Positions 1 through 64,000 of a stretch of 64,000 nt of DNA are shown here, piece after piece. Under the pieces are notes generated by a model. The model ran no database searches. It had not been told where the DNA came from and saw only the letters and a list, made by a program, of their open reading frames with translations. Origin of the DNA: Candidatus Adlerbacteria bacterium (GTDB taxonomy: Bacteria; Patescibacteriota; Minisyncoccia; Phycocordibacterales; SBAW01); the NCBI GenBank assembly GCA_037135035.1, contig JBAXLB010000001.1, positions 94,465-158,464 on the forward strand, written 5' to 3'. Position numbers and translations under genes: made by a program. How positions within the stretch are numbered: the stretch's first letter is position 1; every line of letters begins with the position of its first letter.

Positions 1-129
1 CGTGGACCACACTTTTTACATCAAACCATTATTAAAACTTTAATCACTTTATCTAATTACAAAATTACTATGTTTACCTGACTCGACAAAAAACAGAATA
101 TCCGACTCATACTCCGTCTTAGCGGCAGT

Positions 130-1113
130 TTGGTGCTTGGCACCTTGTTTTTGCTTTCGGCTGTTTCTGTATCGACGGGTAATCACAGCAACACAATTTC
201 AATATTTGACTCGCATATTGCACATGCGGACGGAGACGGAGGAGGTGGCGATGGTGGTGGAGACGGCGGAGGAGGTGATGGCGGCGGCGGAGCGGGGGAT
301 GGCTCTGGAGACGGAGCGGGTGCTGGCGCATCTGCTGGAGATGATGGCGGAGCGGGGGGTACGGGTAATGACGCTGGTTGCTGCGGCCCAGGTGAAGGTG
401 AAGACAGTCCTTCTGTCGACACACCTACAGTTGATACTCCTACAGTAACAGTTGCTGAAGCTTCTCCCTCGCCTACTCAAGGTGACACTGGCGGCGGGAC
501 ACCCCCACCAGTAATCCCACCTTCTCCTGTGTGTCCAAACGGAACTTCCGGTACATATCCAAATTGTACGACTCCGCCGGGCGTCTGTCCTCCGGGGACA
601 ACAGGGACCTACCCAAACTGTACAACTCCGCCGGGCGTATGCCCACCGGGCACCACAGGCACGTATCCAAACTGTACGACCCCTCCCGGCGTCTGTCCTC
701 CTGGTACAACCGGTACCTACCCTAACTGTGTAGTACCTCCGGGTGTTTGCCCTCCTGGCAGCACGGGCACATACCCTAACTGCATAGTGCCGCCAGGTGG
801 TGGGGGCGGAGGTGGGGGAGGTAGCAGCACATTTGCGTACAACTACAACTATGGATACGCATCTGCTTACTACGCACAAGCACAAACCAACCCATACGTC
901 ACCCTTTCCGCAGTGCCATACACTGGCCTCGACTTGGGTACCGCTGCAGAAATTGCGTACTGGATGTTTTTGGCACTATGGGCAGTCTTTGCCGCATACT
1001 TGATGTTTGTAAAGCGCGTGCAAAATTCATTCGCTAATAAATTTAAAGTATTTCTCTTCGGTGAGCCGTCTACGGAAGACAGCTTCCTTATCTCGCAAAT
1101 ATTCCGTTCATAA
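130..1113 (+). CDS. Repeat-rich secreted/cell-surface protein. N-terminal hydrophobic signal, Gly/Asp low-complexity region, five 18-aa CPPGTTGTYPNCTTPPGV repeats, Tyr-rich segment, C-terminal TM anchor.
   Basis: ORF translation shows a signal-like N-terminus (MVLGTLFLLSAVSVSTG), D/G runs, five near-identical 18-aa Cys-containing repeats and a C-terminal hydrophobic helix (WMFLALWAVFAAYLMFV). No homolog recognised. Confidence 0.5.
   Translation: MVLGTLFLLSAVSVSTGNHSNTISIFDSHIAHADGDGGGGDGGGDGGGGDGGGGAGDGSGDGAGAGASAGDDGGAGGTGNDAGCCGPGEGEDSPSVDTPTVDTPTVTVAEASPSPTQGDTGGGTPPPVIPPSPVCPNGTSGTYPNCTTPPGVCPPGTTGTYPNCTTPPGVCPPGTTGTYPNCTTPPGVCPPGTTGTYPNCVVPPGVCPPGSTGTYPNCIVPPGGGGGGGGGSSTFAYNYNYGYASAYYAQAQTNPYVTLSAVPYTGLDLGTAAEIAYWMFLALWAVFAAYLMFVKRVQNSFANKFKVFLFGEPSTEDSFLISQIFRS
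532..801 (+). repeat. Tandem 54-bp coding repeat, 5 copies, encoding CPPGTTGTYPNCTTPPGV units.
   Basis: Direct reading of DNA: tgtcc(a/t)cc(g)gg.acaac.gg.ac.ta.cc.aa.tgtac.ac.cc.cc.ggcgt. recurring at a 54-nt period. Confidence 0.75.
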
Positions 1114-1150
1114 ACAAAAAACTCCCCGGATATCCGGGGAGTTTTTTGTT

Positions 1151-2362
1151 TTAGGCTCTATTTTTTATTTCTCCCTGTAACTTTGAAATTATTTCTTCAA
1201 TTGAAAGCGCACCGATTTTTCCGGCATCGCGGCTTTCGAGTGTTGCAGTGCCTGCGGCAACTTCTGCATCACCAATAACAAGCGTGTAAGGAACTTTTTC
1301 GACTTTTGCTTGGCGGATTTTTTTGCCAAGCGACTCGTTCGACATATCCATGTCTGTGCGAACTCCTGCAGCTTTTAATGCCGCACGTGTTTTTTCTGCA
1401 AATTCAAAATGCGCTTCGCCAATTGGCAGCACCCGTGCTTGCACCGGCGAAAGCCAGGTAGGGAAGTTGCCGTCATAGTGTTCAATAAGTATTGCCGAGC
1501 AGCGCTCGAGTGAGCCTGCGATAGCAGCGTGAATCATCACGATGCGCTCTTTCTCGCCTTGTTCGTTTATGCACGTAAGATCAAAGCGTTCGGGTATATT
1601 CATGTCGAGCTGTATGGTTGCGACTTGCCACTCGCGGCCTGCAGCATTTGCTGCCATAAAGTCGAGTTTAGGGCCGTATAGTGCTGCTTCGCCAGGGCCT
1701 TCAAACGTGTCAGCGCCACGCTCCTGCGCGAGACTTCGTAGTTCGCCTTCTGCTTTATCCCAAATTGCAGGAGTGCCCAAATATTTTTCAGGTGCTTGCA
1801 TGTCGCGGAACGAAAGCCGCACGCGCAATGTAAAGCCAAATTGTTTATAAAACGTATCGACGATATCCCAAATTTTTAGAAACTCTTCGCGTACTTGGCT
1901 TGAGCGACAGAACACGTGTGCGTCGTCTTGGGTAATAGAAAGTACGCGTGTCAGACCGCCAAGTTCACCCGACTGTTCGTCGCGATAGACCATCGTTGTT
2001 TCGGCATACCGCTGCGGCATCTGGCGGTATGAATGCGGGTGACGGTTAAAAATCTGCGTGTGGTGCGGGCAGTTCATCGGCTTCATCGCATATTCGCGAC
2101 CCTCACGCGCGGTGATTTTAAACAAATCTTCGGCAAATTTTTCCCAGTGCCCGGATGTTTCGTACAGCTCACGTTTGGTGATGTGGGGGATAGTTACCTT
2201 TTCATATCCGCGGGCTTCGCGCATTTCCCAGATAAACTTGTCTATTTCATTTCTAAAAATTGTACCCTTTGGTGTCCACAGTGGGAGCCCTGAACCCACA
2301 AGGTCCGAAAACGTAAACAAATCCATTTCTTTACCGATAACTCGGTGGTCGCGTTCTTCCAT
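1151..2362 (-). CDS. thrS: Threonyl-tRNA synthetase, catalytic plus anticodon-binding domains only (403 aa, no N-terminal TGS/editing domains).
   Basis: Class II aaRS motifs and a ThrRS-specific N-terminus (HRVIGKEMDLF, MKPMNCPHH zinc-site region, C-terminal anticodon-binding domain). Length is about two thirds of canonical bacterial ThrRS. Confidence 0.85.
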   Translation of the reverse strand: MEERDHRVIGKEMDLFTFSDLVGSGLPLWTPKGTIFRNEIDKFIWEMREARGYEKVTIPHITKRELYETSGHWEKFAEDLFKITAREGREYAMKPMNCPHHTQIFNRHPHSYRQMPQRYAETTMVYRDEQSGELGGLTRVLSITQDDAHVFCRSSQVREEFLKIWDIVDTFYKQFGFTLRVRLSFRDMQAPEKYLGTPAIWDKAEGELRSLAQERGADTFEGPGEAALYGPKLDFMAANAAGREWQVATIQLDMNIPERFDLTCINEQGEKERIVMIHAAIAGSLERCSAILIEHYDGNFPTWLSPVQARVLPIGEAHFEFAEKTRAALKAAGVRTDMDMSNESLGKKIRQAKVEKVPYTLVIGDAEVAAGTATLESRDAGKIGALSIEEIISKLQGEIKNRA

Positions 2363-2558
2363 ATAATTTATATTGTTTGTTAATTAAAAACGCCCTAGTG
2401 AAGACACGATTTCTCGTGTGCTCACCAGGACGATCTTGCTGTGACCGCGGTTCCACCTAGTTTCTCTGTATTGCTACAGAGCACTCATGTTCGGATTAGG
2501 CGTGTGCTCCCACGTGGGACTTCGGTTGGTGGCCGAAGCAATTTCCGATACGTATATA

Positions 2559-5500
2559 CTACAGAGCTTTCATTGCTTCGGCAACCATGGAAAGTTCGCC
2601 GTTGCGGTTAGAGACGCGGCCTTTCATGGCAACACAGGTTTCTGGTTTTAACATGTCTTTGTGGGTGGCGTAGTCTTTAGGGAATACAACCGCTTCAATA
2701 GAGCCGTCAAAGTCGGCGAGTTTGATAAACGCCATCTGGTCGCCGCCGCGAGTAAGTATCATGCGAACGTCTTCTATCATGCCGGCGGCAACAGCGGTCA
2801 TGCCGGGCATGATGCGCTGCTTCATCTGGCCTATTGTCATGGGGCGTTTGAGCAGTTTTTCGCGATATTTGTCGAGCGGGTGGCCGGAAATGTAGAGGCC
2901 GAGCAATTCTTTTTCCCACGCAAGGCGAGTTTCGGCAGTTGCGACAGGTGCGTCTGGAAGCTTTATTTCGCTCGATGCACCTGCGTCTGCAAACAAAGAG
3001 TCTTGGCTTTGTTCCGCTCCTGCGTCGCGGTGGTATTGCAGCAACAACTCAAGCGAGGCGAGCATTTGTCCGCGCTCACCAAGCGAGTCGAGTGCGCCGC
3101 ATTCTATTAAAGACTCCAAGCCTCGTTTGTTTAAACTTGTTTTGCCCACGCGCGTGAGGAACGTTGAAAGCGACGTGAACGGTCCGTTTTCTTTCCGCTC
3201 GGCAAGTATGGCGTCGGCAACACCTGCACCAAAGTTTTTTATTGAGTAGAGTCCGAAACGGATGGAGTCTCTGGGAGTTCGCGACACACTCTCTGCGTCG
3301 GTCTTCGGCTCCGCAACCGAGTATGTCGCTCCCTCTGCAAGTATCGCGGTAAAGTCGCCGAAGCTTTCATTAATGTCGGGCGGCAATACAGCCACGCCCA
3401 TGCGTTTACATTCGGCAACCATCACAGAAATAGTATCCAAGTCGCCCGACTCTGCCGTAAGCACTGCGGCCATATACAGTGCAGGGAAGTTGGCTTTCAT
3501 GTACGCAGTTTGGTACGCAACTTTGCCGTAACTTGCAGCGTGTGCTTTACCAAAGCCGTACGCGGCAAAGGGTTCAATAAGTAACCACAATTTTTCTGCC
3601 AACCCGGGGGTTAGTTTGCCAAATTCGACAAAGCCCTTAATTAACTTTTCTTTTTCGGCTTTCATTACTTCGGGAATTTTTTTACCCATGGCTTTGCGCA
3701 ACACGTCGGCCTGCAGCCACGAATAACCAGCGAGCTTTATCGACGTCATCAGCACGTCGTCTTGGTACACAAGTAGGCCGTTGGAAAATTCCAAATATTC
3801 TTTCATGCGTGGGTCCAGGTAGTGCACCAGGTGTGGTTGGTGTTTGCGTTCAATATACTGGGGGATAGTTTCCATCGGTCCCGGGCGGAACAGTGCAACC
3901 ATCGCATTGATGTCGTGTATGGTCGAAGGTTTCAATTCTTTCAAATACCGCGTCATGCCAGTGCCGTTTAGTTGGAAGGTGCCTTCAGTCTCGCCGCGGG
4001 CAAGCATGTCGAATGTTTTTTTGTCGTCGATAGGAACATTTTCAATATCAATTTTTGTCCCGGTGGCTTGCTCTACCAAGGCAACTGCGTGCGCCAAAAT
4101 TGCCAAGTTGCGGATACCAAGGAAGTCGAACTTCAAAAGCCCAGCATCTTCGACCGAATGCATGTCGTACTGGGTAATTATTTTGCCGCCCTTGGGGTCT
4201 TTTTGGAGTGGCGAATATTCTACAAGCGGCTGGGGCGATATAACTACACCCGCTGCGTGTACAGAAATGTGTCGGGCGCTGCCTTCCAGTTTTTTGCCAA
4301 GATCAATTATTTCTTTTGCGTCTTCATCTTCCTTATATATTTTTGCGAGTTCGGGGTTTTCTGCAAGCGCACGCTCGAGTGTCATGGGGAAGCCTTGGCT
4401 CCCAAAAGGAATTTCTTTTGAAATACGGTCGCCCAGGCCGTAGGGGTAGCCAAGCGCGCGTGCTACGTCGCGCACAACGCCGCGAGCCAACATGGTGCCG
4501 AACGTACCAATTTGTGCCACATGGTCCTGGCCATATTTCCGGCGTGCATATTCTATGACCTCGTCGCGCCGGTTGTCGGCGTAGTCCATGTCGATGTCGG
4601 GGGCTGAAGGGCGTTCCGGGTTTAGAAAGCGCTCGAAGGGGAGTTTGTATGCGAGCGGGTCGACGTTGGTAATGCCCAGTGCGTAGGTAACCATCGAACC
4701 TGCGACCGAACCGCGGATGGTTGTCAAAATCCCGTTGGTACGTGCAAAGTTTAACAGGTCGGCCACCACCAAAAAGTATGGCGAATATCCTTTGGTACAA
4801 ATAATCCCGTACTCATATTCAATACGTTCGCGCACGGTGGCGCTTTCGTGCAGGCCGCGGCGCACCAACCCTTCTTCCATAAGGCGGCGGAGTTCGCTGT
4901 CGTAGGTGGTGCCTGCAGGAATAGGGAAGTCGGGGAACACCCACGAGCCAAGTTTTAATTCGACATTACACCTGTCGGCAATTGTGACTGTTTGTGCAAG
5001 TTGTTCTGGCGTAAATTGCTCTTTCATTTCGGCGGCGGTAGGGAAATGGAAGTCCTCTTCTTCTAAACGGGCATTGTCTGTGCCGTCGCTGTGGGCAATT
5101 TTACGCAAGGTCTCCCACGCGCGACGGTCTTCAGGGCGTACATAAAATATCTCGCGCAACGCAACGTCGGTATATAAATTTTTCTCTCCAAAAATTTCGC
5201 GCAGTGTGGGGTCGCTTTGGCTGCTTGTTGCAATAGCGATAACCCCAGCGCTGCGTGCGCGCAGTACGTCGTAGCTGACAGCTATAGCTCCCGCATTTTC
5301 TTTAAAATAAGAGTCTGTTACTGTGGCGAGCAGGTTTTTGTAACCTTCATTATTTTCGGCAAGCAACACCACACGACCGCCAGTTTCGAGTGCAATGTCC
5401 ACGCCAACAATTGGTTTAATCCCTGCATCTTTACATTCTTTTATAAACTCAATGGCCCCGTACATGTTGCCCAAGTCCGTAAGAGCAATTGCTTCGCACC

Positions 5501-5597
5501 CCTGCGCTTTTGCCGCAGCAACCAACTCGGGCAACTTGGGCAGTGCGCCCAGCAGCGAGTAGTGCGAATGGACATGGAGATGAACAAATTTCTGCAT
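2559..5597 (-). CDS. dnaE: DNA polymerase III alpha subunit. Start moved to MQKFVHLHVHS inside the listed ORF.
   Basis: PHP domain at N-terminus (HLHVHSHYSLLGA), polymerase core and OB-fold region. 1013 aa from the internal ATG at 5597. Confidence 0.9.
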   Translation of the reverse strand: MQKFVHLHVHSHYSLLGALPKLPELVAAAKAQGCEAIALTDLGNMYGAIEFIKECKDAGIKPIVGVDIALETGGRVVLLAENNEGYKNLLATVTDSYFKENAGAIAVSYDVLRARSAGVIAIATSSQSDPTLREIFGEKNLYTDVALREIFYVRPEDRRAWETLRKIAHSDGTDNARLEEEDFHFPTAAEMKEQFTPEQLAQTVTIADRCNVELKLGSWVFPDFPIPAGTTYDSELRRLMEEGLVRRGLHESATVRERIEYEYGIICTKGYSPYFLVVADLLNFARTNGILTTIRGSVAGSMVTYALGITNVDPLAYKLPFERFLNPERPSAPDIDMDYADNRRDEVIEYARRKYGQDHVAQIGTFGTMLARGVVRDVARALGYPYGLGDRISKEIPFGSQGFPMTLERALAENPELAKIYKEDEDAKEIIDLGKKLEGSARHISVHAAGVVISPQPLVEYSPLQKDPKGGKIITQYDMHSVEDAGLLKFDFLGIRNLAILAHAVALVEQATGTKIDIENVPIDDKKTFDMLARGETEGTFQLNGTGMTRYLKELKPSTIHDINAMVALFRPGPMETIPQYIERKHQPHLVHYLDPRMKEYLEFSNGLLVYQDDVLMTSIKLAGYSWLQADVLRKAMGKKIPEVMKAEKEKLIKGFVEFGKLTPGLAEKLWLLIEPFAAYGFGKAHAASYGKVAYQTAYMKANFPALYMAAVLTAESGDLDTISVMVAECKRMGVAVLPPDINESFGDFTAILAEGATYSVAEPKTDAESVSRTPRDSIRFGLYSIKNFGAGVADAILAERKENGPFTSLSTFLTRVGKTSLNKRGLESLIECGALDSLGERGQMLASLELLLQYHRDAGAEQSQDSLFADAGASSEIKLPDAPVATAETRLAWEKELLGLYISGHPLDKYREKLLKRPMTIGQMKQRIMPGMTAVAAGMIEDVRMILTRGGDQMAFIKLADFDGSIEAVVFPKDYATHKDMLKPETCVAMKGRVSNRNGELSMVAEAMKAL

Positions 5598-5656
5598 AAT
5601 TACAGCTAGTATACTGCGGCGGTACTCTCTTCCGCCAACTGCGTTAGAATGTTGCA

Positions 5657-6235
5657 ATGCAAAGAATAGTAGTTGGAGTCGACGAGGCCGGCCGTGGACC
5701 ATTGGCCGGGCCGGTTGCGGTGGGGGTAGTTGCTGTGCCGAAGAATTTTAATATCAAAAAAGCATTTCCGGGAGTTGGAGATTCAAAAAAACTTACCGAA
5801 AAAAAGCGGGAAGAAATTTATAAACAGGCTCTTATATATAGAAGGGCGGGGAAGATCAATTTTTGCGTGAAATTTGGTAGTGCAAAAGCAATAGATACTA
5901 GCGGCATTACAAAAACTGTTAGGCGGGGAGTATGGAGTGGAATAAAAAAACTTGCGCCGAAAGCGGCGGGTGTGAAGGTTTTGTTAGACGGCTTGCTGCA
6001 TGCGCCGCCCGAATATGCGCAAGAGACAATAATTAGAGGTGACGCGAGCGAGCCAGTTATTTCTTTGGCATCTATTGTTGCAAAAGTTTCGCGCGACAGG
6101 TTGATGTGCAAGTTGGCAAAGGAGTTTCCAAACTACGGCTTTGAGGTTCATAAAGGGTACGGGACAAAAGCCCATCAGCACGCAATAGAAAGGTTTGGAG
6201 TGTCAGAGGTTCACCGTAAGACCTTTTGTCACTAA
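5657..6235 (+). CDS. rnhB: Ribonuclease HII.
   Basis: N-terminal VGVDEAGRGPLAGPV motif typical of RNase HII, ~190 aa. Confidence 0.85.
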   Translation: MQRIVVGVDEAGRGPLAGPVAVGVVAVPKNFNIKKAFPGVGDSKKLTEKKREEIYKQALIYRRAGKINFCVKFGSAKAIDTSGITKTVRRGVWSGIKKLAPKAAGVKVLLDGLLHAPPEYAQETIIRGDASEPVISLASIVAKVSRDRLMCKLAKEFPNYGFEVHKGYGTKAHQHAIERFGVSEVHRKTFCH

Positions 6236-6312
6236 AGCCCCTGTCGGGTATAACTCGAGTAATCCACGCCTAGCACCTTGTCTTTTTAGGCTCTTTTTGG
6301 TATGGTTCGGGC

Positions 6313-6546
6313 ATGGTAGTGAGGATGAGACACACGAGGGCGCATACGGCAAACCGCCGTTCGCACCACGCGCTTAAGGCGCAAACGCTCGCAAAATGCG
6401 AGTGCGGTGCAACGCGTGTGTCACACCGCGCATGTCCTACATGTGGCCGCTATCGCGGACGCGTCGTTGTCGATGTTGCTGCAAAAGCACAGGCAAAGGC
6501 AGTACGCAAAGCAAAAGCTGGAAGCAAGAGCGAGGCAGGCAAGTAA
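6313..6546 (+). CDS. rpmF: 50S ribosomal protein L32 with zinc ribbon.
   Basis: RRSHHAL motif plus CxC...CxxC (CECG...CPTCG) typical of L32; small basic protein. Start could be at the internal ATG at 6325. Confidence 0.75.
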   Translation: MVVRMRHTRAHTANRRSHHALKAQTLAKCECGATRVSHRACPTCGRYRGRVVVDVAAKAQAKAVRKAKAGSKSEAGK

Positions 6547-6612
6547 CTCCCCGGTTGGCTCTTGGGTCTACAGACTACTTAAGGTTCGGCAGCAACGCAG
6601 TTCTTTTTTACA

Positions 6613-7518
6613 ATGGCGAATAGACACCTCTCACGATCAGTAGTTCTCCAGACTCTCTTCGAGTGGGACTTTCGTGATTGTAAAAACGATCTTATCGAAG
6701 ATGCGCTTGCGCGTAACGCGGGCGAATTTGCTCCGGCTGCGGGCGACCTTCCATTTATGGAAGACTTGCTCCGTGGCACAGTTGCGCGCAAAACCGACCT
6801 CGACTTAGTGATAGAAAAAGCCGCACCCGAGTGGCCCTTGGACCGTATCGCACTTGTCGACAGAAATGTTCTGCGCCTTGGGCTGTACGAACTTTTGTTT
6901 GCCGACCGCGAAAAGGTGCCGGCAAAAGTTGCTATAAACGAAGCCATTGAACTTGCCAAAAACTTCGGCGGCGAAAACAGCGGGCGCTTTGTTAACGGCG
7001 TGCTCGGCGCTGTGTATAAAGAACTGGGCGAACCTGGCAAAGACGAGGTCTCTAAAAAAAGAAAAGATGTCCCGTATGAAGAACTGCCCGTCCAACATTT
7101 GGGTGGTGCCGTTGTGTATGCAAAACACGCAGGCGACATTTATTTGGCGCTGGTGCACGACATCTTTGGCCACTGGACCTTGTCGAAAGGTAAAATCGGC
7201 GACAACCCAGAAATAGCAAACGAGACTATTGAAGAGGGTACGATGCGTGAAATTAAAGAAGAAATTGGTCTGAGCATTGAGATAAAAGAAAAAATTGGCG
7301 AAAACGAATATGTTGCGAGCGACCCTAAGGTGGGTAAAAAGCGCAAACACGTAACGTACTTTTTGGCCGAGTCGCCGTACAAAGAATTACAGCTCGAACA
7401 AAAGGGTGGGCTCGACGATGCAAAATGGTTCCGCATGCAAGATGCGCTCGAACTCAATTTTTATGACGACATGCTCCCCATTGTGACAGTCGCAATACAG
7501 AAATTAACTAAAAAATAA
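6613..7518 (+). CDS. nusB: NusB transcription antitermination factor fused to a C-terminal Nudix hydrolase domain (301 aa).
   Basis: Residues 1-145 match NusB (ALVDRNVLRLGLYELLF...AINEAIELAK). Residues ~165-301 carry a Nudix box (E-x7-REIKEEIGL). Confidence 0.8.
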   Translation: MANRHLSRSVVLQTLFEWDFRDCKNDLIEDALARNAGEFAPAAGDLPFMEDLLRGTVARKTDLDLVIEKAAPEWPLDRIALVDRNVLRLGLYELLFADREKVPAKVAINEAIELAKNFGGENSGRFVNGVLGAVYKELGEPGKDEVSKKRKDVPYEELPVQHLGGAVVYAKHAGDIYLALVHDIFGHWTLSKGKIGDNPEIANETIEEGTMREIKEEIGLSIEIKEKIGENEYVASDPKVGKKRKHVTYFLAESPYKELQLEQKGGLDDAKWFRMQDALELNFYDDMLPIVTVAIQKLTKK

Positions 7519-7523
7519 ACCGC

Positions 7524-8216
7524 ATGGAAAAAGACTTCGGGTCGTTTGAAGAAAAAATAGGTCTCACATTTAACGACTCCAACCTTCTGCGGCAGGCGTT
7601 TACCCACCGTTCGTATATAAACGAGCACCGGGGCGAAGTGCATGGCCACAACGAGCGTTTGGAATTTTTGGGCGACGCCGTACTCGAACTTATTTCGACG
7701 CACTTTTTGTATGAAAAATACGCCGACCGTAATGAAGGTGACCTAACCGCGTACCGCGCGGCGCTTGTAAACGCTATTACGCTTTCCGAAGTTGCATCAG
7801 CAATTGGAATGAACGACTATTTACTACTTTCAAAAGGTGAAGCAAAAGACAACGGCCGTGCACGACAGATGCTTTTGGCAAATGCGTTTGAAGCAGTTGT
7901 GGGGGCAATTTACTTGGACCTTGGATACGACTCTGCCAAACAATTTATTTCCGAACACCTCTTTCCAAAAATTGACGAGATTGTAAAGCAGCGTTTGTGG
8001 CAAGATGCAAAGTCTGGGCTGCAGGAAAAAGTGCAGGAACACGAAGGCTCAACCCCGTACTACAGCGTTGTTAAAGAAACAGGCCCCGACCACGACAAGC
8101 ATTTTATTGTTGGCGTATACGTTAAGGACACGCTGATGGCACAAGGCGAAGGCAAGTCAAAACAGGAAGCCGAGCAGTCCGCAGCCCGCGCCGCACTTGA
8201 AACAAAGGGGTGGTAA
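7524..8216 (+). CDS. rnc: Ribonuclease III.
   Basis: RNase III signature ERLEFLGDAVLEL and C-terminal dsRBD; 230 aa. Confidence 0.9.
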   Translation: MEKDFGSFEEKIGLTFNDSNLLRQAFTHRSYINEHRGEVHGHNERLEFLGDAVLELISTHFLYEKYADRNEGDLTAYRAALVNAITLSEVASAIGMNDYLLLSKGEAKDNGRARQMLLANAFEAVVGAIYLDLGYDSAKQFISEHLFPKIDEIVKQRLWQDAKSGLQEKVQEHEGSTPYYSVVKETGPDHDKHFIVGVYVKDTLMAQGEGKSKQEAEQSAARAALETKGW

Positions 8217-8224
8217 TACAAAAT

Positions 8225-8480
8225 AAATCCTGAGTATATAAAGAAGGATGGCCGCCAGGTGTGACTGGCGGCCGAGTTCGGTAGCGTGCTAACGAGAACA
8301 AATATAGTGGAGGGGCTTCTGTTGCGAGGTGCCCCTCCGAGCGACCCCGCGTGGCGCTTTTTAGGCGCTCGCACCGTCAGGAGGATTATCCTTGACAGTT
8401 GTGTATGGTGTCCTGATGGTCGAGTAAACGACCGCGTGACGTTATTACTGTGCACGTCGATCCTGTTTCGCCCCCATACG
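8225..8480 (-). ncRNA. Candidate structured small RNA in a GC-rich 460-bp intergenic region. The minus-strand transcript would start with GGGGGCGAAACAGGAUCGACG (resembles the tmRNA 5' end) and end at GC hairpins followed by U-rich tracts.
   Basis: No credible ORF on either strand. Several perfect GC stems (GGCCGCCAG-N6-CUGGCGGCC at ~8237-8260; GGAGGGGC-N14-GCCCCUCC at ~8313-8342). A canonical tmRNA T-arm/acceptor 3' end was not found, so the identity is unresolved. Confidence 0.25.
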
Positions 8481-8636
8481 CCCACGGGTAGAAAGAACGA
8501 GGGGTGGGTTAATGGTGGAGGCGCCGGGTACTGCCCCCCCGGGTCCGCAACACCTATTCTACGCCAACTCCTGACACCACTTATACATATACCAAAGATA
8601 TTTTTTACGTCAACTGCTACAACAATTTAATTTATA

Positions 8637-8668
8637 GAAAAGAAAACCCCAGCCTGGAATGGCTGGGG
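8637..8668 (-). terminator. Rho-independent terminator for the 8678..9868 gene.
   Basis: Minus-strand CCCCAGCC-auucca-GGCUGGGG followed by UUUUCUUUUC. Confidence 0.7.
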
Positions 8669-8677
8669 GTAGTGGGT

Positions 8678-9868
8678 CTAGGAGGTGGAACCCTCCGAAA
8701 GGATCTTGCGGATCAGCTCGACGTGTTCACGTGCTGATGCGTACTTCGGGTCAGCGAGCTTGGCGTCGATTTCCTGCAGTCCGGCTTGTGAAGTGAAGAG
8801 CACCTCGCGCTGCGTTTGCAACAACCTTTCGAGTCGGGCGACTTCCGACTCGACACGGCCGATATCCGTGGCGACGGCTTCCCGTTGCGCGCGGAGTCCC
8901 CGTTCTTCGGTGAGCAGGACAGTGAGCTGCTGGATGTCGCTCAATCCAGCTGCAGGCAGTGAAGGCGTGTTGGCCAACTTCTGCCACTTGGATCCAAAGC
9001 TGAGCCAGTTCTCACTCTGCGATGACGTCACAAGGTGTTCGTCGCGGATGAGGCTGGCCAAGACAGATCCAGCACCCTGTCCTTGGACGAACGACTGGTC
9101 CACGAGAACCCGAAGACAGTCTGCCCGGCTGACGTATCCGTCGGGTGTAGCGTGCTTTCCGAGTTCCTCCATATAGAGCGTCATGGAGGTGGAATCGGAA
9201 GAGAGCGCCTTACTGCGAGGAGTAGCAACCTTTGGAGGGGTTGTCGGAGTAGGAGCCGCTGGTGCGGGTGGCTGGGCCGGCGGAGGAGTCGGAACAGGAG
9301 CTGGCGCAGCTTTGGCCTGTGGAGGGGCCGCAGCAACGGGCTTCTTTTCCGCGAACTTCTTCGCCTCGGGTGCGAAGAGGTCTTGTCCCGCTTGGCCGTA
9401 CCTGGCCCTACGTTCCAGCGCCTGGTCGGCAGTCTCCCTGTCCAACAATCCCTTGCCGGTTTTCAGGAGGCCGGTGAAGTGATTCGAGTCCATACCGTGT
9501 GGGGCAACGATCATGGATTCGAACCGGTCGTCGTTGGACCCGTAGTGGATACTGAAGATCGCCCCGCCGGCAGCAGGTATGCCAAGAGTGAGGCCTTTGG
9601 TATGGTGCCGGCCGGGGAGTTTGCCTTTGACGACCATCTGGAATTGACCGCCGAGACCCGATATGGCGAAGAGTTCCGTGATGTCTCGCCAGAATAGGCG
9701 CTTGTCACGGACGTGCTTTTGGGCGAAGAAATCGTTTCCTCCGAGCTTGAAAGTCGGCAAGACACGCTTGTCGTCCTTCGTCATCACGAGGTAACCAGAG
9801 GCGATGCCTGCGACGTGTGTGAACGTGACATTGCCGGGGCAGGGAGGAGTCGGGCTAGAGTTAGCCAT
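8678..9868 (-). CDS. Hypothetical protein: N-terminal ~170-aa globular domain, Pro/Ala-rich linker, C-terminal ~180-aa coiled-coil region. GC-rich relative to its neighbours.
   Basis: Long ORF with a consistent reading frame and a terminator downstream. The APAPVPTPPPAQPPAPAAPTPTTPP linker and a heptad-like Leu/Glu/Arg-rich C-terminus are visible. No family recognised. Confidence 0.6.
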   Translation of the reverse strand: MANSSPTPPCPGNVTFTHVAGIASGYLVMTKDDKRVLPTFKLGGNDFFAQKHVRDKRLFWRDITELFAISGLGGQFQMVVKGKLPGRHHTKGLTLGIPAAGGAIFSIHYGSNDDRFESMIVAPHGMDSNHFTGLLKTGKGLLDRETADQALERRARYGQAGQDLFAPEAKKFAEKKPVAAAPPQAKAAPAPVPTPPPAQPPAPAAPTPTTPPKVATPRSKALSSDSTSMTLYMEELGKHATPDGYVSRADCLRVLVDQSFVQGQGAGSVLASLIRDEHLVTSSQSENWLSFGSKWQKLANTPSLPAAGLSDIQQLTVLLTEERGLRAQREAVATDIGRVESEVARLERLLQTQREVLFTSQAGLQEIDAKLADPKYASAREHVELIRKILSEGSTS

Positions 9869-9992
9869 AGTACACCGTCTTTCTGAGTGGGTTGTTTTGT
9901 GTAAGGTACGCGTACGCTTAGCTAGTTAGTAGCTTGAACTAATAATAGCAAATTGTCAATAGTGGTGTTTCTTTTGGTATACTTAGAACTCA

Positions 9993-12239
9993 ATGCGATT
10001 GAAATCAATAGAACTAAGCGGCTTTAAGTCGTTTGCAAAAAAGACGCAACTAGAATTTGCGTCGGCTATTACGTCTGTTGTGGGGCCTAACGGTTCGGGC
10101 AAAAGTAACATTGCAGAGAGCTTTCGTTTTGTACTTGGCGAGCAGTCGATGAAGTCGATGCGCGGCAAACGCGGCGAAGACATGATCTGGAACGGCTCGG
10201 CTGCGGTGCCCCGTGGCGGGAGAGCGTCGGTCAAACTTGTATTCGACAATAGTGACCGCGCATTAAATTTAGACTTTGACGAAGTTGCGCTCGAGCGCGT
10301 TGTGTACCGAGACGGGGGCAACGACTACTTGCTAAACGGCAGCCAAGTGCGCCTGCGTGACATTTCCGAACTCCTTTCGCAGGCAAACATTGGTGCAACC
10401 GGCCACCATATTATCTCGCAAGGCGAGGCCGACCGTGCACTGTCTGCCAGTGCACGCGAGCGCAGAGAGATGATAGAAGATGCGCTTGGGTTGACCGCGT
10501 ATTTATATAAAAAAGTTGAGGCCGAGAGGAAGTTGGAAAAGACAGCCGAGAACATGCGTGAGGTAAGTAGTTTGCGCCGCGAACTTGCACCCCACCTGCG
10601 TTTTTTGCAAAACCAGGTAAAGAAAATTGAACAGTCGGAACAATTGCGAAGCGAGACGACCGACGCGTACCTCGAATATTTTAAACGCGAAAGTGTGTAC
10701 TTGCGCGTTGCGACAAGTATCCTTGCTGAAGAAAACGATACACCAAAAGAAGAGCACGCACAGCTAAACCAAACGATTGCCCATTTGCGTGGTGAAGTTG
10801 CTAAAAAACAGGGCGACAGCGGTGCGTCGGAGTTAGTTGGGCTGGAACAGGCTGGCCGCGCGGCTGGCGCTCGTGAAGGGGAGGTCGTGCGCGAACTTGG
10901 CCGTATTGAAGGCGAGATGCACGCGCACGAGCGGATTTCCAAAACAGTAGAAGAGTCTGTCCCGGCCGCTGACGTACGTGCGTTTGCAGAGCAGGTAGAA
11001 AAAGATTTGGAAGAAACACTAAACCTTGATGCGACACAGATAAAAAACCGCCTGTCCGCACTTGTGGTATTTGCAAAAGAATTTCTGCGCCGCATGACGC
11101 ACACAAACACTGCTGCTGAACATTCGTTGGAAGAACTACGAAAAAGAAAAGAAGTACTGGAGCAGGAAGTACAGACTCTCCGAGCCGAAAGTGAGCGTGT
11201 TGCTAGTGCGGTGCGTGCCCTGCGGACAAAAATCGAAGGCGAAAAAGACGCAAACAGAGAAGCCGAGCGCGAACTGTTTGCTGCTATGGCACGCCGCAGC
11301 GAGCTGGAAACTGTGCTGGCTGCAGCCCGTGCAGGGGAAGAAAAACTTACTCGCGAACGCGAGCAGTTTAAACAAGAACTGGGCGAAGCGGCCGTGCTTA
11401 TTGGGCGTGCTATAAGCAACTACGAAGAGTATGAAGTCCGTGCGGCAAGCGGGGAAATAGTGTCTGACGCAGACATTGCTGAAGAGGCTCGAAGTGTGCA
11501 GGAAGACAGGCGCCGCAAGCTAGAGCGCATGAAAATTCGCTTAGAAGAACTTGGCGCGGGCAACTCTGCCGAAGTGTTGAAAGAGCATGTGGAAACCGTC
11601 GAGCGCGATGCATTTTTGGCGCGCGAAATTGCCGACCTAGAAGTGTCGGCCCAGTCTTTGCGTGAGCTTATTGAAGAGCTGACTAAAACGTTGCAGGTAA
11701 AATTTGTTGAAGGAATTGAAAAAATAAACAGCGAGTTTGACCGCTTCTTTAAGTTGATGTTTGGCGGGGGCTCGGCAGTACTCGCACGTATAAAAGAGAC
11801 TAAACCACTCCGTGGGAGTGGTCGCCCGACTGACCAAGAAATTGGTCAGTTTAGGGAAAAAGATGAAGACATTTCTGGGGTTGAAGAGGGGGTAGAAATT
11901 ACTATCGCCCTGCCCCACAAGCGCATCAAAGGCCTACACATGCTTTCGGGCGGGGAGCGTGCGCTAACATCTATTGCACTTATTTTTGCAATGAGCCAAG
12001 TTAACCCGCCGCCGTTCCTTATTTTGGACGAAACAGACGCGGCGCTCGACGAAGCCAACTCGCGCCGCTATGGCGACATGATAGAGAGCTTGGCGGAAAA
12101 GTCGCAGCTTATTTTGATAACCCACAATCGCGAAACCATGAGCCGTGCCGGAATTTTGTACGGCGTCACTATGGGCCAAGACGGTGTGTCCAAACTCCTT
12201 TCAGTTAAATTTGAAGAAGCTGTTGCAGTGGCAAAATAA
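9993..12239 (+). CDS. smc: SMC-family chromosome segregation ATPase, short form (748 aa).
   Basis: N-terminal MRLKSIELSGFKSF...GPNGSGKSN Walker A. C-terminal LSGGERALTSIALIFA signature plus Walker B ILDETDAALD. Long coiled-coil between them. Confidence 0.8.
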   Translation: MRLKSIELSGFKSFAKKTQLEFASAITSVVGPNGSGKSNIAESFRFVLGEQSMKSMRGKRGEDMIWNGSAAVPRGGRASVKLVFDNSDRALNLDFDEVALERVVYRDGGNDYLLNGSQVRLRDISELLSQANIGATGHHIISQGEADRALSASARERREMIEDALGLTAYLYKKVEAERKLEKTAENMREVSSLRRELAPHLRFLQNQVKKIEQSEQLRSETTDAYLEYFKRESVYLRVATSILAEENDTPKEEHAQLNQTIAHLRGEVAKKQGDSGASELVGLEQAGRAAGAREGEVVRELGRIEGEMHAHERISKTVEESVPAADVRAFAEQVEKDLEETLNLDATQIKNRLSALVVFAKEFLRRMTHTNTAAEHSLEELRKRKEVLEQEVQTLRAESERVASAVRALRTKIEGEKDANREAERELFAAMARRSELETVLAAARAGEEKLTREREQFKQELGEAAVLIGRAISNYEEYEVRAASGEIVSDADIAEEARSVQEDRRRKLERMKIRLEELGAGNSAEVLKEHVETVERDAFLAREIADLEVSAQSLRELIEELTKTLQVKFVEGIEKINSEFDRFFKLMFGGGSAVLARIKETKPLRGSGRPTDQEIGQFREKDEDISGVEEGVEITIALPHKRIKGLHMLSGGERALTSIALIFAMSQVNPPPFLILDETDAALDEANSRRYGDMIESLAEKSQLILITHNRETMSRAGILYGVTMGQDGVSKLLSVKFEEAVAVAK

Positions 12240-12286
12240 TAAAAAAGTTGTATAGTTTTTAAGGAACTGCAACGGAGGAGACGAAA

Positions 12287-12469
12287 GTGGCGGAAAGAAC
12301 AATTGTGTACGGGGACTACACCTACGCACTCGTCAATGGTGTACTCTGCCGCTGGTTTTCGACCCAGCCTAACGAAGTGGGGCGTGAAAAAGTCCCCGAC
12401 GAACATCTGCCCCTTCTTCCACGGCACATTTTGGACCTATTGCCTCAGCGAGATTCAACCTCGCACTAG
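12287..12469 (+). CDS. Possible small protein (60 aa, GTG start) preceded by a GGAGGAG RBS; its 3' end overlaps the convergent rnr.
   Basis: Strong Shine-Dalgarno 8 nt upstream. No homology recognised. Confidence 0.25.
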   Translation: MAERTIVYGDYTYALVNGVLCRWFSTQPNEVGREKVPDEHLPLLPRHILDLLPQRDSTSH

Positions 12470-14572
12470 CTCAAAATCTGCCGTCCTAGCCCCTAGGTCG
12501 GTCGCCACCAACTTTACACGCACGGTGTCCCCGAGCGTGTATTTTTTTTGCGTACGCTGGCCCACCAGCGCATATTCTTTTTGATTGTGAGTATAAAAGT
12601 CGTTGCCAATGGTGCGGACGCGGACCAACCCTTCCGAGGCACTTACTTTGTCTTCCACGTACAAGCCCCAGTCGGTCACGCCAGAAATTGTTGCATCAAA
12701 TTCTTGTCCTACGCGTGCGCTCAAATATTCTACCTGTTTGTAACGGATTGAGTCGCGCTCGGCCGAGGTTGCTTTTGCCTCTTGTTCGCTTGCGGTAATA
12801 CACATTTTTTCCAGCGTCGCATATTCGCGGCGAGTTATAGGTTTGCCGTTTAGGTGTGAGGCAAGGATGCGGTGCACGAGCATATCGGGGTAGCGACGAA
12901 TGGGTGACGTAAAGTGTGTGTAATATTCGAACGCTAGCCCAAAGTGGCCAATGTTTTTGGTCGAGTAAATCGCCTTTGCCATGCTCCGCAGCGTTGCAGT
13001 ACGGATTAAGTGTTCTTCTGGCTTGCCTTTAATTTGCTCAAGCAAGTGTGCGATGTCGCGGGCAGACTTTTTCTTTCCGTGCCCGAATTCGTACCCGACC
13101 GCACGGACAAAGGTGCTGAGCTCACTGATGCGGTCTTCCTTTGGGTCGTCGTGGATGCGATACAAAAATACCAACCCGTGTTCTGGGTTTTTCTCGGCAA
13201 GTTTAGAAACATATTTGGCTACTTCGCGGTTTGCCAAGAGCATAAACTCTTCAATAAGTAGGTTTGTCTCGATACGTTCTTTGCGGACAACGCCGGTGGG
13301 CACGCCTTTTTCGTCCAAAATAAACTTTACTTCGTTGTCACCAAAATCTATCGCACCCTCCTGTTCGCGGGCACGGCGCATGACACGCGCAAGGTCACGG
13401 AGTACTACTAGTTCCTGCGCAAAATTCTCGGCACCAGCTGCCGATTCCGGGTACACAATTTCCTTGCTAGGAAATTGCTCAGTCCTCGCGCCGTCGCGCT
13501 GTGGAGCCCCTTCATCGGCACTAATGCCATCGACACTGTTTAAAATCTCCTGAGCTTCTTCATACGTAAAACGTTTGTTCGAACGTATAACAGACTTTTC
13601 AAATCGGCGGTCGAGCACTTTGCCATCTTTTGTAATAGTAAACGTGGCAGAAAATGCTAGCCTGTCTTCGTCGGCTTTTAAGCTGCATACATTGCCCGAC
13701 AGTTCATGCGGGAGCATGGGTATAGTTGCGTCGACCAAGTACACCGACGTGCCGCGTTTAACAGCTTCATCGTCTATAGCGGTCCCCGGTGCACAGAAGT
13801 ACGTTGCGTCGGCAATGTGTACGCCAATTTCGTACGTGTCTGCGTCTAGTGTTTTTATAGAAAGTGCATCGTCGTAGTCTTTAGCGTCAAACGGGTCGAT
13901 GGTAAACGTAGTTGTGTCGCGGTAGTCTGCACGTTTCGGTACTTCTGAAGCAATAATAGATGCGTGATTTTTTTCAATGTCTCGAGCTTCGGCAAGTACC
14001 TCGGGAGGGAATTCGGTTTTAAACCCATGTTCCAAGACAATGGCGTTCATCTCGACACGGTGTTCGCCTGCGGTGCCAATAACTTCGATAATTTTTCCTT
14101 GTGGGTCTTCGGTGCCAGTAAACGACGTAAGTTGCACGAGCACTTTTGTGCCCTCTGCCAAATCTTCTTGCACAGTGTGCAAGGTAATTGGGCGGTACAC
14201 GCGCTGGTCGGCTGGGGTTGCAACCCACACCCCATTTGCCTTTTTTACTGTCGCAACAAATTCTGTTTTTGCGCGGACTTCTACTTTTAGTACTTTGCCC
14301 CTCGGCCGTGCTCGTCCTACAGGCGAGGCTTTGGGCTGTGAACCTGCGTCTATAACTTCAACAGACACGGTGTCGCCGTTTAAGGCACCACCCAAGTTTG
14401 CTGTATCTATTTCAATATCTTCCCTCGGCCGTTCCCGTCCTACGGGCGAGGCTACCTCTTTACTGGTTCCTTTTTTGGGTGCAATTTCTGCGTCTAGAGT
14501 GGGCCATGCAACATAGCCCACGCCTTTGCGAGTTACTTGTACAATGCCCTGTATATGTTTGTTGGCGACCAC
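12455..14572 (-). CDS. rnr: Ribonuclease R / exoribonuclease II family (RNB domain plus C-terminal S1), carrying two in-frame 10-aa repeat-element insertions near the N-terminus.
   Basis: RNB signature HFGLAFEYYTHFTSPIRRYPDMLVHR and a C-terminal S1 domain. Insertions ASPVGRERPRE and ASPVGRARPRG are encoded by copies of a 30-nt GC-rich repeat. Confidence 0.85.
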   Translation of the reverse strand: MVANKHIQGIVQVTRKGVGYVAWPTLDAEIAPKKGTSKEVASPVGRERPREDIEIDTANLGGALNGDTVSVEVIDAGSQPKASPVGRARPRGKVLKVEVRAKTEFVATVKKANGVWVATPADQRVYRPITLHTVQEDLAEGTKVLVQLTSFTGTEDPQGKIIEVIGTAGEHRVEMNAIVLEHGFKTEFPPEVLAEARDIEKNHASIIASEVPKRADYRDTTTFTIDPFDAKDYDDALSIKTLDADTYEIGVHIADATYFCAPGTAIDDEAVKRGTSVYLVDATIPMLPHELSGNVCSLKADEDRLAFSATFTITKDGKVLDRRFEKSVIRSNKRFTYEEAQEILNSVDGISADEGAPQRDGARTEQFPSKEIVYPESAAGAENFAQELVVLRDLARVMRRAREQEGAIDFGDNEVKFILDEKGVPTGVVRKERIETNLLIEEFMLLANREVAKYVSKLAEKNPEHGLVFLYRIHDDPKEDRISELSTFVRAVGYEFGHGKKKSARDIAHLLEQIKGKPEEHLIRTATLRSMAKAIYSTKNIGHFGLAFEYYTHFTSPIRRYPDMLVHRILASHLNGKPITRREYATLEKMCITASEQEAKATSAERDSIRYKQVEYLSARVGQEFDATISGVTDWGLYVEDKVSASEGLVRVRTIGNDFYTHNQKEYALVGQRTQKKYTLGDTVRVKLVATDLGARTADFELVRG
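14300..14329 (-). repeat. 30-nt GC-rich hairpin repeat (family 1), copy 1, in-frame inside rnr. Coding-strand consensus GCCTCGCCYGTAGGMCGRGMACGGCCGAGG.
   Basis: Plus strand reads CCTCGGCCGTGCTCGTCCTACAGGCGAGGC. Near-identical to the copies at 14423 and 15689 (reverse complement) and encodes ASPVGRARPRG. Confidence 0.8.
14423..14452 (-). repeat. 30-nt GC-rich hairpin repeat (family 1), copy 2, in-frame inside rnr.
   Basis: Plus strand reads CCTCGGCCGTTCCCGTCCTACGGGCGAGGC and encodes ASPVGRERPRE. Confidence 0.8.
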
Positions 14573-14699
14573 TGTTGTTAAAGGGCCTCACGCCCTATGG
14601 GGAGACTCTATTAAACACGAGTATAGCAGGATAATTGACTTATTGCCAGCCCGCTGCTACAGTGTCCCTGACCCCGTGTGGGGCATTTTAAATTACATT

Positions 14700-15101
14700 A
14701 TGTTGACCATACGACTGAGCCGCGTTGGCAGGAAGAACGACCCGAGTTTTCGGGTTATTGTTGTTGAAAGTAAGCGCAAACCACAGCCAGGGAACTACCT
14801 TGAAATGGTTGGTTCGTACAATCCAAAAACAAGCATTGTTGACCTAAAGGCGGACCGCATCAAACACTGGATGTCGATGGGTGCAACTATTTCAGACACT
14901 GTCCACAACTTGCTTGTCACACATAAAATCATCGACGCTAAAAAGATAAATATTTTACCTGCATTTAAAGCAGCACCAGTTGTAGCTGCTCCTGCCGAAG
15001 CAACTCCAACACCTGCAGCAGTAGAAGAAACTCCAGCAGCAGAAGAAGCGCCTGCACAAACAGAGGATAACTCCGTTGCAGAAGAGACTCCTGCACAATA
15101 A
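14700..15101 (+). CDS. rpsP: 30S ribosomal protein S16 with an Ala/Pro/Glu-rich C-terminal tail. Start is at the internal ATG MLTIRLSRVGRK.
   Basis: MLTIRLSRVGRKNDPSFRVIV is the canonical S16 N-terminus. The upstream part of the listed ORF is non-coding. Confidence 0.85.
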   Translation: MLTIRLSRVGRKNDPSFRVIVVESKRKPQPGNYLEMVGSYNPKTSIVDLKADRIKHWMSMGATISDTVHNLLVTHKIIDAKKINILPAFKAAPVVAAPAEATPTPAAVEETPAAEEAPAQTEDNSVAEETPAQ

Positions 15102-15210
15102 AATTGGAAGGGGCTTTATAATCGAGCGAGTGAGAGAACAAAAGTTCACTTTTGATTCCGAGCGAGCGAAGATTATATAAACGAAGTTTATAAAAACTAA
15201 ATATACTGAG

Positions 15211-15597
15211 ATGACAGAAAAGGACCAGGAATTTTTGGAGTTCGTAGTCAAGGGGCTGGTGGACAACCCAGACGATGTAAAAATCGTACGTACTGTCGAC
15301 GAGATGGGTGTGCTCTTGATGCTCGACCTAAACGCTGACGACATGGGTAAGGTTATTGGCCGCTCGGGCAATACCGCAAAAGCTATCCGCACACTGCTCC
15401 GCGTTGTAGGGATGAAGCACAACGCCCGCGTAAACCTCAAAATTAACGAACCGGCAGGCGGCACACGCAGTGCTGAAGCTGGCGGCGGAAGCGCCGCAAC
15501 AGGTTGGGACGGTACACATGCGCCAGAAGTCGCAACTTCTTCGTCTCCTGTGATGAAGACAGTCGACCAAGCAATGGAAGACCTCGGCAATTTCTAG
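15211..15597 (+). CDS. KH-domain RNA-binding protein (UPF0109/YlqC-like).
   Basis: A GKVIGRSG KH loop (GXXG motif) sits in a small protein in the conserved position between rpsP and trmD. Confidence 0.75.
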   Translation: MTEKDQEFLEFVVKGLVDNPDDVKIVRTVDEMGVLLMLDLNADDMGKVIGRSGNTAKAIRTLLRVVGMKHNARVNLKINEPAGGTRSAEAGGGSAATGWDGTHAPEVATSSSPVMKTVDQAMEDLGNF

Positions 15598-15607
15598 TAT
15601 TTTTTAA

Positions 15608-16288
15608 ATGAAATTCCATGTAGTGACACTCTTTCCCGAGGTTATAGACGCATACACGAGCGCGTCTATTTTGGGCCGCGCGCAAAAGGCCTCGCCCGTA
15701 GGCCGGGCACGGCCGAGGGAGAAATTACTGGAAGTAAAAAGCTACCAGCTGCGTGATTTTGTTACTAACAAATGGGGCAAGGTAGACGAGCGCCCGTACG
15801 GCGGCGGCCCAGGCATGGTGCTGCAAGCTGAGCCGTTTATAAAAGCGGTAGAGAAAATCCGTAAGAATAAAAAAGGAATAAAAGTTTTGATAACGTCAGC
15901 GGGCGGGAAGTTGCTTACCAACGCCTACGCAAAAGCGCTTTCCAAACAAAAAGAGGTAATTATTTTATGCGGCCGGTACGAGGGGATTGATGTCCGGGTT
16001 AAAAAAGTACTTAAGGCAGAAGAAGTGTCAGTCGGTCCTTACATTTTGACCGGGGGCGAAGTGCCAGCCTTGGCTATTATCGACGCGGCTGCGCGGCAGA
16101 TCCCCGGCGTGCTCGGCAAATTTGAGTCGCTTGAAGAGGGGAGAGTTGCGTCACACGACGTCTACACTCGCCCTGAAGTTTTGATACATAAAGGCAAAAA
16201 CTATCGTGTGCCCAAAGTGCTCCTTTCGGGTAATCATGCGGAAATGGATGCGTGGAAAGAAAAACGCCGCAGTGGAAAAGGTGCATAA
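15608..16288 (+). CDS. trmD: tRNA (guanine37-N1)-methyltransferase, with an in-frame repeat-element insertion near the N-terminus.
   Basis: TrmD motifs (VVTLFPE, RPYGGGPGMVL, SPOUT knot region). Insertion KASPVGRARPRE lies between GRAQ and KLLEV where E. coli has no insert. Confidence 0.9.
   Translation: MKFHVVTLFPEVIDAYTSASILGRAQKASPVGRARPREKLLEVKSYQLRDFVTNKWGKVDERPYGGGPGMVLQAEPFIKAVEKIRKNKKGIKVLITSAGGKLLTNAYAKALSKQKEVIILCGRYEGIDVRVKKVLKAEEVSVGPYILTGGEVPALAIIDAAARQIPGVLGKFESLEEGRVASHDVYTRPEVLIHKGKNYRVPKVLLSGNHAEMDAWKEKRRSGKGA
15689..15718 (+). repeat. 30-nt GC-rich hairpin repeat (family 1), copy 3, in-frame inside trmD.
   Basis: GCCTCGCCCGTAGGCCGGGCACGGCCGAGG; imperfect 9-bp stem CCTCG(C)CCG / CGG(C)CGAGG. 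Confidence 0.8.
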
Positions 16289-16382
16289 CCCATATTGACT
16301 GAAGAATGCATGAAGAGTATCTTCAGCGGTAATGCGAGCCGCAAGGATCTCTCGCAGAGGACCTCGTTAGGGAGAGTTCAAG

Positions 16383-16508
16383 ATGGCCAAGCCAAAGTTT
16401 GCCAAAGGTATGAACAAGGTGCCCGGCAAGGGTGCGTCGGCGAATGTGGAGGCAGACAAGCGTGCGCTCGAATATCAGCCCAAGAGGGCTGGTAGCGGCA
16501 AGTAGCCC
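16383..16508 (+). CDS. Unlisted small basic protein (41 aa), MAKPKFAKGMNKVPGKGASANVEADKRALEYQPKRAGSGK.
   Basis: ATG preceded by GGAGAG. Lys-rich composition and GC3 usage similar to neighbours. Below the 60-aa cutoff of the ORF track. Confidence 0.35.
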
Positions 16509-16561
16509 ATTCAATCCAACCAAGACAAACTCTCAATCTAAGTTAAGGGAACTGAAAAGTC

Positions 16562-16735
16562 ATGGCTTTTGCATCAAACGGCGTCTCAATCGACTCCGGT
16601 CACACAAAGCGTCCCATCTGGCAGTGCCGTTGCGGCAAGGTTAAGGAGAAGGTCGGTGGCATGTTTCCGCCCACGTGCGGGACGTGCGAAACTTCGGCAA
16701 AAGGCGTCCTGAGGGCCGTTTCAGCCGGCAAGTAG
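16562..16735 (+). CDS. Unlisted small zinc-ribbon-like protein (57 aa) with CRCG...CGTC.
   Basis: ATG preceded by AAGGGAA; a strong terminator immediately follows. Confidence 0.4.
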   Translation: MAFASNGVSIDSGHTKRPIWQCRCGKVKEKVGGMFPPTCGTCETSAKGVLRAVSAGK

Positions 16736-16746
16736 GCATAGGCGTC

Positions 16747-16787
16747 AGGCCGCCCACCCATTCTTGGGTAGGGCGGCCTTTTTCTTT
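16747..16787 (+). terminator. Rho-independent terminator.
   Basis: AGGCCGCCC-N15-GGGCGGCCU followed by UUUUCUUUU. Confidence 0.7.
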
Positions 16788-16809
16788 GGGGATAAGCCCC
16801 TTTTGGACC

Positions 16810-16837
16810 TTGACTATGAATTTTGTGTGAGTATACT
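16810..16837 (+). promoter_or_regulatory. Sigma70-type promoter upstream of the rpoBC leader: TTGACT-N16-TATACT.
   Basis: Near-consensus -35 and -10 hexamers with a 16-nt spacer, about 220 nt upstream of the rpoBC ATG. Confidence 0.5.
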
Positions 16838-17059
16838 TATATTTGAAACAGGCGGGGCGTCCCAAGGGGTTAACCGGGGACAGAGTGAGTTTTGAGTGCG
16901 CTAGTTTCAAAACCACATAGCGACAGTAGGTCGCGCAAGCAAAAGGCACAGAGCCCAAGCGAGGGGAGCGTTTTACGCGCCTACTTTTTTGCATGTTAGT
17001 ATCGCAGCGCACTTTTATTAGCCCGTGCTCCATTACTAAGCTCACTCTTCTACAATCAT

Positions 17060-23911
<6,852 letters not shown>

Positions 23912-23924
23912 GCCTTGTAGAGAA

Positions 23925-23958
23925 AAAACCCGCCCTAAAACAAGGGCGGGTTTTTTCG
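23925..23958 (+). terminator. Rho-independent terminator after rpoBC.
   Basis: AAACCCGCCC-uaaaacaa-GGGCGGGUUUUUU. Confidence 0.7.
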
Positions 23959-23986
23959 TGCAAAAAGCTGTAAACTGGTCGTATCT

Positions 23987-25684
23987 ATGGACTCGCAGGT
24001 ACAGGAAATTAAAGACAAATTGTCCATCAATGAAGTGGTGGGGAATTATGTAAAGCTGGAAAAAGCAGGACGCAATTGGCGTGCGAGGTGCCCGTTTCAT
24101 AAAGAAAAAACGCCGTCATTTATGATTTCACCCGAGCGGGGAAGTTACGTATGTTTCGGCTGCGGCGAAAAGGGCGACATTTTTTCGTTCGTGCAAAAAA
24201 TGGAAAACATCGACTTTAAAACTGCACTTGCGCAGTTGGCAGAAAAAGCGGGAGTGGTGTTAAAAAATGGGTTTGTACAAAAACCTGAAAATAAAGAAAA
24301 GAACGAACAGCTGTACGATGTGTGCGAACATGCCACCGCATTTTTTGAAGCACAGCTTACAGCACGCGCGGATGTGATGGAATATGTGAAGGGGAGAGGG
24401 GCAACAGAAGAGACTGTTTCTTCGTGGCGCATAGGCTACGCGCCTGCGTCGTGGCACGACCTAGCCGAGCATTTAGCAAAGCTCGGGCATACAAAAGATT
24501 TGATGGCAGAGGCTGGGCTTGTTGCGCATTCGCAACACAAGCCGGGGGAAGTGTATGACCGCTTCCGTGGGCGGATTATGTTCCCGTTGTTTGACGCGGG
24601 CGGGAAAGTTATTGCATTTTCGGGAAGATTCTTCGAAAAAGTTGAAGGCCAGAAAGATGACGGCGGCGAGCCTGCAAAGTATGTAAATTCTCCGGAGACT
24701 CCATTGTTTAAAAAGTCGAAAGTACTCTACGGCTACGACCGTGCAAAAAACGCCATACGGAAAGCCGACTGTGTGCTGCTTGTTGAGGGCCAGTTTGACG
24801 TCGTGCTTTCCCACCAGTCTGGCCTGACGTTTGCAGTTGCTTCCTCGGGTACCGCGATTACGGAAGAACATCTGAATTTACTTTCGCGGCTTTCCAAACG
24901 CCTTGTGTTGGCACTCGACGGTGATGCAGCTGGTGTGCGTGCAGGCCTCAAGAGTGCTGTGATGGCGCTTAAGATGGGGTTTGATGTAAAAGTTCCAACA
25001 TTTGCTGGAGGTAAGGACCCAGCCGACTTAGCAAAAGAAGATCCGGAACTCTTGAGGGCTGCGATACGGACATCGAAAACGGCTGTCGAATTTTTCTTAG
25101 ACGCATTGCGCCCTGCTGCGCGGGACGAGCGTATGTATAAAAAAGCAGTTGAGTTGCAGGTCCTGCCGCTTGTTGCGGCTATAGGCAGCAAAATAGAGCA
25201 GGCGCATTTTGTGCACATTATTGCCGAACGTTTAAGAGTCCCTGAAGATGCTATACGTGCCGAGGTCGCCAAGCGCCCCGCATTGCCCACGGAAGATGTT
25301 ACAGAAGACCCTGCGCCTACCCAGCCGACACATACTGCCGTCCCAACGCAGCTTGAACGTGCCGCCGCATTATTGCGGTTTTATTTCCCTACAGACGCGG
25401 ACGTACAGGAAAAGCTCGCGCATCTTGTAGGTGCAGAGCGTTACAGCTTGCTTGAGCAAAAATACAAAGACGATGCCGAACGCTTTAAATTTGAATTTGA
25501 AACACTAGGCGACGACCACGCCGCCATCGTACACGCACTGTTTGACGCGATAGAGCGAGCAACACTCGACGAGGAAATGTCGCAGGTGCGCGATGCACTG
25601 CATGTGGCGACGCCTGGGACTGAAGGGGAGTTAGTTCAGAGACTCTCTACGCTTAAAAAGCGCCAGCAGGAATTGCGGAAATAG
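23987..25684 (+). CDS. dnaG: DNA primase.
   Basis: Zinc-ribbon CPFHKEKTPSF...CFGCG, RNA polymerase and Toprim domains; 565 aa; upstream of rpoD as in the classic operon. Confidence 0.9.
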   Translation: MDSQVQEIKDKLSINEVVGNYVKLEKAGRNWRARCPFHKEKTPSFMISPERGSYVCFGCGEKGDIFSFVQKMENIDFKTALAQLAEKAGVVLKNGFVQKPENKEKNEQLYDVCEHATAFFEAQLTARADVMEYVKGRGATEETVSSWRIGYAPASWHDLAEHLAKLGHTKDLMAEAGLVAHSQHKPGEVYDRFRGRIMFPLFDAGGKVIAFSGRFFEKVEGQKDDGGEPAKYVNSPETPLFKKSKVLYGYDRAKNAIRKADCVLLVEGQFDVVLSHQSGLTFAVASSGTAITEEHLNLLSRLSKRLVLALDGDAAGVRAGLKSAVMALKMGFDVKVPTFAGGKDPADLAKEDPELLRAAIRTSKTAVEFFLDALRPAARDERMYKKAVELQVLPLVAAIGSKIEQAHFVHIIAERLRVPEDAIRAEVAKRPALPTEDVTEDPAPTQPTHTAVPTQLERAAALLRFYFPTDADVQEKLAHLVGAERYSLLEQKYKDDAERFKFEFETLGDDHAAIVHALFDAIERATLDEEMSQVRDALHVATPGTEGELVQRLSTLKKRQQELRK

Positions 25685-25708
25685 GTTTTTGTGATATACT
25701 GTGTGCCA

Positions 25709-26977
25709 ATGGCAAAACCTAAGAAGAAGGCACCAAAGGCAGTAAAGAAAGTGGTAAAGCCCGCAAAAAAGGCTAAAAACGCTGTCCTTAAAGCAAAACA
25801 ATTTCGTGCTGCAGCTGCAAAGCGCCGCACCAAGTTGGCTCCTAAAAAAGCTGTAGTAAAAAAAACAAAAGCAGCTCCAGTTGCTAAGGCAAATCCAAAA
25901 GTTGCTAAAAAAGCCGACGAGCAAGGCAAAAAAGCCGAACAATTGATGGCGCGCGGGCGTGAACGCGGCTTTGTTACCTATGACGAAATTTTAAAGAGCT
26001 TCCCAACCATTGAGTCGGACGTGATGTTTTTGGAAGAGTTGTACGACAAATTTTCTACCGCACACATTGACGTGCTTGAAGGCGGCGGAATGCTCGAAAT
26101 TGCCGAAGAGACTCCGGAAAAAGGCTATGCAAGGAGCGATTCGCAATACGACTCCATTCAAATGTACTTGCGCGAAATCGGTCGCTACCCGCTGCTTAAT
26201 GCCCAGCAGGAGCGCGACTACGCAAAGCGTATTGTCGACGGCGACGGCGAAGCGCGCAACTTGCTTGCCCGCGCCAACCTCCGCCTTGTTGTGTCTATCG
26301 CTAAAAAATACGTCGGCCGCAGTCCTGACTTAACACTGCTCGACCTTATCCAGGAAGGGAACCTCGGCCTCTTTAAGGCCGTAGACAAGTTCGACTACAC
26401 CAAGGGGTATAAATTCTCGACCTATGCGACCTGGTGGATCCGCCAGGCTATTACCCGTGCGCTCGCAGACCAGAGCCGCACTATCCGTATCCCCGTGCAC
26501 ATGGTGGAAACAATCGCCAAGTACAAACAAGTGTCGCGCCGTTTGGCACAGGACCTAGGTCGGGACCCACTTGCTGAGGAAATTGCCTTGGAGATGGGTG
26601 TTGATGTAGACAAAATTTACCAAATTGAAAAAATCGACCAGGACACCGTGTCGCTCGAAAGCCCAGTTGGCTCCGACGACGACGACGGAAAGTCAGTCCT
26701 TGGGGACTTTATAAAAGACGACAAAATCTTGGCACCAGACCAGGAAGTGTCGCGCCGCATTTTGGGCGACCAGCTGCATGAAATTTTGGACGAACTTTCA
26801 CCCAAAGAGCGCGAAATTTTGAAACTCCGCCACGGCTTGGAAGACGGCATTTACCATACACTTGAAGAAGTAGGAAAGAAGTTTGGTGTTACCCGCGAGC
26901 GTATTCGCCAAATTGAAGCAAAGGCTCTGGAGCGCATCCGCACTCACGACAAAGCAAAACGTTTGAGGAGCTACTAG
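25709..26977 (+). CDS. rpoD: RNA polymerase sigma-70 factor with a ~85-aa lysine/alanine-rich histone H1-like N-terminal extension.
   Basis: Region 1.2 through 4.2 is recognisable ([21 protein letters not shown]...[13 protein letters not shown], region 4 HTH). The N-terminus is [22 protein letters not shown] repeats. A GTG at 25691 is an alternative start. Confidence 0.9.
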
Positions 26978-27056
26978 ATCTATCGACATGCATAATTTTT
27001 TGTTGTAAGATACCGTTAGGTACATCAACAGGTCGAAAGACCGAAAGGGGGCGACC

Positions 27057-27572
27057 ATGTCGCTAGAGTCTTTGCAGAATCGTTTCCAGCGTTGGTATTT
27101 CCGCAATGCTTGGGCTTTGATTCTTGTCGCCTACGTTGGAGGCATGTTCCTGTGGATGTTTTCATGGGCCGGCCGACTGTGGCGGAAGGTTTGGGGTACA
27201 CCGAAGATCGATTTCGCCAGTCTGTCAAAGCTGGTTGGCGAAGATGTTACGCTGGAAGTCAAGTATCTCAACTACCAACTTGGCCCTTGGACCACAACGA
27301 GCGTTCGTTTCAATGGACCTGAGATAGTGATCTTTTACAAGATCATTGAAAAACCAAACAATAGTACGGCGCTCGAGGAGACAAAAGTCGAATGTGTCGG
27401 CAAAGAACCCTTGACCGTCATGTTTCGCGGCTGCAAAGTGGTGGAAATCACTCGCTCGCGGCTAGGGCGCGCAGTAAAAGATCCAAAACTTTCCGCCAGT
27501 AGCTACCTGGCACTCGCAATGTTCAGGTTCCTGCTGCGTGGGCGCCTGAACGTATCTTCCGAACCTCGCTGA
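27057..27572 (+). CDS. Hypothetical membrane-anchored protein (171 aa).
   Basis: RBS GAAAGGGGG upstream, one N-terminal TM helix, terminator overlapping the 3' end. Confidence 0.5.
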   Translation: MSLESLQNRFQRWYFRNAWALILVAYVGGMFLWMFSWAGRLWRKVWGTPKIDFASLSKLVGEDVTLEVKYLNYQLGPWTTTSVRFNGPEIVIFYKIIEKPNNSTALEETKVECVGKEPLTVMFRGCKVVEITRSRLGRAVKDPKLSASSYLALAMFRFLLRGRLNVSSEPR

Positions 27573-27595
27573 TATATCGGCGAGGTTTTTCTTTT
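27564..27595 (+). terminator. Rho-independent terminator.
   Basis: CCUCGC-ugauauaucg-GCGAGG followed by UUUUUCUUUU. Confidence 0.5.
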
Positions 27596-27618
27596 GTGAG
27601 GTTTATACGGTTCTAATT

Positions 27619-28515
27619 TTGTATACTAAGGGTATGGCAAAAAAGGGCAGTACGAAGAAAAAACAAAAACTACTGGAAGTGCCTATTAAGCATTGGAGCC
27701 ACTCCTCGCTTATGGCGTATCTGCGGAACCCGCTCGCCTGGTACAAACGCTACGTCGAACAGGTGTACGACATGCCGTCGGGCCCTTCTTCCGTTGTGGG
27801 ACGGGCAGGGCACGTGGCCCTGCAACACTACTACGGCGGGATACCTAAGGAGGGTGCGGTGGAACTGGGACTAGAATATCTGCGCAATGTTGCCGACTTT
27901 GAAATTAACTTTGGCAAAGCAAAAACAAAAACTGCACTGAAAAAGAAGCGCGAACAAATGGAACGCGACTACCTGCAGGCTGTTGGGTTTTACTTGGCCA
28001 AGCCGCCCAAATATAAAAAAGTACTTGGGGTCGAATTTAAGGGTATGGCGCAAGTAGAAGGGCTGCCGTTGCCAATTAAGGCGGTGTCTGACCTGGTGGT
28101 GCAGTCGGCAGTGGACCCAAAAGGGGTTGATGTCATTGACCATAAGTTTGTCGACCACTTTAGCGGGCTGGGGGCAAACAAGTCGCTCTTTGTGATACAG
28201 GCGATATTTAACTACTACACAGTCAAAAAAAGTTTTAATAAACCAGTGCGGCGTTTTGTGGTATGGGAATGTAAAAAGTCGCGCAACGCAGACGGCAAAC
28301 CACAGATGCGCAAATACGTTATCGACTTCCGCACCTTTAAACAAGAGTTTATTATCTTTAACCGCCTGGTGCGTGACGCCACAGCAGCGCTTGAACGCAA
28401 CCCGGTGTTTTTGCCAAACCCGTCGGACATGTTTGAAGGGGAGAACTCGTTCGACATTTACCGTATCAACTTACCGCCTGAAGCGTACGACGCACATTTT
28501 AGGCCTGATCAATAA
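27619..28515 (+). CDS. PD-(D/E)xK nuclease superfamily protein (RecB/Cas4-like fold, no Cys cluster) with a Lys-rich N-terminus.
   Basis: N-terminal HWSHSSLMAYLRNPLAWYKRYV resembles the conserved start of PD-(D/E)xK/Cas4-like nucleases. A D...D-H-K pattern (SDLVV ... VIDHKF) fits the catalytic motif. Confidence 0.55.
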   Translation: MYTKGMAKKGSTKKKQKLLEVPIKHWSHSSLMAYLRNPLAWYKRYVEQVYDMPSGPSSVVGRAGHVALQHYYGGIPKEGAVELGLEYLRNVADFEINFGKAKTKTALKKKREQMERDYLQAVGFYLAKPPKYKKVLGVEFKGMAQVEGLPLPIKAVSDLVVQSAVDPKGVDVIDHKFVDHFSGLGANKSLFVIQAIFNYYTVKKSFNKPVRRFVVWECKKSRNADGKPQMRKYVIDFRTFKQEFIIFNRLVRDATAALERNPVFLPNPSDMFEGENSFDIYRINLPPEAYDAHFRPDQ

Positions 28516-28622
28516 AGATATAAAAATATCCGCTCCAAAACAAAAAAGAGGGCGCTCGGGGCCGCTAGCCCAAGTCTAACCCTCTTTTTAAGCTCTTTGT
28601 CGCTCCGTAGCTTCTATTTTCT

Positions 28623-29330
28623 CTACTGCGTCGTTGTTGAAGCTGTTGTAACTGGGTTACCTAAGACTGCGTCGATTGCTGCGCGCATCGAGTCGTATGG
28701 CTGTGCGCCGTTTAGGGTTACTGCTTCGCCACCTATCATGATAAGGATAAACGGTGTGCCCTGGCCGCCTTCGTTAATTGCTTCGGTGTAGCTTTTTTGT
28801 ATTTTGCTGGTGTATTTACCACTGGCAAGGCATTGGTTAAAGGTGTCGACATTCAAACCAATTTGTTTAGCAATAACGGGGAGCTGTGCGAGGTCTAAGT
28901 TATTTTCGCCCGGGGTTATTGCATACACTCCGTCGATATATTTGTAGAACGACACGTCACCACCTTGGTCTGCAGCACATTCAGCTGCTTCAGCCTCTTT
29001 TGGTGCCTTAGAGTGGAGCTGTCCAAGAGGGAACGGGCGGTACACCCACGCGACTTTACCCGACGTACCGTAGTAGTCCATTATCTGGTGCATGGTTGTG
29101 TTAAACGTTTTACAGAACGGGCATTCGAGGTCGGCATATTCAACAACTTTTACCTCTGCTGCTGGGTTGCCTAGAATGTGGTCAATTGAGGAGTCGTATT
29201 CGCGTGCCGATATCTTGGTTGACGTGCCGTCTGTTTTTGGAGCGCCACTTTTACCAACAAAAAAGACTGCTCCTGCGATAAGCGCCCCTGCAACGACAAT
29301 AGTAATAGGAAGTACGTATTGGGATTTCAT
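28623..29330 (-). CDS. DsbA-like thiol:disulfide oxidoreductase (thioredoxin fold), membrane-anchored/secreted.
   Basis: CPFC active-site motif in a thioredoxin-like context and an N-terminal TM/signal. Confidence 0.75.
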   Translation of the reverse strand: MKSQYVLPITIVVAGALIAGAVFFVGKSGAPKTDGTSTKISAREYDSSIDHILGNPAAEVKVVEYADLECPFCKTFNTTMHQIMDYYGTSGKVAWVYRPFPLGQLHSKAPKEAEAAECAADQGGDVSFYKYIDGVYAITPGENNLDLAQLPVIAKQIGLNVDTFNQCLASGKYTSKIQKSYTEAINEGGQGTPFILIMIGGEAVTLNGAQPYDSMRAAIDAVLGNPVTTASTTTQ

Positions 29331-29373
29331 ATGTCTATAATTAAGCTAGTACAGGCATTTTACCACAGTGGCC

Positions 29374-29949
29374 CTAAAACGGCAGGGTGTGGTTTAGAGC
29401 CGCTACTTCGGTCAGTTTTTCCCACCCCGACGGGTCCAGTTTAATTTCGCGAGGGCCGTCGAAGTCTTTGTACTTTAGAGACTTATGCTTTTTGGCGTAG
29501 TCGTACAACTCTTTAGTAATTTTAACGTCTTCGATACAGTACTGGCGCACCAAGTCGACTTTGCCTTCGGCCCACCAGGTGACTGCCTGCATGCCGCTTG
29601 CTGTTTTGTTTCGGCCAAGCGTTGCTTCGGCAATGTTGTCCATCTTTAAGCGGCGGCCAAGCACGGCGCGTACTTCCTTAAGCAGGTCGATACTTTTTAT
29701 TTTTGTCAGGTCGCCCGAGTAGTATTTATTTAAAATTGGGATGTCAAAGTGGTCGGAGTTGTATCCAACTAAAATGTCGGCACGTTCAAACAGACCCCAC
29801 ATCTTTGGCAGCTCTTCTTTTAGGTAGCTCGAATATTCGCCGGTCTCCGAGTCATGCACACAACAAATGGTCAGTTCTTGGCTCGCAAAGTCGAACGCGC
29901 CGCCTACGGTCGAGCCAGTTGTTTCAATATCAAAGGTAATGATCCTCAT
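29374..29949 (-). CDS. DEDD-family (DnaQ-like) 3'-5' exonuclease.
   Basis: Exo I FDIETTG, Exo II YNSDHFDIP, Exo III YCIEDV (Y-x3-D) motifs. Confidence 0.7.
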   Translation of the reverse strand: MRIITFDIETTGSTVGGAFDFASQELTICCVHDSETGEYSSYLKEELPKMWGLFERADILVGYNSDHFDIPILNKYYSGDLTKIKSIDLLKEVRAVLGRRLKMDNIAEATLGRNKTASGMQAVTWWAEGKVDLVRQYCIEDVKITKELYDYAKKHKSLKYKDFDGPREIKLDPSGWEKLTEVAALNHTLPF

Positions 29950-29966
29950 ACAACAAAAGAGCTAGA

Positions 29967-31208
29967 TTAGAGCGAAAGGAAAAATGCAGCAAGCTCTTCC
30001 CGTGTATGAGGCGCTTCGGTGCCGTTTAGTAAATTGCGGATACCAAATGTACCTGATGCTATCTCATTCGCTCCGACAACAATAAGGTAGGGAATTGCGT
30101 GTTTAACCGCTGTTTTAATTTGGTCGGCGAGCTTTTTTTCTCCAAAGTCCACTGCAACATTTACTCCTGCGGCACGTAGCTCGCCAGCAATTGCCAGTGC
30201 ATGTGGTACTTCTGCTTCTGTGGCAACTGCCAGGTATGCGTGCGTAGGTGCGCTGTACGCTGGCAGAAGGCCGCGGACTTCCAAAAAGTGGTAGACCATC
30301 GTGTCTCCCATACCAAAGCCAACGCCGACAATTGGAGTGTCGTCAAAAAGTGCTGTCAGGTTGTCGTAGCGGCCACCGCCAAAAAGCGCGCGGTTGTTGT
30401 CTTTGTGTGTGTCGTACACTTCAAACACCACTCCTGTGTAGTAGGCAAAGCCACGGACAATAGACGGGTCAAATATTGCATTGCCCACGCCCCCTGCTGC
30501 GAGCGTGTCGAGTACTGCCTGCACATCTGCCGGTACTTGTTCGCCATTTAATTTCTCTAGAGGGACACCAAGCTCTGCTAGACCTGCTTCAAATTCGCTC
30601 TTCTCAATTTTATTTTTGCGGTCGAGGAGCCCTACCAATTTTTTAGTGTCTTCTTCGGTCAACGCACATTCCGCAGCAAGTGCTTCTATGTACGCGCGGC
30701 TGCCAAGTTTTATGACGAAGTCTTTTTCCTCAGCACCAAAGGCTTTTAATATTTCGTACGCAACTTGGATAATTTCGGCATCGGCAGCACGCGTTTGTGA
30801 ACCAAAGAGGTCGACATTTAGCTGCCAGTGTTCGCGCAAGCGGCCACGTTGCGGCCTTTCGTAGCGGAAGAGGTTTGGTATAGAAAAGAGGCGTAGTGGG
30901 TAGCCAAGCTCGCGGCGCTTTGCCGAAACCATGCGTGCAACGGTGGGTGTCATTTCAGGGCGCAGTGTCACCTCGCGGCCGCCCCTGTCTGTAAAGGTGT
31001 ACGTTTGTTCGTTTACGAGCTCTTCATTGTCGGCGCCCTTTGCTTTGTAGAGTTCGGCCGGTTCGAGGATCGACGCGCCATATTCGACATAGCCAAAACG
31101 CTTGGCAACAGTGCGACAGGTTGCAAATAAATAATTTAAAAATGCCTGGTCCTCGGGGTAGAAGTCGCGGACGCCTTTGTAGCTTTCAGTTGAGAGTTTT
31201 TCCTTCAT
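29967..31208 (-). CDS. hisS: Histidyl-tRNA synthetase. Start is at the internal ATG MKEKLSTESYKG.
   Basis: HisRS class II motifs and a C-terminal anticodon-binding domain; the GVRDFYPED N-terminal region is typical. Confidence 0.9.
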   Translation of the reverse strand: MKEKLSTESYKGVRDFYPEDQAFLNYLFATCRTVAKRFGYVEYGASILEPAELYKAKGADNEELVNEQTYTFTDRGGREVTLRPEMTPTVARMVSAKRRELGYPLRLFSIPNLFRYERPQRGRLREHWQLNVDLFGSQTRAADAEIIQVAYEILKAFGAEEKDFVIKLGSRAYIEALAAECALTEEDTKKLVGLLDRKNKIEKSEFEAGLAELGVPLEKLNGEQVPADVQAVLDTLAAGGVGNAIFDPSIVRGFAYYTGVVFEVYDTHKDNNRALFGGGRYDNLTALFDDTPIVGVGFGMGDTMVYHFLEVRGLLPAYSAPTHAYLAVATEAEVPHALAIAGELRAAGVNVAVDFGEKKLADQIKTAVKHAIPYLIVVGANEIASGTFGIRNLLNGTEAPHTREELAAFFLSL

Positions 31209-31276
31209 ACAGTCATTTTTTTGGCGATATAGGTGATATCGGTTATTGTAACAGAAACAAAGCCAGTACACGATAT

Positions 31277-32086
31277 ATGCAGAATGATATAAAAAAAGAG
31301 ACGGACGTAGTGCCCCGCACGGTGGGCGGCAAGGTACTTAATTTATACAAACAGCTGGGCGAGACACCACGCGAGAGGCTCGACCGTTTGCGTGCACAAA
31401 AGCCCGAATACGCGCACGAAGTGCTTTCCTACGCGGGGCGCCTCGACCCAATGGCTGAAGGCGTGATGATTACCTTGGTAGGTTCGGCAAACAAAATGCG
31501 CGAGGCCTACTTGGACATGAGCAAAGAGTATGTGCTCGACGTGTTGTTTGGTTTTGCGACAGACACCTACGACGCGCTTGGCCGCATTATGGAAAATGGC
31601 GACACTGCCGCACTTACAAAAAAAGCAATTGAAAAAGGTTTAAACGAATTCCGCGGGCACGTGTCCCAAGAGTATCCGCCCTATTCGTCTAAAACCGTAG
31701 AAGGGAAGTCGTTGTTTGAATGGGCGCGTGCGGGGGCTTTGGGGGCGCTTGTGCTGCCGCGCAAAACAGTAACTATTTACGACATCTCACTTCAAGGAAT
31801 ATACAAAATAAAAGAGCCGGCGCTACTTTCCTATATTGAAACTGCTATCGACAAAGTGCATGGCGACTTTAGACAAGAAGAAATTGTCGCAGGGTGGAAG
31901 CGTAAGTTGAGTGCGTCGGGCGACCGCGAATTCCCTTGCGCAACAATTAAAATTTCATGCTCCTCGGGCACCTACGCGCGCTCCATCGCGCACGGGTTGG
32001 GCAAAGACCTAGGCATCCCAGCCCTTGCCCTGCATATCCTCCGCACCAAAGTGGGTGACTACGAGTCCTCAAAAAGCCTTAAATAA
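31277..32086 (+). CDS. truB: tRNA pseudouridine synthase TruB-like. Start is at the internal ATG MQNDIKKE.
   Basis: GRLDPMAEGVMITLVGSA catalytic-Asp motif region and a YSSKTVEGKSLFEWARAG block typical of TruB. Confidence 0.75.
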   Translation: MQNDIKKETDVVPRTVGGKVLNLYKQLGETPRERLDRLRAQKPEYAHEVLSYAGRLDPMAEGVMITLVGSANKMREAYLDMSKEYVLDVLFGFATDTYDALGRIMENGDTAALTKKAIEKGLNEFRGHVSQEYPPYSSKTVEGKSLFEWARAGALGALVLPRKTVTIYDISLQGIYKIKEPALLSYIETAIDKVHGDFRQEEIVAGWKRKLSASGDREFPCATIKISCSSGTYARSIAHGLGKDLGIPALALHILRTKVGDYESSKSLK

Positions 32087-32090
32087 CAAC

Positions 32091-32118
32091 AAAAAACCCG
32101 CTGAAAAGCGGGTTTTTT
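32091..32118. terminator. Bidirectional Rho-independent terminator between truB and nrdB.
   Basis: AAAAAACCCGCU-gaaa-AGCGGGUUUUUU. Confidence 0.7.
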
Positions 32119-32120
32119 GT

Positions 32121-33113
32121 TTACCAGTCGAGTTCTCCGGTTTTGTATTCGGTCACGCGGGTTTCGAAGAAGTTTTTTTCTTTAGGGACGTCCATAATTT
32201 CTGACATCCAAGGGAACGGGTTTTCTTTATGGTAGTGGCGGTCGAGGCCAATGCGCTCCAAGCGGCGGTCGGTCACGTGCTCTACATACTGCTTTACAGA
32301 CGCAGGGGTGAGCCCCAAGATACCGCGCGGCAGTGCGTCGTCGGAATACTTTTTTTCAAGTTCGGCACCTTTTACGATGTTTGCTTTAAGTGTTGCCTTA
32401 AACTCCGGTGTCCAGATTTCTGGGTTTTCTTGCACGATGGTGTTTATGAGGTCCGCACCAAAGGCAAGGTGAATGGACTCGTCGCGGAGGATAAACTGGA
32501 ACTGCTCGCCGATGCCCACCATGCGGTTTTTGCGCAAGAGCGAAAGCATCATGGCAAAACCTGCGTAAAAGAAGACGCCTTCCATAATGACGTAAAAGCC
32601 AACCAGGTCGTGCACAAACTTTTGGATATTTTCTGTCCCGACAGTTGTAAAGTTCGGGTCAAACACCGACTTAGTAATTTCGACAACAAAGTCATCTTTT
32701 TCTTTAATCGACGGAATCGTCTGGTACATGTTGTAGATCTCGTCGGGGTCGAGGCCTAGCGTGTCACAGCAGTAAATAAACGTGTCGGTGTGCACGGCCT
32801 CTTCGTAACTTTGGCGCAGCAAGTACTGACGTGCTTCAGGGTTAGTTATGTGGCGGTAAATTGCCAGCACCAAGTTGTTTGCGGTCAGCGACTCGGCTGT
32901 AGAGAAAAAGCCAAGGTTCCACAAAATCATGCGGCGTTCGTCTTCCGAAAGTGCACCTGGTTTTTTCCACAACTCGACGTCTTGCTGCATCGAAACTTCT
33001 TCAGGCACCCAGTTGTTTGCAACGCCTTTTTTATAGTGCACGCGCGCCCACGGGTAGCGCATAGGGAGGATTTTATTCGGGTCTGTATTGCTGCCGCCGT
33101 TGATGATACCCAT
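32121..33113 (-). CDS. nrdB: Ribonucleotide reductase class I beta subunit.
   Basis: Ferritin-like R2 fold with iron-ligand motifs (EEAVHTDTF... EGVFFYAGF) and a C-terminal tail. Confidence 0.9.
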   Translation of the reverse strand: MGIINGGSNTDPNKILPMRYPWARVHYKKGVANNWVPEEVSMQQDVELWKKPGALSEDERRMILWNLGFFSTAESLTANNLVLAIYRHITNPEARQYLLRQSYEEAVHTDTFIYCCDTLGLDPDEIYNMYQTIPSIKEKDDFVVEITKSVFDPNFTTVGTENIQKFVHDLVGFYVIMEGVFFYAGFAMMLSLLRKNRMVGIGEQFQFILRDESIHLAFGADLINTIVQENPEIWTPEFKATLKANIVKGAELEKKYSDDALPRGILGLTPASVKQYVEHVTDRRLERIGLDRHYHKENPFPWMSEIMDVPKEKNFFETRVTEYKTGELDW

Positions 33114-33153
33114 AATCTAGTGAGTGAGAGAATAAAAGTTTATTTTTCTAAAT

Positions 33154-36100
33154 TTATGCACTGCAACTTTCGCACTCGCCGAGTATTTCAACCGGGCGGC
33201 GTAGTGTAGGAGACTGTTTGCCCATGCGCACTGGTGCGCTAAACCGCTCACGTGCCGCCTCGCCTGCAAGCAGGTCGGTCATGCCTTGTGACTGCTCCCC
33301 GGTTACTGCCGCTGCAGACACTACTGCAACTTCTGGTGCGGTAGACATAATAAGTGGCGACGGCATAGGGACGCCAGCAACGTCGCTTATGGTTGTGACG
33401 GTAAGCGTTTCTTCAACCATTACAGTAGATGGAGTACCACTCCCGATGTTGCCAGCAGAGTCATTTTTGCTGGTGCCGCCAAACTTGTTCATATCGACTG
33501 TTGCTTTTTCAATACGTGACGCGCCCATAGTGCGCAGGTAGTACGTTGTTTTTAACCCGAGGCCCCATGCGTACTGGTAGATGTCGGAAAGGACTTTGCC
33601 AGAGGTGCCACTGTAAAAGATGTTTAAAGACTGCGACTGGTCTATCCAACGGCCACGGTGTGCAGCTGCTTTAATAAGCCACTGTGAGTCAATTTCGAAC
33701 GCTTCTTTGTATTTGCTGCGGAGACCTTCGGGGATTTCCAAAATCTCTTGGATACTGCCGTCGTAGTATTTTATCTTTTCGAGCATGTCGGCACCCCAAA
33801 GCCCTAGCTTCTTCAAGTCTTCTACTAAGAATTCGTTGACGACCATAAAGTCACCCGCCATGTTGGACTTTACGTACAAGTTTTTGTAGATAGGTTCAAT
33901 AGTAGGGTAGCAACCAGCGATGTTTGCGGTCGATGCTGTTGGCGCGTTTGCCATAGTGTTGGAGTTACGCATGCCCCACATACGCACCGCTTCGCGTACC
34001 AACTGCCAGTTGAGTGTCTCGTGGCGAGGTACATCTATTTTTGTGCCGCGCTCCTGTTCAAGTAGTGCAAGCGTGTCTTGTGGCAAAATGCCGCGGTCCC
34101 ACTTGCTACCCTTGTACGTTTCGTACGTACCGCGTTCTTTTGCGAGCAGGGAAGAAGAAAGGATTGCGTGGTAGGCGATAGTTTCCATGCTTTCGTCAGA
34201 AAAACGGACCGCTGCTTCGGAGTCGAAGTTAATGTTTAGTTTGTACAGTGCGTCCTGCAAGCCGCGGAGCCCGAGGCCTACTGGGCGGTGGCGCATGTTG
34301 GAGCGCTTAGTGTCTTCTGTTGGGTAGAAGTTGACGTCGATAACGTTGTCGAGCATGCGCATCGCAACCGGGATAATCCGCGCAACAAGCTCGCGGTCAA
34401 ATTTTCCGCCCTGCACAAAGGCTGACATGTTAATGCTGCCTAGGTTACACACCGCTGTTTCGTTTGCCGATGTATTGAGTGTAATTTCGGTGCAGAGGTT
34501 AGACGAGTGCACCACGCCAACATGGTCTTGTGGTGAGCGGACGTTCGACGGGTCCTTCCAGGTGATCCATGGGTGGCCCGACTCGAACAACATGGTGAGG
34601 TGCTTTTTCCAGAGGTCGGCGGCACGTACACGTTTAAACATTGGCATCTTGCCTGCTTCACCCAACTGTTCGTAGGCAATATAGGCTTCCTCAAACTTCT
34701 TTCCGTACAAGTCGTGCAAGTCGGGTACGTCAGAAGGCGAAAAGAGCGACCAGTGGCCGTCTTCGGCCAGGCGCTTCATAAACAGGTCAGGGATCCAGGT
34801 TGCAGTGTTTAGGTCGTGGGCACGGCGGCGTTCGTCGCCGGTGTTTTTGCGGAGTTCGATAAAGTCTTCGATGTCTGCGTGCCAGTATTCCAAATACACT
34901 GCGGCAGCACCTCTGCGGCGCCCCGAGCGGTTAATAGAAATAGTGACGTCGTTAGCAATTTTAAGGAATGGGATAACACCCTGGCTCTCCACTCCGGTCG
35001 ACTTAATAAGTGAGCCTGTTGCGCGTATTGGGGTCCAGTCGGTACCCAAGCCTCCCGCGTACTTCAACAACTGCGCACCATCGGAATACTGTTTAAAGAT
35101 AGCGTGCAAGTCGTCGGGCACTGTGGAGAGGAAACAGGACGAGAGTTGTGGGAGTTTAAGCCCTGCGTGGTAGAGCGTGGGGGAAGACGGTGTGTAGTAC
35201 ATCGCCGACATCACTTCGTAAAACTCAATTGCCTGGGCATTACGGTCTTCGGGAGTTTTTTCTGCAAGTGCACAGCCCATAGCAACGCGCATCCAGAATA
35301 TCTGAGGGCTTTCAAGCAGTTTGCGAGTGCTGTGTTCTTTAGACAAATAGTTTGCCTGCAGTGTTTGGAGTCCCAAATATCTAAAGTCACGGTCACGGTC
35401 AAGTACAAGCGCCTCTGCAAGCGCCTTAAGGTCAAAGTCGGCAAGGCGTGGGTCGTACTGCCCGATTTCTACGCCGCGCGCAATAGTGCGTGCAAAGCCC
35501 TGGCGGTGTGCCTCTTCCATTTGGGTGTAGTCGATGTCGCCCAATACTTCGCGGTACATAGACTGCAACAACAAGCGCGCCGCAATAGTGGAGTGGGCCG
35601 GGTCGCGTTCGATCATCGAGCGGACAACCATGATAAGCACTTCGTGGATGTCTTTTGTCTTCATCCCGTCGTACATTTCCTGGCGGACTTTTGCAATGAT
35701 AGAGCCTGCGTCGATAAGATTCTCCATACCTTCTGCGGCACGCGCAAGGGTGCGTGAGAGTTTGTGCTCGCTAAAGTGTTCTTTTGAGCCGTCGCGCTTG
35801 GTGATAAGGAGGGCATTGTCCGCAATTTTTTCGGCAATTTCTTCCTTTTTCTCTTCGCGGATTTTGTCGTGCTCGTAGCGGTAAATGATGTACGATTTTG
35901 CAACGCCAAAGTAGTTGCGGACCATCAATGCTGTTTCTACCAGGTCTTGAATATTTTCTACCGAGGGGATAAACGCAGTGTTGCCGTACTGCAAGTCTAT
36001 AGAGTCGACAACAACGCGGGTGATGTCTTTTGCGTCAGCTTCGTGGCTGTCGCCCAAGGTTGCGGCAAAGGCCTTTTGCACGGCAATGGTGATATTTTCT

Positions 36101-36156
36101 GGTTGGAAGTCTGCAATCTCTCCGTTTCGCTTCTTTATTTTCTGTGTTATCGCCAT
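33154..36156 (-). CDS. nrdA: Ribonucleotide reductase alpha subunit with an N-terminal ATP-cone and a C-terminal CxxC redox tail.
   Basis: ATP-cone KRNGEIADF, catalytic NLCTEI motif, long Ser/Thr/Ala-rich C-terminus ending CESCSA. Confidence 0.9.
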   Translation of the reverse strand: MAITQKIKKRNGEIADFQPENITIAVQKAFAATLGDSHEADAKDITRVVVDSIDLQYGNTAFIPSVENIQDLVETALMVRNYFGVAKSYIIYRYEHDKIREEKKEEIAEKIADNALLITKRDGSKEHFSEHKLSRTLARAAEGMENLIDAGSIIAKVRQEMYDGMKTKDIHEVLIMVVRSMIERDPAHSTIAARLLLQSMYREVLGDIDYTQMEEAHRQGFARTIARGVEIGQYDPRLADFDLKALAEALVLDRDRDFRYLGLQTLQANYLSKEHSTRKLLESPQIFWMRVAMGCALAEKTPEDRNAQAIEFYEVMSAMYYTPSSPTLYHAGLKLPQLSSCFLSTVPDDLHAIFKQYSDGAQLLKYAGGLGTDWTPIRATGSLIKSTGVESQGVIPFLKIANDVTISINRSGRRRGAAAVYLEYWHADIEDFIELRKNTGDERRRAHDLNTATWIPDLFMKRLAEDGHWSLFSPSDVPDLHDLYGKKFEEAYIAYEQLGEAGKMPMFKRVRAADLWKKHLTMLFESGHPWITWKDPSNVRSPQDHVGVVHSSNLCTEITLNTSANETAVCNLGSINMSAFVQGGKFDRELVARIIPVAMRMLDNVIDVNFYPTEDTKRSNMRHRPVGLGLRGLQDALYKLNINFDSEAAVRFSDESMETIAYHAILSSSLLAKERGTYETYKGSKWDRGILPQDTLALLEQERGTKIDVPRHETLNWQLVREAVRMWGMRNSNTMANAPTASTANIAGCYPTIEPIYKNLYVKSNMAGDFMVVNEFLVEDLKKLGLWGADMLEKIKYYDGSIQEILEIPEGLRSKYKEAFEIDSQWLIKAAAHRGRWIDQSQSLNIFYSGTSGKVLSDIYQYAWGLGLKTTYYLRTMGASRIEKATVDMNKFGGTSKNDSAGNIGSGTPSTVMVEETLTVTTISDVAGVPMPSPLIMSTAPEVAVVSAAAVTGEQSQGMTDLLAGEAARERFSAPVRMGKQSPTLRRPVEILGECESCSA

Positions 36157-36329
36157 ACCATGTGCCTTAAGTAATAAAATTCTAATACCTACGTGTATAA
36201 TTTTTGCTTGGGAGATACATTATACTCCTTTCCTATTTTTAAAATCGAAAAAAGCGCTGTGAATAGCAAATCCGAGAACTTTTTTGGCAAAAAGCAACTG
36301 TACTTTTCAATTTATACGCATCAAGTGCA

Positions 36330-36358
36330 AAAAACAGCCTCGCTAAAGGCTGTTTTTA
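36330..36358. terminator. Bidirectional terminator hairpin.
   Basis: AAAAACAGCC-ucgcuaaa-GGCUGUUUUU. Confidence 0.6.
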
Positions 36359-36394
36359 CCTCGAAAATGAAGACTTCCTCCCACCGGGGAGATT

Positions 36395-36835
36395 TTAAAA
36401 ATTAACAGGAATATCCAATTCTTTTTCGCGTGCCGGGTCGCCCGAGGGGTTGTCGTTTTTGAGTACCAGTGTGCCTACTGTGCCGGCAGGCTGTGCGGTA
36501 AACGTAAGCGTTGCGGTGAAGGGCACATATTCGCTTGTCATCCAGTCGCCCTGTGCAGTGACGTGACCTTGTGCAATAACTGCACCTGTCGCACTGCGTA
36601 GTTCAACGGGGGCAGAGGCTTCAAAATACCAGCTACCGCGTGCTGTGCCGGTAACCACAAGAGGTGATACGATCGTGGTGTGGGGCAGTGGTGAAGTTGT
36701 TGTAATGATGTCGTCGATTGAAGCAGGAATGGCCGTGGTGGCTATTTTATGTGACGGGACAAACACAAGTACCAACAGTCCGGCGACAATAATGAAAAAG
36801 AGAACAATAACAAGTATCCATTTTTTAGTGTGCAT
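36395..36835 (-). CDS. Gmad2-like immunoglobulin-fold domain protein, membrane-anchored.
   Basis: N-terminal TM helix then ARGSWYFEASAPVELRSATGAVIAQG...ATLTF, matching the Gmad2 Ig-like pattern. Confidence 0.55.
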   Translation of the reverse strand: MHTKKWILVIVLFFIIVAGLLVLVFVPSHKIATTAIPASIDDIITTTSPLPHTTIVSPLVVTGTARGSWYFEASAPVELRSATGAVIAQGHVTAQGDWMTSEYVPFTATLTFTAQPAGTVGTLVLKNDNPSGDPAREKELDIPVNF

Positions 36836-36840
36836 AGTAC

Positions 36841-37533
36841 TTAATTTTTACTCGAGAATAATTCGCGTTCTTTAGGGAACAGCCACAGTGCTATGTGGTA
36901 AATACCGTAGGTGATAAAAAATGCTGACGCGACGTCTATAGAGTAGTGGATGTGCCCAAGCAGCACAATGGTTGCAAAAAATAGAGAAGAGGCAAGGTAA
37001 AAATAGCGCGCAGGGATTTCATTCCAAAATGCCAGTGCTCCTAAAAACGGGAAGCCTGTGTGACCAGAAAAAAAGAGGTCCCCGCCGAAAAAAGCCTGGT
37101 TTACGGTTGTGCCAAAGTCGTCTGCCAAATGTGGGGCAAACGGTGCAAGGTGGGTAAGCGAGGTAAATACCGAACGGATAATAAAAAACAGTGCAGTGGT
37201 ATAGAGCGCAAACGGTATACGTTTAGGGTCTGCAAGGCACAGCACTATGCTGACAAAAATCAGTGCAAATGTCCCCCAGACGAACAAGTTGTCTACTGGA
37301 AGAGCCTGCGTATTTGAAAGTATAAGGTCGGTAACAGAATTACTAACCTTTTCTGAACTAAATTGTATGGCAAGGTTGTTTACCACTAAACTCATAGCAA
37401 AGACTACAAAAGACGTCACTACAGAAAAACGGAACGCGGTGTTTCTGAGCTGGGAACGGTAGCGTGAAGCAATTAGTTTATGCATGAGTGTTGTTTTTGT
37501 GTGCAAGAAGGGCTTCCCGGTAAAATTTTTCAA
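36841..37533 (-). CDS. PAP2-superfamily integral membrane protein (sphingomyelin/inositol-phosphorylceramide synthase-like motifs).
   Basis: Multi-TM protein with SGHTG and HIHYSIDV (PAP2 C2/C3 motifs). Start probably at the internal M (MHKLIAS), which reduces overlap with the upstream gene. Confidence 0.5.
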   Translation of the reverse strand: MKNFTGKPFLHTKTTLMHKLIASRYRSQLRNTAFRFSVVTSFVVFAMSLVVNNLAIQFSSEKVSNSVTDLILSNTQALPVDNLFVWGTFALIFVSIVLCLADPKRIPFALYTTALFFIIRSVFTSLTHLAPFAPHLADDFGTTVNQAFFGGDLFFSGHTGFPFLGALAFWNEIPARYFYLASSLFFATIVLLGHIHYSIDVASAFFITYGIYHIALWLFPKERELFSSKN

Positions 37534-38689
37534 AGGCTTCTAGTGTTTTGTTTATATCATGGTGGGAGATAATTTCGAGGCTGTGCTCCGCCATATTTGC
37601 ACGTTTTGCACCGTCGCTGAACATGTCCACAATGCGGCTGGCGAGTTCTTCGGCATTGCCCGGCTCAAATAAAAAGCCGTTTTTACCATGGTGTATAAGC
37701 TCGGGTAAGGCAACGGCATCTGCGCCAAGTATAGGCAGGCCTGTTGCCATGGCTTCCATAGCAACAATGCATTGTAGTTCTGCGGTGCCTGCGTTTACAA
37801 AGCAGTCTGCTGCGGCGTAGAGGCTAGGAAGTAGCTCATCGGGAACAAAGCCGGTAAAAGTGACATGCTCGGCCACTCCCAATTTCTGCGCTAGTTTTTT
37901 GAGATTAGTATCTTCGGCACCGTGACCTGCAACAATAAAATGTATATCAACTTCTTTTCGTGTCTCACCCGTAGGGCTACGACCGAGGGCAATTGCCACC
38001 GCGCGCAATACTATGTCGACGTTTTTTTCTTTGTCCAAACGCCCCACAAACAGGAGTGTCGGTTTGTTTGGCAAATTATATTTCTCTCGCGCAGGCGCAG
38101 GGTCGTTGTTAGGGTTAAATAGTGCAAGATCTATACCGTTTGAAATTGCCGGCAGTGTCCGTCCTATCCACGGTTCGATAAATGTGTTTGCCGTTTTGGT
38201 GGGGGAGGAAACACCGTATGTTTTGTTGAGTACGCGCACGGCGTCCTTCCATGCCAGAGCATTAATAGTGTCTCGTACAAACTGCGGCACGGGCAGGTAA
38301 TGACTCAAGTTTTCGGGCATAAAGTGGTTAGTGGCTACAACGGGGACATGCTGTCTCTGTGCGACTTTGAGTGTTTGTCTGCTTACAAAAAAGTGCATCT
38401 GTATATGTACGATGTCTGGTTTGAATTCTTGTATAACCTTTGCAATGCGACGGTTTATTATCCATGGCAGCACGAAACGGAATTTGGGCACGAACACGAT
38501 GGGGAATGAACGAACACCATAGAGCGTTACACCATGACGCACGTGTGTGTCATTACCAGTAGTTTGAGATGGGGAGATAACGGCAACCTCGTGCCCTCGC
38601 GCAACAAGAGATGCGGCAAGACGTTGGGTAAAATACGAGGCCCCGTTTACGTGCGGGTAGTAGGTGTCTGATGCGATAAGTACTTTCAT
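37478..38689 (-). CDS. GT4-family glycosyltransferase.
   Basis: N-terminal MKVLIASDTYYPHVNGAS, C-terminal E-x7-E-like region (GLPILGADAVALPELIHHGKNGFLFEP). Confidence 0.8.
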   Translation of the reverse strand: MKVLIASDTYYPHVNGASYFTQRLAASLVARGHEVAVISPSQTTGNDTHVRHGVTLYGVRSFPIVFVPKFRFVLPWIINRRIAKVIQEFKPDIVHIQMHFFVSRQTLKVAQRQHVPVVATNHFMPENLSHYLPVPQFVRDTINALAWKDAVRVLNKTYGVSSPTKTANTFIEPWIGRTLPAISNGIDLALFNPNNDPAPAREKYNLPNKPTLLFVGRLDKEKNVDIVLRAVAIALGRSPTGETRKEVDIHFIVAGHGAEDTNLKKLAQKLGVAEHVTFTGFVPDELLPSLYAAADCFVNAGTAELQCIVAMEAMATGLPILGADAVALPELIHHGKNGFLFEPGNAEELASRIVDMFSDGAKRANMAEHSLEIISHHDINKTLEAFEKFYREALLAHKNNTHA

Positions 38690-38693
38690 ATTT

Positions 38694-39263
38694 TTAGGCT
38701 TGGCGTCTCTTCCTGAAATACCATACTAGCAGTGCACATACAGACACAGCAACGGTAGCGAAGGCAACATAGTCAAAATATATACCCACTCGTTCATATG
38801 CGCTGCCAAAGAGTATGCCCAACGCTAAATACACAGCGGCCTGCACCAGTGTTACTAACAAACAAGCAAATATAAACAAAGGGTACGAAACGCGTACGAT
38901 ACCGGCCGCGATAAGTCCTGCAAAACCTATTCCTTGCGATACTTTAAATACGGCGGTCGTCTTGAAACGATTTTTTTCTATTTTGTGTTTTGCTTTTTCT
39001 ATTGTTTCTTGTTTAACGCCAAACACGCGCTCTAAAAAGCGGGTAATAGGGCCGCCGCCATACCTGCCAACTGCGTACCACGCGCTGTCGCCGACTAGGT
39101 CGCCTGCAACAACAACACAGTAGGCAATGACGGGGTTAAAAATCCCCGTTGTTGCTAACAGACCTGCGATGACGGTAATAATAGGTCCTTCCACAATGGC
39201 GAGCGGGAAGAGAATATAGTAGCCGTAGTGTTGCAATAGCAAAAGTGCCTGGTCGAGGGACAT
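38694..39263 (-). CDS. DedA/VTT-family membrane protein.
   Basis: YGYYILFPLAIVEGPIITVIAGLL and the following G-rich motif typical of DedA proteins. Confidence 0.8.
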   Translation of the reverse strand: MSLDQALLLLQHYGYYILFPLAIVEGPIITVIAGLLATTGIFNPVIAYCVVVAGDLVGDSAWYAVGRYGGGPITRFLERVFGVKQETIEKAKHKIEKNRFKTTAVFKVSQGIGFAGLIAAGIVRVSYPLFIFACLLVTLVQAAVYLALGILFGSAYERVGIYFDYVAFATVAVSVCALLVWYFRKRRQA

Positions 39264-39314
39264 GGGTACTCCAGTATATACCCCAGAACCTGCTTTTTGT
39301 GTTAAAATACCCAG

Positions 39315-39782
39315 ATGTCAGCTGCTCTTATTATTTTCTGCGCGCAATACCTTATATGGGTTATGGTCGCGGCTTTTGTAGGCTACTTCTTGTACGCGCG
39401 CAAACGTACCAAGCGCAAAATGCTCCTGTTGTCGCTTATTGCATTGCCGGCTGCCTATGCCGTAGCGAAAATTGCAGGGATTTTTTACTTTAACCCACGG
39501 CCGTTTATTTCAGATGGTGTGGTGCCACTTTTTACTCACGTAGCTAGCAACGGCTTCCCGTCCGGCCATATGCTGTTTGCCGCGGCACTTGCAACTATTG
39601 TGCTTATGTTTAACCGCCCTGTCGGAATACTGCTGTGGGTTATGGCAGTAGTTGTGGGTATAGCCCGTGTATTAGCCGGGGTACACCACTATATAGACAT
39701 CCTCGGTGCTAGTGTCATTGCATTTTGTGTGGTATTTATTGTGTATAGGTCTATACGCGGTGCAGGGTGGTACCGCGGGTAG
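39315..39782 (+). CDS. PAP2-family phosphatase (BcrC/undecaprenyl-diphosphatase-like).
   Basis: PSGH and SR...GVHHYIDILG motifs in a 4-5 TM protein. Confidence 0.75.
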   Translation: MSAALIIFCAQYLIWVMVAAFVGYFLYARKRTKRKMLLLSLIALPAAYAVAKIAGIFYFNPRPFISDGVVPLFTHVASNGFPSGHMLFAAALATIVLMFNRPVGILLWVMAVVVGIARVLAGVHHYIDILGASVIAFCVVFIVYRSIRGAGWYRG

Positions 39783-39824
39783 GGTACAATAGAAGGGTCT
39801 TATTTAGTAGCTTTATATAACGTA

Positions 39825-39977
39825 ATGGAAACTGAAATTGCATACTGCGTAAAGTGTCGCGAAAAGCGCGAGATGAAAGACGCAAAAGAAGTTGAGATGA
39901 AGGGGGGTCGCCGCGCAATGTCCGGTATGTGCACGGTCTGTGGCACAAAGATGTTTAAGATCTTAGGCAAGGCAAAG
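39825..39977 (+). CDS. Unlisted 50-aa zinc-ribbon protein (DUF5679-like): METEIAYCVKCREKREMKDAKEVEMKGGRRAMSGMCTVCGTKMFKILGKAK.
   Basis: CxxC-N22-CxxC with the YCVKC...CxVCGTKMF pattern I recall for the DUF5679 family. Below the ORF-track cutoff. Confidence 0.5.
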
Positions 39978-40013
39978 TAGTAGACTTCACATATTCGAAG
40001 CAAATAACTTCCT

Positions 40014-40062
40014 GAAAAAAGTCTGGCCTCGCCCAAGCGAGGAGATCCGAGGACTTTTTGAA
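40014..40062. repeat. ~48-nt GC-rich repeat (family 2), intergenic copy: AAAAAGTCTGGCCTCGCCCAAGCGAGGAGATCCGAGGACTTTTTGAA.
   Basis: Nearly identical termini and core to the copy at 62667-62713. Terminal inverted AAAAGTC/GACTTTT and internal CCTCGC/GCGAGG stem. Shares the GGCCTCGCCC...CCGAGG core with family 1. Confidence 0.75.
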
Positions 40063-40088
40063 GGGAGTTTTTGCGTAGATAGTAAATG

Positions 40089-41132
40089 TTACGCGTGGGT
40101 GTTAGGCATCTCTCGGTGGATGTCTGCAATTTCTTGCATAATCTCGGGCGAAAGTGTGAGGTTTCCGGCCTCAATATCGACAGCAAGTTGTTCCATAGAT
40201 GTGGCTCCTATAATGCTCGATGTTGTAAACGGACGAGATACAGTAAAGGCAATAGCCATAGCGGCTGGGTCCAAACCATATTTTTTAGCTAAGTCGACAT
40301 AGCGCGTAATAGCCACTTGTGACTGCGGTGGGTTGTAGTGCGCGTTGCGGTCGGTTAAAGCCAAACGGCTGCCGGCAGGCCGTGCGCCACCCAAATATTT
40401 ACCCGTAAGTGAGCCCATCGAAAGGGGCGAATAGGGAAGCAGGCCGATGTTTTCACGCAGGCACATTTCCGAAAGGCCAATTTCAAATTTTCGGTTGAGT
40501 AGTGAGTACTGGTTTTGGATGGTAGAGATCTTCGCCAGGCCTTTCTCGCGCGCTAAGTTCAAATACTGCATAACGCCCCAAGGCGACTCATTAGAAACAC
40601 CAATTGCACGGACCTTACCTTCTTTTACAAGTTCGGTAAGGGCTGAAAGAGTTTCTTCAATTGGGGCGCCGTCTTGCGATGCGTCGACATCTTCAACGCC
40701 GTACCGGCCCCAGACATTGGTAAGGCGGTCGGGGCCGTGCACTTGGTAGAGGTCCACGTAGTCGGTACCAAGGCGGGTCAATGAGCCGTCTATCGCTTCG
40801 CGGATTTCGGCACGGGTAAGGCCTGATGCTTGGCGTGTGCCGATAGAGTTTTTTTGCAACATGCACGCAACCTTGCTTGCAATAATTAAGTCTTTTCTCT
40901 TTCCACTTTTTGCGAGCCACGAGCCCAAGTATTTCTCCGTTGTACCCTGCAGGTCGCGCTGCGGCGGGACGGGATAAATTTCTGCAGTGTCGATAAAGTT
41001 TATGCCATGTGCGGTCGCGTAGTCGAGCTGTTCGTGCGCCTGACTTTCCGTGTTTTGCTGGCCCCAGTTCATGGTGCCAAGGCAAATTGATGTAACTTCT
41101 ATGTCTGTGCCCGGTAGTGTTCTTTTTTGCAT
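40089..41132 (-). CDS. Aldo/keto reductase family oxidoreductase.
   Basis: AKR signatures (GTMNWG, IDTAEIY, conserved catalytic Y/K/D/H context), 347 aa. Confidence 0.85.
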   Translation of the reverse strand: MQKRTLPGTDIEVTSICLGTMNWGQQNTESQAHEQLDYATAHGINFIDTAEIYPVPPQRDLQGTTEKYLGSWLAKSGKRKDLIIASKVACMLQKNSIGTRQASGLTRAEIREAIDGSLTRLGTDYVDLYQVHGPDRLTNVWGRYGVEDVDASQDGAPIEETLSALTELVKEGKVRAIGVSNESPWGVMQYLNLAREKGLAKISTIQNQYSLLNRKFEIGLSEMCLRENIGLLPYSPLSMGSLTGKYLGGARPAGSRLALTDRNAHYNPPQSQVAITRYVDLAKKYGLDPAAMAIAFTVSRPFTTSSIIGATSMEQLAVDIEAGNLTLSPEIMQEIADIHREMPNTHA

Positions 41133-41182
41133 AAGTTACTAGTATAACAAATAAAAAAAATACTCACGCAGGAGTGAAGTAC

Positions 41183-41404
41183 CTAATTTTCTGAATGAAA
41201 TTCCTCTTTTCGTTCCGCTACATTATGGGCGGCTTCTTCCTCTTGTTCGGCAGCTATTTCCTCGGCAGCTTCTCCGGGAGTCTGTTCTTCAACACTATCT
41301 TTTTCTTCCCCATCTACAACAAACGGGGCAGTGGCCCAGACATACAAACATGCGAGTACTAGTACAAGAAGAAATACTCCACCACCTATAATAAATTCAT
41401 TCAT
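41183..41404 (-). CDS. Small membrane protein with an acidic C-terminal tail (73 aa).
   Basis: One TM helix then an E-rich tail. Directly downstream of mltG on the same strand. Confidence 0.35.
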   Translation of the reverse strand: MNEFIIGGGVFLLVLVLACLYVWATAPFVVDGEEKDSVEEQTPGEAAEEIAAEQEEEAAHNVAERKEEFHSEN

Positions 41405-41411
41405 ATAGTAT

Positions 41412-42437
41412 CTACTTACCTTGTCCGTAGTATTTCTTTAACATTGCAACGTGCTTTTCGTACGTGTCCGAGCAGTGGAAGTTACCGTCGTCATCATGGA
41501 AATAAAAGAGGCACGAGGTTTTTTTAGGGTTAAGCGCCGCAAGTACTGCAGCAACGCTTGGGTTGGCAATAGGTGCTGGTGGGAGCCCTGCGTTTTGGTA
41601 GGTATTGTACGGTGAGTCGATGTATTTGTCCTTTGGGTAGACAATAGGCCACCACGGGCCTTTGCCGGTTGCTTTTGCGTACTGCAGTGTCGAGTCCATT
41701 TGTAACTTCATCCCAACAAATGTGCGGTTCCAAATAATACCGGAAATTATTCGCATCTCGTCTGGGTCGCTTGTTTCGCGCTCAATTATAGACGCCATAG
41801 TGAGCCCGTCGTTTAAGGGGACAATTTCTTGTACACCTTTGGTGTATCGCGACAGCACAGAGTCGGAAAAACGTTCCGCAACTTCGAGCTGTAGTGCGCC
41901 TATAGATGTGTCACTTGAGACAGCATAGTTTCCAGGTGCAATGCTCCCTTCGGTAAGTATTTCGTTCGAAACGGGTGGCAACTGTAAAAATTGTTTTTGC
42001 GTATTTGCGTTCCACCCCAGTACTTTGGCAAATTTTGCCACAACTTGTTCCTTTCGTACTCCGGGGTCTATGGTCACAATCTGCGGCGCGTCTCCCACAG
42101 CGGCAACGCTTTGGTAGAGGGGCGTTGCTGCTATAAGCAGTGCGACACGTTCAAAAAAAGCTCCTGCACTTGCAACCGCAGCAACCAAAGGCGTGTGCTG
42201 TTTTTGGAACATTGCTTCAACTGCAGGACTTTCTTTAATAGTTTTTTTTGTAGGGTCAACAGTGACAGGGAAGGGTGGTTGAGTGTCTCCGTTCTGCTGC
42301 CAAAACAACATGCTGGGGAGCACAAAAAATATAGTCGAAAGTAGTACTGTGGCAATGCCGAGCCCGTACAAAAATTTTCGCATGCGCCATGTGGTCCGAG
42401 CCACTACAGCCTTTCGTAACTTCATCCTTTCTATCAT
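41412..42437 (-). CDS. mltG: Endolytic murein transglycosylase MltG (YceG-like).
   Basis: N-terminal TM then a YceG domain with DSPYNTYQNAGLPPAPIANP signature. Confidence 0.8.
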   Translation of the reverse strand: MIERMKLRKAVVARTTWRMRKFLYGLGIATVLLSTIFFVLPSMLFWQQNGDTQPPFPVTVDPTKKTIKESPAVEAMFQKQHTPLVAAVASAGAFFERVALLIAATPLYQSVAAVGDAPQIVTIDPGVRKEQVVAKFAKVLGWNANTQKQFLQLPPVSNEILTEGSIAPGNYAVSSDTSIGALQLEVAERFSDSVLSRYTKGVQEIVPLNDGLTMASIIERETSDPDEMRIISGIIWNRTFVGMKLQMDSTLQYAKATGKGPWWPIVYPKDKYIDSPYNTYQNAGLPPAPIANPSVAAVLAALNPKKTSCLFYFHDDDGNFHCSDTYEKHVAMLKKYYGQGK

Positions 42438-42475
42438 ACCAGTAAAACATGGGCGTATAGTAGTATGTAGAGTAT

Positions 42476-42859
42476 ATGGCGAGGAAGTTTTTACAACGCA
42501 AAAGCACGTGGCGGGGGACGTACGTCGACCTCTGGAGTGTCCCGCATGTTATTTCGGGTGTTGTTATTGCGTATCTACTATTCTTTTTTGACTTTAGTTT
42601 TTACGTGAGTTTTTGGATAGCGCTTTCTATTGGTATTGGGTGGGAATTGTTTGAACGCATTACGCGGCTGTCGCGCACGGAAGCCTACACCAACTCTCTG
42701 GGAGACATAGTTGCGGCCCAGGCTGGGTTTGGTGCAGCGTTTTTTTTGCTTAGTAAATTTAACAGCCCAAGTACAGAAAAAATAATTATCCTCGCGTTGT
42801 GTGTGGTTTTTGGAATTTTGTGTCTGCTTGGCTTCCGCGCATTTAAATATTACGGTTAG
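42476..42859 (+). CDS. Hypothetical 4-TM membrane protein.
   Basis: Hydrophobic segments only. Low confidence. Confidence 0.3.
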   Translation: MARKFLQRKSTWRGTYVDLWSVPHVISGVVIAYLLFFFDFSFYVSFWIALSIGIGWELFERITRLSRTEAYTNSLGDIVAAQAGFGAAFFLLSKFNSPSTEKIIILALCVVFGILCLLGFRAFKYYG

Positions 42860-43168
42860 TTGCAAAAAGAAAACCGCCCCCTACTGGGAGCGGCGTGGCA
42901 GACGAAGAAAGAGCCTGTAGAACAGCAGGGCTACCAGCCCGATCGCGCATACGGCCCGTGCCTCTAAAGGCACTTCAGCAAGACGTTGGACGTGTAGAAG
43001 TTGGCCGACGAAATCGACCCCTCTAAAGATGCAGTAGCCGATGAGACAAAACAGTATAATTTTCAAAATGAGCTTCCTCATCTGTGCCCCCATGAGCAGT
43101 TTCTAATTTAGACCGTATAAAATTTGGTCTTATTTGTCAAATGTGGAACTGCGTGGTGGCCTGTGTGC

Positions 43169-43669
43169 CTATGCTACAAAGCGGTAGCCTACACCACGTA
43201 CTGTTTCAAAACGGGGCGATGTGGGAGTGCGCTCTAGTTTTTTGCGGAGATTTTTCATGTGTACGTCGAGTACGTTGCTCCAGGTCATGGAATTAAAATC
43301 CCACACATGGCTGGAAAGTTCTTCGCGGGTAAATACCTCGCCGGGTCGGCGGAGAAAACATTCGAGCAAGGCGTATTCTTTAAGTGTGAGCGCTATCTCG
43401 GTGTCGTTTACAAACACTTTGTGCATTGCAGTGTCGATAGTAATGTCGCCGACGGTATGTACAACAGTTGGGATAGTTGCGGGGCGGCGTGCAACCGATG
43501 CAACGCGTGCAATAAGTTCTTCTGTAGAAAATGGTTTAACGACGTAGTCGTCTGCACCGGCGTTTAGTAACTCTACTTTGTACGCTGTTTCGCTCCGACC
43601 GGTGAGGATAATGATAGGGGTCGTAATTTTCTCAGCTCGTAGGCTCTTGGTTATAGCCATGCCGTCCAT
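43169..43669 (-). CDS. OmpR-family response regulator lacking the N-terminal ~55 aa of the receiver domain (no phospho-acceptor Asp); possibly degenerate.
   Basis: Winged-helix C-terminal domain (LTLKEYALLECFLRRPGEVFTREEL...RGVGYRF). The receiver starts at MDG, after the expected D. Only 44 bp separate it from the upstream SET gene, so there is no room for the missing segment. Confidence 0.6.
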   Translation of the reverse strand: MDGMAITKSLRAEKITTPIIILTGRSETAYKVELLNAGADDYVVKPFSTEELIARVASVARRPATIPTVVHTVGDITIDTAMHKVFVNDTEIALTLKEYALLECFLRRPGEVFTREELSSHVWDFNSMTWSNVLDVHMKNLRKKLERTPTSPRFETVRGVGYRFVA

Positions 43670-43712
43670 CCCTATAACGGTACTCCTAAAATGAAAAATA
43701 CAAAAGCCACTC

Positions 43713-44126
43713 TTACTGAGGGCTACATTTTGTACAGCGACAACCTTTTGGTTTTATATACGTGTCGAAATACTCTTCGTCGTAGTCGTAGGTTAACTCT
43801 TCGCCTACTTTGATGCGTCGTAAGGCAAAGACAAAAATCCTTTTATTGCGTATGTCTATTTCGCAATTTGGTGCACAGGAGTGGTTGATGTATTTGGCGG
43901 TATTGCTTGCTGTATTGCCGTCGATCATTGTTTTTTTACTTGTTTCAAACAAATATTTCCCGCGATGGGTGTACTGCTCGCTTCCAGTAACTGGGCGGCC
44001 GGTGTATTCGATAATGCAGGTACCTTTCGGGATCTCTTGCTCGGCAAACAATCCTTTCCCTGTGCGCGAGAGGCCAATACGGAGATGTAATTTTTCTGGC
44101 GTAAAATGTCGGACAATCTTTTTCAC
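43713..44126 (-). CDS. SET-domain protein (lysine methyltransferase-like), 137 aa with post-SET Cys cluster.
   Basis: NHSCAPNC and ELTYDY SET signatures, C-terminal CRCTKC. Confidence 0.75.
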   Translation of the reverse strand: MKKIVRHFTPEKLHLRIGLSRTGKGLFAEQEIPKGTCIIEYTGRPVTGSEQYTHRGKYLFETSKKTMIDGNTASNTAKYINHSCAPNCEIDIRNKRIFVFALRRIKVGEELTYDYDEEYFDTYIKPKGCRCTKCSPQ

Positions 44127-44169
44127 TCGACTAGGATACCACTTTTATGAAGCGTGGTATATTTCAGGC

Positions 44170-44589
44170 ATGAAACGGAAAGGCGAAACAGAATCCGAAA
44201 CCTGGCACCGCAAACACCAAGAGTCGCTTACGTGGGGCGAACGTGTTGCTGACGCAGTCGCCAACTATATGGGTTCGTGGTCATTTATTATTGTACAAAG
44301 TGTCCTTGTTTTTTTCTGGATGGGATTAAATATTTTTGCCTATGTTGGGCACTGGGACCCGTACCCGTTTATTTTATTGAACCTTCTTTTTTCAACACAG
44401 GCCGCATACGCAGCGCCTATTATTATGATGGCGCAAAACCGCCAGAACGACCGCGACCGGCACCAGTCGATGGCAGACTTCGAAACAAACTTGAGTGCTA
44501 AGAAAGAAATTGAAAGTCTGCAGATGGAATTGAATCGTATTGAAAACCAAAAACTCGACAAAATTTTAGAGCTTTTGCAGAAGAAATAA
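44170..44589 (+). CDS. DUF1003-family membrane protein. Start is at the internal ATG MKRKGETE.
   Basis: WDPYPFILLNLLFSTQAAYAAPIIMMAQNRQ motif typical of DUF1003, followed by a coiled-coil tail. Confidence 0.6.
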   Translation: MKRKGETESETWHRKHQESLTWGERVADAVANYMGSWSFIIVQSVLVFFWMGLNIFAYVGHWDPYPFILLNLLFSTQAAYAAPIIMMAQNRQNDRDRHQSMADFETNLSAKKEIESLQMELNRIENQKLDKILELLQKK

Positions 44590-44645
44590 ATCAAGTACTA
44601 TTGGGTACGAGTTTTTCCGTTCCTTCTAACAGAGAGGTTGTTGCC

Positions 44646-44831
44646 ATGTTTGCACGTCGCCAACTGCTGGTAGCGGCGGCGCTTATGCCGGCCGCTCTCC
44701 GTGCCTCATGGGCACAAAATTACCCCGTACGCCCAATCCGCATTGTTGTGGGTTTCCCGCCCGGGGGCCCCACCGACCAGCTTGCCCGCCTCTTGAGCGA
44801 GCAGTTGCCCCGAGATATGGCACGACATTAA
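44646..44831 (+). pseudogene. N-terminal fragment (~61 aa) of a TctC/Bug-family periplasmic binding protein with a Tat-like signal; GC-rich, truncated.
   Basis: MFARRQLLVAAALMPAALRASWAQNYPVRPIRIVVGFPPGGPTDQLARLL is the characteristic start of Bug/TctC proteins. The ORF stops after 61 aa and composition shifts abruptly afterwards. Confidence 0.4.
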
Positions 44832-45051
44832 CCGTCAGTACAACATGGGGGTCAACAAATTTTCTTTGGATAGTACAAACCAACGCCACTAGTTATGGTG
44901 CTCGTACGTTCGGTACACGTTTTCTCAACCGATATGGTGCGGTACTTTCACATCAAACTATACAGGTGGGGGATAGCGTTACTATAACTGGCATGCTTAA
45001 CAATACTGCCCAAGAAACAATAATCCACGCCGATACTGTCAGGAGTTTGAA

Positions 45052-45084
45052 ATAAAAAAGCCGCCATCTCGGGGGGAGCGGCGG
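45052..45084 (-). terminator. Rho-independent terminator for the 45085..45510 gene.
   Basis: Minus-strand CCGCCGC-N13-GCGGC followed by UUUUUUAUUU. Confidence 0.5.
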
Positions 45085-45510
45085 TCACATGAGCTTCTTT
45101 TTGAAGTCGCTTTTCTGGGAGCGTTCAGTCTTTGTGTCGCTGCAGATGATGACTAATAGCCAGACTGGACCTGCAACACCGGCAGTATCTTCGTCTTCGA
45201 AGACGCCTTGCCCGTGTTCGAGTTGGAGTTTTACCTCTCTTCCGTGATTAGCAATTGCCACCTCGCAGACGTACCGAAAGACAAGACGCTCTTCTATTCC
45301 AAGCTCTTCCGCAATGTATTTTGGCCGAAAGAAATTTATACTAACGTTCTGCGCCGTTAGACCTCTTTTGTACTCTTCGGGGCTTAGCACGGTCACCGCA
45401 TCTAATTTGCCTTCAGAAAAAAGCCTGTAGGCTTTTGTTTCGAAAGCTTCCTCCCAAGAAGTGAATCTTCCTAGGTCGGCCAGAGTGTTCAGGGTCAAAG
45501 TAAAACCCAT
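45085..45510 (-). CDS. Hypothetical protein (141 aa).
   Basis: ORF with terminator. No homology recognised. Confidence 0.4.
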   Translation of the reverse strand: MGFTLTLNTLADLGRFTSWEEAFETKAYRLFSEGKLDAVTVLSPEEYKRGLTAQNVSINFFRPKYIAEELGIEERLVFRYVCEVAIANHGREVKLQLEHGQGVFEDEDTAGVAGPVWLLVIICSDTKTERSQKSDFKKKLM

Positions 45511-45669
45511 AGCAGTCTCCTCGATGTTTCCAATTACAACTCTACATCTTTATGTAACTTTGTCAGCTCCGCTGAGACCTAATTTTTAAGGAGAAACATA
45601 GACTTTTAAAAAAATTGTGGTATTATCAACTTAACGCGCTCTTCCCCAAAAACCATAAGGAGTTCTCAG

Positions 45670-46101
45670 ATGTCCTTACCCCCATCCCTTGACCTGAAGC
45701 GGATCCTGAATGTGAGAGACGCGCTCCAGACGCATCTCTTCGACGGGGGCTTGATCGATTTCTTTGTCGGTCAAAGGCAGTACCGCATCAATCCTGTCTC
45801 CTTCGAAATGAAGGGCGGTGACGTCGTATTAAAGACGACAAATCCCTTGATGCAATTGAGAGGAGGTGTGTGGAGACCGGCCCGGAATCAGAGCCTCACA
45901 CTAAAGCTTAACGATACGGCCCCCGTCATTCTCGTTCACGGTGAGCCGGATGAGTTGTTGTTGGTTCTCGTAAGTAATGAGACGGAAGAGGGACCGGTCC
46001 AAGTCGTTCTTTACCCTTTTGGCGTCGACCTACAAAACCCTAAAATACAAATATCGGGTTGGAGTAGGGGTGCTCCTCCAAATCTACACAAAAAACCATA
46101 G
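45670..46101 (+). CDS. Hypothetical protein (143 aa).
   Basis: RBS AAGGAG 8 nt upstream of ATG. No homology recognised. Confidence 0.4.
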   Translation: MSLPPSLDLKRILNVRDALQTHLFDGGLIDFFVGQRQYRINPVSFEMKGGDVVLKTTNPLMQLRGGVWRPARNQSLTLKLNDTAPVILVHGEPDELLLVLVSNETEEGPVQVVLYPFGVDLQNPKIQISGWSRGAPPNLHKKP

Positions 46102-46280
46102 TGCGAGGGGACTATGGGTGCAATATTGCAGGCGCTTGGGCGCCTGTTTTTCTTTTGCTCCTCCTGATAGAGGACGTTCCCTCGGCCATAGCCCGGACTA
46201 CGGGCGAGGCGAACCTATTGTGGGTAAAAGAAAAGGCCGCCCTGGTGTGGGAGGCCTTGAGCGGCATTACCGAAGCGCAG

Positions 46281-46550
46281 CTACTTGTCGCGACTGTAAG
46301 CTGCTCCACGAATATCGTCATCGCTCATGTTGGCGATATCGAGGTCGCCACCGAAGAAGCGGTCGAGCAGTTCCCCCGTGCCATCTGTGGGGAAGAGAGT
46401 ACCCAGACGGCCTTTCACTTCCTCGCCGCGTGCATGAGCAGCTTCGGCGGCGGCAACTCCGCCGAACTCCTGCTGCATTAGCTCCATGGATTTTGCAGCT
46501 TTTCCGCGGATGCGCTCCTGTGCTTCGCGGTCTTTATCGGACTCGGACAT
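46281..46550 (-). CDS. Hypothetical small acidic protein (89 aa).
   Basis: ORF with RBS-like AGGAGGA upstream. No homology recognised. Confidence 0.3.
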   Translation of the reverse strand: MSESDKDREAQERIRGKAAKSMELMQQEFGGVAAAEAAHARGEEVKGRLGTLFPTDGTGELLDRFFGGDLDIANMSDDDIRGAAYSRDK

Positions 46551-46808
46551 CCTATCCTCCTGTGCAGTTCAAGCCCAACTATACAAGTTTATTAAAATAT
46601 GTCAGCTCCGCATGGTGAACGACGTCAGAACTTGGAGTTTGGAGCAAATTGGGCTCATTTCGCCACTATCAAGAGATACAGCGACTTTGGAATAAATTCG
46701 CACCACAGAGGGTCGCAGCAAGGCACGTAAGACATCCATAAAGACCGGATGACTTGCTTTGGGAGCCAAAATAGCCTTTATTTTATGAAAGCAGGATATT
46801 GACAAGAA

Positions 46809-46849
46809 TTGGCAAGTTAGTTGTAAGGCTTGCCAAAACTTGACATAAT
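46809..46849 (+). promoter_or_regulatory. Candidate promoter (TTGTAA-N17-CATAAT) overlapped by an 8-bp inverted repeat TTGGCAAG-N12-CTTGCCAA. Putative operator for the HTH domain of the downstream methyltransferase.
   Basis: Sequence read directly; the -10 hexamer lies ~25 nt upstream of the ATG at 46875. Confidence 0.4.
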
Positions 46850-46874
46850 TTCCCAAAAGGTAGAAGATGCCTTT

Positions 46875-49052
46875 ATGAATGAAACACAAGACGACAGACT
46901 TTACACGTTGCAGGAGGTGGCGGACATGCTTCATGTTAGCGAGCGTACGACTTTCCGCTACATTCACGATAAGAAATTGAACGCAAAGAAAATTGGGGGT
47001 GCATGGCGTGTTACAAGTGCTGATCTCAAAGCATTTCTTGCAGGAGAAGCGCCGGAGGTGCTTCGCGCTGTTGAGAAGGACATGGTGGGCAAGCGCGATA
47101 GTTTGACGAAAGCCGACATTAAGCGCGTGTGCGACATTCTGCGCCGCGACGATGGCGTCGGGGCGAAGGATTACATCGAGCAATTCTCATGGCTCCTATT
47201 TCTCAAAGTATTCGAGGGCGTCGAAGCGCAGCTCAAGGAACTTGAAGAGGCTGAAGGGCGAAAATATAAATCAGTCATTGATGCCGAATACCAATGGTCG
47301 GCGTGGGCCAAGAAGGACTGGAAGGACAAGGATGAACTCATTCATTTCATAAATCAGAAACTCTTCCCTTACTTGCAAACGTTGCAGGGAGACCCACGCC
47401 GCGACAAGATCGGTCAGATATTCCGCGAACTGCCGGGCAACCGCATCCGCTCGCCTCATAACCTTCTTGATGTCATCGATATTCTCAACAAGATAGAGAA
47501 ACATCATTTTCAGGATACAAACCTTCTCTCGCAGGTCTATGAAGAAATCTTGCAGGCGATGGGAAGCGAAGGTGGCTGGTCGGGGGAGTTCTATTCTCCA
47601 AGACCGCTCATCCGCCTCATGGTCAAAATCGTAAATCCGATGCTCGGTGAGACAGTTCTCGATCCTTTCGTTGGGTCGGGCGGCTTCCTCGTGGAAAGCT
47701 TCAATCACATCTACGAAAACTCTGCAAAAGATGTTCGTGCATGGAAAACACTCCAAACTAAAACGCTCTACGGGCAGGAAAAGAAACCGTTGCCATTTCT
47801 AATCGGCACGATGAACCTCATTTTACATCATGTCCTCGTGCCTAATCTCGTACGCACGAACACCTTTATGGAGGATGTGCACAACACGCCCGAAAGCGAG
47901 AAAGTAAACGTGATTTTGACGAACCCTCCATTTGGTGCGGAAGAATCGAAAGCGGTGCAGAACAACTACCCGATCCAAGTTGGAGCGACCGAAGGTCTTG
48001 CGCTTCAGTATGTGATGAAGCGCCTCAAAAACGGCGGCCGGTGCGGCATCATTCTTCCGGAGGGCAACGTATTGTTTGGTGGAGGAGCCATGGCTCGCAT
48101 ACGCGAGGAGCTTCTCACAAAATTTAATGTGTCGGCAATCATTTCTCTACCGCAAGGTACTTTCTCCCAAATGGGGACTGGTATTAAGACCAACCTCATA
48201 TTCTTTGAAAAAACTGGCGGTACAAAGGAGATTTGGTATGGCGAAGTAAAGGGAAAGTTTACTAAGAAGAAAACCGTGCAAGATAGCGACTTGTATGAGG
48301 TGTTCGAGAAGTGGAAAAAGCGTGAAAATTCAGATACTTCTTGGACAGTGCCTATAGCTACTATCAAGGAGCAGGGTTATAACATATTGCCAAAGAACCC
48401 AAACACCACGAATGAAATGTTCGAGAGCCCGGATGAATTGATACAAGCTTTAGAAAATGGACAGAGCGCAGTTGAGAAAGCAATACAGTCACTTGGCTCA
48501 CTTTATAGAAAACTCTCGGTAACCTCAGCGGGACAAAGATATTCATTGACAGAACTTTTTGACCGATTGCCAGCCGGAAGGAAATATTCTAAGAAAGAGG
48601 TGCGAGATGAAGGCAAGGTGCCCGTCATTGACCAGAGCCAGAGTGATGTGTTTGGTTATCACAACCTTAAGCCGGATATTCATGCGTCAGAGGGTGAACC
48701 TGTTATTACCTTCGCTAACCACACAAGAGCTGTTAGGTATATGACCCATGATTTCTCGGTAATACAAAATGTATTTCCATTACGCGCAAAAGCCGTCATT
48801 TTACCTCGCTTCGGTTACTACTTGCTACAAGAAGTAGTTCCAAATGAGGGCTATAAGGGTCACTGGCCTCTGCTCGAGAAAATGAGCTTTTCCATTCCTG
48901 ATTTAAAGAGTCAGGCAGAGATTGTTAAAATCGCCGATGCCATATGGGAACATATCTCTGAACTGCAAAAGCAAGTTGGTAAACAGCATTCTGATTTGAT
49001 GCTGTTTCGGAGTTCATTCTTGCTATCAATATTTCAAGCTGAGGATAAATAG
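46875..49052 (+). CDS. hsdM: Type I R-M methyltransferase fusion: N-terminal excisionase-type HTH, HsdM N6-adenine MTase, and a C-terminal single HsdS target-recognition domain.
   Basis: HTH YTLQEVADMLHVSERTTFRYIHDKKLNAKKIGGAWRV. MTase motif I DPFVGSGGFL and motif IV NPPFG. C-terminal ~250 aa matches the HsdS TRD pattern ending in the conserved PLLEKMSFSIPDLKSQAEIV region. The listed ORF starts at a TTG at 46830; the ATG at 46875 is preferred. Confidence 0.8.
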   Translation: MNETQDDRLYTLQEVADMLHVSERTTFRYIHDKKLNAKKIGGAWRVTSADLKAFLAGEAPEVLRAVEKDMVGKRDSLTKADIKRVCDILRRDDGVGAKDYIEQFSWLLFLKVFEGVEAQLKELEEAEGRKYKSVIDAEYQWSAWAKKDWKDKDELIHFINQKLFPYLQTLQGDPRRDKIGQIFRELPGNRIRSPHNLLDVIDILNKIEKHHFQDTNLLSQVYEEILQAMGSEGGWSGEFYSPRPLIRLMVKIVNPMLGETVLDPFVGSGGFLVESFNHIYENSAKDVRAWKTLQTKTLYGQEKKPLPFLIGTMNLILHHVLVPNLVRTNTFMEDVHNTPESEKVNVILTNPPFGAEESKAVQNNYPIQVGATEGLALQYVMKRLKNGGRCGIILPEGNVLFGGGAMARIREELLTKFNVSAIISLPQGTFSQMGTGIKTNLIFFEKTGGTKEIWYGEVKGKFTKKKTVQDSDLYEVFEKWKKRENSDTSWTVPIATIKEQGYNILPKNPNTTNEMFESPDELIQALENGQSAVEKAIQSLGSLYRKLSVTSAGQRYSLTELFDRLPAGRKYSKKEVRDEGKVPVIDQSQSDVFGYHNLKPDIHASEGEPVITFANHTRAVRYMTHDFSVIQNVFPLRAKAVILPRFGYYLLQEVVPNEGYKGHWPLLEKMSFSIPDLKSQAEIVKIADAIWEHISELQKQVGKQHSDLMLFRSSFLLSIFQAEDK

Positions 49053-49053
49053 T

Positions 49054-51507
49054 ATGGCTTACTCAGAAGATGACACAAGGGTTAAACTTATAGACCCAAA
49101 AATACACGAAGCAGGATGGAAGGAGGAATACATCCTTCGCAACTATGCTATTGCCGACGATCGCTTTTACGTTGAGGGTGAGGAATATAAACGACTTCCG
49201 ACTGCTAAATTTGCTGATTATGTGCTGACTTACAACAATCTCACCATCGCTGTGCTCGAAGCAAAGGCGGAAGATGAAGAGCCTCTTAAGCATATGAGTC
49301 AGGCGCAGGATTACGCAAAGCGCCTCGATGTGCCGTTCGCGTACATCTCAAATGGCAAGACAATCTACCTGCACGATCGGCGCACAAAGAAAACGGAGAA
49401 GGTCTCGTCGTATCTTTCGCCCGAGGAGATGCATAAAGCATATCTGGAGTGGAAGGGGCTCGCGAATCAGAATCTCTCGGCGCTCGAATATCCACTCTAC
49501 ATAAGTGGAACCAAACGCCCCCGTGCCTATCAGGAAACCGCTATTAAGGATGTGGTGGAAAATATCACCAAGGGTAAGAAGGCGACGCTCCTCACGATGG
49601 CAACCGGCACCGGTAAGACTTTCACGGCCTTTCAAATCGTATGGAAACTCGTCAAATCGAAATCCATGCACCGCGTCCTCTTCTTGAGTGATCGCGTCAT
49701 CCTTCGCGATGACTCATACAGTCGAGACTTCGAACCATTCGGTGAGACGCGCCACAAGATAGAAGGAGGTAACTTCAATAAGAATCGCGATATCTACTTC
49801 GCTACATATCAAACCCTTTTCACCAACGACCTCTACAAGGACATCCCATCGGACTTCTTTGATCTCATCGTTATAGACGAGTGTCACCGCTCCCGCTATG
49901 GCGACTGGGGTGCGGTTTTGGATCACTTCGGTTCTGCCGCTCAACTTGGCATGACCGCTACTCCGAAGCGCGAAGACAATATTGACGTGTATGACTATTT
50001 TGGAGAGCCTGTTTTTGAATACTCGCTCGGACAGGCAATAGACGACGGGTACCTCGTGCCATACAAAATCTACAAAGTTACAACCAATCTTTACCGCAAG
50101 GGTTTGAATGTCGCTGCAGCAGAAGAAGTCATTTACGATGATGAAATTGAGCCCGCGGACGTGAAGGACTTTTACGAGCCGTCCGAGTACGAGCGTGCGG
50201 TTACCATTCCGGAACAGATAGACCTTCTCTCAAGCAAGGTCATTCAGGTGCTCAACGACACTAACCAGTATGGAAAAACAATCGTCTTTTGCGTCGACAT
50301 GGCACACGCTCAAGCAGTCAAGGACAAACTCAACGAAATCAAAGGGAGGGAGGATTACGCTACCCGCATCGTGGCGGAGGATAAAGATGACCTAACTGTT
50401 TTCCGCGATAAAGAGCGGCCGATGCCGGTTGTTGCGACAACGGTAGATTTGCTCTCGACAGGCGTGGATATTCCACACATCCAAAATATCGTGTTTATGC
50501 GCCCGATTGCATCGCGCGTGCTCTTCAAGCAAATCATGGGCCGTGGTTCCCGTCTCTCCGAAGGCAAAGGGTTCTTTAGGATCATTGACTTCACCAATGC
50601 GACACGGCTCATTGATGATTGGGATATTCCCCCAGAGCCGCCTAAGCCGCCCTCTCCGCCAGAGGAACCGATGCCACCGATGGATAAACTGCTCATGGGT
50701 ATTGTCGTAGACAACACGACCGAAGAGCCGGTTGCAAGCGCAATCGTCAAAGCAAAACTTGGGCGCTGGGAGAAGGTCGGAAAGACAGATGAACATGGCT
50801 TCTTCAAGTTGTTTGGCTTGCCGTCCAACGACAAGGTAAACGTGCATATTGAACATGCTGACTACAAGGTATTGAACAAAACCTTAAAACCCCACACGTC
50901 CGACGAAGAGATGCCGTACGAGTTCCGCCTGAAGGCGCTTCGCTCCACGCCGAAGAAAATAACCGTTAAAGGTATCGAGGTTACGATCGACGAGGAAGTT
51001 GAGATTGAGTTCGACGGCATAAAACTCTCAAAAGCAGAATATCGTAGATTCTCCGGGGAGAAGATAGTGGAAATGGTGCATACCACGGACGAACTACGTG
51101 CAGTGTGGCTCGACCCTGAGAAGCGTGAGCTATTCATGGCGGACTTGGAGTCAAAGCGCGTCAATATTCCACTCATTAAATCCATCGAGAACTTAGAAGA
51201 CAGTGACGCATTTGACGTGATAGCTCATATTGCCTTCAACGCGCCGCTTCTCACACGCGAAGACCGCGTCAAGCAGTTTATGCGTGCCAATTCGCAACTC
51301 ATTGACCAGTACGGAACGGAAATTGGCGAAGCCGTTCGCAACATCATGGAAAAATACAAGACCGGCGGCGAAGAGAATATATCGTCACAAGCATTTCTTT
51401 TGCCGAACATGAACGCAAAGAAAGAAGCAATACAGGCTCAATACCCAGGGGGGCTTTTTGGCTTTGTCCGCGGATTAAAAGAGAAGATCTACGAGTTTAG
51501 TAAATAG
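49054..51507 (+). CDS. hsdR: Type I restriction enzyme R subunit (HsdR-like), 817 aa, with an inserted Pro-rich linker plus Ig-like (CarboxypepD_reg-like) domain and an EcoEI_R_C-like C-terminus.
   Basis: N-terminal PD-(D/E)xK nuclease region (DYVL...EAKAED), SF2 helicase motifs TMATGTGKT and VIDECHRS. PPEPPKPPSPPEEPMPP linker then GIVVDNTTEEPVASAIVKAKLG...TDEHGFF beta-sandwich. C-terminal DVIAHIAFNAPLLTREDRVKQ. Confidence 0.85.
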   Translation: MAYSEDDTRVKLIDPKIHEAGWKEEYILRNYAIADDRFYVEGEEYKRLPTAKFADYVLTYNNLTIAVLEAKAEDEEPLKHMSQAQDYAKRLDVPFAYISNGKTIYLHDRRTKKTEKVSSYLSPEEMHKAYLEWKGLANQNLSALEYPLYISGTKRPRAYQETAIKDVVENITKGKKATLLTMATGTGKTFTAFQIVWKLVKSKSMHRVLFLSDRVILRDDSYSRDFEPFGETRHKIEGGNFNKNRDIYFATYQTLFTNDLYKDIPSDFFDLIVIDECHRSRYGDWGAVLDHFGSAAQLGMTATPKREDNIDVYDYFGEPVFEYSLGQAIDDGYLVPYKIYKVTTNLYRKGLNVAAAEEVIYDDEIEPADVKDFYEPSEYERAVTIPEQIDLLSSKVIQVLNDTNQYGKTIVFCVDMAHAQAVKDKLNEIKGREDYATRIVAEDKDDLTVFRDKERPMPVVATTVDLLSTGVDIPHIQNIVFMRPIASRVLFKQIMGRGSRLSEGKGFFRIIDFTNATRLIDDWDIPPEPPKPPSPPEEPMPPMDKLLMGIVVDNTTEEPVASAIVKAKLGRWEKVGKTDEHGFFKLFGLPSNDKVNVHIEHADYKVLNKTLKPHTSDEEMPYEFRLKALRSTPKKITVKGIEVTIDEEVEIEFDGIKLSKAEYRRFSGEKIVEMVHTTDELRAVWLDPEKRELFMADLESKRVNIPLIKSIENLEDSDAFDVIAHIAFNAPLLTREDRVKQFMRANSQLIDQYGTEIGEAVRNIMEKYKTGGEENISSQAFLLPNMNAKKEAIQAQYPGGLFGFVRGLKEKIYEFSK

Positions 51508-51532
51508 AACTTATCAGTAACCTCAACAAATT

Positions 51533-52810
51533 ATGCCAGACTCACACAAAACCAGCGCCGTGATGATTGACTGTCCCAAGTGCGGCGAGACTTACGAGAT
51601 AACAGAAGCGCTCCGTGAGTCGATTGCTGAAAAAGCGAAGGCAGAAGTACTTGCTGATGTTTCTAAGCGAGAGAAAGCTCTTGCGTCGCAAGAGGCAGTC
51701 ATTGCAGGTGAAAAGGAACAGATGGAAAAGCTCAAAGCAACGGAGGCAGAACGGGTCAAGCGAGAAGTAACTAAGCGTGTAGATGAAGAGCGCACAAAGG
51801 TTGTTGCAGATGCAAAAAAGCAGGCACAAGAGGAACTTCGTGTTGAGCTGAAGGATAAGGAGGAGCAGATCAAGGAAAAAGACGCAGCACTCAAAATTGC
51901 TCAAGAAGCAGAGCTCTCTGCCAGAAAGAGAGAACGCGAAGCGGACGAGAGAATCAAGACCGCAGACCTCGAAGTTGAAAAAAAGCTTGCATCTAAACAG
52001 GGTGAGATGGAAGTCGAGATAAGCAAACGATACAACGAAGAGTTTGCTGCAAAAGAACGCCAGAATCAAAAGAAAATAAGCGACCTTGTTCAGCAACTGG
52101 AGGAGGCCAAGATAAAAGCTGAACAAGGATCTCAGCAACTTCAAGGTGAGGTTCAGGAACTTGATCTCGAGCAAGCACTACGTGAAGCGTTTCCGCAGGA
52201 TGTAATCGAGCCTGTCGGCAAGGGCATAAGGGGTGCTGATATTAGACAACGAGTGCAGTCCAGTTCGGGGCGCCTTGCTGGCGTAATTCTGTGGGAGTCA
52301 AAGCAAACAAAAACATGGTCAGACGGCTGGCTCGGCAAACTCAAAGATGACCTTCGCGCCGAGGCAGCAAACATTCCGGTGATCGTGAGTGTTGCAATGC
52401 CTGAGGAAGCGAAAGCAGGATTCGGACAAAAAGAAGGCGTATGGGTGTGCAAGCCGGGCATGGCCATCGGTGTCGCTCATGCTTTCAGACGCCAGCTGCT
52501 TGACGTCGCTTTGGCAAACGCGCAGGCGGAGAGTCGCGGCACACTTGCTGACTCTCTCTATGACTACGTCATAAGCCATGAATTCAGGCAACAGATCGAA
52601 TCGATGGTGGAGGTCTATCGAGAAATGAAAGAGCAGATTGGACGGGAAAGAATTGCTTATGAAAAGTCATGGAAAATACGCGATGCTCAGGTCGACAGAA
52701 TGTTCGTCGGCACGGCACGTGTCGTGGGTTCAATACAAGGTAAGCTCGGGAGCACTGCATTCGGTCCTGTTAAAGGATTGGAATTGCTTGAGGGTCCAGA
52801 AACTGAATAG
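51533..52810 (+). CDS. DUF2130-like protein: N-terminal CPKCG zinc-ribbon half, ~200-aa Lys/Glu coiled-coil, conserved C-terminal globular domain.
   Basis: Domain layout read from the translation. Starts 26 bp after hsdR, and its stop is 4 bp from the next gene. Confidence 0.55.
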   Translation: MPDSHKTSAVMIDCPKCGETYEITEALRESIAEKAKAEVLADVSKREKALASQEAVIAGEKEQMEKLKATEAERVKREVTKRVDEERTKVVADAKKQAQEELRVELKDKEEQIKEKDAALKIAQEAELSARKREREADERIKTADLEVEKKLASKQGEMEVEISKRYNEEFAAKERQNQKKISDLVQQLEEAKIKAEQGSQQLQGEVQELDLEQALREAFPQDVIEPVGKGIRGADIRQRVQSSSGRLAGVILWESKQTKTWSDGWLGKLKDDLRAEAANIPVIVSVAMPEEAKAGFGQKEGVWVCKPGMAIGVAHAFRRQLLDVALANAQAESRGTLADSLYDYVISHEFRQQIESMVEVYREMKEQIGRERIAYEKSWKIRDAQVDRMFVGTARVVGSIQGKLGSTAFGPVKGLELLEGPETE

Positions 52811-52813
52811 TCT

Positions 52814-54082
52814 ATGGCAAAGGCTATTTTCTATTCTTGGCAATCTGATACTCCAAATAAGGTTGGCCGTTCTTTCATAAAAGATGTACTTGAAGAGGTG
52901 TGCGCGGACCTTGCCACGGATGCATCTTTGGATGAAGCTCTTCGCGATGTGGAAGTCGATAGCGACACACAAGGGATTGCAGGGCAACCTCCCATTGCTG
53001 AAACGATTTTCAAAAAAATAGATGCCGCCTCGGTCTTTGTGGCTGACCTGACCTTTACTGGAACACGTATGGACGGACGACCCGCGCCAAATCCAAATGT
53101 CCTAATTGAATATGGATGGGCTCTGAAGTCTCTTACATATTCACGTGTGATCTGCGTTATGAATACAGCCTACGGTGAGCCAAATAATGACACTTTACCG
53201 TTTGATCTCGCACATCTTCGATGGCCTATAAGATACACGTTGTTTGAAGAGTCTACTCCCCAAGAGAGAGCCGACGAAAAAAGAAAGCTGTTTAATGTGC
53301 TCAAGGAAGCGATTAGGCTGAGCATAGCGGCTGTGCCTTCGCCAACTCCGGACCCGCCGCCGGTCTTTCCAGCTGTAGTTGCAAAGGACGGACCAGCTCG
53401 ATTTCGTAGCAAAGGTGAAGCGATAGGCTTCGAAGACGGTCTCCATTACGGAGAATCTACAAAGGAAATATTTCTAACCCCAGGGCCTGCGATGTGGCTT
53501 CGGCTGATGCCGTCAACGAAACCAGAGGGAGAATGGACTCCACGGCAATTGAAAGAATTGTCCTCTCCCAGATCATTACTCATGCCACTAATTCATCCGG
53601 CAGGAGGCTATTCATATCTCAGAGCTTCTGATGGAGAAGGCATGTACCGTGCATCTGATAGTCAAACAGAAGGTTCAATAATCAACATTGCTGGGGTTAC
53701 ATTTGCTTTCAAAACTGGAGAAGTATGGGGCATCGAGACAGCGTTACTTAACTACAGTGAAAACCGTCTCTATATGACGGAAGTAGAACAGAAATTCGTC
53801 GAGGGTATCCTTACTTACTCACAATTTCTAAATGAGCTTGGCATCAACCCTCCCTATCATTGGAAGGCCGGTTTAACTGGCGTGAGAGGTCGGCAAATCG
53901 GATATGCCCCGCGGCCGGGCCATAACTGGATCCGCGATGGAGGCCCGCCCTGCGCCACTGACTTGATCGAAGCCGAGGGAGAGATACTGCCTGATCAACC
54001 GGCAACTACTGCATTACTACCATTCTTCAAAAAGGTATTCGAGGAGTGCGGAATCGAACGTCCAGACTATCTGCCACAATAA
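52814..54082 (+). CDS. TIR-like-domain protein (N-terminal ~170 aa) with a ~250-aa C-terminal domain of unknown function.
   Basis: N-terminal KAIFYSWQSDTPN...AASVFVADLTF...NVLIEYGWAL follows the (V/I)F(I/Y)S(Y/W)xxxD - hydrophobic strand - conserved-Glu pattern of TIR/DUF1863 folds. The C-terminal half is unrecognised. Confidence 0.45.
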   Translation: MAKAIFYSWQSDTPNKVGRSFIKDVLEEVCADLATDASLDEALRDVEVDSDTQGIAGQPPIAETIFKKIDAASVFVADLTFTGTRMDGRPAPNPNVLIEYGWALKSLTYSRVICVMNTAYGEPNNDTLPFDLAHLRWPIRYTLFEESTPQERADEKRKLFNVLKEAIRLSIAAVPSPTPDPPPVFPAVVAKDGPARFRSKGEAIGFEDGLHYGESTKEIFLTPGPAMWLRLMPSTKPEGEWTPRQLKELSSPRSLLMPLIHPAGGYSYLRASDGEGMYRASDSQTEGSIINIAGVTFAFKTGEVWGIETALLNYSENRLYMTEVEQKFVEGILTYSQFLNELGINPPYHWKAGLTGVRGRQIGYAPRPGHNWIRDGGPPCATDLIEAEGEILPDQPATTALLPFFKKVFEECGIERPDYLPQ

Positions 54083-54338
54083 AAACAGAATCTAATGCTG
54101 GATATCGTTTCTGTGTGGGGTAGAATGTGAGCGTAGCTCTTTAAGTTACAACAATTGAATAAAAAGGACCTAACCCGCAGTCACTGCGGCAAGGTCGACA
54201 AGTCGTATAAGGCACAAAGAACCCATCATGGGGTCGCCTTATACGCCATATCGGGAAACTGGTATGAGTGGCTTCGGCCACTACCCGTGGTGGGCTTTTT
54301 GTGACCATCACGGGATTAGCAACTAAGGCTAATTGCCA

Positions 54339-54485
54339 TGAGTGAAAGTCTCGAGGTTGGTTTAGGGGCAGGAGTTATGGGGCTCGGTATCTGGTCATTT
54401 TCAGTCGGCTACATCCTTGGTGGTATATTCTTCACCTTGTGTGGAATGCTCTTAATGTGGTTCGCAATATATGCCCGAAAATAAG
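54339..54485 (+). CDS. Unlisted 48-aa two-TM peptide. Its stop overlaps the start of the next gene (ATGCCCGAAAATAA).
   Basis: MSESLEVGLGAGVMGLGIWSFSVGYILGGIFFTLCGMLLMWFAIYARK. Preceded by a structured leader. Confidence 0.3.
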
Positions 54486-54839
54486 AGAAAGCTAAGACTT
54501 GCAGGGGTTGTAACCCTTATCGCCGGTGTCGGCGCGCTTGGAGCCCTTTTGAGCGCTTACGGGGCTCCACGGAACACAACAGCAGTTGCAGACAGCCTAC
54601 GTTGCCCGAGTCAGTATTCAACGGACGCGGAAGCAGCTGCAGCATTCAAGACATTCAGCGACGATTATTACGCGAACCACCCAAATGCCACTATGGGAGA
54701 AATGCTCCAAGCGCGAATCGATTTCTACACTACGCATCATTGCACTGAGGAGCTTCAAAGATATAAGCAAGCCGCAGCCGGCGAAGCAGATAAGGCAACA
54801 ATGGACACGATAGATGCAGCAATACAGGGAGCGCAGTGA
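54471..54839 (+). CDS. Small secreted/membrane-anchored protein (122 aa).
   Basis: N-terminal signal/TM (LAGVVTLIAGVGALGALLSAYG), translationally coupled to the upstream peptide. Confidence 0.4.
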   Translation: MPENKRKLRLAGVVTLIAGVGALGALLSAYGAPRNTTAVADSLRCPSQYSTDAEAAAAFKTFSDDYYANHPNATMGEMLQARIDFYTTHHCTEELQRYKQAAAGEADKATMDTIDAAIQGAQ

Positions 54840-54897
54840 AACTTGATTAAATCAAAAAACGCGTCTTTTGTCTCAAAATAAATCCTTTATCTACAAG

Positions 54898-55437
54898 CTA
54901 AATCATCTGTGCTCTCTTTGCGAGATCTGCGGGCAAACGCTCCAATATCCATGATGACTGAGTGCGAAGGAAGAACAACTTCCATATTCTTGAGCAACTA
55001 AAAAAATACCTCGTCCTAACTTGCCACGGCCTTTCATCTTCGAACTCGTCGTGCCTGATCATGATTACTATCTTTTCATAACCGGGTTGAAACATACTGT
55101 CCATAAAGCAGCGACGCAGAGGTACGCGACCGCGAGTCTCTAAATCTTTAGCGAGAGCCTCAATAACTTTGTCGAGGGCACCCGAAGCGGCCCATTCGTG
55201 AAGTCGTCGATGGCATGACTGAAAGGGTGGGTATCCTTCGCGCGTCAGTCTCCTCAATGTGACGCCCTTCTCCAATAGTAGAAGTACTCCATCAAGTAAC
55301 TGACGGTCAGACTGCCTTTTGCGGCCTCTGGTTTCCAAACGTTGAGGGCGTGATACGAGAGGTGCAACTAATTGCCATTGCTTGTCCGATAAATGGAAGG
55401 TCACAAATAAATTGTAGCGCCAGTCATTAAAAGACAC
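54898..55437 (-). mobile_element. IS5-family (IS427/IS1182-like) transposase remnant: OrfA-like N-terminal HTH (DUF4096) only. The DDE catalytic domain is absent.
   Basis: LSDKQWQLVAPLV...RGRKRQSDRQLLDGVL...RRLHEWAASGALDKVIEAL matches the conserved start of IS5/IS4-family OrfA. No DDE-bearing continuation in any frame. Confidence 0.55.
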
Positions 55438-55965
55438 ATTTCCATAAAGCGTTATCCACAGGTGTTGAAACTACATTCGTGCCCCCTCATCGACAAAAAC
55501 ACTCCCATCGTCTCGGTGAGAGGGGGCACGTTTGTACATATGCCATGCTGTGGACAAACTTTCTCAAACCAATGCTCTGATAACATAAGTATAGTTCTTT
55601 CTTCACTGCAAACCGATATAAATCGGAACCAAAGAAAATGCCGTTGCAAGATGCGAATAGGTGTTTGGCTCACCAGCTCAACACGCTGCTCTACTGAGTA
55701 ATCAGGGAGAGCCGCTTCTGAACAGACCTTTTACGGCATAGGGTTTGTGGTTCTGATTGGCGCCCAGACGGACTGGGTAGCTGAGGGAGAAGCCTCCAGA
55801 TTGTGCACGACTTATTGTCGCGCTCATTCTGGAGGCTTTTTGTTTGCACGAATAAGAGTTGGCTACAAAGACCCGCTTCTTGCGGGAATGGTCGAGTAGC
55901 CAACTCCCATTCTCACAGGTGGCGGATCTTTGTATTCGTCTCCATAAACAAAAAGTCTCCGCATC

Positions 55966-56277
55966 ATGCGGATTAAACAGCAATCATTGCAAGAACTAAA
56001 AAAAATAATAACGCGCGACTATGGCGCGGTTCTTAGCGATGAGGAATCCGCTGAACTTGCGCACGACCTATTACGTTTGACTCGGGTTGCCATGGCTGTG
56101 GTTGCTCGAGGTATTTCTAACAATCGGAAAGCACGGGGTAGTCAGCGAGTCCCCGAGACAACAAAACCGGCTCAAAATCGAGGTGCTCTGCTACCGCCCG
56201 AGATATTGGGCCAAAGCGGCAAACCATCCCGGGCATTGCCCGGGCGTGAGGAGGGCATCTCGAAACTGAAGTCATAA
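55966..56277 (+). CDS. Hypothetical small protein (103 aa).
   Basis: ORF only. Confidence 0.2.
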   Translation: MRIKQQSLQELKKIITRDYGAVLSDEESAELAHDLLRLTRVAMAVVARGISNNRKARGSQRVPETTKPAQNRGALLPPEILGQSGKPSRALPGREEGISKLKS

Positions 56278-56489
56278 CGGCGTGTTCGCCTCAAGGGTCC
56301 CGCCTCCATGGGCATTAACCGACCTTGAGAAAACGGTGTATCAAATCCGTCACGCGCGTTTGGTGGCTTTGTTTTCTGTACAGAGTATCTGTGGCAGTTT
56401 GATATCGATAGGTATCACGCTATGGAGGGGTATGGACTTGTTTACCACTAACGGTAGCTTGTTAGTTGTTATCAATCTAAGCAAAAAAC

Positions 56490-58235
56490 ATGAAAGCGAA
56501 TATTACATACGCTTCGTATGCACGCAAATCCTCCGAAGCAGAAGATAAACAAGCTCTCTCAATCGAGTCGCAAGCAGATGCGTTAAAGAGACTTGCGAAG
56601 AATAAAGAGGTTGATCTAAAAGAAGAAAATATTCTTGAAGAGTCGCATTCAGCAAAACAAGCGTTTGCAAGACCCGTATTCGAGCGATTGTTAAAAGAAA
56701 TCGAGTCCAGAAAGGTGCAAGGAATACTCGCGTGGCACCCAAATAGACTTTCTCGTAACGCTATCGATGCTGCACGTCTCATCCAGCTGATGGATGAAGA
56801 AAAGTTGATAGAAATACTTACACCAAGTCAAACGTTTAAGAACACCCCACAAGATAAGTTCTTCTTCCAGATGATGACGAGTCAGGCAAAAATGGAAAAT
56901 GATACCAAGGGCATCGAGGTGCGCAGGGGGTTACGTAAAAAGAATCAAATGGGTTTTCCAGGAGGGGTGGCAAAACCCGGCTACGAAAATGACTACGGCC
57001 TCAAGGGCCAGCGAAAGATAATAGTGGATCTGGAACGGTTCGAACTTGTAAAACAGATGTTTAAACTCTTTTTGTCAGGTAAATACTCTGTCCGGAAGCT
57101 GACCAAATATGCCGAGGAAGTAATGGGCTTGCGCTCAATACAGCGAACAAAAGAAGGTGGGAAGCCCCTCGCATTGTCGCGCGTTTACGCCATTCTACAA
57201 GACCCATTCTATGCTGGATTCTTTTACGGTAAAGATGAAGACCGAGAGACTGTGCGCTACGAGGTAAACGAGGCTCTGCCACGCATGATTACCGAGGAAG
57301 AGTATTGGGAAATACAGGCCATGCTGGGGCGCAAAGGGGTGCCACGGCCGACCATCAACAAGCGTATATTTCCTTACACCGGTAGAACCAAATGCGGCAC
57401 GTGTGGCGGTAGCGTTACGGCGGAGCACAAACACCAGCTCATCTGCTCGGAATGTAAGTACAAATTTGCTTATCAAAACAAGACGGTGTGCCCAACATGT
57501 GAGACAAAAATAAGCGATATGGATAACGCAGTCTACTTGCACTACATCTACTATCACTGCACCAAGAAGCGAAGTGCGGATTGTCCAGAAGGAAGTGTAC
57601 AAGAGTTTAAAATAGACGACTCCATGGCGGAGTACGCTGAAAATAACTTCACCATATCAAAGTCATTGAGCGACTGGTGCATCCAGCATCTGGATGAACT
57701 GGCAAAAAATGACAAACAGAATGAGTATGAGCGCAAAGGAACCTGGGAGCGTGAACTTGCCCAAAAGGAGAAAGAGAGCGAGGAGCTGGTGCGCATGCGT
57801 ATCAAAGGGCTTATTACCGACGATGCTGAGTTCTTTAAGCATAAGGCAACCCTTGAGGCCGACAAGAAACGAATTAAACAAGTACTCACCGATATGGGAG
57901 GTACAGATATGACAACTCTGGAGAAGGCCAAAGAGGCCTTCAGTCTCGTCGTAGGGGTAGCCGAGGTTTTCCGCAAAGGCACCTTTGATGAGAAACAAGA
58001 GGCTCTTTCAGCTCTTGGCTCGAACCTAACGCTGAAGGACAAAAAACTCAACGTTATCAACAAAGAAATCTTCTCGGTGATTACAAAAGGCCTTCTTGAG
58101 GCTAAGGCAGTAAACAAGGCGTTCGAACCTAAAAACTGTGAGGCAGATAAAGACGAAACCGAGGTCTTTACCTCGGTTCGTCCAACTATGCTCCGCGACC
58201 AGGACTCGAACCTGGAACCAACTCCTTACACGTGA
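56490..58235 (+). CDS. Large serine recombinase (resolvase/invertase N-terminal catalytic domain, recombinase domain, zinc ribbon, coiled-coil); integrase of a putative integrated element.
   Basis: Catalytic-serine region YARKSSEAEDKQALSIESQ, zinc ribbon CGTCGG...C...C, long coiled-coil C-terminus. The last ~45 nt overlap the tRNA-Asn 3' exon on the opposite strand. Confidence 0.85.
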   Translation: MKANITYASYARKSSEAEDKQALSIESQADALKRLAKNKEVDLKEENILEESHSAKQAFARPVFERLLKEIESRKVQGILAWHPNRLSRNAIDAARLIQLMDEEKLIEILTPSQTFKNTPQDKFFFQMMTSQAKMENDTKGIEVRRGLRKKNQMGFPGGVAKPGYENDYGLKGQRKIIVDLERFELVKQMFKLFLSGKYSVRKLTKYAEEVMGLRSIQRTKEGGKPLALSRVYAILQDPFYAGFFYGKDEDRETVRYEVNEALPRMITEEEYWEIQAMLGRKGVPRPTINKRIFPYTGRTKCGTCGGSVTAEHKHQLICSECKYKFAYQNKTVCPTCETKISDMDNAVYLHYIYYHCTKKRSADCPEGSVQEFKIDDSMAEYAENNFTISKSLSDWCIQHLDELAKNDKQNEYERKGTWERELAQKEKESEELVRMRIKGLITDDAEFFKHKATLEADKKRIKQVLTDMGGTDMTTLEKAKEAFSLVVGVAEVFRKGTFDEKQEALSALGSNLTLKDKKLNVINKEIFSVITKGLLEAKAVNKAFEPKNCEADKDETEVFTSVRPTMLRDQDSNLEPTPYT

Positions 58236-58484
58236 CCCCGAACTTACGTAAGGGCGTGGACTATATCATCACCCGTTCTGGGTGCGAGGCGCTTCGTCCC
58301 GAAATTCGGGACTACTTCCGTTTGGAATAGTCTCTGAACCTTTCCCCAGAGTGGGGACTTGGCTGCTGATTGCCCTTCTCAAATGAGAATAGGGTTTCCA
58401 GACAATTCACCTCGTTTGCAACCCACATTCCTGTGGGAGGCTGCCTATCGACAGGGAGCTGCTCTACCATTGAGCTATCGCGGA
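58191..58484 (-). tRNA. tRNA-Asn(GUU) interrupted by a 222-nt group I intron in the anticodon loop. Exon 1 is 58451-58484, intron 58229-58450, exon 2 58191-58228.
   Basis: Exons assemble to UCCGCGA-UA-GCUCAAUGGUAGAGC-A-GCUCC-CUGU|UAA-GGAGU-UGGUU-CCAGGUUCGAGUCCUGG-UCGCGGA-G. This has a perfect 7-bp acceptor stem, G73 discriminator and a CUGUUAA loop, and closely resembles B. subtilis tRNA-Asn. Splicing after U33 would instead give Thr(UGU), judged less likely. Confidence 0.65.
58229..58450 (-). other. Group I self-splicing intron (tRNA anticodon-loop type).
   Basis: Conserved core elements on the minus strand: P-like GAAUUGUCUGGAAAC, Q-like AAUCAGCAGCC, R GUUCAGAGACUA (plus 58328-58339), S GAUAUAGUCC (plus 58258-58267). 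The P1 exon sequence CUGU pairs with intronic GCAG with a U.G at the splice site. The intron ends in G. Confidence 0.75.
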
Positions 58485-58601
58485 ATATACTATCCTACAA
58501 AACCAAATCGGAATTGAAGAATACCGCTCTAATATAGCAAAAAATGCTTAATTGGAAAGGCCTCACAGAGTCTTTAGGTGGGCAGCTGATATACTGGGGG
58601 A

Positions 58602-58865
58602 ATGAAGAAGACTCCTGAGAAACCAAAAAATATAGAGCGAAGTTCTATAACTGTAAAGGCTCGCGTTGTTGCCGATGCCTCGCGTGAATTGGTCGTTGAG
58701 AAAGAAAAGGGTTTAATGGTTTCGGTGAAAGAGCCGGCAGAGATGAACCGTGCAAACAATCGTGTCCGTATATTACTAGCGAAGAAGTATGGAGTCCCGC
58801 TCAAAAAAGTATTGCTTGTGCGAGGCCATCATGCTCCATCTAAAACATTTTCTATTCTTTTATGA
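58602..58865 (+). CDS. DUF167 (YggU-like) family protein.
   Basis: ITVKARVVADASRE...VSVKEPAEMNRANNRVRILLAKKYGVPLKKVLLVRGHHAPSKTFSI matches the DUF167 pattern. Confidence 0.55.
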   Translation: MKKTPEKPKNIERSSITVKARVVADASRELVVEKEKGLMVSVKEPAEMNRANNRVRILLAKKYGVPLKKVLLVRGHHAPSKTFSILL

Positions 58866-59227
58866 ACTACAACCTCAAAGGTACCAATGTGGCAATTACT
58901 GACGAAATTAGGCGCTATGTGGAAAAGGGTCTAAACACGCTCGACAAACTTGTAAAAAGCGAAGGCAAGCCGCGTGTAGATGTCGAGTTGGAATATAAGG
59001 AAGGTGAGGCAAAAATGTACCGCGCCGAATTGATGTTGCATGCGCCGGGTACAACTGAGCCACTACGTGCCGAAGCGGAGCGGGGGACATTGCATGAAGC
59101 GATGGATGCCGCAGCAAGCGAGTTGCTACACGAGTTAACCAAAACAAAAAAGAAGCGCATGCGTGTATTTCGCCACAGTGCCGTGCGTGTAAAAGAATAT
59201 TTGCGTGGTTGGAGGGATAAGTTTTAA
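58862..59227 (+). CDS. hpf: Ribosome hibernation promoting factor / RaiA family protein.
   Basis: MNYNLKGTNVAITDEIRRYVEKGL...RAELMLHAPG typical of HPF/YfiA. 4-bp start-stop overlap with the upstream gene. Confidence 0.85.
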   Translation: MNYNLKGTNVAITDEIRRYVEKGLNTLDKLVKSEGKPRVDVELEYKEGEAKMYRAELMLHAPGTTEPLRAEAERGTLHEAMDAAASELLHELTKTKKKRMRVFRHSAVRVKEYLRGWRDKF

Positions 59228-59235
59228 ACTACGGG

Positions 59236-59676
59236 GTGATGGATAAAAATAAAATATCGTATATCGGCGTTAAGGGCTTGATTGTACACAGCGACGGCAA
59301 GGTACTTATCACCCAAGAGCCGACGCATTTTGTTGGCGGCGGTAAATGGGAATTGCCGGGCGGGAAAATTGCCGTGGGCGAAGAAGAGGTTCCGCTCGAA
59401 GAAATTTTACAGCGGGAGATCCGCGAAGAACTTGGTGAGAGTTTTAACGTGACCGTCGGTCCGCTGATAGACATTATGCGCAGGCCGTGGAACAAACCTG
59501 GAGCTTCGGCAGACCAGGTTATGCTTGCCGTGTTTGAATGTCCGTATGTCGGCGGCGACATTACGTTAAGTGAGGAAAATAATAACCACGCGTGGGTCAC
59601 TGCAGCCGAACTGGAGCAGTATGAATTTATCCCAGGATACCTTCCCGTGCTGCAAAAATATTTTACTAAAAAATAG
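59236..59676 (+). CDS. Nudix hydrolase.
   Basis: Nudix box GGKIAVGEEEVPLEEILQREIREELGE. Confidence 0.8.
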   Translation: MMDKNKISYIGVKGLIVHSDGKVLITQEPTHFVGGGKWELPGGKIAVGEEEVPLEEILQREIREELGESFNVTVGPLIDIMRRPWNKPGASADQVMLAVFECPYVGGDITLSEENNNHAWVTAAELEQYEFIPGYLPVLQKYFTKK

Positions 59677-59723
59677 AAAGAGCTAGATGTCTAGGCTCCA
59701 GATTATTTGTTACTATTGCAGGT

Positions 59724-64000: not shown

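Follow-up and report, generated by a model that had tools for sequence, protein, structure and literature searches.

The closest known systems to the repeat described here are the Ssn/SRM nuclease-hairpin pairs, the intragenic REPs and the Rickettsia palindromic elements (RPEs; cited in PMC3733652). Elements of the RPE-1 type are about 100–150 bp in length and add 30–50 residues. Single-domain GIY-YIG Ssn nucleases cut single-stranded DNA beside flanking hairpin repeats of ~30 nt (PMC11893778), and Rickettsia and Wolbachia repeats are among the published Ssn/SRM systems (Chenal et al. 2025, PMC11893778). REPs tagged with GTAG or CGTC, including intragenic ones, were described by Di Nocera et al. 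2013 (PMC3733652).

In the 64-kb window, which is the whole stretch of DNA analysed here, the 30-mer GCCTCGCCYGTAGGMCGRGMACGGCCGAGG was found at 14300–14329 (−), 14423–14452 (−) and 15689–15718 (+) with no mismatches, exactly as in the original prediction. No further match was present in the window at up to three mismatches, and 100 dinucleotide shuffles gave none (chance expectation 0). The first two copies (rnr-2 and rnr-1, respectively) were located in the N-terminal region of rnr (12455–14572, −), an ORF of 705 aa encoding RNase R, and the third in trmD (15608–16288, +; 226 aa). The Pfam domains RNB and CSD2 were assigned on RNase R orthologues of 648–659 aa, and the TrmD was 100% identical to that of a Candidatus Adlerbacteria MAG and belonged to PF01746. 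All three copies were sense to their host genes, and each was a net 30-nt in-frame insert: ASPVGRARPR between K and GKV (rnr-2), ASPVGRERPR between KEV and EDI (rnr-1) and ASPVGRARPR between GRAQK and EKLL (TrmD). The predicted peptide was correct over these residues; the E or G appended to it belongs to the host protein, being the residue that follows the insert, which thus comprises 10 codons, not 11.

These three copies had been taken as the window total, and two others had been missed. A search with nhmmer gave four strong matches in the window, and the top one (E = 9e-11) was a 31-nt intergenic copy at 46179–46210 (−), with a 10-nt centre and a 30-nt core plus a flanking G. It was located between the convergent ORFs 45670–46101 (+) and 46281–46550 (−), with a terminator-like hairpin at 46128–46147, 30 nt before it, and had a 5+7-bp stem (−10.6 kcal/mol). 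A shortened 27-nt sequence, CTCACCCGTAGGGCTACGACCGAGGG, at about 37964–37989 (+; nhmmer E = 0.47) is probably a decayed copy. It was antisense to ORF 37478–38689 (−), which reads as a putative GT4-type glycosyltransferase, and was translated there as ALGRSPTGET, which matches the antisense-frame LGRARPTGEA of the DnaG, membrane-protein and Ldt inserts in other genomes. Four of the five window copies were intragenic.

Comparison with relatives showed that the inserts were patchily present. In a syntenic Adlerbacteria genome (L031), which was 93% identical to the window, the trmD copy was missing as an exact 30-nt gap (empty site CAAAAG^GA), and so was rnr-1 (GAAGTA^GAAGAT in the sense orientation), which was likewise absent from L100, L104 and L105. 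The rnr-2 copy was retained in L031 with one substitution; its site was empty in L100, L104 and L105 (...ACC AAA^GGC AAA...), and because these three genomes read through without the insert, rnr-2 is also an exact 30-nt insertion. About 105 of 120 TrmD homologues had no insert at this point (...GRAQKEKKL...). The 30 nt in trmD were identical in L100, L102 and L106 despite differing flanks. The 30-mer is a mobile DNA-level repeat, not a peptide motif. The proposal of a mobile or structured element colonising ORFs agreed with these exact indels and with copies in unrelated genes, in several reading frames and between genes.

The conserved unit of the family was G-CCTCGCCCGTAG-(centre)-GGCCGAGG-G, although the exact-match pattern used in the search accounts for part of the likeness among the arms; diverged copies are known from L107 and from window position 37964. 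With tRNA genes used as empty sites, the net insertion was the core plus one base, so one flanking G was derived from the target or duplicated. Among 60 copies, 55 had G at position −1 and 58 had it at +1, and the flanks showed no other conservation, no target duplication longer than one G and no clear target motif. Two length forms were distinguished. The commoner one had a 30-nt core, a net insertion of 31 nt and a 5+6-bp stem around a C.C mismatch; it was the better hairpin and was confined to non-coding DNA, where it lay in 5′ leaders, at terminator positions and between convergent genes. The shorter form, mostly of the ...GGGCACGG... subfamily, had lost one base (29-nt core, net 30-nt insertion). 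The 29-nt core was present in all 13 coding events, whereas among the 40 non-coding copies it was found in 11 and the 30-nt core in 29 (Fisher p = 3e-6). Every copy within an ORF was a net 30-nt insertion, and the seeming exceptions in L093, L001 and L061 were upstream of the true start codon. This bore out the earlier suggestion that the 30-nt length keeps the frame. The structure proposed for the rnr and trmD copies, a 9-bp imperfect stem with an 11-nt loop, stood only in part: the stem that can form has 5+4 bp, interrupted by one C.C (G.G) mismatch, and its loop is 9 nt. The DNA folding energies of the window copies were −6 to −11.5 kcal/mol, 0.5–2.7 sd better than shuffles, and folding of the copies inside ORFs barely exceeded shuffles.

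Sense in-frame copies were also found in UvrB (L020 and L053), an RluA-like gene (L040), ArgS (L035) and a second TrmD site (L102), and antisense copies in CysS (L009), DnaG (L017), a PfkB kinase (L026), a membrane protein (L006) and an Ldt/PBP tail (L007). The ORF copies across the CPR genomes occupied both orientations and four reading frames; the shared orientation and frame in the original prediction applied to the three window copies and not to the family. Among 32 real matches in GTDB genomes, only three had a label other than CPR, and two of these look CPR-like; the GC contents of the hosts ranged from 34 to 69%. No family match was found in IMG/VR. The family is spread across CPR lineages, beyond the source genome. 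Its likeness to the RPEs, which had been predicted, was upheld: a palindromic repeat lies in frame in conserved coding genes, adds a peptide at tolerated positions and is patchy among close relatives. However, the CPR element has 30 nt and 10 residues, another host phylum and no sequence similarity to RPEs. It is very probable that this is a mobile repeat with a frame-preserving subfamily.

At 12 or more distinct loci, an ORF of 83–86 aa encoding a single-domain GIY-YIG protein (Pfam PF01541, E = 1e-16) began 13–52 nt downstream of the hairpin; the nearest solved relatives of this protein were UPF0213 proteins. Among about 60 unique hairpin loci, all chosen for carrying the hairpin, tblastn revealed this arrangement in 10 distinct ones; in a small protein-anchored sample, the hairpin was at the same place in two of four distinct homologue loci. 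The hairpin beside the nuclease gene was the 31-nt form. A piece of the neighbouring tRNA-Ser or tRNA-Gln gene, from its 5′ end, was duplicated there, and the hairpin lay within this copy. Within this fragment it occupied at least four different positions and orientations, and these hairpins were therefore independent insertions. In L021, a 36-nt hairpin of a second family was found at the same position beside a GIY-YIG gene. The window itself contained no GIY-YIG gene and no tRNA gene.

The GIY-YIG nuclease may be the enzyme that spreads the hairpin, and we put this at close to an even chance. The small nuclease cassette lodged at tRNA-Ser and tRNA-Gln genes would be the mobilising agent. By analogy with the Ssn nucleases, we infer that the enzyme could recognise the hairpin in single-stranded DNA, nick beside it and so drive its spread. 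GIY-YIG enzymes are hydrolytic nucleases, so the insertion step needs host functions; host repair or replication might place the hairpin in new sites containing a G, by copying or ligation. Inside ORFs, only copies with the 29-nt core survive, restricted to tolerant surface loops or tails, which accounts for the three clean decapeptides that RNase R and TrmD carry. The explanation as a whole, a mobile repeat family in partnership with a GIY-YIG nuclease, appears moderately probable.

The likeness to Ssn/SRM lies in a tiny single-domain GIY-YIG protein (about 85–94 aa) encoded beside GC-rich hairpin copies of ~30 nt, in the dispersal of many copies of the hairpin through the genome, and in differing hairpins with differing nuclease lineages. 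However, the CPR hairpin had no CGTC tag, and none of 60 copies fitted the published degenerate SRM motif. It was usually on the 5′ side of the gene only, in the duplicated tRNA 5′ fragment, and the hosts are CPR bacteria. The frame-preserving subfamily was common in essential ORFs, whereas only 2% of NTS are intragenic in N. meningitidis (PMC11893778). Membership of the cd10448 clade and cleavage of single-stranded DNA are candidate properties of the CPR nuclease. A GIY-YIG gene lodged in a tRNA gene region also recalls the free-standing homing endonuclease genes near tRNA genes, such as that of phage T4 SegB (PMC2330249), and the duplication of the tRNA target fragment suggests cleavage and repair as the way in which it was inserted. 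In contrast to the CPR protein, which is a bare catalytic domain, Seg-type enzymes have a DNA-binding domain and cut double-stranded DNA, and their genes have no dispersed hairpin repeat.

The hairpin could instead be an independent selfish or host-used repeat (a REP-like terminator, an mRNA stabiliser or a binding site of another protein) that merely gathers with the GIY-YIG cassette in the same safe havens, tRNA-proximal leaders, with the nuclease uninvolved. This reading is unlikely but credible. The nuclease is absent from a window with five copies, and half of the protein-anchored loci have no hairpin; T-runs follow several non-coding copies in low-GC genomes, resembling intrinsic terminators (L008, L060 and L088), and the intergenic window copy between convergent genes is in a classic REP location (PMC3733652). 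However, in all ten distinct hairpin-anchored loci no more than 52 nt separated the hairpin from the start codon of the nuclease gene, the tRNA fragment had been entered at four or more positions, and a second, unrelated hairpin family was paired with the GIY-YIG gene in the same way. A terminator role also leaves an exact 30-nt insertion in the middle of an essential ORF unexplained.

At least two hairpin families, and probably three, have inserted at the TrmD site, in separate lineages of this protein. Two other hairpin sequences were found there in L104 and L103, the latter being an in-frame insert of the 36-nt second family, and L107 had a decayed copy. In the AF2 model, residues 28–37 formed a coil between helix 21–26 and strand 42–47, modelled with low confidence. 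A single ancient insertion, inherited vertically and precisely lost many times through hairpin-stimulated slippage between the flanking AGG...AGG repeats, seems improbable. Such short direct repeats do bracket the element, the L107 copy shows that old copies exist, and the downstream codons GAR AAA TTA YT were common to all insert-bearing alleles, unlike those without the insert. However, the insert-bearing TrmDs fell into five to six separate lineages with insert-less nearest neighbours (NJ tree), and the 30 nt were identical in four lineages with TrmD protein identities of only 76–82% and, where measured, DNA identities of 77–83%. The different hairpins in L104 and L103 also argue for repeated insertion or homing.

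Mobilisation as a REP/REPIN-type element, by a RAYT or an IS200/IS605-type Y1 (HUH) transposase acting on single-stranded hairpins, is very unlikely. The size, the GC-rich imperfect palindrome, the dispersion and the lack of a target duplication longer than 1 nt are REP-like (PMC3733652). REPs are likewise imperfect GC-rich palindromes of 20–40 bp, mostly between convergent or co-directional genes, with some copies in frame in replication and repair genes, at times two per ORF. However, most window copies were intragenic, and the CPR hairpin had no terminal GTAG or CGTC tag; the GTAG...CTAC within the element is part of the stem. When approximate sequences of IS608 TnpA and E. coli RayT were used as tblastn queries, the window and the DNA next to about 100 hairpin loci yielded no RAYT or other Y1 transposase. 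The single TnpA found, an IS200-like one in the sister genome (L011, 5591–6046), was 5 kb from the hairpin and flanked by unrelated hairpins.

That the decapeptide is a functional protein motif (e.g., an Arg/Pro-rich RNA-binding loop) with the nucleotide repeat as a by-product is extremely improbable: the same basic peptide occurs in all three rnr/trmD copies, in RNA-processing or RNA-modifying enzymes, and the TrmD copy is identical at 30 of 30 positions across lineages with diverged flanks, but unrelated proteins carry the same DNA in both orientations and in four frames, copies also lie between genes, the nucleotide identity extends to all synonymous positions, the closest relatives lack the insert, and in the AF2 model it is a low-confidence coil.

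The best explanation is that these short, GC-rich, quasi-palindromic repeats move within and between genomes of the Candidate Phyla Radiation (Patescibacteria). The copying of a 30-base hairpin in frame reaches the essential genes of an ultra-small bacterium.

The three copies claimed in the original prediction were all located in the window without a mismatch to its 30-nt consensus, at 14300–14329(-), 14423–14452(-), and 15689–15718(+). Allowing up to three mismatches added no site in the window, and 100 dinucleotide-preserving shuffles contained none. The two rnr copies lay inside the 705-aa RNase R ORF (12455–14572, minus strand), and the third inside the 226-aa TrmD ORF (15608–16288, plus strand), whose product was 100% identical to the protein of a Candidatus Adlerbacteria MAG; the window accordingly belongs to a Patescibacteria genome. 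The exact copies number three, but two more divergent ones came to light with a relaxed palindrome pattern and with an nhmmer profile made from members of the family. A longer-centre copy (one extra base) at 46179–46210, in the spacer between convergent ORFs, was detected by both; a weak, shortened copy at ~37964–37989, detected by nhmmer, lay antisense in an ORF read as a putative GT4-type glycosyltransferase and translated as ALGRSPTGET. The density in the window was 4–5 copies per 64 kb. The predicted folding was clean in the intergenic copy (a 5+7-bp stem at 46179–46210), but the in-ORF copies, folded as DNA, reached −6 to −11.5 kcal/mol, only 0.5–2.7 sd under shuffles.

Other repeats were also present in the window. 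A perfect 7-bp hairpin, CCACTCC-GTG-GGAGTGG, was observed at 11803–11822 in the SMC ORF (9993–12239), in the variable linker PLRGSGRPTDQEIG; about nine residues of this segment are missing in the orthologue of a relative (L105), and the hairpin may be another in-frame one or merely linker variability. A 36-nt direct repeat, ATAATCGAGCGAGTGAGAGAACAAAAGTTCACTTTT (86% identical), occurred in two intergenic leaders (15118–15153 and 33112–33147), one of which sits 5′ of the KH-domain gene at 15211. ORF 130–1113, probably a repetitive Gly-rich surface protein, contained short GGN-rich repeats and a tandem array of four 54-nt units that were 66–76% identical (notably at 219–355 and 529–798). The 2283-aa ORF at 17060–23911(+) is an rpoB-rpoC fusion; fusions of 2277–2289 aa were also called in three relatives (L101, L103, and L105), and a separate 1246-aa rpoC in L104. 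Searches of the window by blastn-short turned up neither families B and C nor the TrmD “site 2” insert.

Another Adlerbacteria MAG (L031) was syntenic with the window, with DNA identities of 92–94% over rnr-rpsP-KH and ~83% over trmD. It kept the 14300 copy with one substitution; the 14423 and trmD copies were missing from it, and both gaps are of exactly 30 nt. Neither rnr copy was present in more distant relatives (L100, L104, and L105), and the 14300 site in L100 reads ACC AAA^GGC AAA, an exact 30-nt difference. The three exact copies of the window are recent insertions, and the RNase R orthologues, with one of the two copies in L031 and neither in the others, agree with the insertion originally proposed. 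In the rnr-rpsP spacer (14573–14700), the first 60–70 bases were the same in the window and L031, unlike the neighboring 5′ end of rnr; the spacer carries small GC hairpins, such as CCCCGTGTGGGG, and may be a promoter or leader.

A scan of GTDB genomes, one for each species, with the pattern CCTCGCCYGTAGN{9,10}GGCCGAGG gave 37 loci. The centre GG[AC]CGGGC(T)AY was common to 32 of them, and the JGI metagenomes supplied ~44 more loci. Sites with unrelated centres, five of the 37 from genomes and ~18 of 62 from metagenomes, were set aside as chance matches (~4 expected per 596 Gb); unique copies in other genomes numbered ~60. The pattern demanded exact arms; part of their uniformity is therefore an artefact, and diverged copies are under-sampled; such copies exist, as in the TrmD of L107 and in the decayed copy of the window. 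No copy was found in the scan of IMG/VR viral contigs. Hosts of the real copies, by MAG label, were Uhrbacteria, Paceibacterota, Saccharibacteria, Giovannonibacteria, Adlerbacteria, Nomurabacteria, and “Patescibacteria group,” and the GC content of the loci ranged from 0.34 to 0.69. Three copies came from MAG contigs labelled uncultured Gammaproteobacteria (L003, L017, and L028). Of these, L017 was syntenic with the window over dnaG-rpoD, and L028 encoded a UvrB ~72% identical to those of loci from the Candidate Phyla Radiation (CPR); both are probably CPR contigs that were mislabelled or mis-binned.

All-against-all blastn of ±150 nt indicated no larger composite element, as similarity ended a few bases beyond the core. 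The exceptions were orthologous loci and genome-specific flanks (GAATGG...GAGCCTCC in DATDYW; GGGCGTTAAGG on both sides in JAZDHJ). In one Uhrbacteria MAG (L033, L014, L022, and L030), hairpins were bracketed by GGGCGTTAAGG-like direct repeats, and at ~4990–5090 of L033 a hairpin whose loop encloses a second sequence stood beside an intact copy. No Rfam family covered the hairpin, either at E up to 10 on 14000–16500 or at gathering thresholds on 20 loci; the only Rfam features nearby were tRNAs and one 16S gene.

A single orientation and frame had been claimed for the three exact copies. This was true of them, all being sense to the host gene and translated as ASPVGR(A/E)RPR, but not of the family, in which copies read across the ORFs of unrelated genes used four frames and both orientations, and about half of all copies were non-coding. 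The sense translation ASPVGRARPR was found in the UvrB C-tail (L020, L053) and an RluA-type pseudouridine synthase (L040), and another sense frame, LARS/RT..AEE/G, in ArgS (L035) and at the second site of a TrmD (L102). Antisense copies gave LGRARPTGE in DnaG (L017), a membrane protein (L006), an Ldt/PBP tail (L007), and a PfkB kinase (L026), or, in another frame, PSAMPGLRAR in CysS (L009). The hairpin is a DNA element and not a peptide motif.

The length of the core, that is, the hairpin without its flanking G, followed a one-base rule. Cores of 30 nt have the centre ...GGCCGGGCTAYGG... and a 5+6-bp stem flanking a C.C mismatch; in most 29-nt cores the T of CTAC is missing (...GGGCACGG...), and a few lack another single base. 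Wherever the empty site was known, the net insertion was the core plus one: 30 nt for the three window copies, and 31 nt for 30-nt cores in tRNA fragments, with the intact tRNA as the reference. A G was found at −1 in 55 of 60 copies and at +1 in 58 of 60, and the rest of the flanks was unconserved. Since the net insertion is core plus one with G at both flanks, one flanking G either comes from the target or has been duplicated, and no target duplication extends beyond that base. Manual curation gave 13 independent coding events, every one with the 29-nt core, and 29 of 40 non-coding copies had the 30-nt core (Fisher p = 3e-6), other non-coding versions being 27, 36, and 40 nt long. Three apparent exceptions (L093, L001, and L061) were 5′ of the true start codon. 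The occurrence of the ...CAC... 29-nt subfamily at many unrelated sites and in many unrelated hosts suggested that it propagates as such and does not appear to arise by post-insertion deletion.

The insert predicted in TrmD was likewise recovered by comparison of orthologues. Among 120 TrmD homologues, ~105 were insert-free at this point and five had ASPVG(R/Q)ARPR; the L031 site is empty by exactly 30 nt. In the AlphaFold2 model, the insert residues 28–37 formed a coil (pLDDT 66–74) between helix 21–26 and strand 42–47. The 30 nt were identical in the window, L100, L102, and L106, the TrmD proteins of which were only 76–82% identical and had different flanking codons, and L107 had a decayed 30-nt copy at the identical position. 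The exact site was occupied in L104 and P0115 by another 30-nt GC-rich sequence, AGGCGCCGCCCAGAGAGCTCTGCCCGGCGG (L104 6082–6111), with the peptide RRRPE[S/G]SARR (RRRPESSARR for AGGCGCCGCCCAGAGAGCTCTGCCCGGCGG); it looks palindromic by eye, and no further copies were found among the collected loci. A 36-nt double hairpin was present there, in frame, in L103. In a neighbor-joining tree with the insert columns removed, insert-bearing TrmDs fell into five or six lineages, each beside insert-less ones. The downstream codons GAR AAA TTA YT were common to all insert-bearing alleles, and insert-less alleles differed. Taken together, the shared insert DNA, the scatter in the tree and the common downstream codons suggest two explanations: one is repeated delivery of insert and flank by homing or conversion; the other is old ancestry with many precise losses. 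Other TrmDs had inserts in two more loops. In L102 (3800–3831), a second copy of the hairpin follows ...EKIKQ in another frame (LARRTGTAEG), and unrelated ~15-aa inserts (LAKPQSGRGTGTWEY and PAKRARGASKWFY) lie between N54 and K55 in P0034/L106 and P0097.

At many non-coding loci, Rfam scans placed tRNA genes ~270–295 nt from the hairpin, and these matches led to a small GIY-YIG gene. It is an 83–86-aa ORF between hairpin and tRNA, with the sequence pattern MHYVYxLKS..G.LYIGCT.D...R...H..G....TK...P..L.Y.E. Pfam matched it to the GIY-YIG catalytic domain and, over the same stretch, two related families (E = 1e-16 to 1e-12); neither a second domain nor an NCBIfam family was found, and its nearest relatives among PDB sequences were the UPF0213 proteins 1zg2 and 1ywl (E = 9e-8). 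By tblastn over the collected loci, the hairpin was 13–52 nt upstream of the ORF start at ten distinct loci (L005, L010, L027, L038, L045, L049, L051, L078, L080, and L087), and the adjacency was also seen in L108 and L117. The hairpin was ~25 nt past the stop codon in L008, and on either side of the ORF in L087. The ORF was followed by tRNA-Ser or tRNA-Gln at all loci but L078, where no tRNA was found. The window itself had neither a GIY-YIG homologue (tblastn) nor a tRNA gene.

At these loci the hairpin sits within a duplicated 5′ fragment of the adjacent tRNA-Ser or tRNA-Gln; in L049, for example, the sequence is ATTGCCAG[hairpin]ATCGTCTA, and the tRNA itself starts with ATTGCCAGATCGTCTAATGG. 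Insertions occurred at no fewer than four positions and in both orientations, so they were independent events. As an unbiased check, four GIY-YIG homologues were taken from the protein search. Two (P0132 and P0124) had 40-nt hairpin versions at the same tRNA-Ser fragment position, and no hairpin was found at the P0176 and P0183 loci. The P0183 locus (Kaiserbacteria; L115 ~1940–2290) also had no tRNA nearby; its ORF was bracketed by a 20-nt inverted repeat, ATCCAGCACTAACTTAGTTG ... CAACTAAGTTAGTGCTGGAT, with the gene placed as though in the loop of a long hairpin. A cassette of the same kind in L021 carried a different hairpin, TCACCGCCTATGGCGGGACCCCGCTGAAAGCGGTGG, which was identical at 30 of 36 positions to the in-frame TrmD insert of L103, all differences being in the two loops. 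Two hairpin families thus lead the same double life, in cassettes and as in-frame TrmD inserts.

Nuclease-hairpin pairs are known from the RAYT/REP and Ssn/SRM systems, and the hairpin may work like one of them, with a putative kinship to either family. Single-domain GIY-YIG Ssn proteins, of CDD clade cd10448, cut ssDNA strand- and site-specifically beside ~30-nt hairpin repeats that flank their own genes, and many such repeats occur in Rickettsia and Wolbachia (PMC11893778). A single-domain GIY-YIG gene of similar size (83–86 aa against ~90 aa) stood beside the hairpin in related loci, though not in the window. The SRM consensus HGTCWY..YYVSBRH..WNVSBRG..RNCYNB (PMC11893778), searched on both strands, was found in none of 60 copies and at no site in the window. 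The hairpin shares with REP/REPIN repeats a multi-copy, 20–40-bp imperfect GC-rich palindrome. It differs from them in that the terminal GTAG/CGTC tag is missing: GTAG/CTAC forms the inner stem, the ends read G-CCTCG...CGAGG-G, and CGTC is absent. Nor was a RAYT (Y1 HUH transposase) flanked by the repeat found by tblastn in the window and collected loci, with probes approximating IS608 TnpA and E. coli RayT. The only match was an IS200/IS605-type TnpA (151 aa, HxH motif) in a sister Adlerbacteria MAG (L011 5591–6046); it was rejected as unrelated, being 5 kb from the hairpin and flanked by unrelated hairpins.

The likeness to Rickettsia palindromic elements (RPEs) that had been suggested holds for in-frame insertion into conserved ORFs and patchiness among relatives, but not for size or host. 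RPE-1 and similar elements are ~100–150 bp long and belong to the Rickettsia lineage; the hairpin, at a net 30 nt, is far shorter and its hosts are CPR. In-frame palindromic repeats are known both as RPEs and as intragenic GTAG/CGTC REPs (PMC3733652). Duplication of the tRNA 5′ fragment is compatible with homing-like insertion. Free-standing GIY-YIG homing endonucleases combine a catalytic with a DNA-binding domain and have a dsDNA target in the uninterrupted allele; an enzyme of this kind was rejected, the 83–86-aa protein having the GIY-YIG domain only. A MITE, which would carry the terminal inverted repeats of an IS, was dismissed on size (30–31 nt vs. 70–300 bp), on the single ambiguous G in place of a target-site duplication of at least 2 bp and on the loss of similarity between copies just beyond the core, and a CRISPR repeat, by anatomy alone, on a palindrome running end to end, the lack of regular spacing and the location inside ORFs. 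No papers were found that tie CPR/Patescibacteria to REP-like repeats or to a hairpin-GIY-YIG arrangement. Apparently undescribed are the setting in a tRNA fragment, the one-base rule on frame, the TrmD hot spot used by several hairpin families and the spread across the CPR.

Established for the hairpin are a dispersed repeat with exact core-plus-one insertions, a frame filter and CPR-wide spread, and a non-coding form physically linked to a bare GIY-YIG gene at tRNA genes. We are highly confident that it is a mobile REP-like repeat with a frame-preserving subfamily. Following Chenal et al. (2025; PMC11893778), the nuclease would recognize the hairpin in single-stranded DNA and nick beside it. 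Host replication or repair would place copies elsewhere, and those in ORFs would be kept only if 30 nt long and in tolerant loops or tails. Such a partnership, with the GIY-YIG protein recognizing the hairpin and driving its spread, has at best an even chance of being correct. A broader proposal is tentative and seems rather unlikely: an undescribed CPR nuclease-hairpin mobile system, in which a minimal GIY-YIG cassette lodges in tRNA-Ser/tRNA-Gln genes, cognate 30–36-nt hairpins are disseminated between lineages of very different GC, perhaps through natural transformation, and homing-like delivery repeatedly reaches identical nucleotide positions in essential genes. The K27/E28 junction of TrmD would then have been struck by three hairpin sequences, and frame-preserving variants would act as DNA-level “mini-inserts” in core proteins.

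The hairpin and its bare GIY-YIG gene are candidates for a site-specific ssDNA nuclease with a new specificity, and enzymes of this class are currently of interest to biotechnology. The entry of REP- and RPE-like repeats into ORFs has long been puzzling, and this family provides sites known precisely in both the empty and the filled state, together with a one-base length rule and a hot spot that is hit recurrently. The identical 30-mer in hosts of 34 to 69% GC suggests that genes flow between CPR classes or that these classes share a recognition machinery. What look like ten-residue “lineage-specific inserts” in the core proteins of CPR bacteria can be traces left by selfish repeats and not adaptations, and such inserts affect CPR alignments, phylogenies and structure-based inference.

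Follow-up and report, generated by a model that had tools for sequence, protein, structure and literature searches.

The segment between 46605 and 58196 of the window (the whole 64,000-nt stretch of DNA analysed) is very likely an 11.6-kb integrative element, which its own large serine recombinase (LSR) inserted right at the 3' end of a tRNA-Asn(GUU) gene. A preliminary description of the sequence had proposed an integrated accessory island at this tRNA; an element is supported, but within narrower limits than the 44590-58484 given there. The "classic integrase-next-to-tRNA" arrangement invoked at the time holds in that the gene adjoins the tRNA, but the enzyme is an LSR with a 7-bp core and not of the tyrosine type with a long tRNA-fragment repeat. 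The features are collected in Table 1.

Table 1. Features of the putative element, its attachment sites and its surroundings (window positions).
Feature	Position	Strand	Basis or details
Diverged second copy of host arm and GCTCCGC core	45537-45572	+	outside element
attL (putative)	46576-46631	+	host arm 46576-46604, core 46605-46611, P' 46612-46631
Type I R-M methyltransferase and specificity fusion (HsdM/S), N-terminal HTH_17	46830-49052	+	Pfam, PADLOC
HsdR, type I restriction R subunit	49054-51507	+	Pfam, PADLOC
DUF2130 protein, long coiled-coil N-terminus	51533-52810	+	Pfam DUF2130 3e-51
422-aa protein, weak TIR-like N-terminus	52814-54082	+	sub-threshold Pfam match
LOOT RNA, Rfam RF03000	54159-54293	+	Rfam, own covariance model, covariation
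Orphan ORF, 122 aa, predicted signal/TM N-terminus	54471-54839	+	no significant families
IS4/IS5-family transposase fragment, within element	54898-55437	-	Pfam DUF4096 4.7e-17
Small ORF just upstream of LSR	55966-56277	+	tblastn, alignment
LSR/serine integrase, 581 aa	56490-58235	+	Pfam, PHROG, invariant residues
attR (putative)	58150-58220	+	P to 58189, core 58190-58196, then host arm B' (tRNA acceptor/T-arm)
Hairpin then U-rich run, directly downstream of tRNA-Asn	58156-58179	-	terminator call, fold, covariation
Exon 2 of tRNA-Asn(GUU)	58228-58191	-	comparison with intronless L008 tRNA
Group I intron of tRNA-Asn, anticodon loop, 222 nt	58450-58229	-	Rfam, L008 comparison
Exon 1 of tRNA-Asn(GUU)	58484-58451	-	comparison with intronless L008 tRNA

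Judged from the sequence, the integration target is the 3' end of tRNA-Asn(GUU). ARAGORN returned no tRNA for the window as it stands; the exons were recognised by reading the minus strand between 58191 and 58484 and, once joined, were called by the same program as tRNA-Asn(gtt). Their limits were confirmed by the intronless tRNA-Asn of relative L008, which aligns contiguously to 58487-58451 and then 58228-58185, and Rfam matched a group I intron at 58237-58532 on the minus strand with 79.2 bits. The recombinase gene is intact and encodes all invariant residues (R12, S14 and eight Cys), with Pfam matches to Resolvase (PF00239, 7e-24), Recombinase (PF07508, 9.5e-8) and zinc-ribbon signatures, a PHROG match to the integrase family phrog_95 (5.8e-61) and remote best PDB matches to SPbeta SprA/YokA and TP901-1 integrase (E about 1e-7). 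As the preliminary description had stated, it ends within the opposite-strand tRNA: the last 15 codons, counting the stop (45 nt), overlap exon 2 and 7 nt of the intron. Conserved LSR coding sequence reaches approximately 58196, and the codons from 58190 onwards consist of tRNA and intron sequence. In most relatives the stop is a TAG of the T-stem, in the window it is a TGA of the intron (58233-58235). Among 99 LSR homologs with a recognisable C-terminal motif, 89 have a tRNA-derived tail and six end in "..LLRMLNDVRT..", which matches a P-core-P' junction. In the wider clade, 48 loci have a complete LSR C-terminus; 29 of these have a tRNA that either overlaps the gene end, by 21-39 nt, or is found no more than 300 nt from it. 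This clade is systematically tRNA-associated, and the objection that the enzyme could belong to resolvases or invertases unrelated to tRNA integration does not apply. More distant members of the clade adjoin tRNAs other than tRNA-Asn.

The element is flanked by a 7-bp direct repeat, GCTCCGC, at 46605-46611 and 58190-58196, whose reverse complement comprises the last bases of the acceptor stem, the discriminator and one base more. No direct repeat of the tRNA 3' end had been noticed before; a second copy of the 22-nt 3' segment is indeed absent, a search bound to fail because the LSR uses a 7-bp common core, but the core repeat exists. The left arm P' (ATGGTGAACGACGTCAGAAC, 46612-46631) carries a conserved motif, ATGGTnAACnACGTnAGAAC, shared with L002 (137), L004 (3205), L025, L066 and the contigs with P-core-P' junctions (L015-L017 and L021); core plus P' motif has a single occurrence in the window, and 100 shuffles gave none. 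The right arm P (...GGTTCGTCCAACTAT) ends at 58189 and is the 3' end of the LSR gene, and the P' motif is roughly its inverted repeat, so that attP of this family would sit within the C-terminal codons of the LSR gene, and the overlap of ORF and tRNA is not incidental. The predicted attP, ..CCAACTAT-GCTCCGC-ATGGTGAAC.., is quasi-palindromic.

The right end is conserved in the window, L002, L004 and L005, whereas L007 and L008, which have the tRNA-Asn but no LSR, carry unrelated DNA there. In L007, the closest relative, 96-98% identity extends through HPF and the intron-bearing tRNA and stops at 58190, one base beyond the tRNA. Sharing of the entire block among relatives, which would have spoken against an element, was thus not observed in these two genomes, and the proposed comparison with an empty site succeeded for the tRNA without LSR but yielded no two-sided empty site, the left flank of the window being common to no relative compared. 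The left boundary, regarded earlier as unresolved, is supported at 46605 by the core and P' motif and by analogy with the elements of L002, L004, L025 and L066, which all start at this motif.

A single 13.9-kb acquisition of the full 44590-58484 block, with its left end just after the DUF1003 gene, appears distinctly unlikely. The ORFs in 44601-46618 are orphans without a family, 44590-46604 is not a native flank in any relative compared, and the second host arm and core copy, a 36-nt direct repeat with 81% identity to 46576-46611 and 1039 nt left of the left junction, reveals some event beyond 46605; all this would suit the larger block. However, conserved P' and core sit at 46605, precisely where the four other elements open, the tetranucleotide deviation climbs only from about 46 kb, and 44590-46604 resembles no part of an element. 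The 36-nt copy may have been left behind by an earlier integration, with no element remnants detected in 45573-46604. We therefore retain the 11.6-kb element; 44590-46604 is without demonstrable link to it and represents at most older accreted DNA. The truncated TctC/Bug gene of the preliminary description found no support, as no ORF in 44601-47183 had a Pfam match. The compositional discontinuities described earlier are present but weak (GC 0.478 versus 0.493; between 46 and 55 kb the tetranucleotide z is 1.7-2.2); z also reaches about 1.5-1.9 within 18-23 kb and 36-40 kb. Composition is of little diagnostic value here.

According to the mechanism that we propose, a crossover in the core would integrate the element and leave the tRNA sequence unchanged. 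With attP inside the last LSR codons, integration would fuse the LSR ORF to tRNA sequence and the host tRNA would supply the stop codon. The host-side left arms differ between genomes which, together with tandem arrays, suggests that the LSR reads mainly the tRNA half-site, so that new elements would insert beside resident ones and the site would grow by accretion. Contigs L015, L016 and L017 contain P-core-P' junctions away from any tRNA, exactly as predicted by joining the ends of the window element. They show no terminal overlap, no family member yielded a demonstrated circular or excised form, and none was found in IMG/VR; L021 holds a tandem array and proves that these arrays can yield P-core-P' junctions.

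The family is Parcubacteria-wide, and the host is a candidate-phyla-radiation (CPR) bacterium. At the LSR end, the window and L002-L005 all have the tRNA-Asn on the opposite strand. The HPF/fmt/def flank of the window recurs in L002 and L004, whose cargo differs, namely a type II R-M system and a STAND-like NTPase of 1342 aa; the L005 element carries another type I R-M system. The LSRs of the window, L002 and L004 are 68-69% identical among themselves, similar to the flanking fmt, def and HPF (52-71%), values that would fit a long residence rather than a recent transfer. The same values at the same chromosomal site, the wholly different cargo of the window, L002 and L004, the array of L021 and the lack of circles would also fit a resident, non-mobile platform, in which LOOT RNA, small ORF and LSR descend vertically at tRNA-Asn and only the cargo is exchanged, through tandem insertions and deletions. 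We consider this unlikely: L007 and L008 are without the whole module, the L005 member adjoins rpoD/dnaG, P-core-P' junctions need recombination of complete elements, and the LSR is intact and has kept all its invariant residues. That unrelated contigs were falsely joined at the tRNA during assembly has a negligible probability; mis-joins often occur at tRNAs and repeats, and the genome was assembled from a metagenome, but the separately assembled 36-kb Logan contig L001 is identical across attL, element and attR, and the architecture recurs in many unrelated samples.

Insertion would have moved the native DNA downstream of the tRNA 11.6 kb away. Since this DNA would be displaced, the hairpin and U-run encoded in the last ~20 codons of the LSR probably act as an intrinsic terminator of the tRNA-Asn transcript, provided by the element. 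The hairpin is the top terminator-like call (10 pairs), and its RNA fold reaches −26.4 kcal/mol (z = −3.8). Compensatory changes across 13 elements are moderate (82% paired, against 73% for shuffled and 34-44% for slid controls), and the structure could alternatively be a DNA-level recombinase site.

The conserved core module of the family is LOOT RNA, small ORF and LSR; the rest is exchangeable cargo. LOOT stems from the motif survey of Weinberg et al. 2017 (PMC5737381). The window copy lies well above the gathering score (79 bits versus 46.4 in Rfam; 131.9 bits with our own covariance model) and fits the consensus fold, for which 22 copies gave 95.4% paired as compared to 66% in shuffles. 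With a promoter-like site at 54099-54126 and a terminator-like site at 54278-54293 it appears to form its own small transcription unit, promoter-like sites near LOOT being no commoner than in shuffles. All eight loci whose LSR reaches 40% identity and whose upstream sequence extends over 4 kb or more contain LOOT, no LSR-free relative does, and two loci found via LOOT, L133 and L135, hold LSRs of the clade. We found no statement on LOOT function or genomic context in the searchable literature; as far as we checked, its constant linkage to this LSR family is undescribed, and the widespread element family apparently is as well. The small ORF lies directly upstream of the LSR in every element examined, with a conserved core of ~50 aa, tblastn matches in L002-L005 and 12 invariant alignment positions; it has no Pfam or PHROG family and is a candidate accessory or directionality factor.

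The gene content reported earlier was recovered for HsdM/S, HsdR, DUF2130 and the DUF4096 fragment, but the TIR-like assignment is weak (CAP12-PCTIR_TIR, E = 0.0043, 17.5 bits, below the Pfam cut-off of 24.7). HsdM/S matched N6_Mtase (6e-55), HsdM_N, HTH_17 and Methylase_S in Pfam and MTase_I (1.7e-129) and Specificity_I (8.5e-18) in PADLOC; HsdR matched ResIII (1.1e-39), EcoEI_R_C and HSDR_N as well as REase_I (1.3e-135). The DUF2130 protein had no PADLOC or PHROG match, the TIR-like protein none in PADLOC, and the 122-aa ORF no significant family in Pfam or PHROG. R-M, DUF2130 and TIR-like genes together are probably anti-phage defence cargo. The transposase fragment retains the N-terminal DUF4096 and no DDE domain, and a winged-helix gene of some relatives is absent from the window element, which could be decaying. 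A prophage or phage satellite integrating via its serine integrase is very improbable: the LSR matches PHROG 95 and IMG/VR contigs hold some clade members, but these share 28-37% identity only, R-M and unknown cargo fill the 11.6 kb, and the ORFs include no capsid, terminase, tail, replication or lysis gene.

The enzyme resembles the phage and mobile-element LSRs of phiC31, Bxb1, TP901-1, A118 and SPbeta (SprA) in its resolvase domain with Ser nucleophile, recombinase domain and Cys-rich zinc ribbon, and also in its size, short common att core and quasi-palindromic attP. To our knowledge, characterised LSRs integrate in protein-coding genes or intergenic DNA, not in tRNAs, and have attP outside the integrase ORF. 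In contrast, the element described here has a predicted attP in the last integrase codons, a tRNA 3'-end target and a conserved LOOT RNA alongside. An attachment site within int coding sequence, so that integration alters or splits the product, is found in myxophage Mx8, where the C-terminus is changed, and in fusellovirus SSV1, where the gene is split. Mx8 is the closer analogy, although both integrases are tyrosine recombinases and the window enzyme is a serine recombinase. With Islander-type islands of tyrosine integrases the element shares an integrase at a tRNA 3' end, variable cargo, patchy presence and an intact tRNA; it differs in its serine enzyme and 7-bp flanking repeat, Islander repeats usually being displaced pieces of the tRNA that are tens of bases long (PMC4383910). 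Prochlorococcus tycheposons are cargo elements at specific tRNAs of small streamlined genomes, where younger insertions displace older ones from the tRNA and islands accrete; their integrases fall into subgroups with different tRNA specificities, and LSRs occur in 27 of 937, most having tyrosine recombinases, partial tRNA repeats and often primase/helicase genes (bioRxiv 10.1101/2020.12.28.424599). The window element is likewise cargo-carrying, tRNA-specific and apparently accretion-prone, but shows no tyrosine recombinase, partial tRNA repeat or replication genes; its LOOT RNA and ORF-spanning attP are features of its own family that are not described for tycheposons.

The reading frame whose 3' end overlaps the tRNA-Asn gene encodes a protein of 581 amino acids with Resolvase, Recombinase and zinc-ribbon signatures in Pfam. 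Its catalytic domain (PF00239, 7.1e-24) covers residues 8-155, with R12 and S14 invariant across 34 family members, and it is accompanied by a C-terminal extension (PF07508, 9.5e-8), a weak DZR_2 match at residues 301-340 and eight cysteines that are invariant in the family. The total length lies within the approximately 450-700 aa used as the size criterion for a large serine recombinase (LSR). The best matches were phrog_95 'integrase' in PHROG (5.8e-61) and, in the PDB, SPbeta SprA/YokA (1e-7) and the TP901-1 integrase (4e-4). All sequence-level features tested place the protein among the large serine integrases, and it is predicted to catalyse integration by recombining attP with attB. It is identical to an NCBI protein named from a Candidatus Adlerbacteria (CPR/Parcubacteria) MAG. 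Its homologs number in the thousands; the closest 120 are nearly all about 570-580 aa long, and those with a named source come from Parcubacteria-group bacteria.

ARAGORN reported no tRNA in the window. Rfam gave a group I intron match (RF00028, 79.2 bits) at 58237-58532 on the minus strand, and the exon junction was confirmed by the intronless tRNA-Asn of L008, a recombinase-free relative, which matches 58487-58451 and continues with the base at 58228. The spliced exons form a canonical tRNA-Asn fold, and ARAGORN calls the joined sequence tRNA-Asn. The model match, the U at the exon end, the G at the intron end and the valid joined tRNA are thus all present, as in group I tRNA introns. The preliminary description was correct in seeing an intron in this gene. 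The intron of this bacterial tRNA belongs to group I and is not of the archaeal type. As the intron-bearing tRNA-Asn is missed entirely by ARAGORN, the gene would go unannotated. The anticodon-loop intron is present in tRNA-Asn(GUU) of some Adlerbacteria/Paceibacteria genomes and absent from others, with intronless genes in L003, L004, L008 and L009.

The last 15 codons of the LSR, stop included, cover exon 2 and 7 nt of the intron, which bears out the earlier observation that the recombinase gene ends inside tRNA-Asn on the opposite strand. The same arrangement was found at other loci with LSR relatives (L002, L003, L004 and L005/6), where the tRNA-Asn(GUU) is interrupted by a group I intron in two cases (L002 and L005) and is intronless in the other two (L003 and L004). 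Homologs are conserved as far as '...FASVRPTLLR', beyond which only a few tail types occur. Of 99 proteins in which a C-terminal motif could be recognised, 64 end within 1-3 residues, 25 run on as '...DSNLEP...' or '...DSNPRP...', the reverse-complement translation of a tRNA T-arm, six run on as '...MLNDVRT...' and four have other tails. The genomic contexts agree with what these tails imply, and the overlap of reading frame and tRNA is a trait of the LSR family.

A scan of genome contigs for the flanking fmt gene gave eight relatives, the closest being L007, an Adlerbacteria MAG (protein identity to the window 99% for HPF and 84% for fmt). Its nucleotide sequence is 96-98% identical through HPF and the whole intron-bearing tRNA, and this identity stops exactly at 58190. 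No LSR is present in L007, and L008 likewise has the tRNA-Asn without an LSR. In addition, L007 holds about 425 nt with an HNH-like 114-aa ORF (13001-13345, minus strand) directly upstream of its intron-bearing tRNA-Asn, which the window lacks. Alignment of the tRNA 3' ends separated two classes of site. Occupied sites read ...CGCGGAGCA and then a conserved element end made up of nAGTTGGACGAAC, a hairpin and TTTCGTCTTTATCTGCCTCA; recombinase-free sites continue with unrelated DNA after the tRNA 3' end.

A search for copies of the acceptor end found GCTCCGC together with a conserved motif in three independent elements, at position 137 of L002, at 3205 of L004 and at 46605 of the window, where the left end reads GCTCCGC ATGGTGAACGACGTCAGAAC. 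This motif occurs once in the window and in 0 of 100 shuffles, a uniqueness that is partly circular because the copy in the window itself contributed to the pattern; if the consensus were taken from just L004 and L015, the window copy would differ from it by one mismatch. The same motif marks the left ends of L025 and L066, both at tRNA-Asn, although their LSRs are just 33-36% identical. The core and left motif at 46605 thus delimit an element of 11.6 kb, compared with 10.9 kb in L002, 8.5 kb in L004, about 7.4 kb in L025 and about 10.3 kb in L066. The 7-bp core GCTCCGC stands at both element ends, and both hybrid attL/attR junctions and junctions of the order P-core-P' were seen, P being the right and P' the left arm of the element. 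The right arm (..GTTCGTCCAACTAT) resembles the reverse complement of P' (..GTCGTTCACCAT) as an imperfect inverted repeat, in the way that the half-sites of a serine-integrase attP should. The second copy of the tRNA 3' segment sought since the preliminary description did not turn up, the 22-nt segment being unique in the window with up to 3 mismatches allowed; this is expected for a serine integrase. No obvious boundary pair came from a generic search for repeats in the 40-60 kb region, although its family D4 is the 36-nt direct repeat described below. The proposed comparison with relatives succeeded on one side: the right junction is exact against both L007 and L008, and the window's left flank was shared by none of the relatives. 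The fmt scan returned right-flank relatives only and so no two-sided empty site, and the contexts of DUF1003 homologs (L139-L141) were unrelated to the left flank.

Features of the element, its tRNA target and related loci (window coordinates unless another locus is named)
Feature	Locus	Position	Strand	Remark
Integrated element	window	46605-58196		
HTH-HsdM-HsdS fusion	window			cargo; PADLOC MTase_I 1.7e-129
HsdR	window			cargo; PADLOC REase_I 1.3e-135
DUF2130 protein and 422-aa protein	window	51533-54082	+	tight gene pair
LOOT RNA	window	54159-54293	+	Rfam match 54167-54282; 79 bits, gathering threshold 46.4
Small ORF	window	55966-56277		conserved core about 50 aa
LSR	window	56490-58235	+	581 aa
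tRNA-Asn(GUU) exon 1	window	58484-58451	-	minus-strand reading; ends in U (U58451)
Group I intron, 222 nt	window	58450-58229	-	anticodon loop; ends in G (G58229)
tRNA-Asn exon 2	window	58228-58191	-	minus-strand reading
Group I intron copy	L002	11099-11340		
Group I intron copy	L005	11759-11990		
Group I intron copy	L007	13403-13677		
LOOT copy	L002	7734-7864		
LOOT copy	L003	8364-8503		
LOOT copy	L004	8726-8860		
LOOT copy	L005	7321-7456		
LOOT copy	L016	1317-1447		
LOOT copies	others			

Joining the two ends of the element in the window gives a predicted attP junction ...GGTTCGTCCAACTAT-GCTCCGC-ATGGTGAACGACGTCAGAAC...; the predicted attB junction is ...TTATTAAAATATGTCA-GCTCCGC-GACCAGGACTCGAACC.... 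In this attP the LSR frame reads '...VRPTMLR-MVNDVRTW...', which is the third tail type among the homologs. The prediction held: L015, L016 and L017 carry exactly P-core-P', for example ...gttcgtccaacttt GCTCCGC ATGCTGAACGACGTTAGAAC..., and no tRNA was found on these three contigs. The attP thus lies within the final codons of the LSR, and GCTCCGC is all that attP and attB have in common. The tRNA sequence is unchanged by integration, and the reading frame becomes fused to it, so that the stop codon is supplied by the tRNA sequence. A T-stem of the form CCTAC/GTAGG provides TAG as this stop; the window T-stem, CCAGG/CCTGG, has no stop, and the frame therefore continues to a TGA in the intron.

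The P-core-P' junctions could derive from excised circles or from neighbours in tandem arrays. A clear array at a single tRNA is seen in L021, where an LSR end and the core precede element a, and a decayed tRNA-like fragment separates this from element b, which ends in the intact tRNA. Across its positions 1-15022 the LSR of element a is 45% identical and that of element b 25%; there are two LOOT copies, and a 28-nt core plus P' repeat stands at 50-77 and 494-521. No terminal overlaps indicative of circular forms were found in L015-L017, and an exact pattern search of IMG/VR did not return the P-core-P' junction. Our claim is therefore limited to site-specific recombination of whole elements and does not extend to episomes. 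Long residence at the site with turnover of cargo, instead of recent mobility, is a live alternative, since the LSRs of the window, L002 and L004 have diverged from one another about as much as the housekeeping genes beside them. The host-side left arms are completely different between genomes and, together with the tandem arrays, this suggests that the enzyme relies mainly on the tRNA half-site.

Eight nucleotides beyond the tRNA, within the codons for '...ETEVFTSVR...', lies a bulged hairpin of 13 bp (58156-58179) with a U-rich run after it, the top terminator-like call of the region. On the tRNA strand it folds with −26.4 kcal/mol (z = −3.8), and its pairing is kept despite amino-acid changes, such as TE..TS to SG..AA in L015. 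In an alignment of 13 elements the share of paired cells was 82%, whereas shuffles gave 73% and slid controls 34-44%; seven of the 13 pairs had changed on both sides. The hairpin and U-run would act as a terminator supplied by the element to a tRNA whose native downstream DNA was displaced. The same hairpin may instead serve at the DNA level in recombinase binding, which we regard as a possible second reading beside that of a terminator.

The cargo of the window copy includes type I R-M genes and a DUF4096-only IS fragment. The gene pair downstream of the R-M genes encodes a DUF2130 protein and a 422-aa protein whose TIR-like N-terminal match is sub-threshold; no PADLOC model matched either, and the two could form an undescribed defence pair. 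L002 and L004 occupy the same chromosomal site with other cargo (a type II R-M system and a 1342-aa STAND-like NTPase), and L005, which adjoins rpoD/dnaG, carries a different type I R-M system. What is conserved is a module of LOOT RNA, small ORF and LSR. The small ORF returned only itself in a family search and had no Pfam or PHROG match; it is a candidate directionality factor for excision by the LSR. Another gene, which encodes about 240 aa ending in a winged-helix-like domain, was ruled out as part of the core module, being present in L002, L003 and L016 only.

LOOT (RF03000) is reportedly known solely as a bioinformatic motif from 2017, and we found no statement on its function or genomic context, and nothing on CPR tRNA-Asn islands, in the searchable literature. 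With a covariance model built from five copies, LOOT was found in 8 of 8 loci that have an LSR at least 40% identical and at least 4 kb of upstream sequence, in the P-core-P' contig L016 and in further distant clade members, including four IMG/VR contigs; none was found in recombinase-free relatives. In the reverse direction, a LOOT-first scan of IMG/VR with a relaxed pattern (a stricter one gave no match) yielded three new genuine LOOT loci, two of which contain a clade LSR, one with tRNA-Arg at its end; the third locus is just 2.7 kb long. Covariation strongly supports the predicted fold: over 22 copies, the share of paired cells was 95.4%, whereas shuffles gave 66.4% and slid controls 30-41%. 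Compensatory changes were seen in 34 of 40 pairs. These counts lean towards the fold as the alignment was fitted to the model. An invariant CCUAA / (C/U)AUGG internal loop and a GAAA loop resemble the 11-nt tetraloop receptor pair, and LOOT would on this reading be folded compactly in three dimensions. Promoter-like and terminator-like sites accompany LOOT, the former being weak evidence as their number near LOOT is no higher than in shuffles, and its orientation relative to the LSR varies among elements. A guide of the bridge-RNA kind was rejected, as the longest duplexes between LOOT and the att sites (8-10 nt; window, L002 and L004) are of the same length as the means in shuffles (8-10 nt). 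LOOT might control expression or directionality of the integrase, or help to maintain the excised form.

Distant clade members from metagenome and viral loci (L024-L102), with LSRs about 30-36% identical, also have a gene end that abuts or overlaps a tRNA on the opposite strand. This was the case in 29 of the 48 loci with a complete C-terminus, an undercount because intron-bearing tRNAs are missed by ARAGORN. The targets in all 38 fetched loci with such a tRNA were Asn (19), Trp (4), Asp (3), Gln, Tyr, Leu and Ser (2 each) and His, Arg, Ala and Met (1 each), which suggests recombinase subclades specialised for different tRNAs. Tentatively, and with rather more doubt than confidence, we propose that LOOT is a functional component of an undescribed CPR-wide family of tRNA-targeting serine-integrase elements, and that the wider clade is a natural integrase toolkit, each enzyme for a different tRNA 3' end (Asn, Trp, Asp, Gln, Tyr, Ser, Leu, Met, Arg and others). 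In this toolkit attP would lie in the C-terminal codons of the integrase itself, and the protein tail would thereby report the integration state.

The island had initially been extended leftward to 44590. The stretch 44590-46604 holds orphan ORFs only and has no Pfam match, which leaves the proposed TctC/Bug gene fragment unsupported. Recombinase or element remnants were not found in it, local alignment staying within the shuffle range and blastx and tblastx returning nothing. It does contain one copy of a 36-nt direct repeat (45537-45572 and 46576-46611, 81% identical, spacing 1039 nt), both copies ending in GTCA+GCTCCGC. The copy at 45537-45572 is thus a second 'host arm + core', with its core at 45566, and may be the scar of an older integration; the segment between the two copies has no recognisable genes. 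Composition fits the new boundaries, with a weak signal. Tetranucleotide deviation at 18000-23000 and 36000-40000 (z about 1.5-1.9) is about the same as over the element cargo, and these may be further atypical segments of the window. Elsewhere in the window, an OmpR-type response regulator ORF (43169-43669, minus strand) matches the Pfam profile of the receiver domain only from position 55 on, so that the first half of this domain is missing; it is probably a pseudogene or truncated variant, as the adjoining SET-domain gene leaves no space for the missing part. At 8306-8629 (minus strand) Rfam detects a two-piece (permuted) tmRNA of the alpha-proteobacterial-type model (111 bits) in this CPR genome.

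The genomes of CPR/Parcubacteria are tiny, few mobile elements have been recognised in them and genetic tools are almost lacking, and large serine integrases are heavily used in genome engineering. With the element family comes a defined attP/attB pair at tRNA-Asn, a gene that is universally present. The family also shows the shuttling and stacking of defence systems at one hotspot in CPR genomes, and in it the orphan LOOT RNA acquires a concrete genomic partner that can be tested. If true, an LSR clade that targets tRNA 3' ends and carries attP in its reading frame would widen the known target logic of this enzyme class.

Compared with known systems, Islander islands displace a tRNA 3' fragment of tens of bases and use a tyrosine integrase, whereas here only 7 bp are repeated and the sole recombinase is a serine enzyme. 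IS110 bridge-RNA systems have an adjacent ncRNA with loops complementary to target and donor; the complementarity of LOOT to the att sites, in contrast, equals that of shuffles, and the recombinase is of another class. The attP inside the integrase reading frame, the putative terminator embedded in coding sequence and the constant linkage to LOOT go beyond anything we could find described. Tycheposons integrate site-specifically at a tRNA, with older elements accreting on the distal side, and a minority of them use LSRs (bioRxiv 10.1101/2020.12.28.424599). Integration at the tRNA is seen here; distal accretion is seen in the array of L021 and is only hinted at in the window, by the second core copy at 45566. 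Domains of the tycheposon-clade tyrosine recombinase, or of the replication module (primase/helicase) that many tycheposons have, are absent among the element ORFs. In its behaviour the element is like a genomic island at a tRNA site, and among the known models the closest is that of tycheposons, with accretion at tRNAs.

What the first reader, a model, noticed from the sequence alone, without database searches (positions are those of the whole stretch)
46809..51507. Atypical Type I restriction-modification architecture: HTH-HsdM-single-TRD HsdS fusion with an operator-like palindrome, and HsdR with an inserted Ig-like domain
The methyltransferase ORF carries an excisionase-family HTH at its N-terminus and a single HsdS-type target-recognition domain at its C-terminus; there is no separate hsdS. 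Immediately upstream, an 8-bp inverted repeat TTGGCAAG-N12-CTTGCCAA overlaps a TTGTAA-N17-CATAAT promoter. This is a plausible autoregulatory operator for the fused HTH, analogous to C-protein control in Type II systems. The HsdR (817 aa, short) contains a Pro-rich linker (PPEPPKPPSPPEEPMPP) and a CarboxypepD_reg-like beta-sandwich inserted before the EcoEI_R_C-like tail. With a single TRD the enzyme probably recognises its site as an M-S dimer.
Basis: partly seen in the sequence, partly recalled or inferred. Interest (0 to 1): 0.55.

Follow-up and report, generated by a model that had tools for sequence, protein, structure and literature searches.

The report
Two-gene restriction system with built-in regulator
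This is a bacterial DNA-restriction system of an already described compact kind (methylase fused to half a specificity subunit, plus a separate cutter), whose one less ordinary feature is a DNA-binding domain fused to the methylase that probably switches the operon's own promoter off.

Summary
The sequence observations all hold. ORF 46875-49052 is HTH_17 + HsdM + one HsdS target-recognition domain. hsdR (49054-51507) belongs to the EcoAI/FtnUII family and carries a Pro-rich linker and a transthyretin-like beta-sandwich. No other hsdS lies in the 64 kb. The inverted repeat TTGGCAAG-N12-CTTGCCAA sits at 46809-46836.

The "atypical architecture" is not new. A natural HsdM-S1/2 fusion from Vibrio vulnificus YJ016 is solved (PDB 7EEW), is reported to act as an (M1S1/2)2 dimer, and aligns with this protein across both the M and S parts. 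About 40% of the nearest cluster representatives have fusion length. The HsdR length is normal for its family. The beta-sandwich occurs throughout the Patescibacteria relatives and in Herpetosiphon.

The less ordinary part is the HTH. In many relatives it is a separate small gene directly upstream of hsdM; here it is fused. Upstream of these genes lie conserved 7-bp palindromic boxes (TTGNCAA) 10-11 bp apart, overlapping the promoter. They are absent upstream of hsdM genes that lack this HTH.

Autorepression by the fused HTH is therefore the best reading. It is inferred, not shown. It parallels Type II HTH-methylases and RptR.

The parts
46799..46805 (+). Box 1, TTGACAA (7-bp palindrome), outer left box of the putative operator
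   Evidence: Read from the sequence. Part of the extended inverted repeat 46800-46816 / 46829-46845. Matches the two-box unit on the minus strand with 1 mismatch.
46809..46816 (+).
   Evidence: Conserved as ATGGCAAG in L003 at the same N12 spacing.
46829..46836 (+).
   Evidence: It is the first half of TTGCCAA-N3-TTGACA. That motif occurs exactly once in each of 10 related loci, always upstream of the HTH gene, against 0.018 expected.
46840..46846 (+). Box 4, TTGACAT. It may double as the -35 hexamer of promoter candidate B, or as the TG-extended part of the -10 of candidate A.
46821..46849 (+).
   Evidence: Promoter scan, 9 of 12 matches. Consensus match only.
46840..46868 (+). Promoter candidate B: TTGACA-N17-GAAGAT. 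It would start transcription at or next to ATG 46875, giving a leaderless mRNA.
   Evidence: Inferred from relatives, where TTGACA is followed after 16-18 nt by TATACT or TATCAT lying 7-8 nt before the ATG (L003, L005, L016). The -10 in the window itself is weak.
46875..49052 (+). hth-hsdM-hsdS(1/2) fusion gene, 725 aa
   Evidence: Motif I DPFVGSG (aa 263) and motif IV NPPF (aa 350) are intact.
46899..47045 (+). HTH_17 (excisionase/MerR-like) DNA-binding domain, aa 9-57
   Evidence: Pfam E 4.8e-12. TIGR01764 is above its cut-off. Model pLDDT 84-90.
47109..48416 (+). HsdM_N plus the gamma-class N6-adenine methyltransferase domain, aa 79-514
   Evidence: PADLOC MTase_I, 431 bits. 5ybb_A, E 2e-117.
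48429..48515 (+). M-tail helix, aa 519-547. It is the end of the ancestral HsdM, directly joined to the TRD.
   Evidence: Model helix H519-547. Alignment with the separate 547-aa HsdM of L001 ends at aa 540.
48534..48896 (+). Single target-recognition domain, aa ~554-674
   Evidence: 40-48% identical to stand-alone PF01420 proteins. Weakly similar to TRD1 of the EcoR124 HsdS.
48903..49046 (+). Conserved-region (CR) helix, aa 677-724, the presumed dimerisation helix
   Evidence: Model helix H677-724. Function inferred from the half-S dimers in PMC3874165 section 26 and from 7EEW.
49054..51507 (+). hsdR, 817 aa, EcoAI/FtnUII family
   Evidence: NF046051, 661 bits against a 550 cut-off. 3h1t_A, E 2e-115. 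Motifs D55...E69-x-K71, GTGKT at 185 and DECH at 275 are present.
50629..50679 (+). Pro-rich linker PPEPPKPPSPPEEPMPP, HsdR aa 526-542
   Evidence: Conserved in relatives.
50689..50931 (+). Transthyretin-like (CarboxypepD_reg-like) beta-sandwich, HsdR aa ~546-626
   Evidence: Pfam E 1.6e-3, below the cut-off. AlphaFold pLDDT ~80-86. Foldseek 3mn8 E 1e-5 and 5aq0_A TM 0.80. This region has no counterpart in the NF046051 profile.
51037..51462 (+). EcoEI_R_C tail, HsdR aa 662-803
   Evidence: Pfam E 6e-11. Maps to NF046051 profile positions 609-741.
51533..54082 (+). Two tightly packed downstream genes: DUF2130 (425 aa) and a 422-aa protein with a weak TIR-like hit. They are probably co-transcribed cargo.
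   Evidence: Gaps of 25 and 3 nt. Pfam results. No PADLOC hit. No homologue in related loci.
54277..54301 (+). First terminator-like hairpin on the + strand after the operon
   Evidence: Pattern match only.

Best explanation
What it is. This is a functional-looking Type I restriction-modification operon in a Candidatus Adlerbacteria (Patescibacteria) genome. It is of the compact 'M1S1/2' kind.

The enzyme. One polypeptide carries the N6-adenine methyltransferase, its C-terminal tail helix, one target-recognition domain and one conserved-region helix. Two copies should pair through their CR and tail helices. The pair would rebuild the usual M2S1 core with two identical TRDs in opposite orientation. 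It would therefore recognise and methylate a symmetric bipartite site. Two copies of the adjacent EcoAI-family HsdR would dock on it for ATP-driven translocation and cleavage of unmethylated DNA.

The regulator. The extra N-terminal HTH_17 domain is a fused copy of a small regulator gene that sits directly in front of hsdM in related genomes. It most likely binds the four TTGNCAA boxes, whose centres lie 10, 21 and 10 bp apart at 46799-46846. These boxes overlap the operon promoter. Rising methyltransferase concentration would then repress transcription of the whole operon (M-S, R and probably the two downstream genes).

The HsdR insert. The Pro-rich linker and beta-sandwich replace the acidic linker that other family members have between the motor domains and the MTase-binding tail. 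Its role is unknown; it is probably a spacer or an interaction module.

Shown versus inferred. Domain content, homology, conservation of the boxes and their link to the HTH are shown. Dimerisation, a palindromic target, DNA binding by the HTH and repression are inferred.
For: Identity of the system.
- Searches give the domains.
- One search aligns aa 83-698 with 7eew_A residues 6-613, E 2e-47.
- One search gives V. vulnificus YJ016 HsdR (3h1t) as the best solved relative of the HsdR.
- PMC12429846, citing Seo et al. 2022, states that two M1S1/2 fusions recapitulate M2S1.
- PMC3874165 section 26 shows that half-S subunits give palindromic specificity.
- Catalytic motifs are intact.
- An independent JGI assembly gives the same fusion, P0002.

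The fusion is a recurrent, selected format.
- L065/L066, L067, L068/L069 and L003/L055 all have M-S followed by hsdR and no hsdS.
- At least five TRD types occur in fused form.
- About 62 of the 150 best cluster representatives are 640-780 aa. Seven of ten sampled carry one Methylase_S domain.

The fusion is derived. L001, 84% identical in M, has separate hsdS.

The regulator.
- The HTH is a separate 60-85-aa gene overlapping or abutting hsdM in L009, L012, L013, L015, L016, L017, L025, L033, L045, L056, L057, L059, L062, L063 and L065.
- Tandem TTGNCA boxes occur in 16 of 23 distinct HTH-associated upstream regions and in 1 of 31 without this HTH. Fisher p = 1.6e-7, and the single exception is a masked HTH locus.
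- Exact TTGCCAA-N3-TTGACA occurs once in each of 10 loci, always just upstream of the HTH start, against 0.018 expected.
- Box variants go with variant recognition helices.
- In L003 the arms and the N12 spacing are kept while the spacer sequence differs.
Against: - No experiment of any kind exists for this locus.
- TTGACA is also the sigma-70 -35 consensus, so part of the box signal may be the promoter itself.
- The closest HTH-M relatives (L001, L004, L006) have only degenerate boxes.
- The comparisons are not corrected for shared ancestry.
- The two candidate promoters cannot be told apart. The -10 of candidate B is weak in the window.
- The model of the M domain has low confidence in aa 61-105 and 208-372.
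- Only 64 kb of a 327-kb contig, from an incomplete genome, could be searched for a second hsdS.
- Homodimeric half-S enzymes had been demonstrated only for Type IC as of 2013 (PMC3874165). For this family the sole support is the Vibrio structure.
Confidence: 0.6

Rival explanations
1. The boxes are ordinary promoter elements: a -35 hexamer plus near-copies. The HTH does something other than autoregulation. It could act as the excisionase or directionality factor of the integrative element that carries the system, or as a non-specific DNA tether for the methyltransferase.
For: - HTH_17 is the excisionase family.
- A large serine recombinase lies 2.4 kb downstream of the operon at 56490-58235.
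- Recombinases flank L003, L065, L067 and L068.
- TTGACA equals the -35 consensus.
Against: - The HTH gene is always immediately 5' of hsdM, translationally coupled or fused to it, and not next to the recombinase.
- The boxes are missing from 30 of 30 genuinely HTH-less hsdM upstream regions of the same bacterial group.
- Three or four boxes at helical-turn spacing exceed what a promoter needs.
- Box sequence co-varies with the HTH helix.
Confidence: 0.2
2. The M-S fusion acts as a monomeric half-enzyme with one HsdR, like a Type ISP enzyme split in two. It would recognise a short asymmetric site and need two head-to-head sites for cleavage.
For: - One TRD per polypeptide, as in LlaGI and LlaBIII. 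PMC3510504 describes Type ISP as carrying the M-S fusion idea further.
- Weak HsdR matches to LlaGI and LlaBIII.
Against: - The fusion keeps the full CR helix and the M-tail helix that form the four-helix pivot of the dimer.
- The homologous Vibrio enzyme is reported as a dimer (PMC12429846).
- The HsdR is a bona fide EcoAI-family subunit with the EcoEI_R_C tail.
Confidence: 0.1
3. The fusion pairs with a separate HsdS or half-HsdS encoded elsewhere in the genome. The real specificity would then be asymmetric.
For: - Separate half-size hsdS genes of 179-200 aa exist in related loci.
- Systems that combine full and half S subunits are reported (PMC12429846, PMC10030836).
- Only 64 kb of the contig was searched.
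Against: - No hsdS-like ORF in the window.
- Five independent related loci also lack one next to M-S and hsdR.
Confidence: 0.07
4. The fusion is a decay product. A deletion removed TRD1 and joined hsdM to the rest of hsdS, leaving the system inactive.
For: A close relative (L001) has the three-gene form, so a deletion or fusion event did occur.
Against: - All catalytic motifs are intact.
- There are no frameshifts or internal stops.
- The same format recurs with many TRDs across distant lineages, and it is solved in Vibrio.
Confidence: 0.03

Closest known systems
Vibrio vulnificus YJ016 Type I system: M1S1/2 'minimal intact methyltransferase' (PDB 7EEW; Seo et al. 2022, Int J Biol Macromol 208:381, as cited in PMC12429846) with HsdR (PDB 3H1T, PMC2777439)
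   Same: - HsdM is fused through its tail helix to one TRD and one CR helix.
- hsdR is a separate gene of the EcoAI-like family.
- Sequence homology runs across both the M and S parts and across HsdR.
- The expected assembly is an (M1S1/2)2 dimer on a symmetric site.
   Different: - The Vibrio chain aligns only from window aa 83 onward, so no counterpart of the window's N-terminal HTH is seen in that alignment.
- The plasmid-borne Vibrio HsdR that was aligned (V. fluvialis) has no beta-sandwich. The YJ016 HsdR construct ends before that region.
- Identity is low, about 21% in the structural alignment.
'Type IMS' engineered EcoKI HsdM-HsdS fusion (Roberts et al. 2012, PMC3510504)
   Same: M and S lie in one polypeptide with a separate HsdR. 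The authors explicitly extend the name to fusions with a single TRD.
   Different: - The EcoKI fusion is artificial.
- It carries two TRDs.
- It needs an extra free HsdM.
- It belongs to Type IA.
Half-HsdS homodimers: EcoR124I(delta50), EcoDXXI truncations, natural NgoAV (PMC3874165 section 26)
   Same: A single TRD plus one helix dimerises to give a palindromic bipartite specificity.
   Different: Those are Type IC enzymes. The half-S is a free subunit, not fused to M.
Regulatory Type II methyltransferases with an N-terminal HTH (SsoII, Ecl18kI, EcoRII; PMC12707154 section 11)
   Same: An HTH is fused to the N-terminus of the methyltransferase. It binds an operator in the promoter region, so methyltransferase level feeds back on transcription.
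   Different: - Those are m5C Type II enzymes with divergent R and M promoters.
- Here the enzyme is an m6A Type I methyltransferase at the head of a single operon.
- The HTH family is different.
- The relationship is by analogy, not homology.
RptR, repressor of Type I R-M / DarTG islands in Gammaproteobacteria (PMC12255303)
   Same: - A small regulator is encoded as the first gene of a Type I operon.
- It represses its own promoter through three repeats, each containing a short palindrome (6 bp there, 7 bp here), overlapping core promoter elements.
- Accessory defence genes are embedded in the operon.
   Different: - RptR is a distinct four-helix protein, not HTH_17.
- It is never reported fused to HsdM.
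- Its motif is TAGCTA.
- Homology was not tested here because no RptR sequence was at hand.
C (controller) proteins, including the C gene upstream of hsdMSR in Mycoplasma gallisepticum (PMC12707154 section 13)
   Same: A small HTH gene upstream of R-M genes controls their transcription. C-REase fusions are known.
   Different: - C proteins are XRE-type.
- They usually activate and then repress through C-boxes.
- The HTH here is HTH_17.

Membership tests
Type I R-M, EcoAI/FtnUII-family HsdR | NCBIfam equivalog NF046051 score above its curated cut-off | tested here: met
   661.2 bits against a cut-off of 550.
Type I R-M, EcoAI/FtnUII-family HsdR | PD-(D/E)xK nuclease, SF2 motor motifs and a C-terminal EcoEI_R_C domain | tested here: met
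   D55...E69-x-K71, GTGKT at 185 and DECH at 275. ResIII, Helicase_C and EcoEI_R_C hits.
Type I R-M (classical definition) | Separate HsdS subunit with two TRDs, giving M2S1 | tested here: not met
   One TRD, fused to M. No other hsdS in the window.
Type IB family in the strict sense | Subunit complementation or antibody cross-reaction with EcoAI/EcoEI | not testable with these tools
   These are genetic and biochemical criteria (PMC3510504 introduction).
M1S1/2 fusion methyltransferase ('Type IMS', 7EEW type) | One chain containing HsdM, tail helix, a single TRD and a single CR helix | tested here: met
   Model elements H519-547, TRD 554-674 and H677-724. PADLOC half-profile match. Alignment to 7eew_A residues 6-613.
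M1S1/2 fusion methyltransferase ('Type IMS', 7EEW type) | Separate adjacent hsdR and no hsdS in the operon | tested here: met
   hsdR starts 2 nt after the M-S stop. HMM search of the window finds no hsdS.
M1S1/2 fusion methyltransferase ('Type IMS', 7EEW type) | Homodimer (M1S1/2)2 that methylates a symmetric bipartite site | not testable with these tools
   No multimer prediction and no methylome were available. Inferred from PMC12429846 and PMC3874165.
Regulatory HTH-methyltransferases (SsoII/Ecl18kI/EcoRII type) | N-terminal HTH fused to the methyltransferase | tested here: met
   HTH_17 at aa 9-57.
Regulatory HTH-methyltransferases (SsoII/Ecl18kI/EcoRII type) | Operator in its own promoter bound by the HTH, leading to autorepression | tested here: inconclusive
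   Conserved boxes overlap the candidate promoters and track the HTH. Binding and repression cannot be tested here.
Regulatory HTH-methyltransferases (SsoII/Ecl18kI/EcoRII type) | Type II m5C methyltransferase homologous to SsoII | tested here: not met
   The enzyme is a gamma-class N6-adenine Type I HsdM. The relationship is a functional analogy only.
C (controller) proteins | XRE-type HTH (HTH_3) of the C-protein family | tested here: not met
   The only HTH hits are HTH_17, excisionase and MAD1-like.
MADS (MAD1 HTH + MAD2 methyltransferase) | NCBIfam equivalog scores above cut-off | tested here: not met
   MAD2 scores 89 bits against 720. MAD1 scores 31.3 bits against 80.
Type ISP / Type IIG single-polypeptide enzymes | Nuclease (and motor) in the same chain as the methyltransferase and TRD | tested here: not met
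   HsdR is a separate ORF. The IIG model scores far below the MTase_I models.
RptR repressors | Sequence homology to the 79-aa RptR | not tested
The paper describes a fold with no close PDB relatives (PMC12255303).

The most novel reading that the evidence does not exclude
The HTH_17 module, either free-standing or fused to HsdM, together with its TTGNCAA box array forms an undescribed transcriptional control circuit for Type I R-M systems in Patescibacteria and their relatives. The window would hold the first 'regulatory methyltransferase' of a Type I system. The dimeric (HTH-M-S)2 enzyme would itself be the repressor, with its two HTHs reading box pairs one helical turn apart. Enzyme assembly and copy number would thereby be coupled directly to operon transcription, possibly from a leaderless mRNA.
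Probability: 0.5. Interest if true: 0.5.

Novelty: new variant of a known kind. Interest (0 to 1): 0.35.

Why it matters
[quoted passage not shown] The first dedicated repressor, RptR, was described only in 2025.

If the fused HTH autoregulates, it would extend the 'methyltransferase as its own repressor' principle from Type II to Type I enzymes. It would also give a simple, testable circuit: four boxes, one domain. The organisms concerned have tiny genomes, cannot be cultured alone, and depend heavily on R-M for defence.

The split-or-fused HTH and the conserved boxes also offer a ready-made comparative data set.

The M-S1/2 fusion itself, the HsdR length and the beta-sandwich are of minor interest. 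The first is already solved structurally and is common. The others are family or clade traits.

Tried and rejected
- Assembly or frameshift artefact as the cause of the fusion: rejected. An independent JGI assembly gives the identical fusion, and many lineages share the format.
- MADS membership, suggested by the MAD1 and MAD2 hits: rejected. Scores are far below the cut-offs.
- The beta-sandwich as a unique insertion: rejected. It is present in all Patescibacteria relatives examined and in Herpetosiphon pHAU02 HsdR. It is absent from E. coli and Vibrio family members.
- Searching with only the HsdR C-terminal 307 aa returned just 16 mostly fragmentary proteins. This gave no picture of distribution. 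The plasmid tblastn plus alignment was used instead.
- Sequence-only PDB search with the S part alone gave just a weak hit to EcoR124 HsdS TRD1, E 0.004. This is too weak to predict the recognition sequence of the window's TRD.
- Literature searches for a Type I HsdM with a fused HTH found nothing. The library lacks most subscription journals and REBASE, so this is absence of evidence only.
- Composition: GC of the R-M region (46-50%) does not stand out from the window. There are no tRNA genes in the window.
- The two downstream genes have no PADLOC match and no homologue in the related loci. Their link to the system rests on tight spacing alone.


Full report
**Source and gene content**

The window comes from a Candidatus Adlerbacteria (Patescibacteria) metagenome-assembled genome. 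The 725-aa protein encoded from ATG 46875 is identical to an NCBI entry on a 327-kb contig.

Four genes lie head to tail on the + strand:
- the methyltransferase fusion, 46875-49052;
- hsdR, 49054-51507;
- a DUF2130 gene, 51533-52810;
- a 422-aa gene, 52814-54082.

The first terminator-like hairpin on that strand follows at about 54277.

**Checking the observation**

The fusion protein:
- Pfam finds HTH_17 (aa 9-57, E 4.8e-12), HsdM_N, N6_Mtase and a sub-threshold Methylase_S at aa 556-700.
- NCBIfam's excisionase-family domain model is above its cut-off.
- PADLOC matches aa 555-720 to the first half (positions 17-179 of 375) of a two-TRD specificity-subunit profile, E 8e-18.
- An AlphaFold model places a globular TRD (aa 554-674) between two long helices (519-547 and 677-724) at pLDDT 85-95.
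- Foldseek recovers HsdM and HsdS structures.
- An HMM built from 22 hsdS genes of related loci hits no other ORF in the window.

The inverted repeat and promoter:
- The repeat lies at 46809-46816 and 46829-46836, found once against 0.02 expected.
- It extends to 17-nt imperfect arms.
- The promoter-like TTGTAA-N17-CATAAT is found by the scan.

HsdR:
- It scores above the EcoAI/FtnUII equivalog cut-off.
- Residues 1-519 and 657-791 map to profile positions 2-534 and 609-741. The 137 residues between them match nothing in NCBIfam.
- That stretch holds the Pro-rich linker and a seven-stranded beta-sandwich modelled at pLDDT ~80-86.
- The best structural matches of the sandwich are the transthyretin-like domains of carboxypeptidases D and N.
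- Catalytic motifs of both enzymes are intact.

**The M-S fusion is a known and common format**

The decisive result came from the structure comparison.

- The second-best Foldseek hit is 7EEW, 'intact MTase from Vibrio vulnificus YJ016'.
- phmmer aligns window residues 83-698 with residues 6-613 of that chain. The alignment therefore crosses the M/S junction.
- PMC12429846 summarises that work (Seo et al. 2022): the S1/2 subunit is fused to HsdM, and two M1S1/2 proteins recapitulate the classical M2S1 assembly.
- The best solved relative of the window's HsdR is the HsdR of the same Vibrio strain, 3H1T, E 2e-115.
- Ten years earlier Roberts et al. fused EcoKI hsdM and hsdS. [quoted passage not shown]

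The format is also frequent.
- Among the 150 best representatives of 50%-identity clusters, about 62 are 640-780 aa long with the M domain at the N-terminus.
- Seven of ten sampled carry one Methylase_S domain above Pfam's threshold.
- In Patescibacteria contigs, M-S is followed directly by an 817-822-aa hsdR with no hsdS in L065/L066, L067, L068/L069 and L003/L055.
- At least five unrelated TRD types occur in fused form.
- The window's TRD is 40-48% identical to stand-alone S proteins.
- Related loci also have full-length hsdS (L001) and free half-size hsdS of 179-200 aa.

In L001, whose HsdM is 84% identical, the alignment with the window ends at residue 540 of 547. The window's TRD follows immediately. 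The fusion therefore joins a complete HsdM, tail helix included, to a TRD-CR unit. This is the topology needed for a dimer built on a four-helix pivot.

**The HsdR features are family or clade traits**

- E. coli and Vibrio EcoAI-family HsdR are 810 and 770 aa. They have an acidic or Pro-rich linker where the window has the sandwich.
- All five Patescibacteria relatives examined, and the 899-aa HsdR of Herpetosiphon plasmid pHAU02, have the sandwich.
- Relatives at 56-75% identity keep both the Pro-rich linker and the sandwich.
- Nothing here indicates what the sandwich does.

**The HTH and the operator**

This part goes beyond what I could find described. I fetched about 60 related loci with an alignment of the N-terminal 100 residues.

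- In the window's closest clade the HTH is fused to HsdM (L001-L006).
- In about fifteen other loci a homologous HTH_17 is a separate ORF of 60-85 aa with a basic tail. It overlaps or abuts the hsdM start.
- Such split-or-fused behaviour argues that the HTH works with the methyltransferase gene.

Upstream of the HTH start, most loci carry two to four copies of a 7-bp palindrome, TTGNCAA, spaced 10-11 bp apart. A typical example is CTTGCCAAGTTTTGACAAATGTTGYCAG.

- Tandem boxes occur in 16 of 23 distinct HTH-associated upstream regions. They occur in 1 of 31 upstream regions of hsdM genes lacking this HTH.
- That one exception is L060, an HTH locus whose HTH is hidden by masked bases. Fisher p = 1.6e-7, not corrected for relatedness.
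- The exact motif TTGCCAA-N3-TTGACA occurs once in each of ten loci, always on the coding strand just upstream of the HTH. Only 0.018 matches are expected in 604 kb.
- Loci whose recognition helix differs have different boxes: SYKTIFRYIH in L007/L045, NPRT(V/I)FRLI in L059/L065, and NVMTIYRYIK in L063. Their boxes are TTGGAC-type, TGGACAT and TTGTAAA respectively.

In the window the unit is present twice in inverted orientation: 46830-46845 exact, and 46800-46815 on the minus strand with one mismatch.
- This gives four boxes with centres 10, 21 and 10 bp apart.
- L003, a 78%-identical HTH-M-S fusion, keeps the arms and the N12 spacing while the spacer sequence differs.

The boxes overlap both candidate promoters.
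- Candidate B uses TTGACA at 46840 as the -35.
- In relatives, good -10 hexamers lie 16-18 nt after TTGACA and only 7-8 nt before the ATG. This hints at leaderless transcripts. The window's own -10 in that frame (GAAGAT) is weak.

**Precedents for the proposed mechanism**

- Type II methyltransferases with an N-terminal HTH repress their own promoters: Ecl18kI, SsoII and EcoRII (PMC12707154).
- A C-family gene upstream of hsdMSR represses the operon in Mycoplasma gallisepticum (same review).
- RptR is the first gene of a Type I/DarTG island in E. coli. It represses its promoter through three repeats, each containing a 6-bp palindrome that overlaps the -10 (PMC12255303).
- The same review notes how little is known about Type I transcription.
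- I found no report of an HTH fused to a Type I HsdM. The library is incomplete and REBASE was not available.

**Rival readings**

These are set out in the rival section. The main ones are:
- The boxes may be partly or wholly promoter elements. The HTH may then serve the integrative element that carries the system, since a large serine recombinase lies at 56490-58235 and recombinases flank several related loci.
- The enzyme may act as a monomeric half-enzyme.
- It may pair with an S subunit encoded elsewhere.
- It may be a decay product.

The position of the HTH, the absence of boxes from control loci, the retained dimerisation helices and the intact motifs speak against each in turn.

**Verdict**

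The system is a new member of the known M1S1/2 (7EEW-type) Type I systems. Its one variant feature is a fused HTH regulator with a conserved box array. That feature is plausible, comparatively well supported and untested.

Overall interest is modest, 0.35.

Noticed in passing
L018, L023, L031, L052 (MerR/HTH_17-like tails); L022, L036, L041, L051 (XRE-like tails); last ~130 nt before hsdM: Many hsdM genes that lack the window-type HTH are still preceded by the 3' end of another HTH gene. The tails read '...TLRQWDKKGIL..RIG..' or '...IAKALGVGVDELIK'. A small HTH gene in front of hsdM may therefore be a general feature of Type I operons in these bacteria.
   Followed up: partly
P0018, P0020-P0022, P0056, P0062, P0053 (e.g. 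L065 6001-8007, L067 6001-8004): The TRD of these M-S fusions ('PVLTAGKTFILGYTNE..GIF...LPVIIFDDFTTA.KFVDFPFKVKSSAMKIL') is very close to TRD1 of the EcoR124 HsdS shown. From established knowledge, that TRD reads GAA. These enzymes may therefore recognise GAA-Nn-TTC. The window's own TRD is only weakly similar.
   Followed up: no
P0033 (885 aa), P0043 (864 aa; L068 6001-8595), P0053 (788 aa): Some M-S1/2 fusions carry a further ~120-200-aa C-terminal extension after the CR helix ('FDIQQAIAHILKRIERGEM..AKILY...'). It is not a second TRD. Its identity was not determined.
   Followed up: no
L041, L050, L052, L059, L061, directly downstream of hsdM: These loci have free-standing half-size hsdS genes of 179-200 aa (one TRD plus one helix). 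Full, half and fused S formats therefore coexist in one enzyme family.
   Followed up: partly
window 56490-58235 (+) and 54898-55437 (-): A large serine recombinase (Resolvase + Recombinase, 581 aa) and an IS4/5 DUF4096 transposase fragment lie just downstream of the operon. Serine or tyrosine recombinases also flank L003, L065, L067 and L068. The R-M operon probably rides on an integrative element.
   Followed up: partly
window 51533-52810 and 52814-54082: A DUF2130 protein (N-terminal zinc-ribbon-like CxxC pair and a long coiled coil) and a 422-aa protein with a weak CAP12/Pycsar TIR-like hit (E 0.004) are packed 25 and 3 nt behind hsdR. They have no PADLOC match and no homologue in related loci. 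In those loci this slot holds RmuC+GmrSD (L001), an OLD-family nuclease (L065) or unknown genes.
   Followed up: partly
L003 3995-4675 / L055: A DUF4145 gene is inserted between the M-S fusion and hsdR in the other HTH-M-S locus.
   Followed up: no
L060 (Woesearchaeota MAG UBA10192) 3110-3125 and hsdM; L063 (MAG labelled Gammaproteobacteria): The same box motif and a 78-87%-identical hsdM occur on contigs binned to a DPANN archaeon and to a gammaproteobacterium. This points either to horizontal transfer or to mis-binning.
   Followed up: no
window 43169-43669 (-): An OmpR-type response regulator has a receiver domain that starts at profile position 55 of 111. It is N-terminally truncated or mis-started. 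It lies 44 nt from a SET-domain gene (43713-44126).
   Followed up: no
window 17060-23911 (+): A 2283-aa ORF, the largest in the window. It was not examined.
   Followed up: no

Follow-up and report, generated by a model that had tools for sequence, protein, structure and literature searches.

A tRNA-Asn(GUU) gene of the Patescibacteria very probably split between U35 and U36 by an IA-type group I intron

We find that the window (the whole 64-kb stretch of DNA analysed here) very probably holds a functional tRNA-Asn(GUU) gene of Patescibacteria, in which a 222-nt group I intron, self-splicing, ORF-less and IA-type in architecture, separates U35 from U36. The gene lies on the minus strand, and its parts and flanking signals are as follows.

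58531-58558, minus strand: promoter-like site, TTTCCA, 16-nt spacer and TG-TATATT, some 47 nt upstream of where the tRNA starts; weak
58451-58484, minus strand: tRNA-Asn 5' exon, 34 nt, tRNA positions 1-35, identified by its acceptor-stem pairing with the 3' exon
58229-58450, minus strand: group I intron, 222 nt, without an ORF, comprising P1-P9 with P7.1 and P7.2, from the Rfam match and homologue structure
58191-58228, minus strand: tRNA-Asn 3' exon, 38 nt, starting with UAA (U36, A37, A38) and placing G73 at 58191
58156-58179, minus strand: terminator-like hairpin followed by a T-rich tail, located 12 nt downstream of the tRNA; weak

The 5' exon (58484-58451 on the minus strand, UCCGCGAUAGCUCAAUGGUAGAGCAGCUCCCUGU) terminates in CUGU, with U35 as its final base, and the 3' exon (58228-58191 on the minus strand) reads UAAGGAGUUGGUUCCAGGUUCGAGUCCUGGUCGCGGAG. 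The initial annotation of this DNA had described two minus-strand tRNA halves around a 222-nt insert, forming a canonical cloverleaf with a discriminator G and no encoded CCA, and a check of the sequence agreed on every count. The insert runs exactly from 58450 to 58229, the exons form a 7-bp acceptor stem (UCCGCGA/UCGCGGA), a D arm (GCUC-AAUGGUA-GAGC) and a T arm (CCAGG-UUCGAGU-CCUGG), and the discriminator G73 is followed by CAUA, so that CCA is not encoded. Default ARAGORN reported 0 tRNAs in the whole 64-kb window, where a further tRNA, whatever its isotype, was likewise not detected. The ARAGORN intron search that the annotation had proposed as a check did recover the split tRNA, placed its 222-nt intron behind loop base 2 and gave its isotype as Thr(tgt), that is, Thr(UGU); the product spliced in silico was called as tRNA-Asn(gtt). 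Promoter-like sites (2 found versus 0.7 expected in shuffles) and terminator-like hairpins (1 versus 1.0) were no more frequent than in shuffled sequence.

A second proposed check, a search with the Rfam covariance model, called a group I intron: the match to Intron_gpI (RF00028) scored 79.2 bits (E = 1.8e-18; gathering score 50), which is far beyond chance. The minimum free energy of the intron has a z-score of -4.0. The Rfam alignment also placed P1 and P2 upstream of the tRNA (58532-58452); this placement is wrong, the true P1 lying at 58454-58441 and P2 at 58437-58422. The elements of the intron, in transcript order, are listed below.

58441-58454, minus strand: P1 helix, C32 U33 G34 U35 and intron C+1 (58454-58450) paired with the guide GGCAG (58445-58441)
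58422-58437, minus strand: P2 hairpin, CCCACA-GGAA-UGUGGG, with a GNRA-type loop, from compensatory cells in homologues
58408-58414, minus strand: P3 5' strand, CGAGGUG, partner 58291-58285
58338-58404, minus strand: P4-P5-P6 domain, including the conserved AAUCAGCAGCCAAG segment, from homologue pairing
58328-58339, minus strand: R element, GUUCAGAGACUA, including the P7 5' strand (guanosine-binding helix), in a pseudoknot with the S element
58316-58327, minus strand: P7.1 hairpin, UUCC-AAAC-GGAA, 91% paired, compensatory changes in 4/4 pairs
58296-58312, minus strand: P7.2 hairpin, GUCCCG-AAUUU-CGGGAC, from homologue covariation
58285-58291, minus strand: P3 3' strand, CGCCUCG, from homologue pairing
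58270-58284, minus strand: P8 hairpin, CACCC-AGAAC-GGGUG, 96.7% paired, 4/5 pairs covarying
58258-58267, minus strand: S element, GAUAUAGUCC, including the P7 3' strand, pairing with the R element
58237-58254, minus strand: P9 hairpin with a GUAA (GNRA) loop, 86.9% paired, 4/5 pairs covarying
58229, minus strand: intron terminal guanosine (omega-G), just before the 3' splice site, from sequence

To assess this structure, we collected homologues by scanning genomes for an R element, an S element and a T-loop in the correct order, which returned more than 120 loci, mostly Patescibacteria metagenome-assembled genomes (MAGs). ARAGORN could call split tRNAs at 84 of these loci, and 76 of the 84 have the form CUGU/intron...G/UAA (slashes mark the junctions) with a U1...GGAG acceptor, although the CUGU and G/UAA features are circular because both were required when the 75 homologues were collected. 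Covariation was counted on 49 aligned homologues, drawn from the loci chosen by the scan pattern. Counted over the entire proposed structure, 87.0% of cells were paired, versus 32-43% with the partners slid, and compensatory changes occurred in 43 of 66 pairs; none of 500 shuffles matched the observed values. P3 was paired in 97.4% of cells, with compensatory change in 4 pairs, P4 in 98%, P6 in 100% and P6a in 95%, all five P6a pairs covarying; P4 likewise showed compensatory changes. The three loop-proximal pairs of P2 each had 18-35 compensatory cells, and its GNRA loop was kept in the homologue alignment. The R and S elements were identical, and P7 100% paired, in 49/49 homologues, but the invariance of R and S is by construction, because the locus-selection pattern fixes both elements.

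Pair counts are low for the first base of the intron, P5a and inner P7.2, all of which MAFFT misaligned. P5a was accordingly only 57% paired; in P7.2 the outer four pairs were 79% paired and all covaried, while the inner pairs were poorly aligned. A direct recount of the +1 pair showed covariation: in 65 of 71 homologues intron nucleotide +1 pairs, as GC, CG, AU, UA or GU, with the base 5' of GCAG. P1 itself is short, with four exon pairs and one intron pair closed by a GAUA loop, and its C-G, U-A, G-C and U•G pairs were unchanged in 49/49 homologues. The annotated CUGU/GCAG helix with a U•G pair is confirmed, the wobble falling at U35, where it marks the 5' splice site. No clear candidate was found for a P10 pairing with the 3' exon. 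Collectively, P2-P9, P7.1 and P7.2 are backed by covariation. The group I core elements and terminal G that the initial annotation had recognized in the insert (GUUCAGAGACUA, GAUAUAGUCC and G58229) stand, and the P3-P9 helices, which it had suggested verifying by folding, are present with covariation support across the 49 homologues.

The presence of P7.1 and P7.2 fits an IA-type architecture. It is highly unlikely that the insert is instead a classical IC3 intron of the Azoarcus tRNA-Ile or Anabaena tRNA-Leu type that has moved to a new tRNA, even though the window intron is small (222 nt), lacks an ORF, sits in the anticodon loop and carries GNRA loops on P2 and P9, which presumably resemble those of the Azoarcus intron. 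Two covarying extra helices, P7.1 and P7.2, lie between P7 and P3', and to our knowledge IC3 introns have neither. An IC3 assignment would call for an intron without P7.1 or P7.2 at site 33/34, 34/35 or 36/37, whereas the window intron has both helices and interrupts 35/36. Published classification also argues against this alternative, since 25 of 28 introns at 35/36 were classed as IA and no Patescibacteria tRNA intron as IC (PMC13011429). Moreover, a general intron-core pattern combining the P4'/P6 and R motifs (GCAGCCAAGUCC...GGUUCAGAGACUA) matched 96 viral contigs, in agreement with the inclusion of viruses among IA intron hosts (PMC13011429).

We next consider where the exons join, which bears on the identity of the tRNA. 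The initial annotation had allowed that splicing after U33 would give tRNA-Thr(UGU), with the intron two bases upstream at U33/34 (CU/GU...CACG/UGUAA), as ARAGORN intron mode reads it. In the window both boundaries satisfy the rule that the exon ends in U and the intron in G, and the intron ends in GUG in 60 of 75 homologues, so that the same two-base shift is permitted there. We nevertheless regard tRNA-Thr as extremely unlikely. In 14 of the 75 homologues the intron ends in AUG or UUG, and the Thr reading would therefore leave A or U, not G, as the intron end. U33 is Watson-Crick paired with a guide A in 49/49 homologues, leaving U35 as the sole P1 wobble. Furthermore, the tRNA body, with U1-A72 and G73, resembles intron-less tRNA-Asn, while G1-C72 and U73 are seen in the one Thr gene of the isotype reference, which comprised 26 tRNAs without introns from related loci of Patescibacteria. 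The best matches to the spliced body were two tRNA-Asn(GUU) genes (58/72 and 54/72 identities), both with U1 and ...GGAG ends, and among these 26 tRNAs the Asn identity was moderately above that of other isotypes (58/72 versus 50/72). E. coli genomes were uninformative as to the isotype of the spliced tRNA, the best matches being tRNA-Arg at E ~0.1-0.5. In a homologue whose spliced product was sequenced the junction was at 35/36, and the Thr(UGU) 33/34 miscall by ARAGORN and tFind is documented for the class (PMC13011429). Taken together, the position of U35•G, the homologue ends and the tRNA body support the annotated tRNA-Asn(GUU) with an intron between 35 and 36, while P1 pairing, homologue ends and tRNA body disfavour the Thr alternative.

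For the tRNA-Asn(GUU) gene, we infer that the window copy is transcribed and spliced, by the following scheme. A precursor would be transcribed from the minus strand, and its intron would adopt the P1-P9 fold, P7.1 and P7.2 included, with the P2 and P9 GNRA loops probably making the usual tertiary contacts. Pairing of the guide GGCAG with C32-U35 and C+1 would bring the wobble pair U35•G to the 5' splice site, where exogenous guanosine bound at P7 would attack after U35. The terminal G (58229) would next take the P7 site, and the freed 3'-OH of U35 would attack after it, joining the exons into the loop CUGUUAA with anticodon GUU. The tRNA would be completed by RNase P, by trimming at its 3' end and by the addition of CCA, the last proposed because CCA is not encoded. 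For one homologue, from GCA_016700035.1, precise self-splicing at 35/36 has been demonstrated in vitro, and mutation of its terminal G to C abolished exon ligation (PMC13011429).

The closest relative among the loci found is L182, from a Candidatus Adlerbacteria MAG of the Patescibacteria group, and the host of the window gene appears, from sequence, to be an Adlerbacteria-like member of the Parcubacteria group of Patescibacteria. The exons of the two genes are identical and their introns differ at 7 positions, all of them loop or unpaired positions or compensatory, including a P5a C-G pair replaced by U-A. A hibernation-factor protein next to the tRNA gene is 98% identical to its L182 counterpart. 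The flanks diverge from L182 immediately outside the tRNA; nothing in the window is homologous to the 6.9 kb that lie downstream of the tRNA in L182, and the comparison did not delimit the island.

Because the gene abuts an island carrying a serine recombinase, one could propose that mobile DNA has disrupted it, leaving a decayed copy that has lost intron splicing. The divergence of the flanks from L182 and the recombinase ORF antisense across the whole 3' exon would agree with such decay, but we find it barely credible: every tRNA stem, the conserved core and all intron helices are intact, the exons match at 100% identity those of L182, a locus without the recombinase, the L182 differences are of the kinds just given, no second tRNA was found in the 64-kb window, and copies with and without an intron seldom share one genome when their anticodon is the same (PMC13011429).

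The recombinase ORF encodes 581 aa and occupies 56490-58235 on the plus strand. A large serine recombinase abuts the tRNA-Asn gene in the window and at no fewer than nine other loci (at least 9), and the recombinase frames, antisense across the entire 3' exon, terminate within the intron's 3' end. Which frame is read across the 3' exon varies among the recombinase-bearing loci, and L182 has a near-identical intron with no recombinase nearby. A search of the window for a second tRNA copy or remnant as an island end gave only chance matches, and a search of the literature for serine recombinases targeting tRNA genes in Patescibacteria found nothing relevant. It is conceivable, though improbable, that recombinase-bearing integrative elements recombine inside the split gene, bringing their own 3' exon and intron tail. 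If so, the intron's upkeep or spread would be tied to site-specific recombination and not to homing endonucleases.

Standard tRNA finders either miss the gene, as default ARAGORN did here, or mislabel it as tRNA-Thr(UGU). Genomes of this kind then seem to be without tRNA-Asn, and completeness estimates suffer, a point on missed tRNA genes that has been made earlier (PMC13011429). The window gene adds one further Parcubacteria-group member to a class already described, without posing a new question; only the serine recombinase that recurs beside it might merit separate attention.

The initial annotation had called the Asn host and the 35/36 site unusual. This does not hold: the arrangement is already known, the window gene being a member of the class catalogued in 2020 as 'Asn.4Ug' (Williams, bioRxiv preprint, 10.1101/2020.01.27.920355), and introns at Asn 35/36 are the commonest type of tRNA intron in Patescibacteria (Nakagawa et al. 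2026, mSystems, PMC13011429). With that class the window gene shares the host tRNA, the site, the CUGU/...G/UAA junction, the GCAG guide and the R and S elements, as well as size range, phylum, the ARAGORN miscall and the lack of a homing endonuclease gene. It aligns end to end with the genes of GCA_016700035.1 and GCA_016699245.1 (Paceibacteria), and the latter has the same P7.1/P7.2 sequence pattern. In contrast, the validated Saccharimonadia intron has GAGAGUGAGCCC...CUCUC at P7.1/P7.2, where the window intron has two short hairpins, and the published Asn.4Ug examples come from species other than that of the window, which is Adlerbacteria-like.

Like the window intron, IC3 tRNA introns are small self-splicing ribozymes of the anticodon loop, with a terminal G and a P1 that involves anticodon-loop bases and puts U•G at the 5' splice site. 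They occur in cyanobacterial tRNA-Leu(UAA) at 34/35, in tRNA-fMet at 33/34, and at 36/37 in Azoarcus tRNA-Ile(CAU) and Agrobacterium tRNA-Arg(CCU). The window intron differs from them in its site within the anticodon, at 35/36 (bases 2/3), in its tRNA-Asn host and in having P7.1 and P7.2. With viral IA introns, of which bacteriophage T4 td is an example, it shares the P7.1/P7.2 extensions; familiar examples of those introns lie in protein-coding genes, often with homing endonuclease genes, whereas the window intron is hosted by a tRNA gene and has no ORF.

The split tRNA gene was confirmed in every detail that the initial annotation had given: its halves, cloverleaf, 222-nt insert and terminal G were all borne out by the sequence.

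Parts of the split tRNA gene, read from the sequence
58484-58451, minus strand: tRNA 5' half
58450-58229, minus strand: intron, exactly 222 nt, between both tRNA halves
58228-58191, minus strand: tRNA 3' half

The halves form a 7-bp acceptor stem (UCCGCGA/UCGCGGA), a D arm (GCUC-AAUGGUA-GAGC), an anticodon stem (GCUCC/GGAGU) and a T arm (CCAGG-UUCGAGU-CCUGG), with G as discriminator base and no encoded CCA. The insert contains GUUCAGAGACUA and GAUAUAGUCC, ends in G and leaves no room for an ORF. Its proposed identity as a group I intron held up against the Rfam Intron_gpI covariance model (79.2 bits, E = 1.8e-18; gathering score 50). The 5' end of that alignment was misplaced into DNA upstream of the tRNA. 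ARAGORN under default settings found no uninterrupted tRNA in the 64-kb window, the split tRNA-Asn being the sole tRNA gene found; with intron search it detected the split gene, but labelled it Thr(tgt) rather than Asn, with the intron placed two bases further 5'.

Homologues were sought in one genome per species (GTDB set) with an ordered and spaced pattern of R element, S element (both conserved group I core segments) and T-loop, which matched at least 120 loci, chiefly Patescibacteria MAGs. Among the matches listed, 84 of 122 candidates were ARAGORN-callable split tRNAs, and 76 of those 84 had the U1...GGAG acceptor and CUGU/intron/UAA arrangement; the 76 take in the window and L001, a locus of identical sequence from a different assembly. 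Forty-nine of these homologous introns made up the covariation alignment. Also among the matches listed were introns in other isotypes, as called by ARAGORN: Phe GAA (L168, L175, L185), a CAU anticodon (L194, Vibrio sp.), Leu CAA (L157), Gln CUG (L158) and Asp GUC (L190). The pattern also picked out group I introns in MAGs that carry the labels Omnitrophota, Planctomycetes and Gammaproteobacteria. L111 was called Tyr GUA, yet its junction fits Asn. At L200 and L214, an intron-bearing tRNA of some kind lies close to an intron-less tRNA-Asn(GUU) found within the same 8 kb as the pattern match (4045-4117 and 1230-1302, respectively). The motif pair GCAGCCAAGTCC...GGTTCAGAGACTA is common to the window intron and 96 viral contigs (L002-L097), giant-virus MAGs among them.

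Two boundary pairs in the window obey the rule that the exon ends in U and the intron in G: CUGU/...GUG/UAA, which would place the intron at 35/36 and give Asn(GUU), and CU/GU...ACG/UGUAA, which would place it at 33/34 and give Thr(UGU), as in the ARAGORN call. Group I 5' splice sites are marked by a wobble pair in P1. Throughout the 49-intron alignment, P1 pairs C32-G, U33-A, G34-C and U35•G without variation, such that U35 forms the only wobble pair and U33 is Watson-Crick paired. In 65 of 71 introns, intron base 1 pairs with the nucleotide that immediately precedes the GCAG guide; the pairs are of the types G-C, C-G, A-U and U-A and provide direct covariation for the Asn helix register. The Thr reading would furthermore leave 14 of 75 introns with a terminal A or U. 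When the spliced sequence was compared with 26 intron-less tRNAs of the same loci, the best two matches were both tRNA-Asn(GUU) (58/72 and 54/72) with U1 and a ...GGAG end, whereas G1-C72 and U73 are found in the sole Thr gene; E. coli tRNAs, also compared, were not informative about isotype. Collectively, the position of U35•G, the covariation at intron base 1, the intron ends and the likeness to intron-less tRNA-Asn favour the annotated tRNA-Asn(GUU) with an intron at 35/36, and tRNA-Thr(UGU) is disfavoured.

We drew helices P1-P9 on the window sequence and counted pairs over the 49-sequence alignment. Standard pairs occupied 87.0% of cells, compared to 32-43% when the 3' partners were slid by 1-3 columns, and two-sided changes occurred in 43 of 66 pairs; the observed values were reached by none of 500 shuffles. 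P3, P4, P6, P6a, P8 and P9 were each 87-100% paired, with compensatory changes in all of them except the three-pair P6 stem, and P7 was invariant in the 49 introns, which in part follows from the choice of a search pattern with fixed R and S elements. GNRA loops are conserved on P2 and P9. Pair counts were low for P5a and the inner P7.2 pairs, which we put down to hairpins of variable length being misaligned by MAFFT. A thermodynamic fold of the intron recovered P1, P2, P3, P6a and P8 (z = -4.0).

Among the matches listed, L182 is the nearest locus; it belongs to a MAG of Candidatus Adlerbacteria, in the Patescibacteria group. Its tRNA exons are identical to those of the window, and its intron has 7 differences, which lie in loops or unpaired sites or are compensatory (as in P5a, where C-G is U-A in L182). 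The ribosome hibernation factor next to the tRNA is 98% identical over the 47 residues that the locus covers. The DNA of L182 diverges from that of the window right after G73. Other window genes (peptide deformylase, formyltransferase, NUDIX and YggU) are consistent with a small-genome bacterium. Intact helices, identical exons and constrained substitutions make it unlikely that the window gene is a dead copy.

Established group I chemistry is taken to apply to the window intron. The guide GGCAG would hold C32-U35, free guanosine bound in P7 would attack after U35, the terminal G (58229) would then occupy the guanosine's place, and exon ligation would yield the loop CUGUUAA. The window and its homologues show the anatomy, covariation and isotype of this model; catalysis by the window intron we infer from a homologue.

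Signals flanking the split tRNA gene, neither more frequent than in shuffled sequence
58558-58531, minus strand: promoter-like site
58179-58156, minus strand: terminator-like hairpin

Beside the tRNA 3' end lies a putative island that includes a recombinase gene.

Features beside the tRNA 3' end
46830-49052: HsdM-like, type I restriction-modification, in putative island
49054-51507: HsdR-like, type I restriction-modification, in putative island
54167-54282, plus strand: LOOT RNA motif (RF03000, 79 bits, E = 3e-13)
54898-55437: DUF4096 (IS4/5 transposase) fragment, in putative island
56490-58235, plus strand: large serine recombinase ORF, 581 aa (Pfam Resolvase 7e-24, Recombinase 1e-7)

The recombinase ORF overlaps the tRNA 3' exon (58191-58228), its final 14 codons being antisense of that exon and its stop codon falling inside the intron tail. 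Homologous recombinases (21-34% identity) read through the 3' exon from the same tail-to-tail position; among the matches listed, 49 tRNA-Asn loci extend at least 1.5 kb downstream, and 10 of them show this placement (the window, L198, L128, L179, L098, L106, L115, L135, L139 and L156), with the same reading frame across the 3' exon in most such loci, not all. A 46% identical homologue is likewise placed at L171, a locus without an ARAGORN tRNA call, and several further loci without such a call probably share the arrangement. This suggests an integrative-element family using this tRNA gene as attachment site. No tRNA remnant was found within the window as the other island end, L182 has no recombinase gene beside its tRNA, and a literature search found no description of serine-recombinase elements at this Patescibacteria tRNA gene. 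Upstream of the recombinase are a type I restriction-modification system, a DUF2130 gene and a transposase fragment, and the stretch at ~46830-58235 looks like a mobile defence island; on the same side of its tRNA, L182 carries unrelated genes. Two ORFs of the putative island had no Pfam matches. The LOOT RNA motif lies inside it, flanked by an unannotated 422-aa ORF and a 122-aa ORF.

The window also holds a tmRNA gene.

Permuted tmRNA
8306-8629, minus strand: circularly permuted (two-piece) alpha-type tmRNA gene (RF01849, 111 bits; RF04321, 76 bits)

If the window is of Patescibacteria origin, such a gene would be uncommon in its phylum: in Supplementary Table 2 of a 2025 census (PMC11915505), 20 of 5,275 Patescibacteria tmRNA genes are permuted, 15 of alpha type and 5 of beta type. 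GC is raised locally around the gene (0.558 at 8001-10000).

Two covarying hairpins lie between P7 and P3' of the tRNA intron.

Extra helices of the intron
58327-58316, minus strand: P7.1
58312-58296, minus strand: P7.2

Such helices are a hallmark of subgroup IA, and the IC3 introns long familiar from bacterial tRNA genes are not known to have them; with both present, the window intron does not fit IC3.

The initial annotation considered the Asn host and the insertion after position 35 unusual. With tFind, Williams (bioRxiv 2020, 10.1101/2020.01.27.920355) raised the number of bacterial tRNA types known to carry introns from 4 to 21; as cited in PMC13011429 (Nakagawa et al., mSystems 2026), that work gave the class its name, Asn.4Ug, and noted that it is confused with Thr.2Ug. 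Nakagawa et al. surveyed 95 complete Patescibacteria genomes and report 15 tRNA-Asn(GUU) genes interrupted at 35/36 by a group I intron, often mislabelled by ARAGORN and tFind as Thr(UGU) 33/34. One such intron was shown to self-splice precisely at 35/36 in vitro, with a terminal G-to-C control. In the same study, 25 of 28 introns at 35/36 were classed as IA and no Patescibacteria tRNA intron as IC, and homing endonuclease genes were absent from most of these introns (PMC13011429). The window gene can be aligned end to end with two genes of that study's supplementary table, the validated one included. Since the class was published in 2020 and 2026 and the window gene aligns with its members, the Asn reading is correct, but the host and insertion site can no longer be called unusual: the gene belongs to a known, experimentally validated class, and this exact class had already been published.
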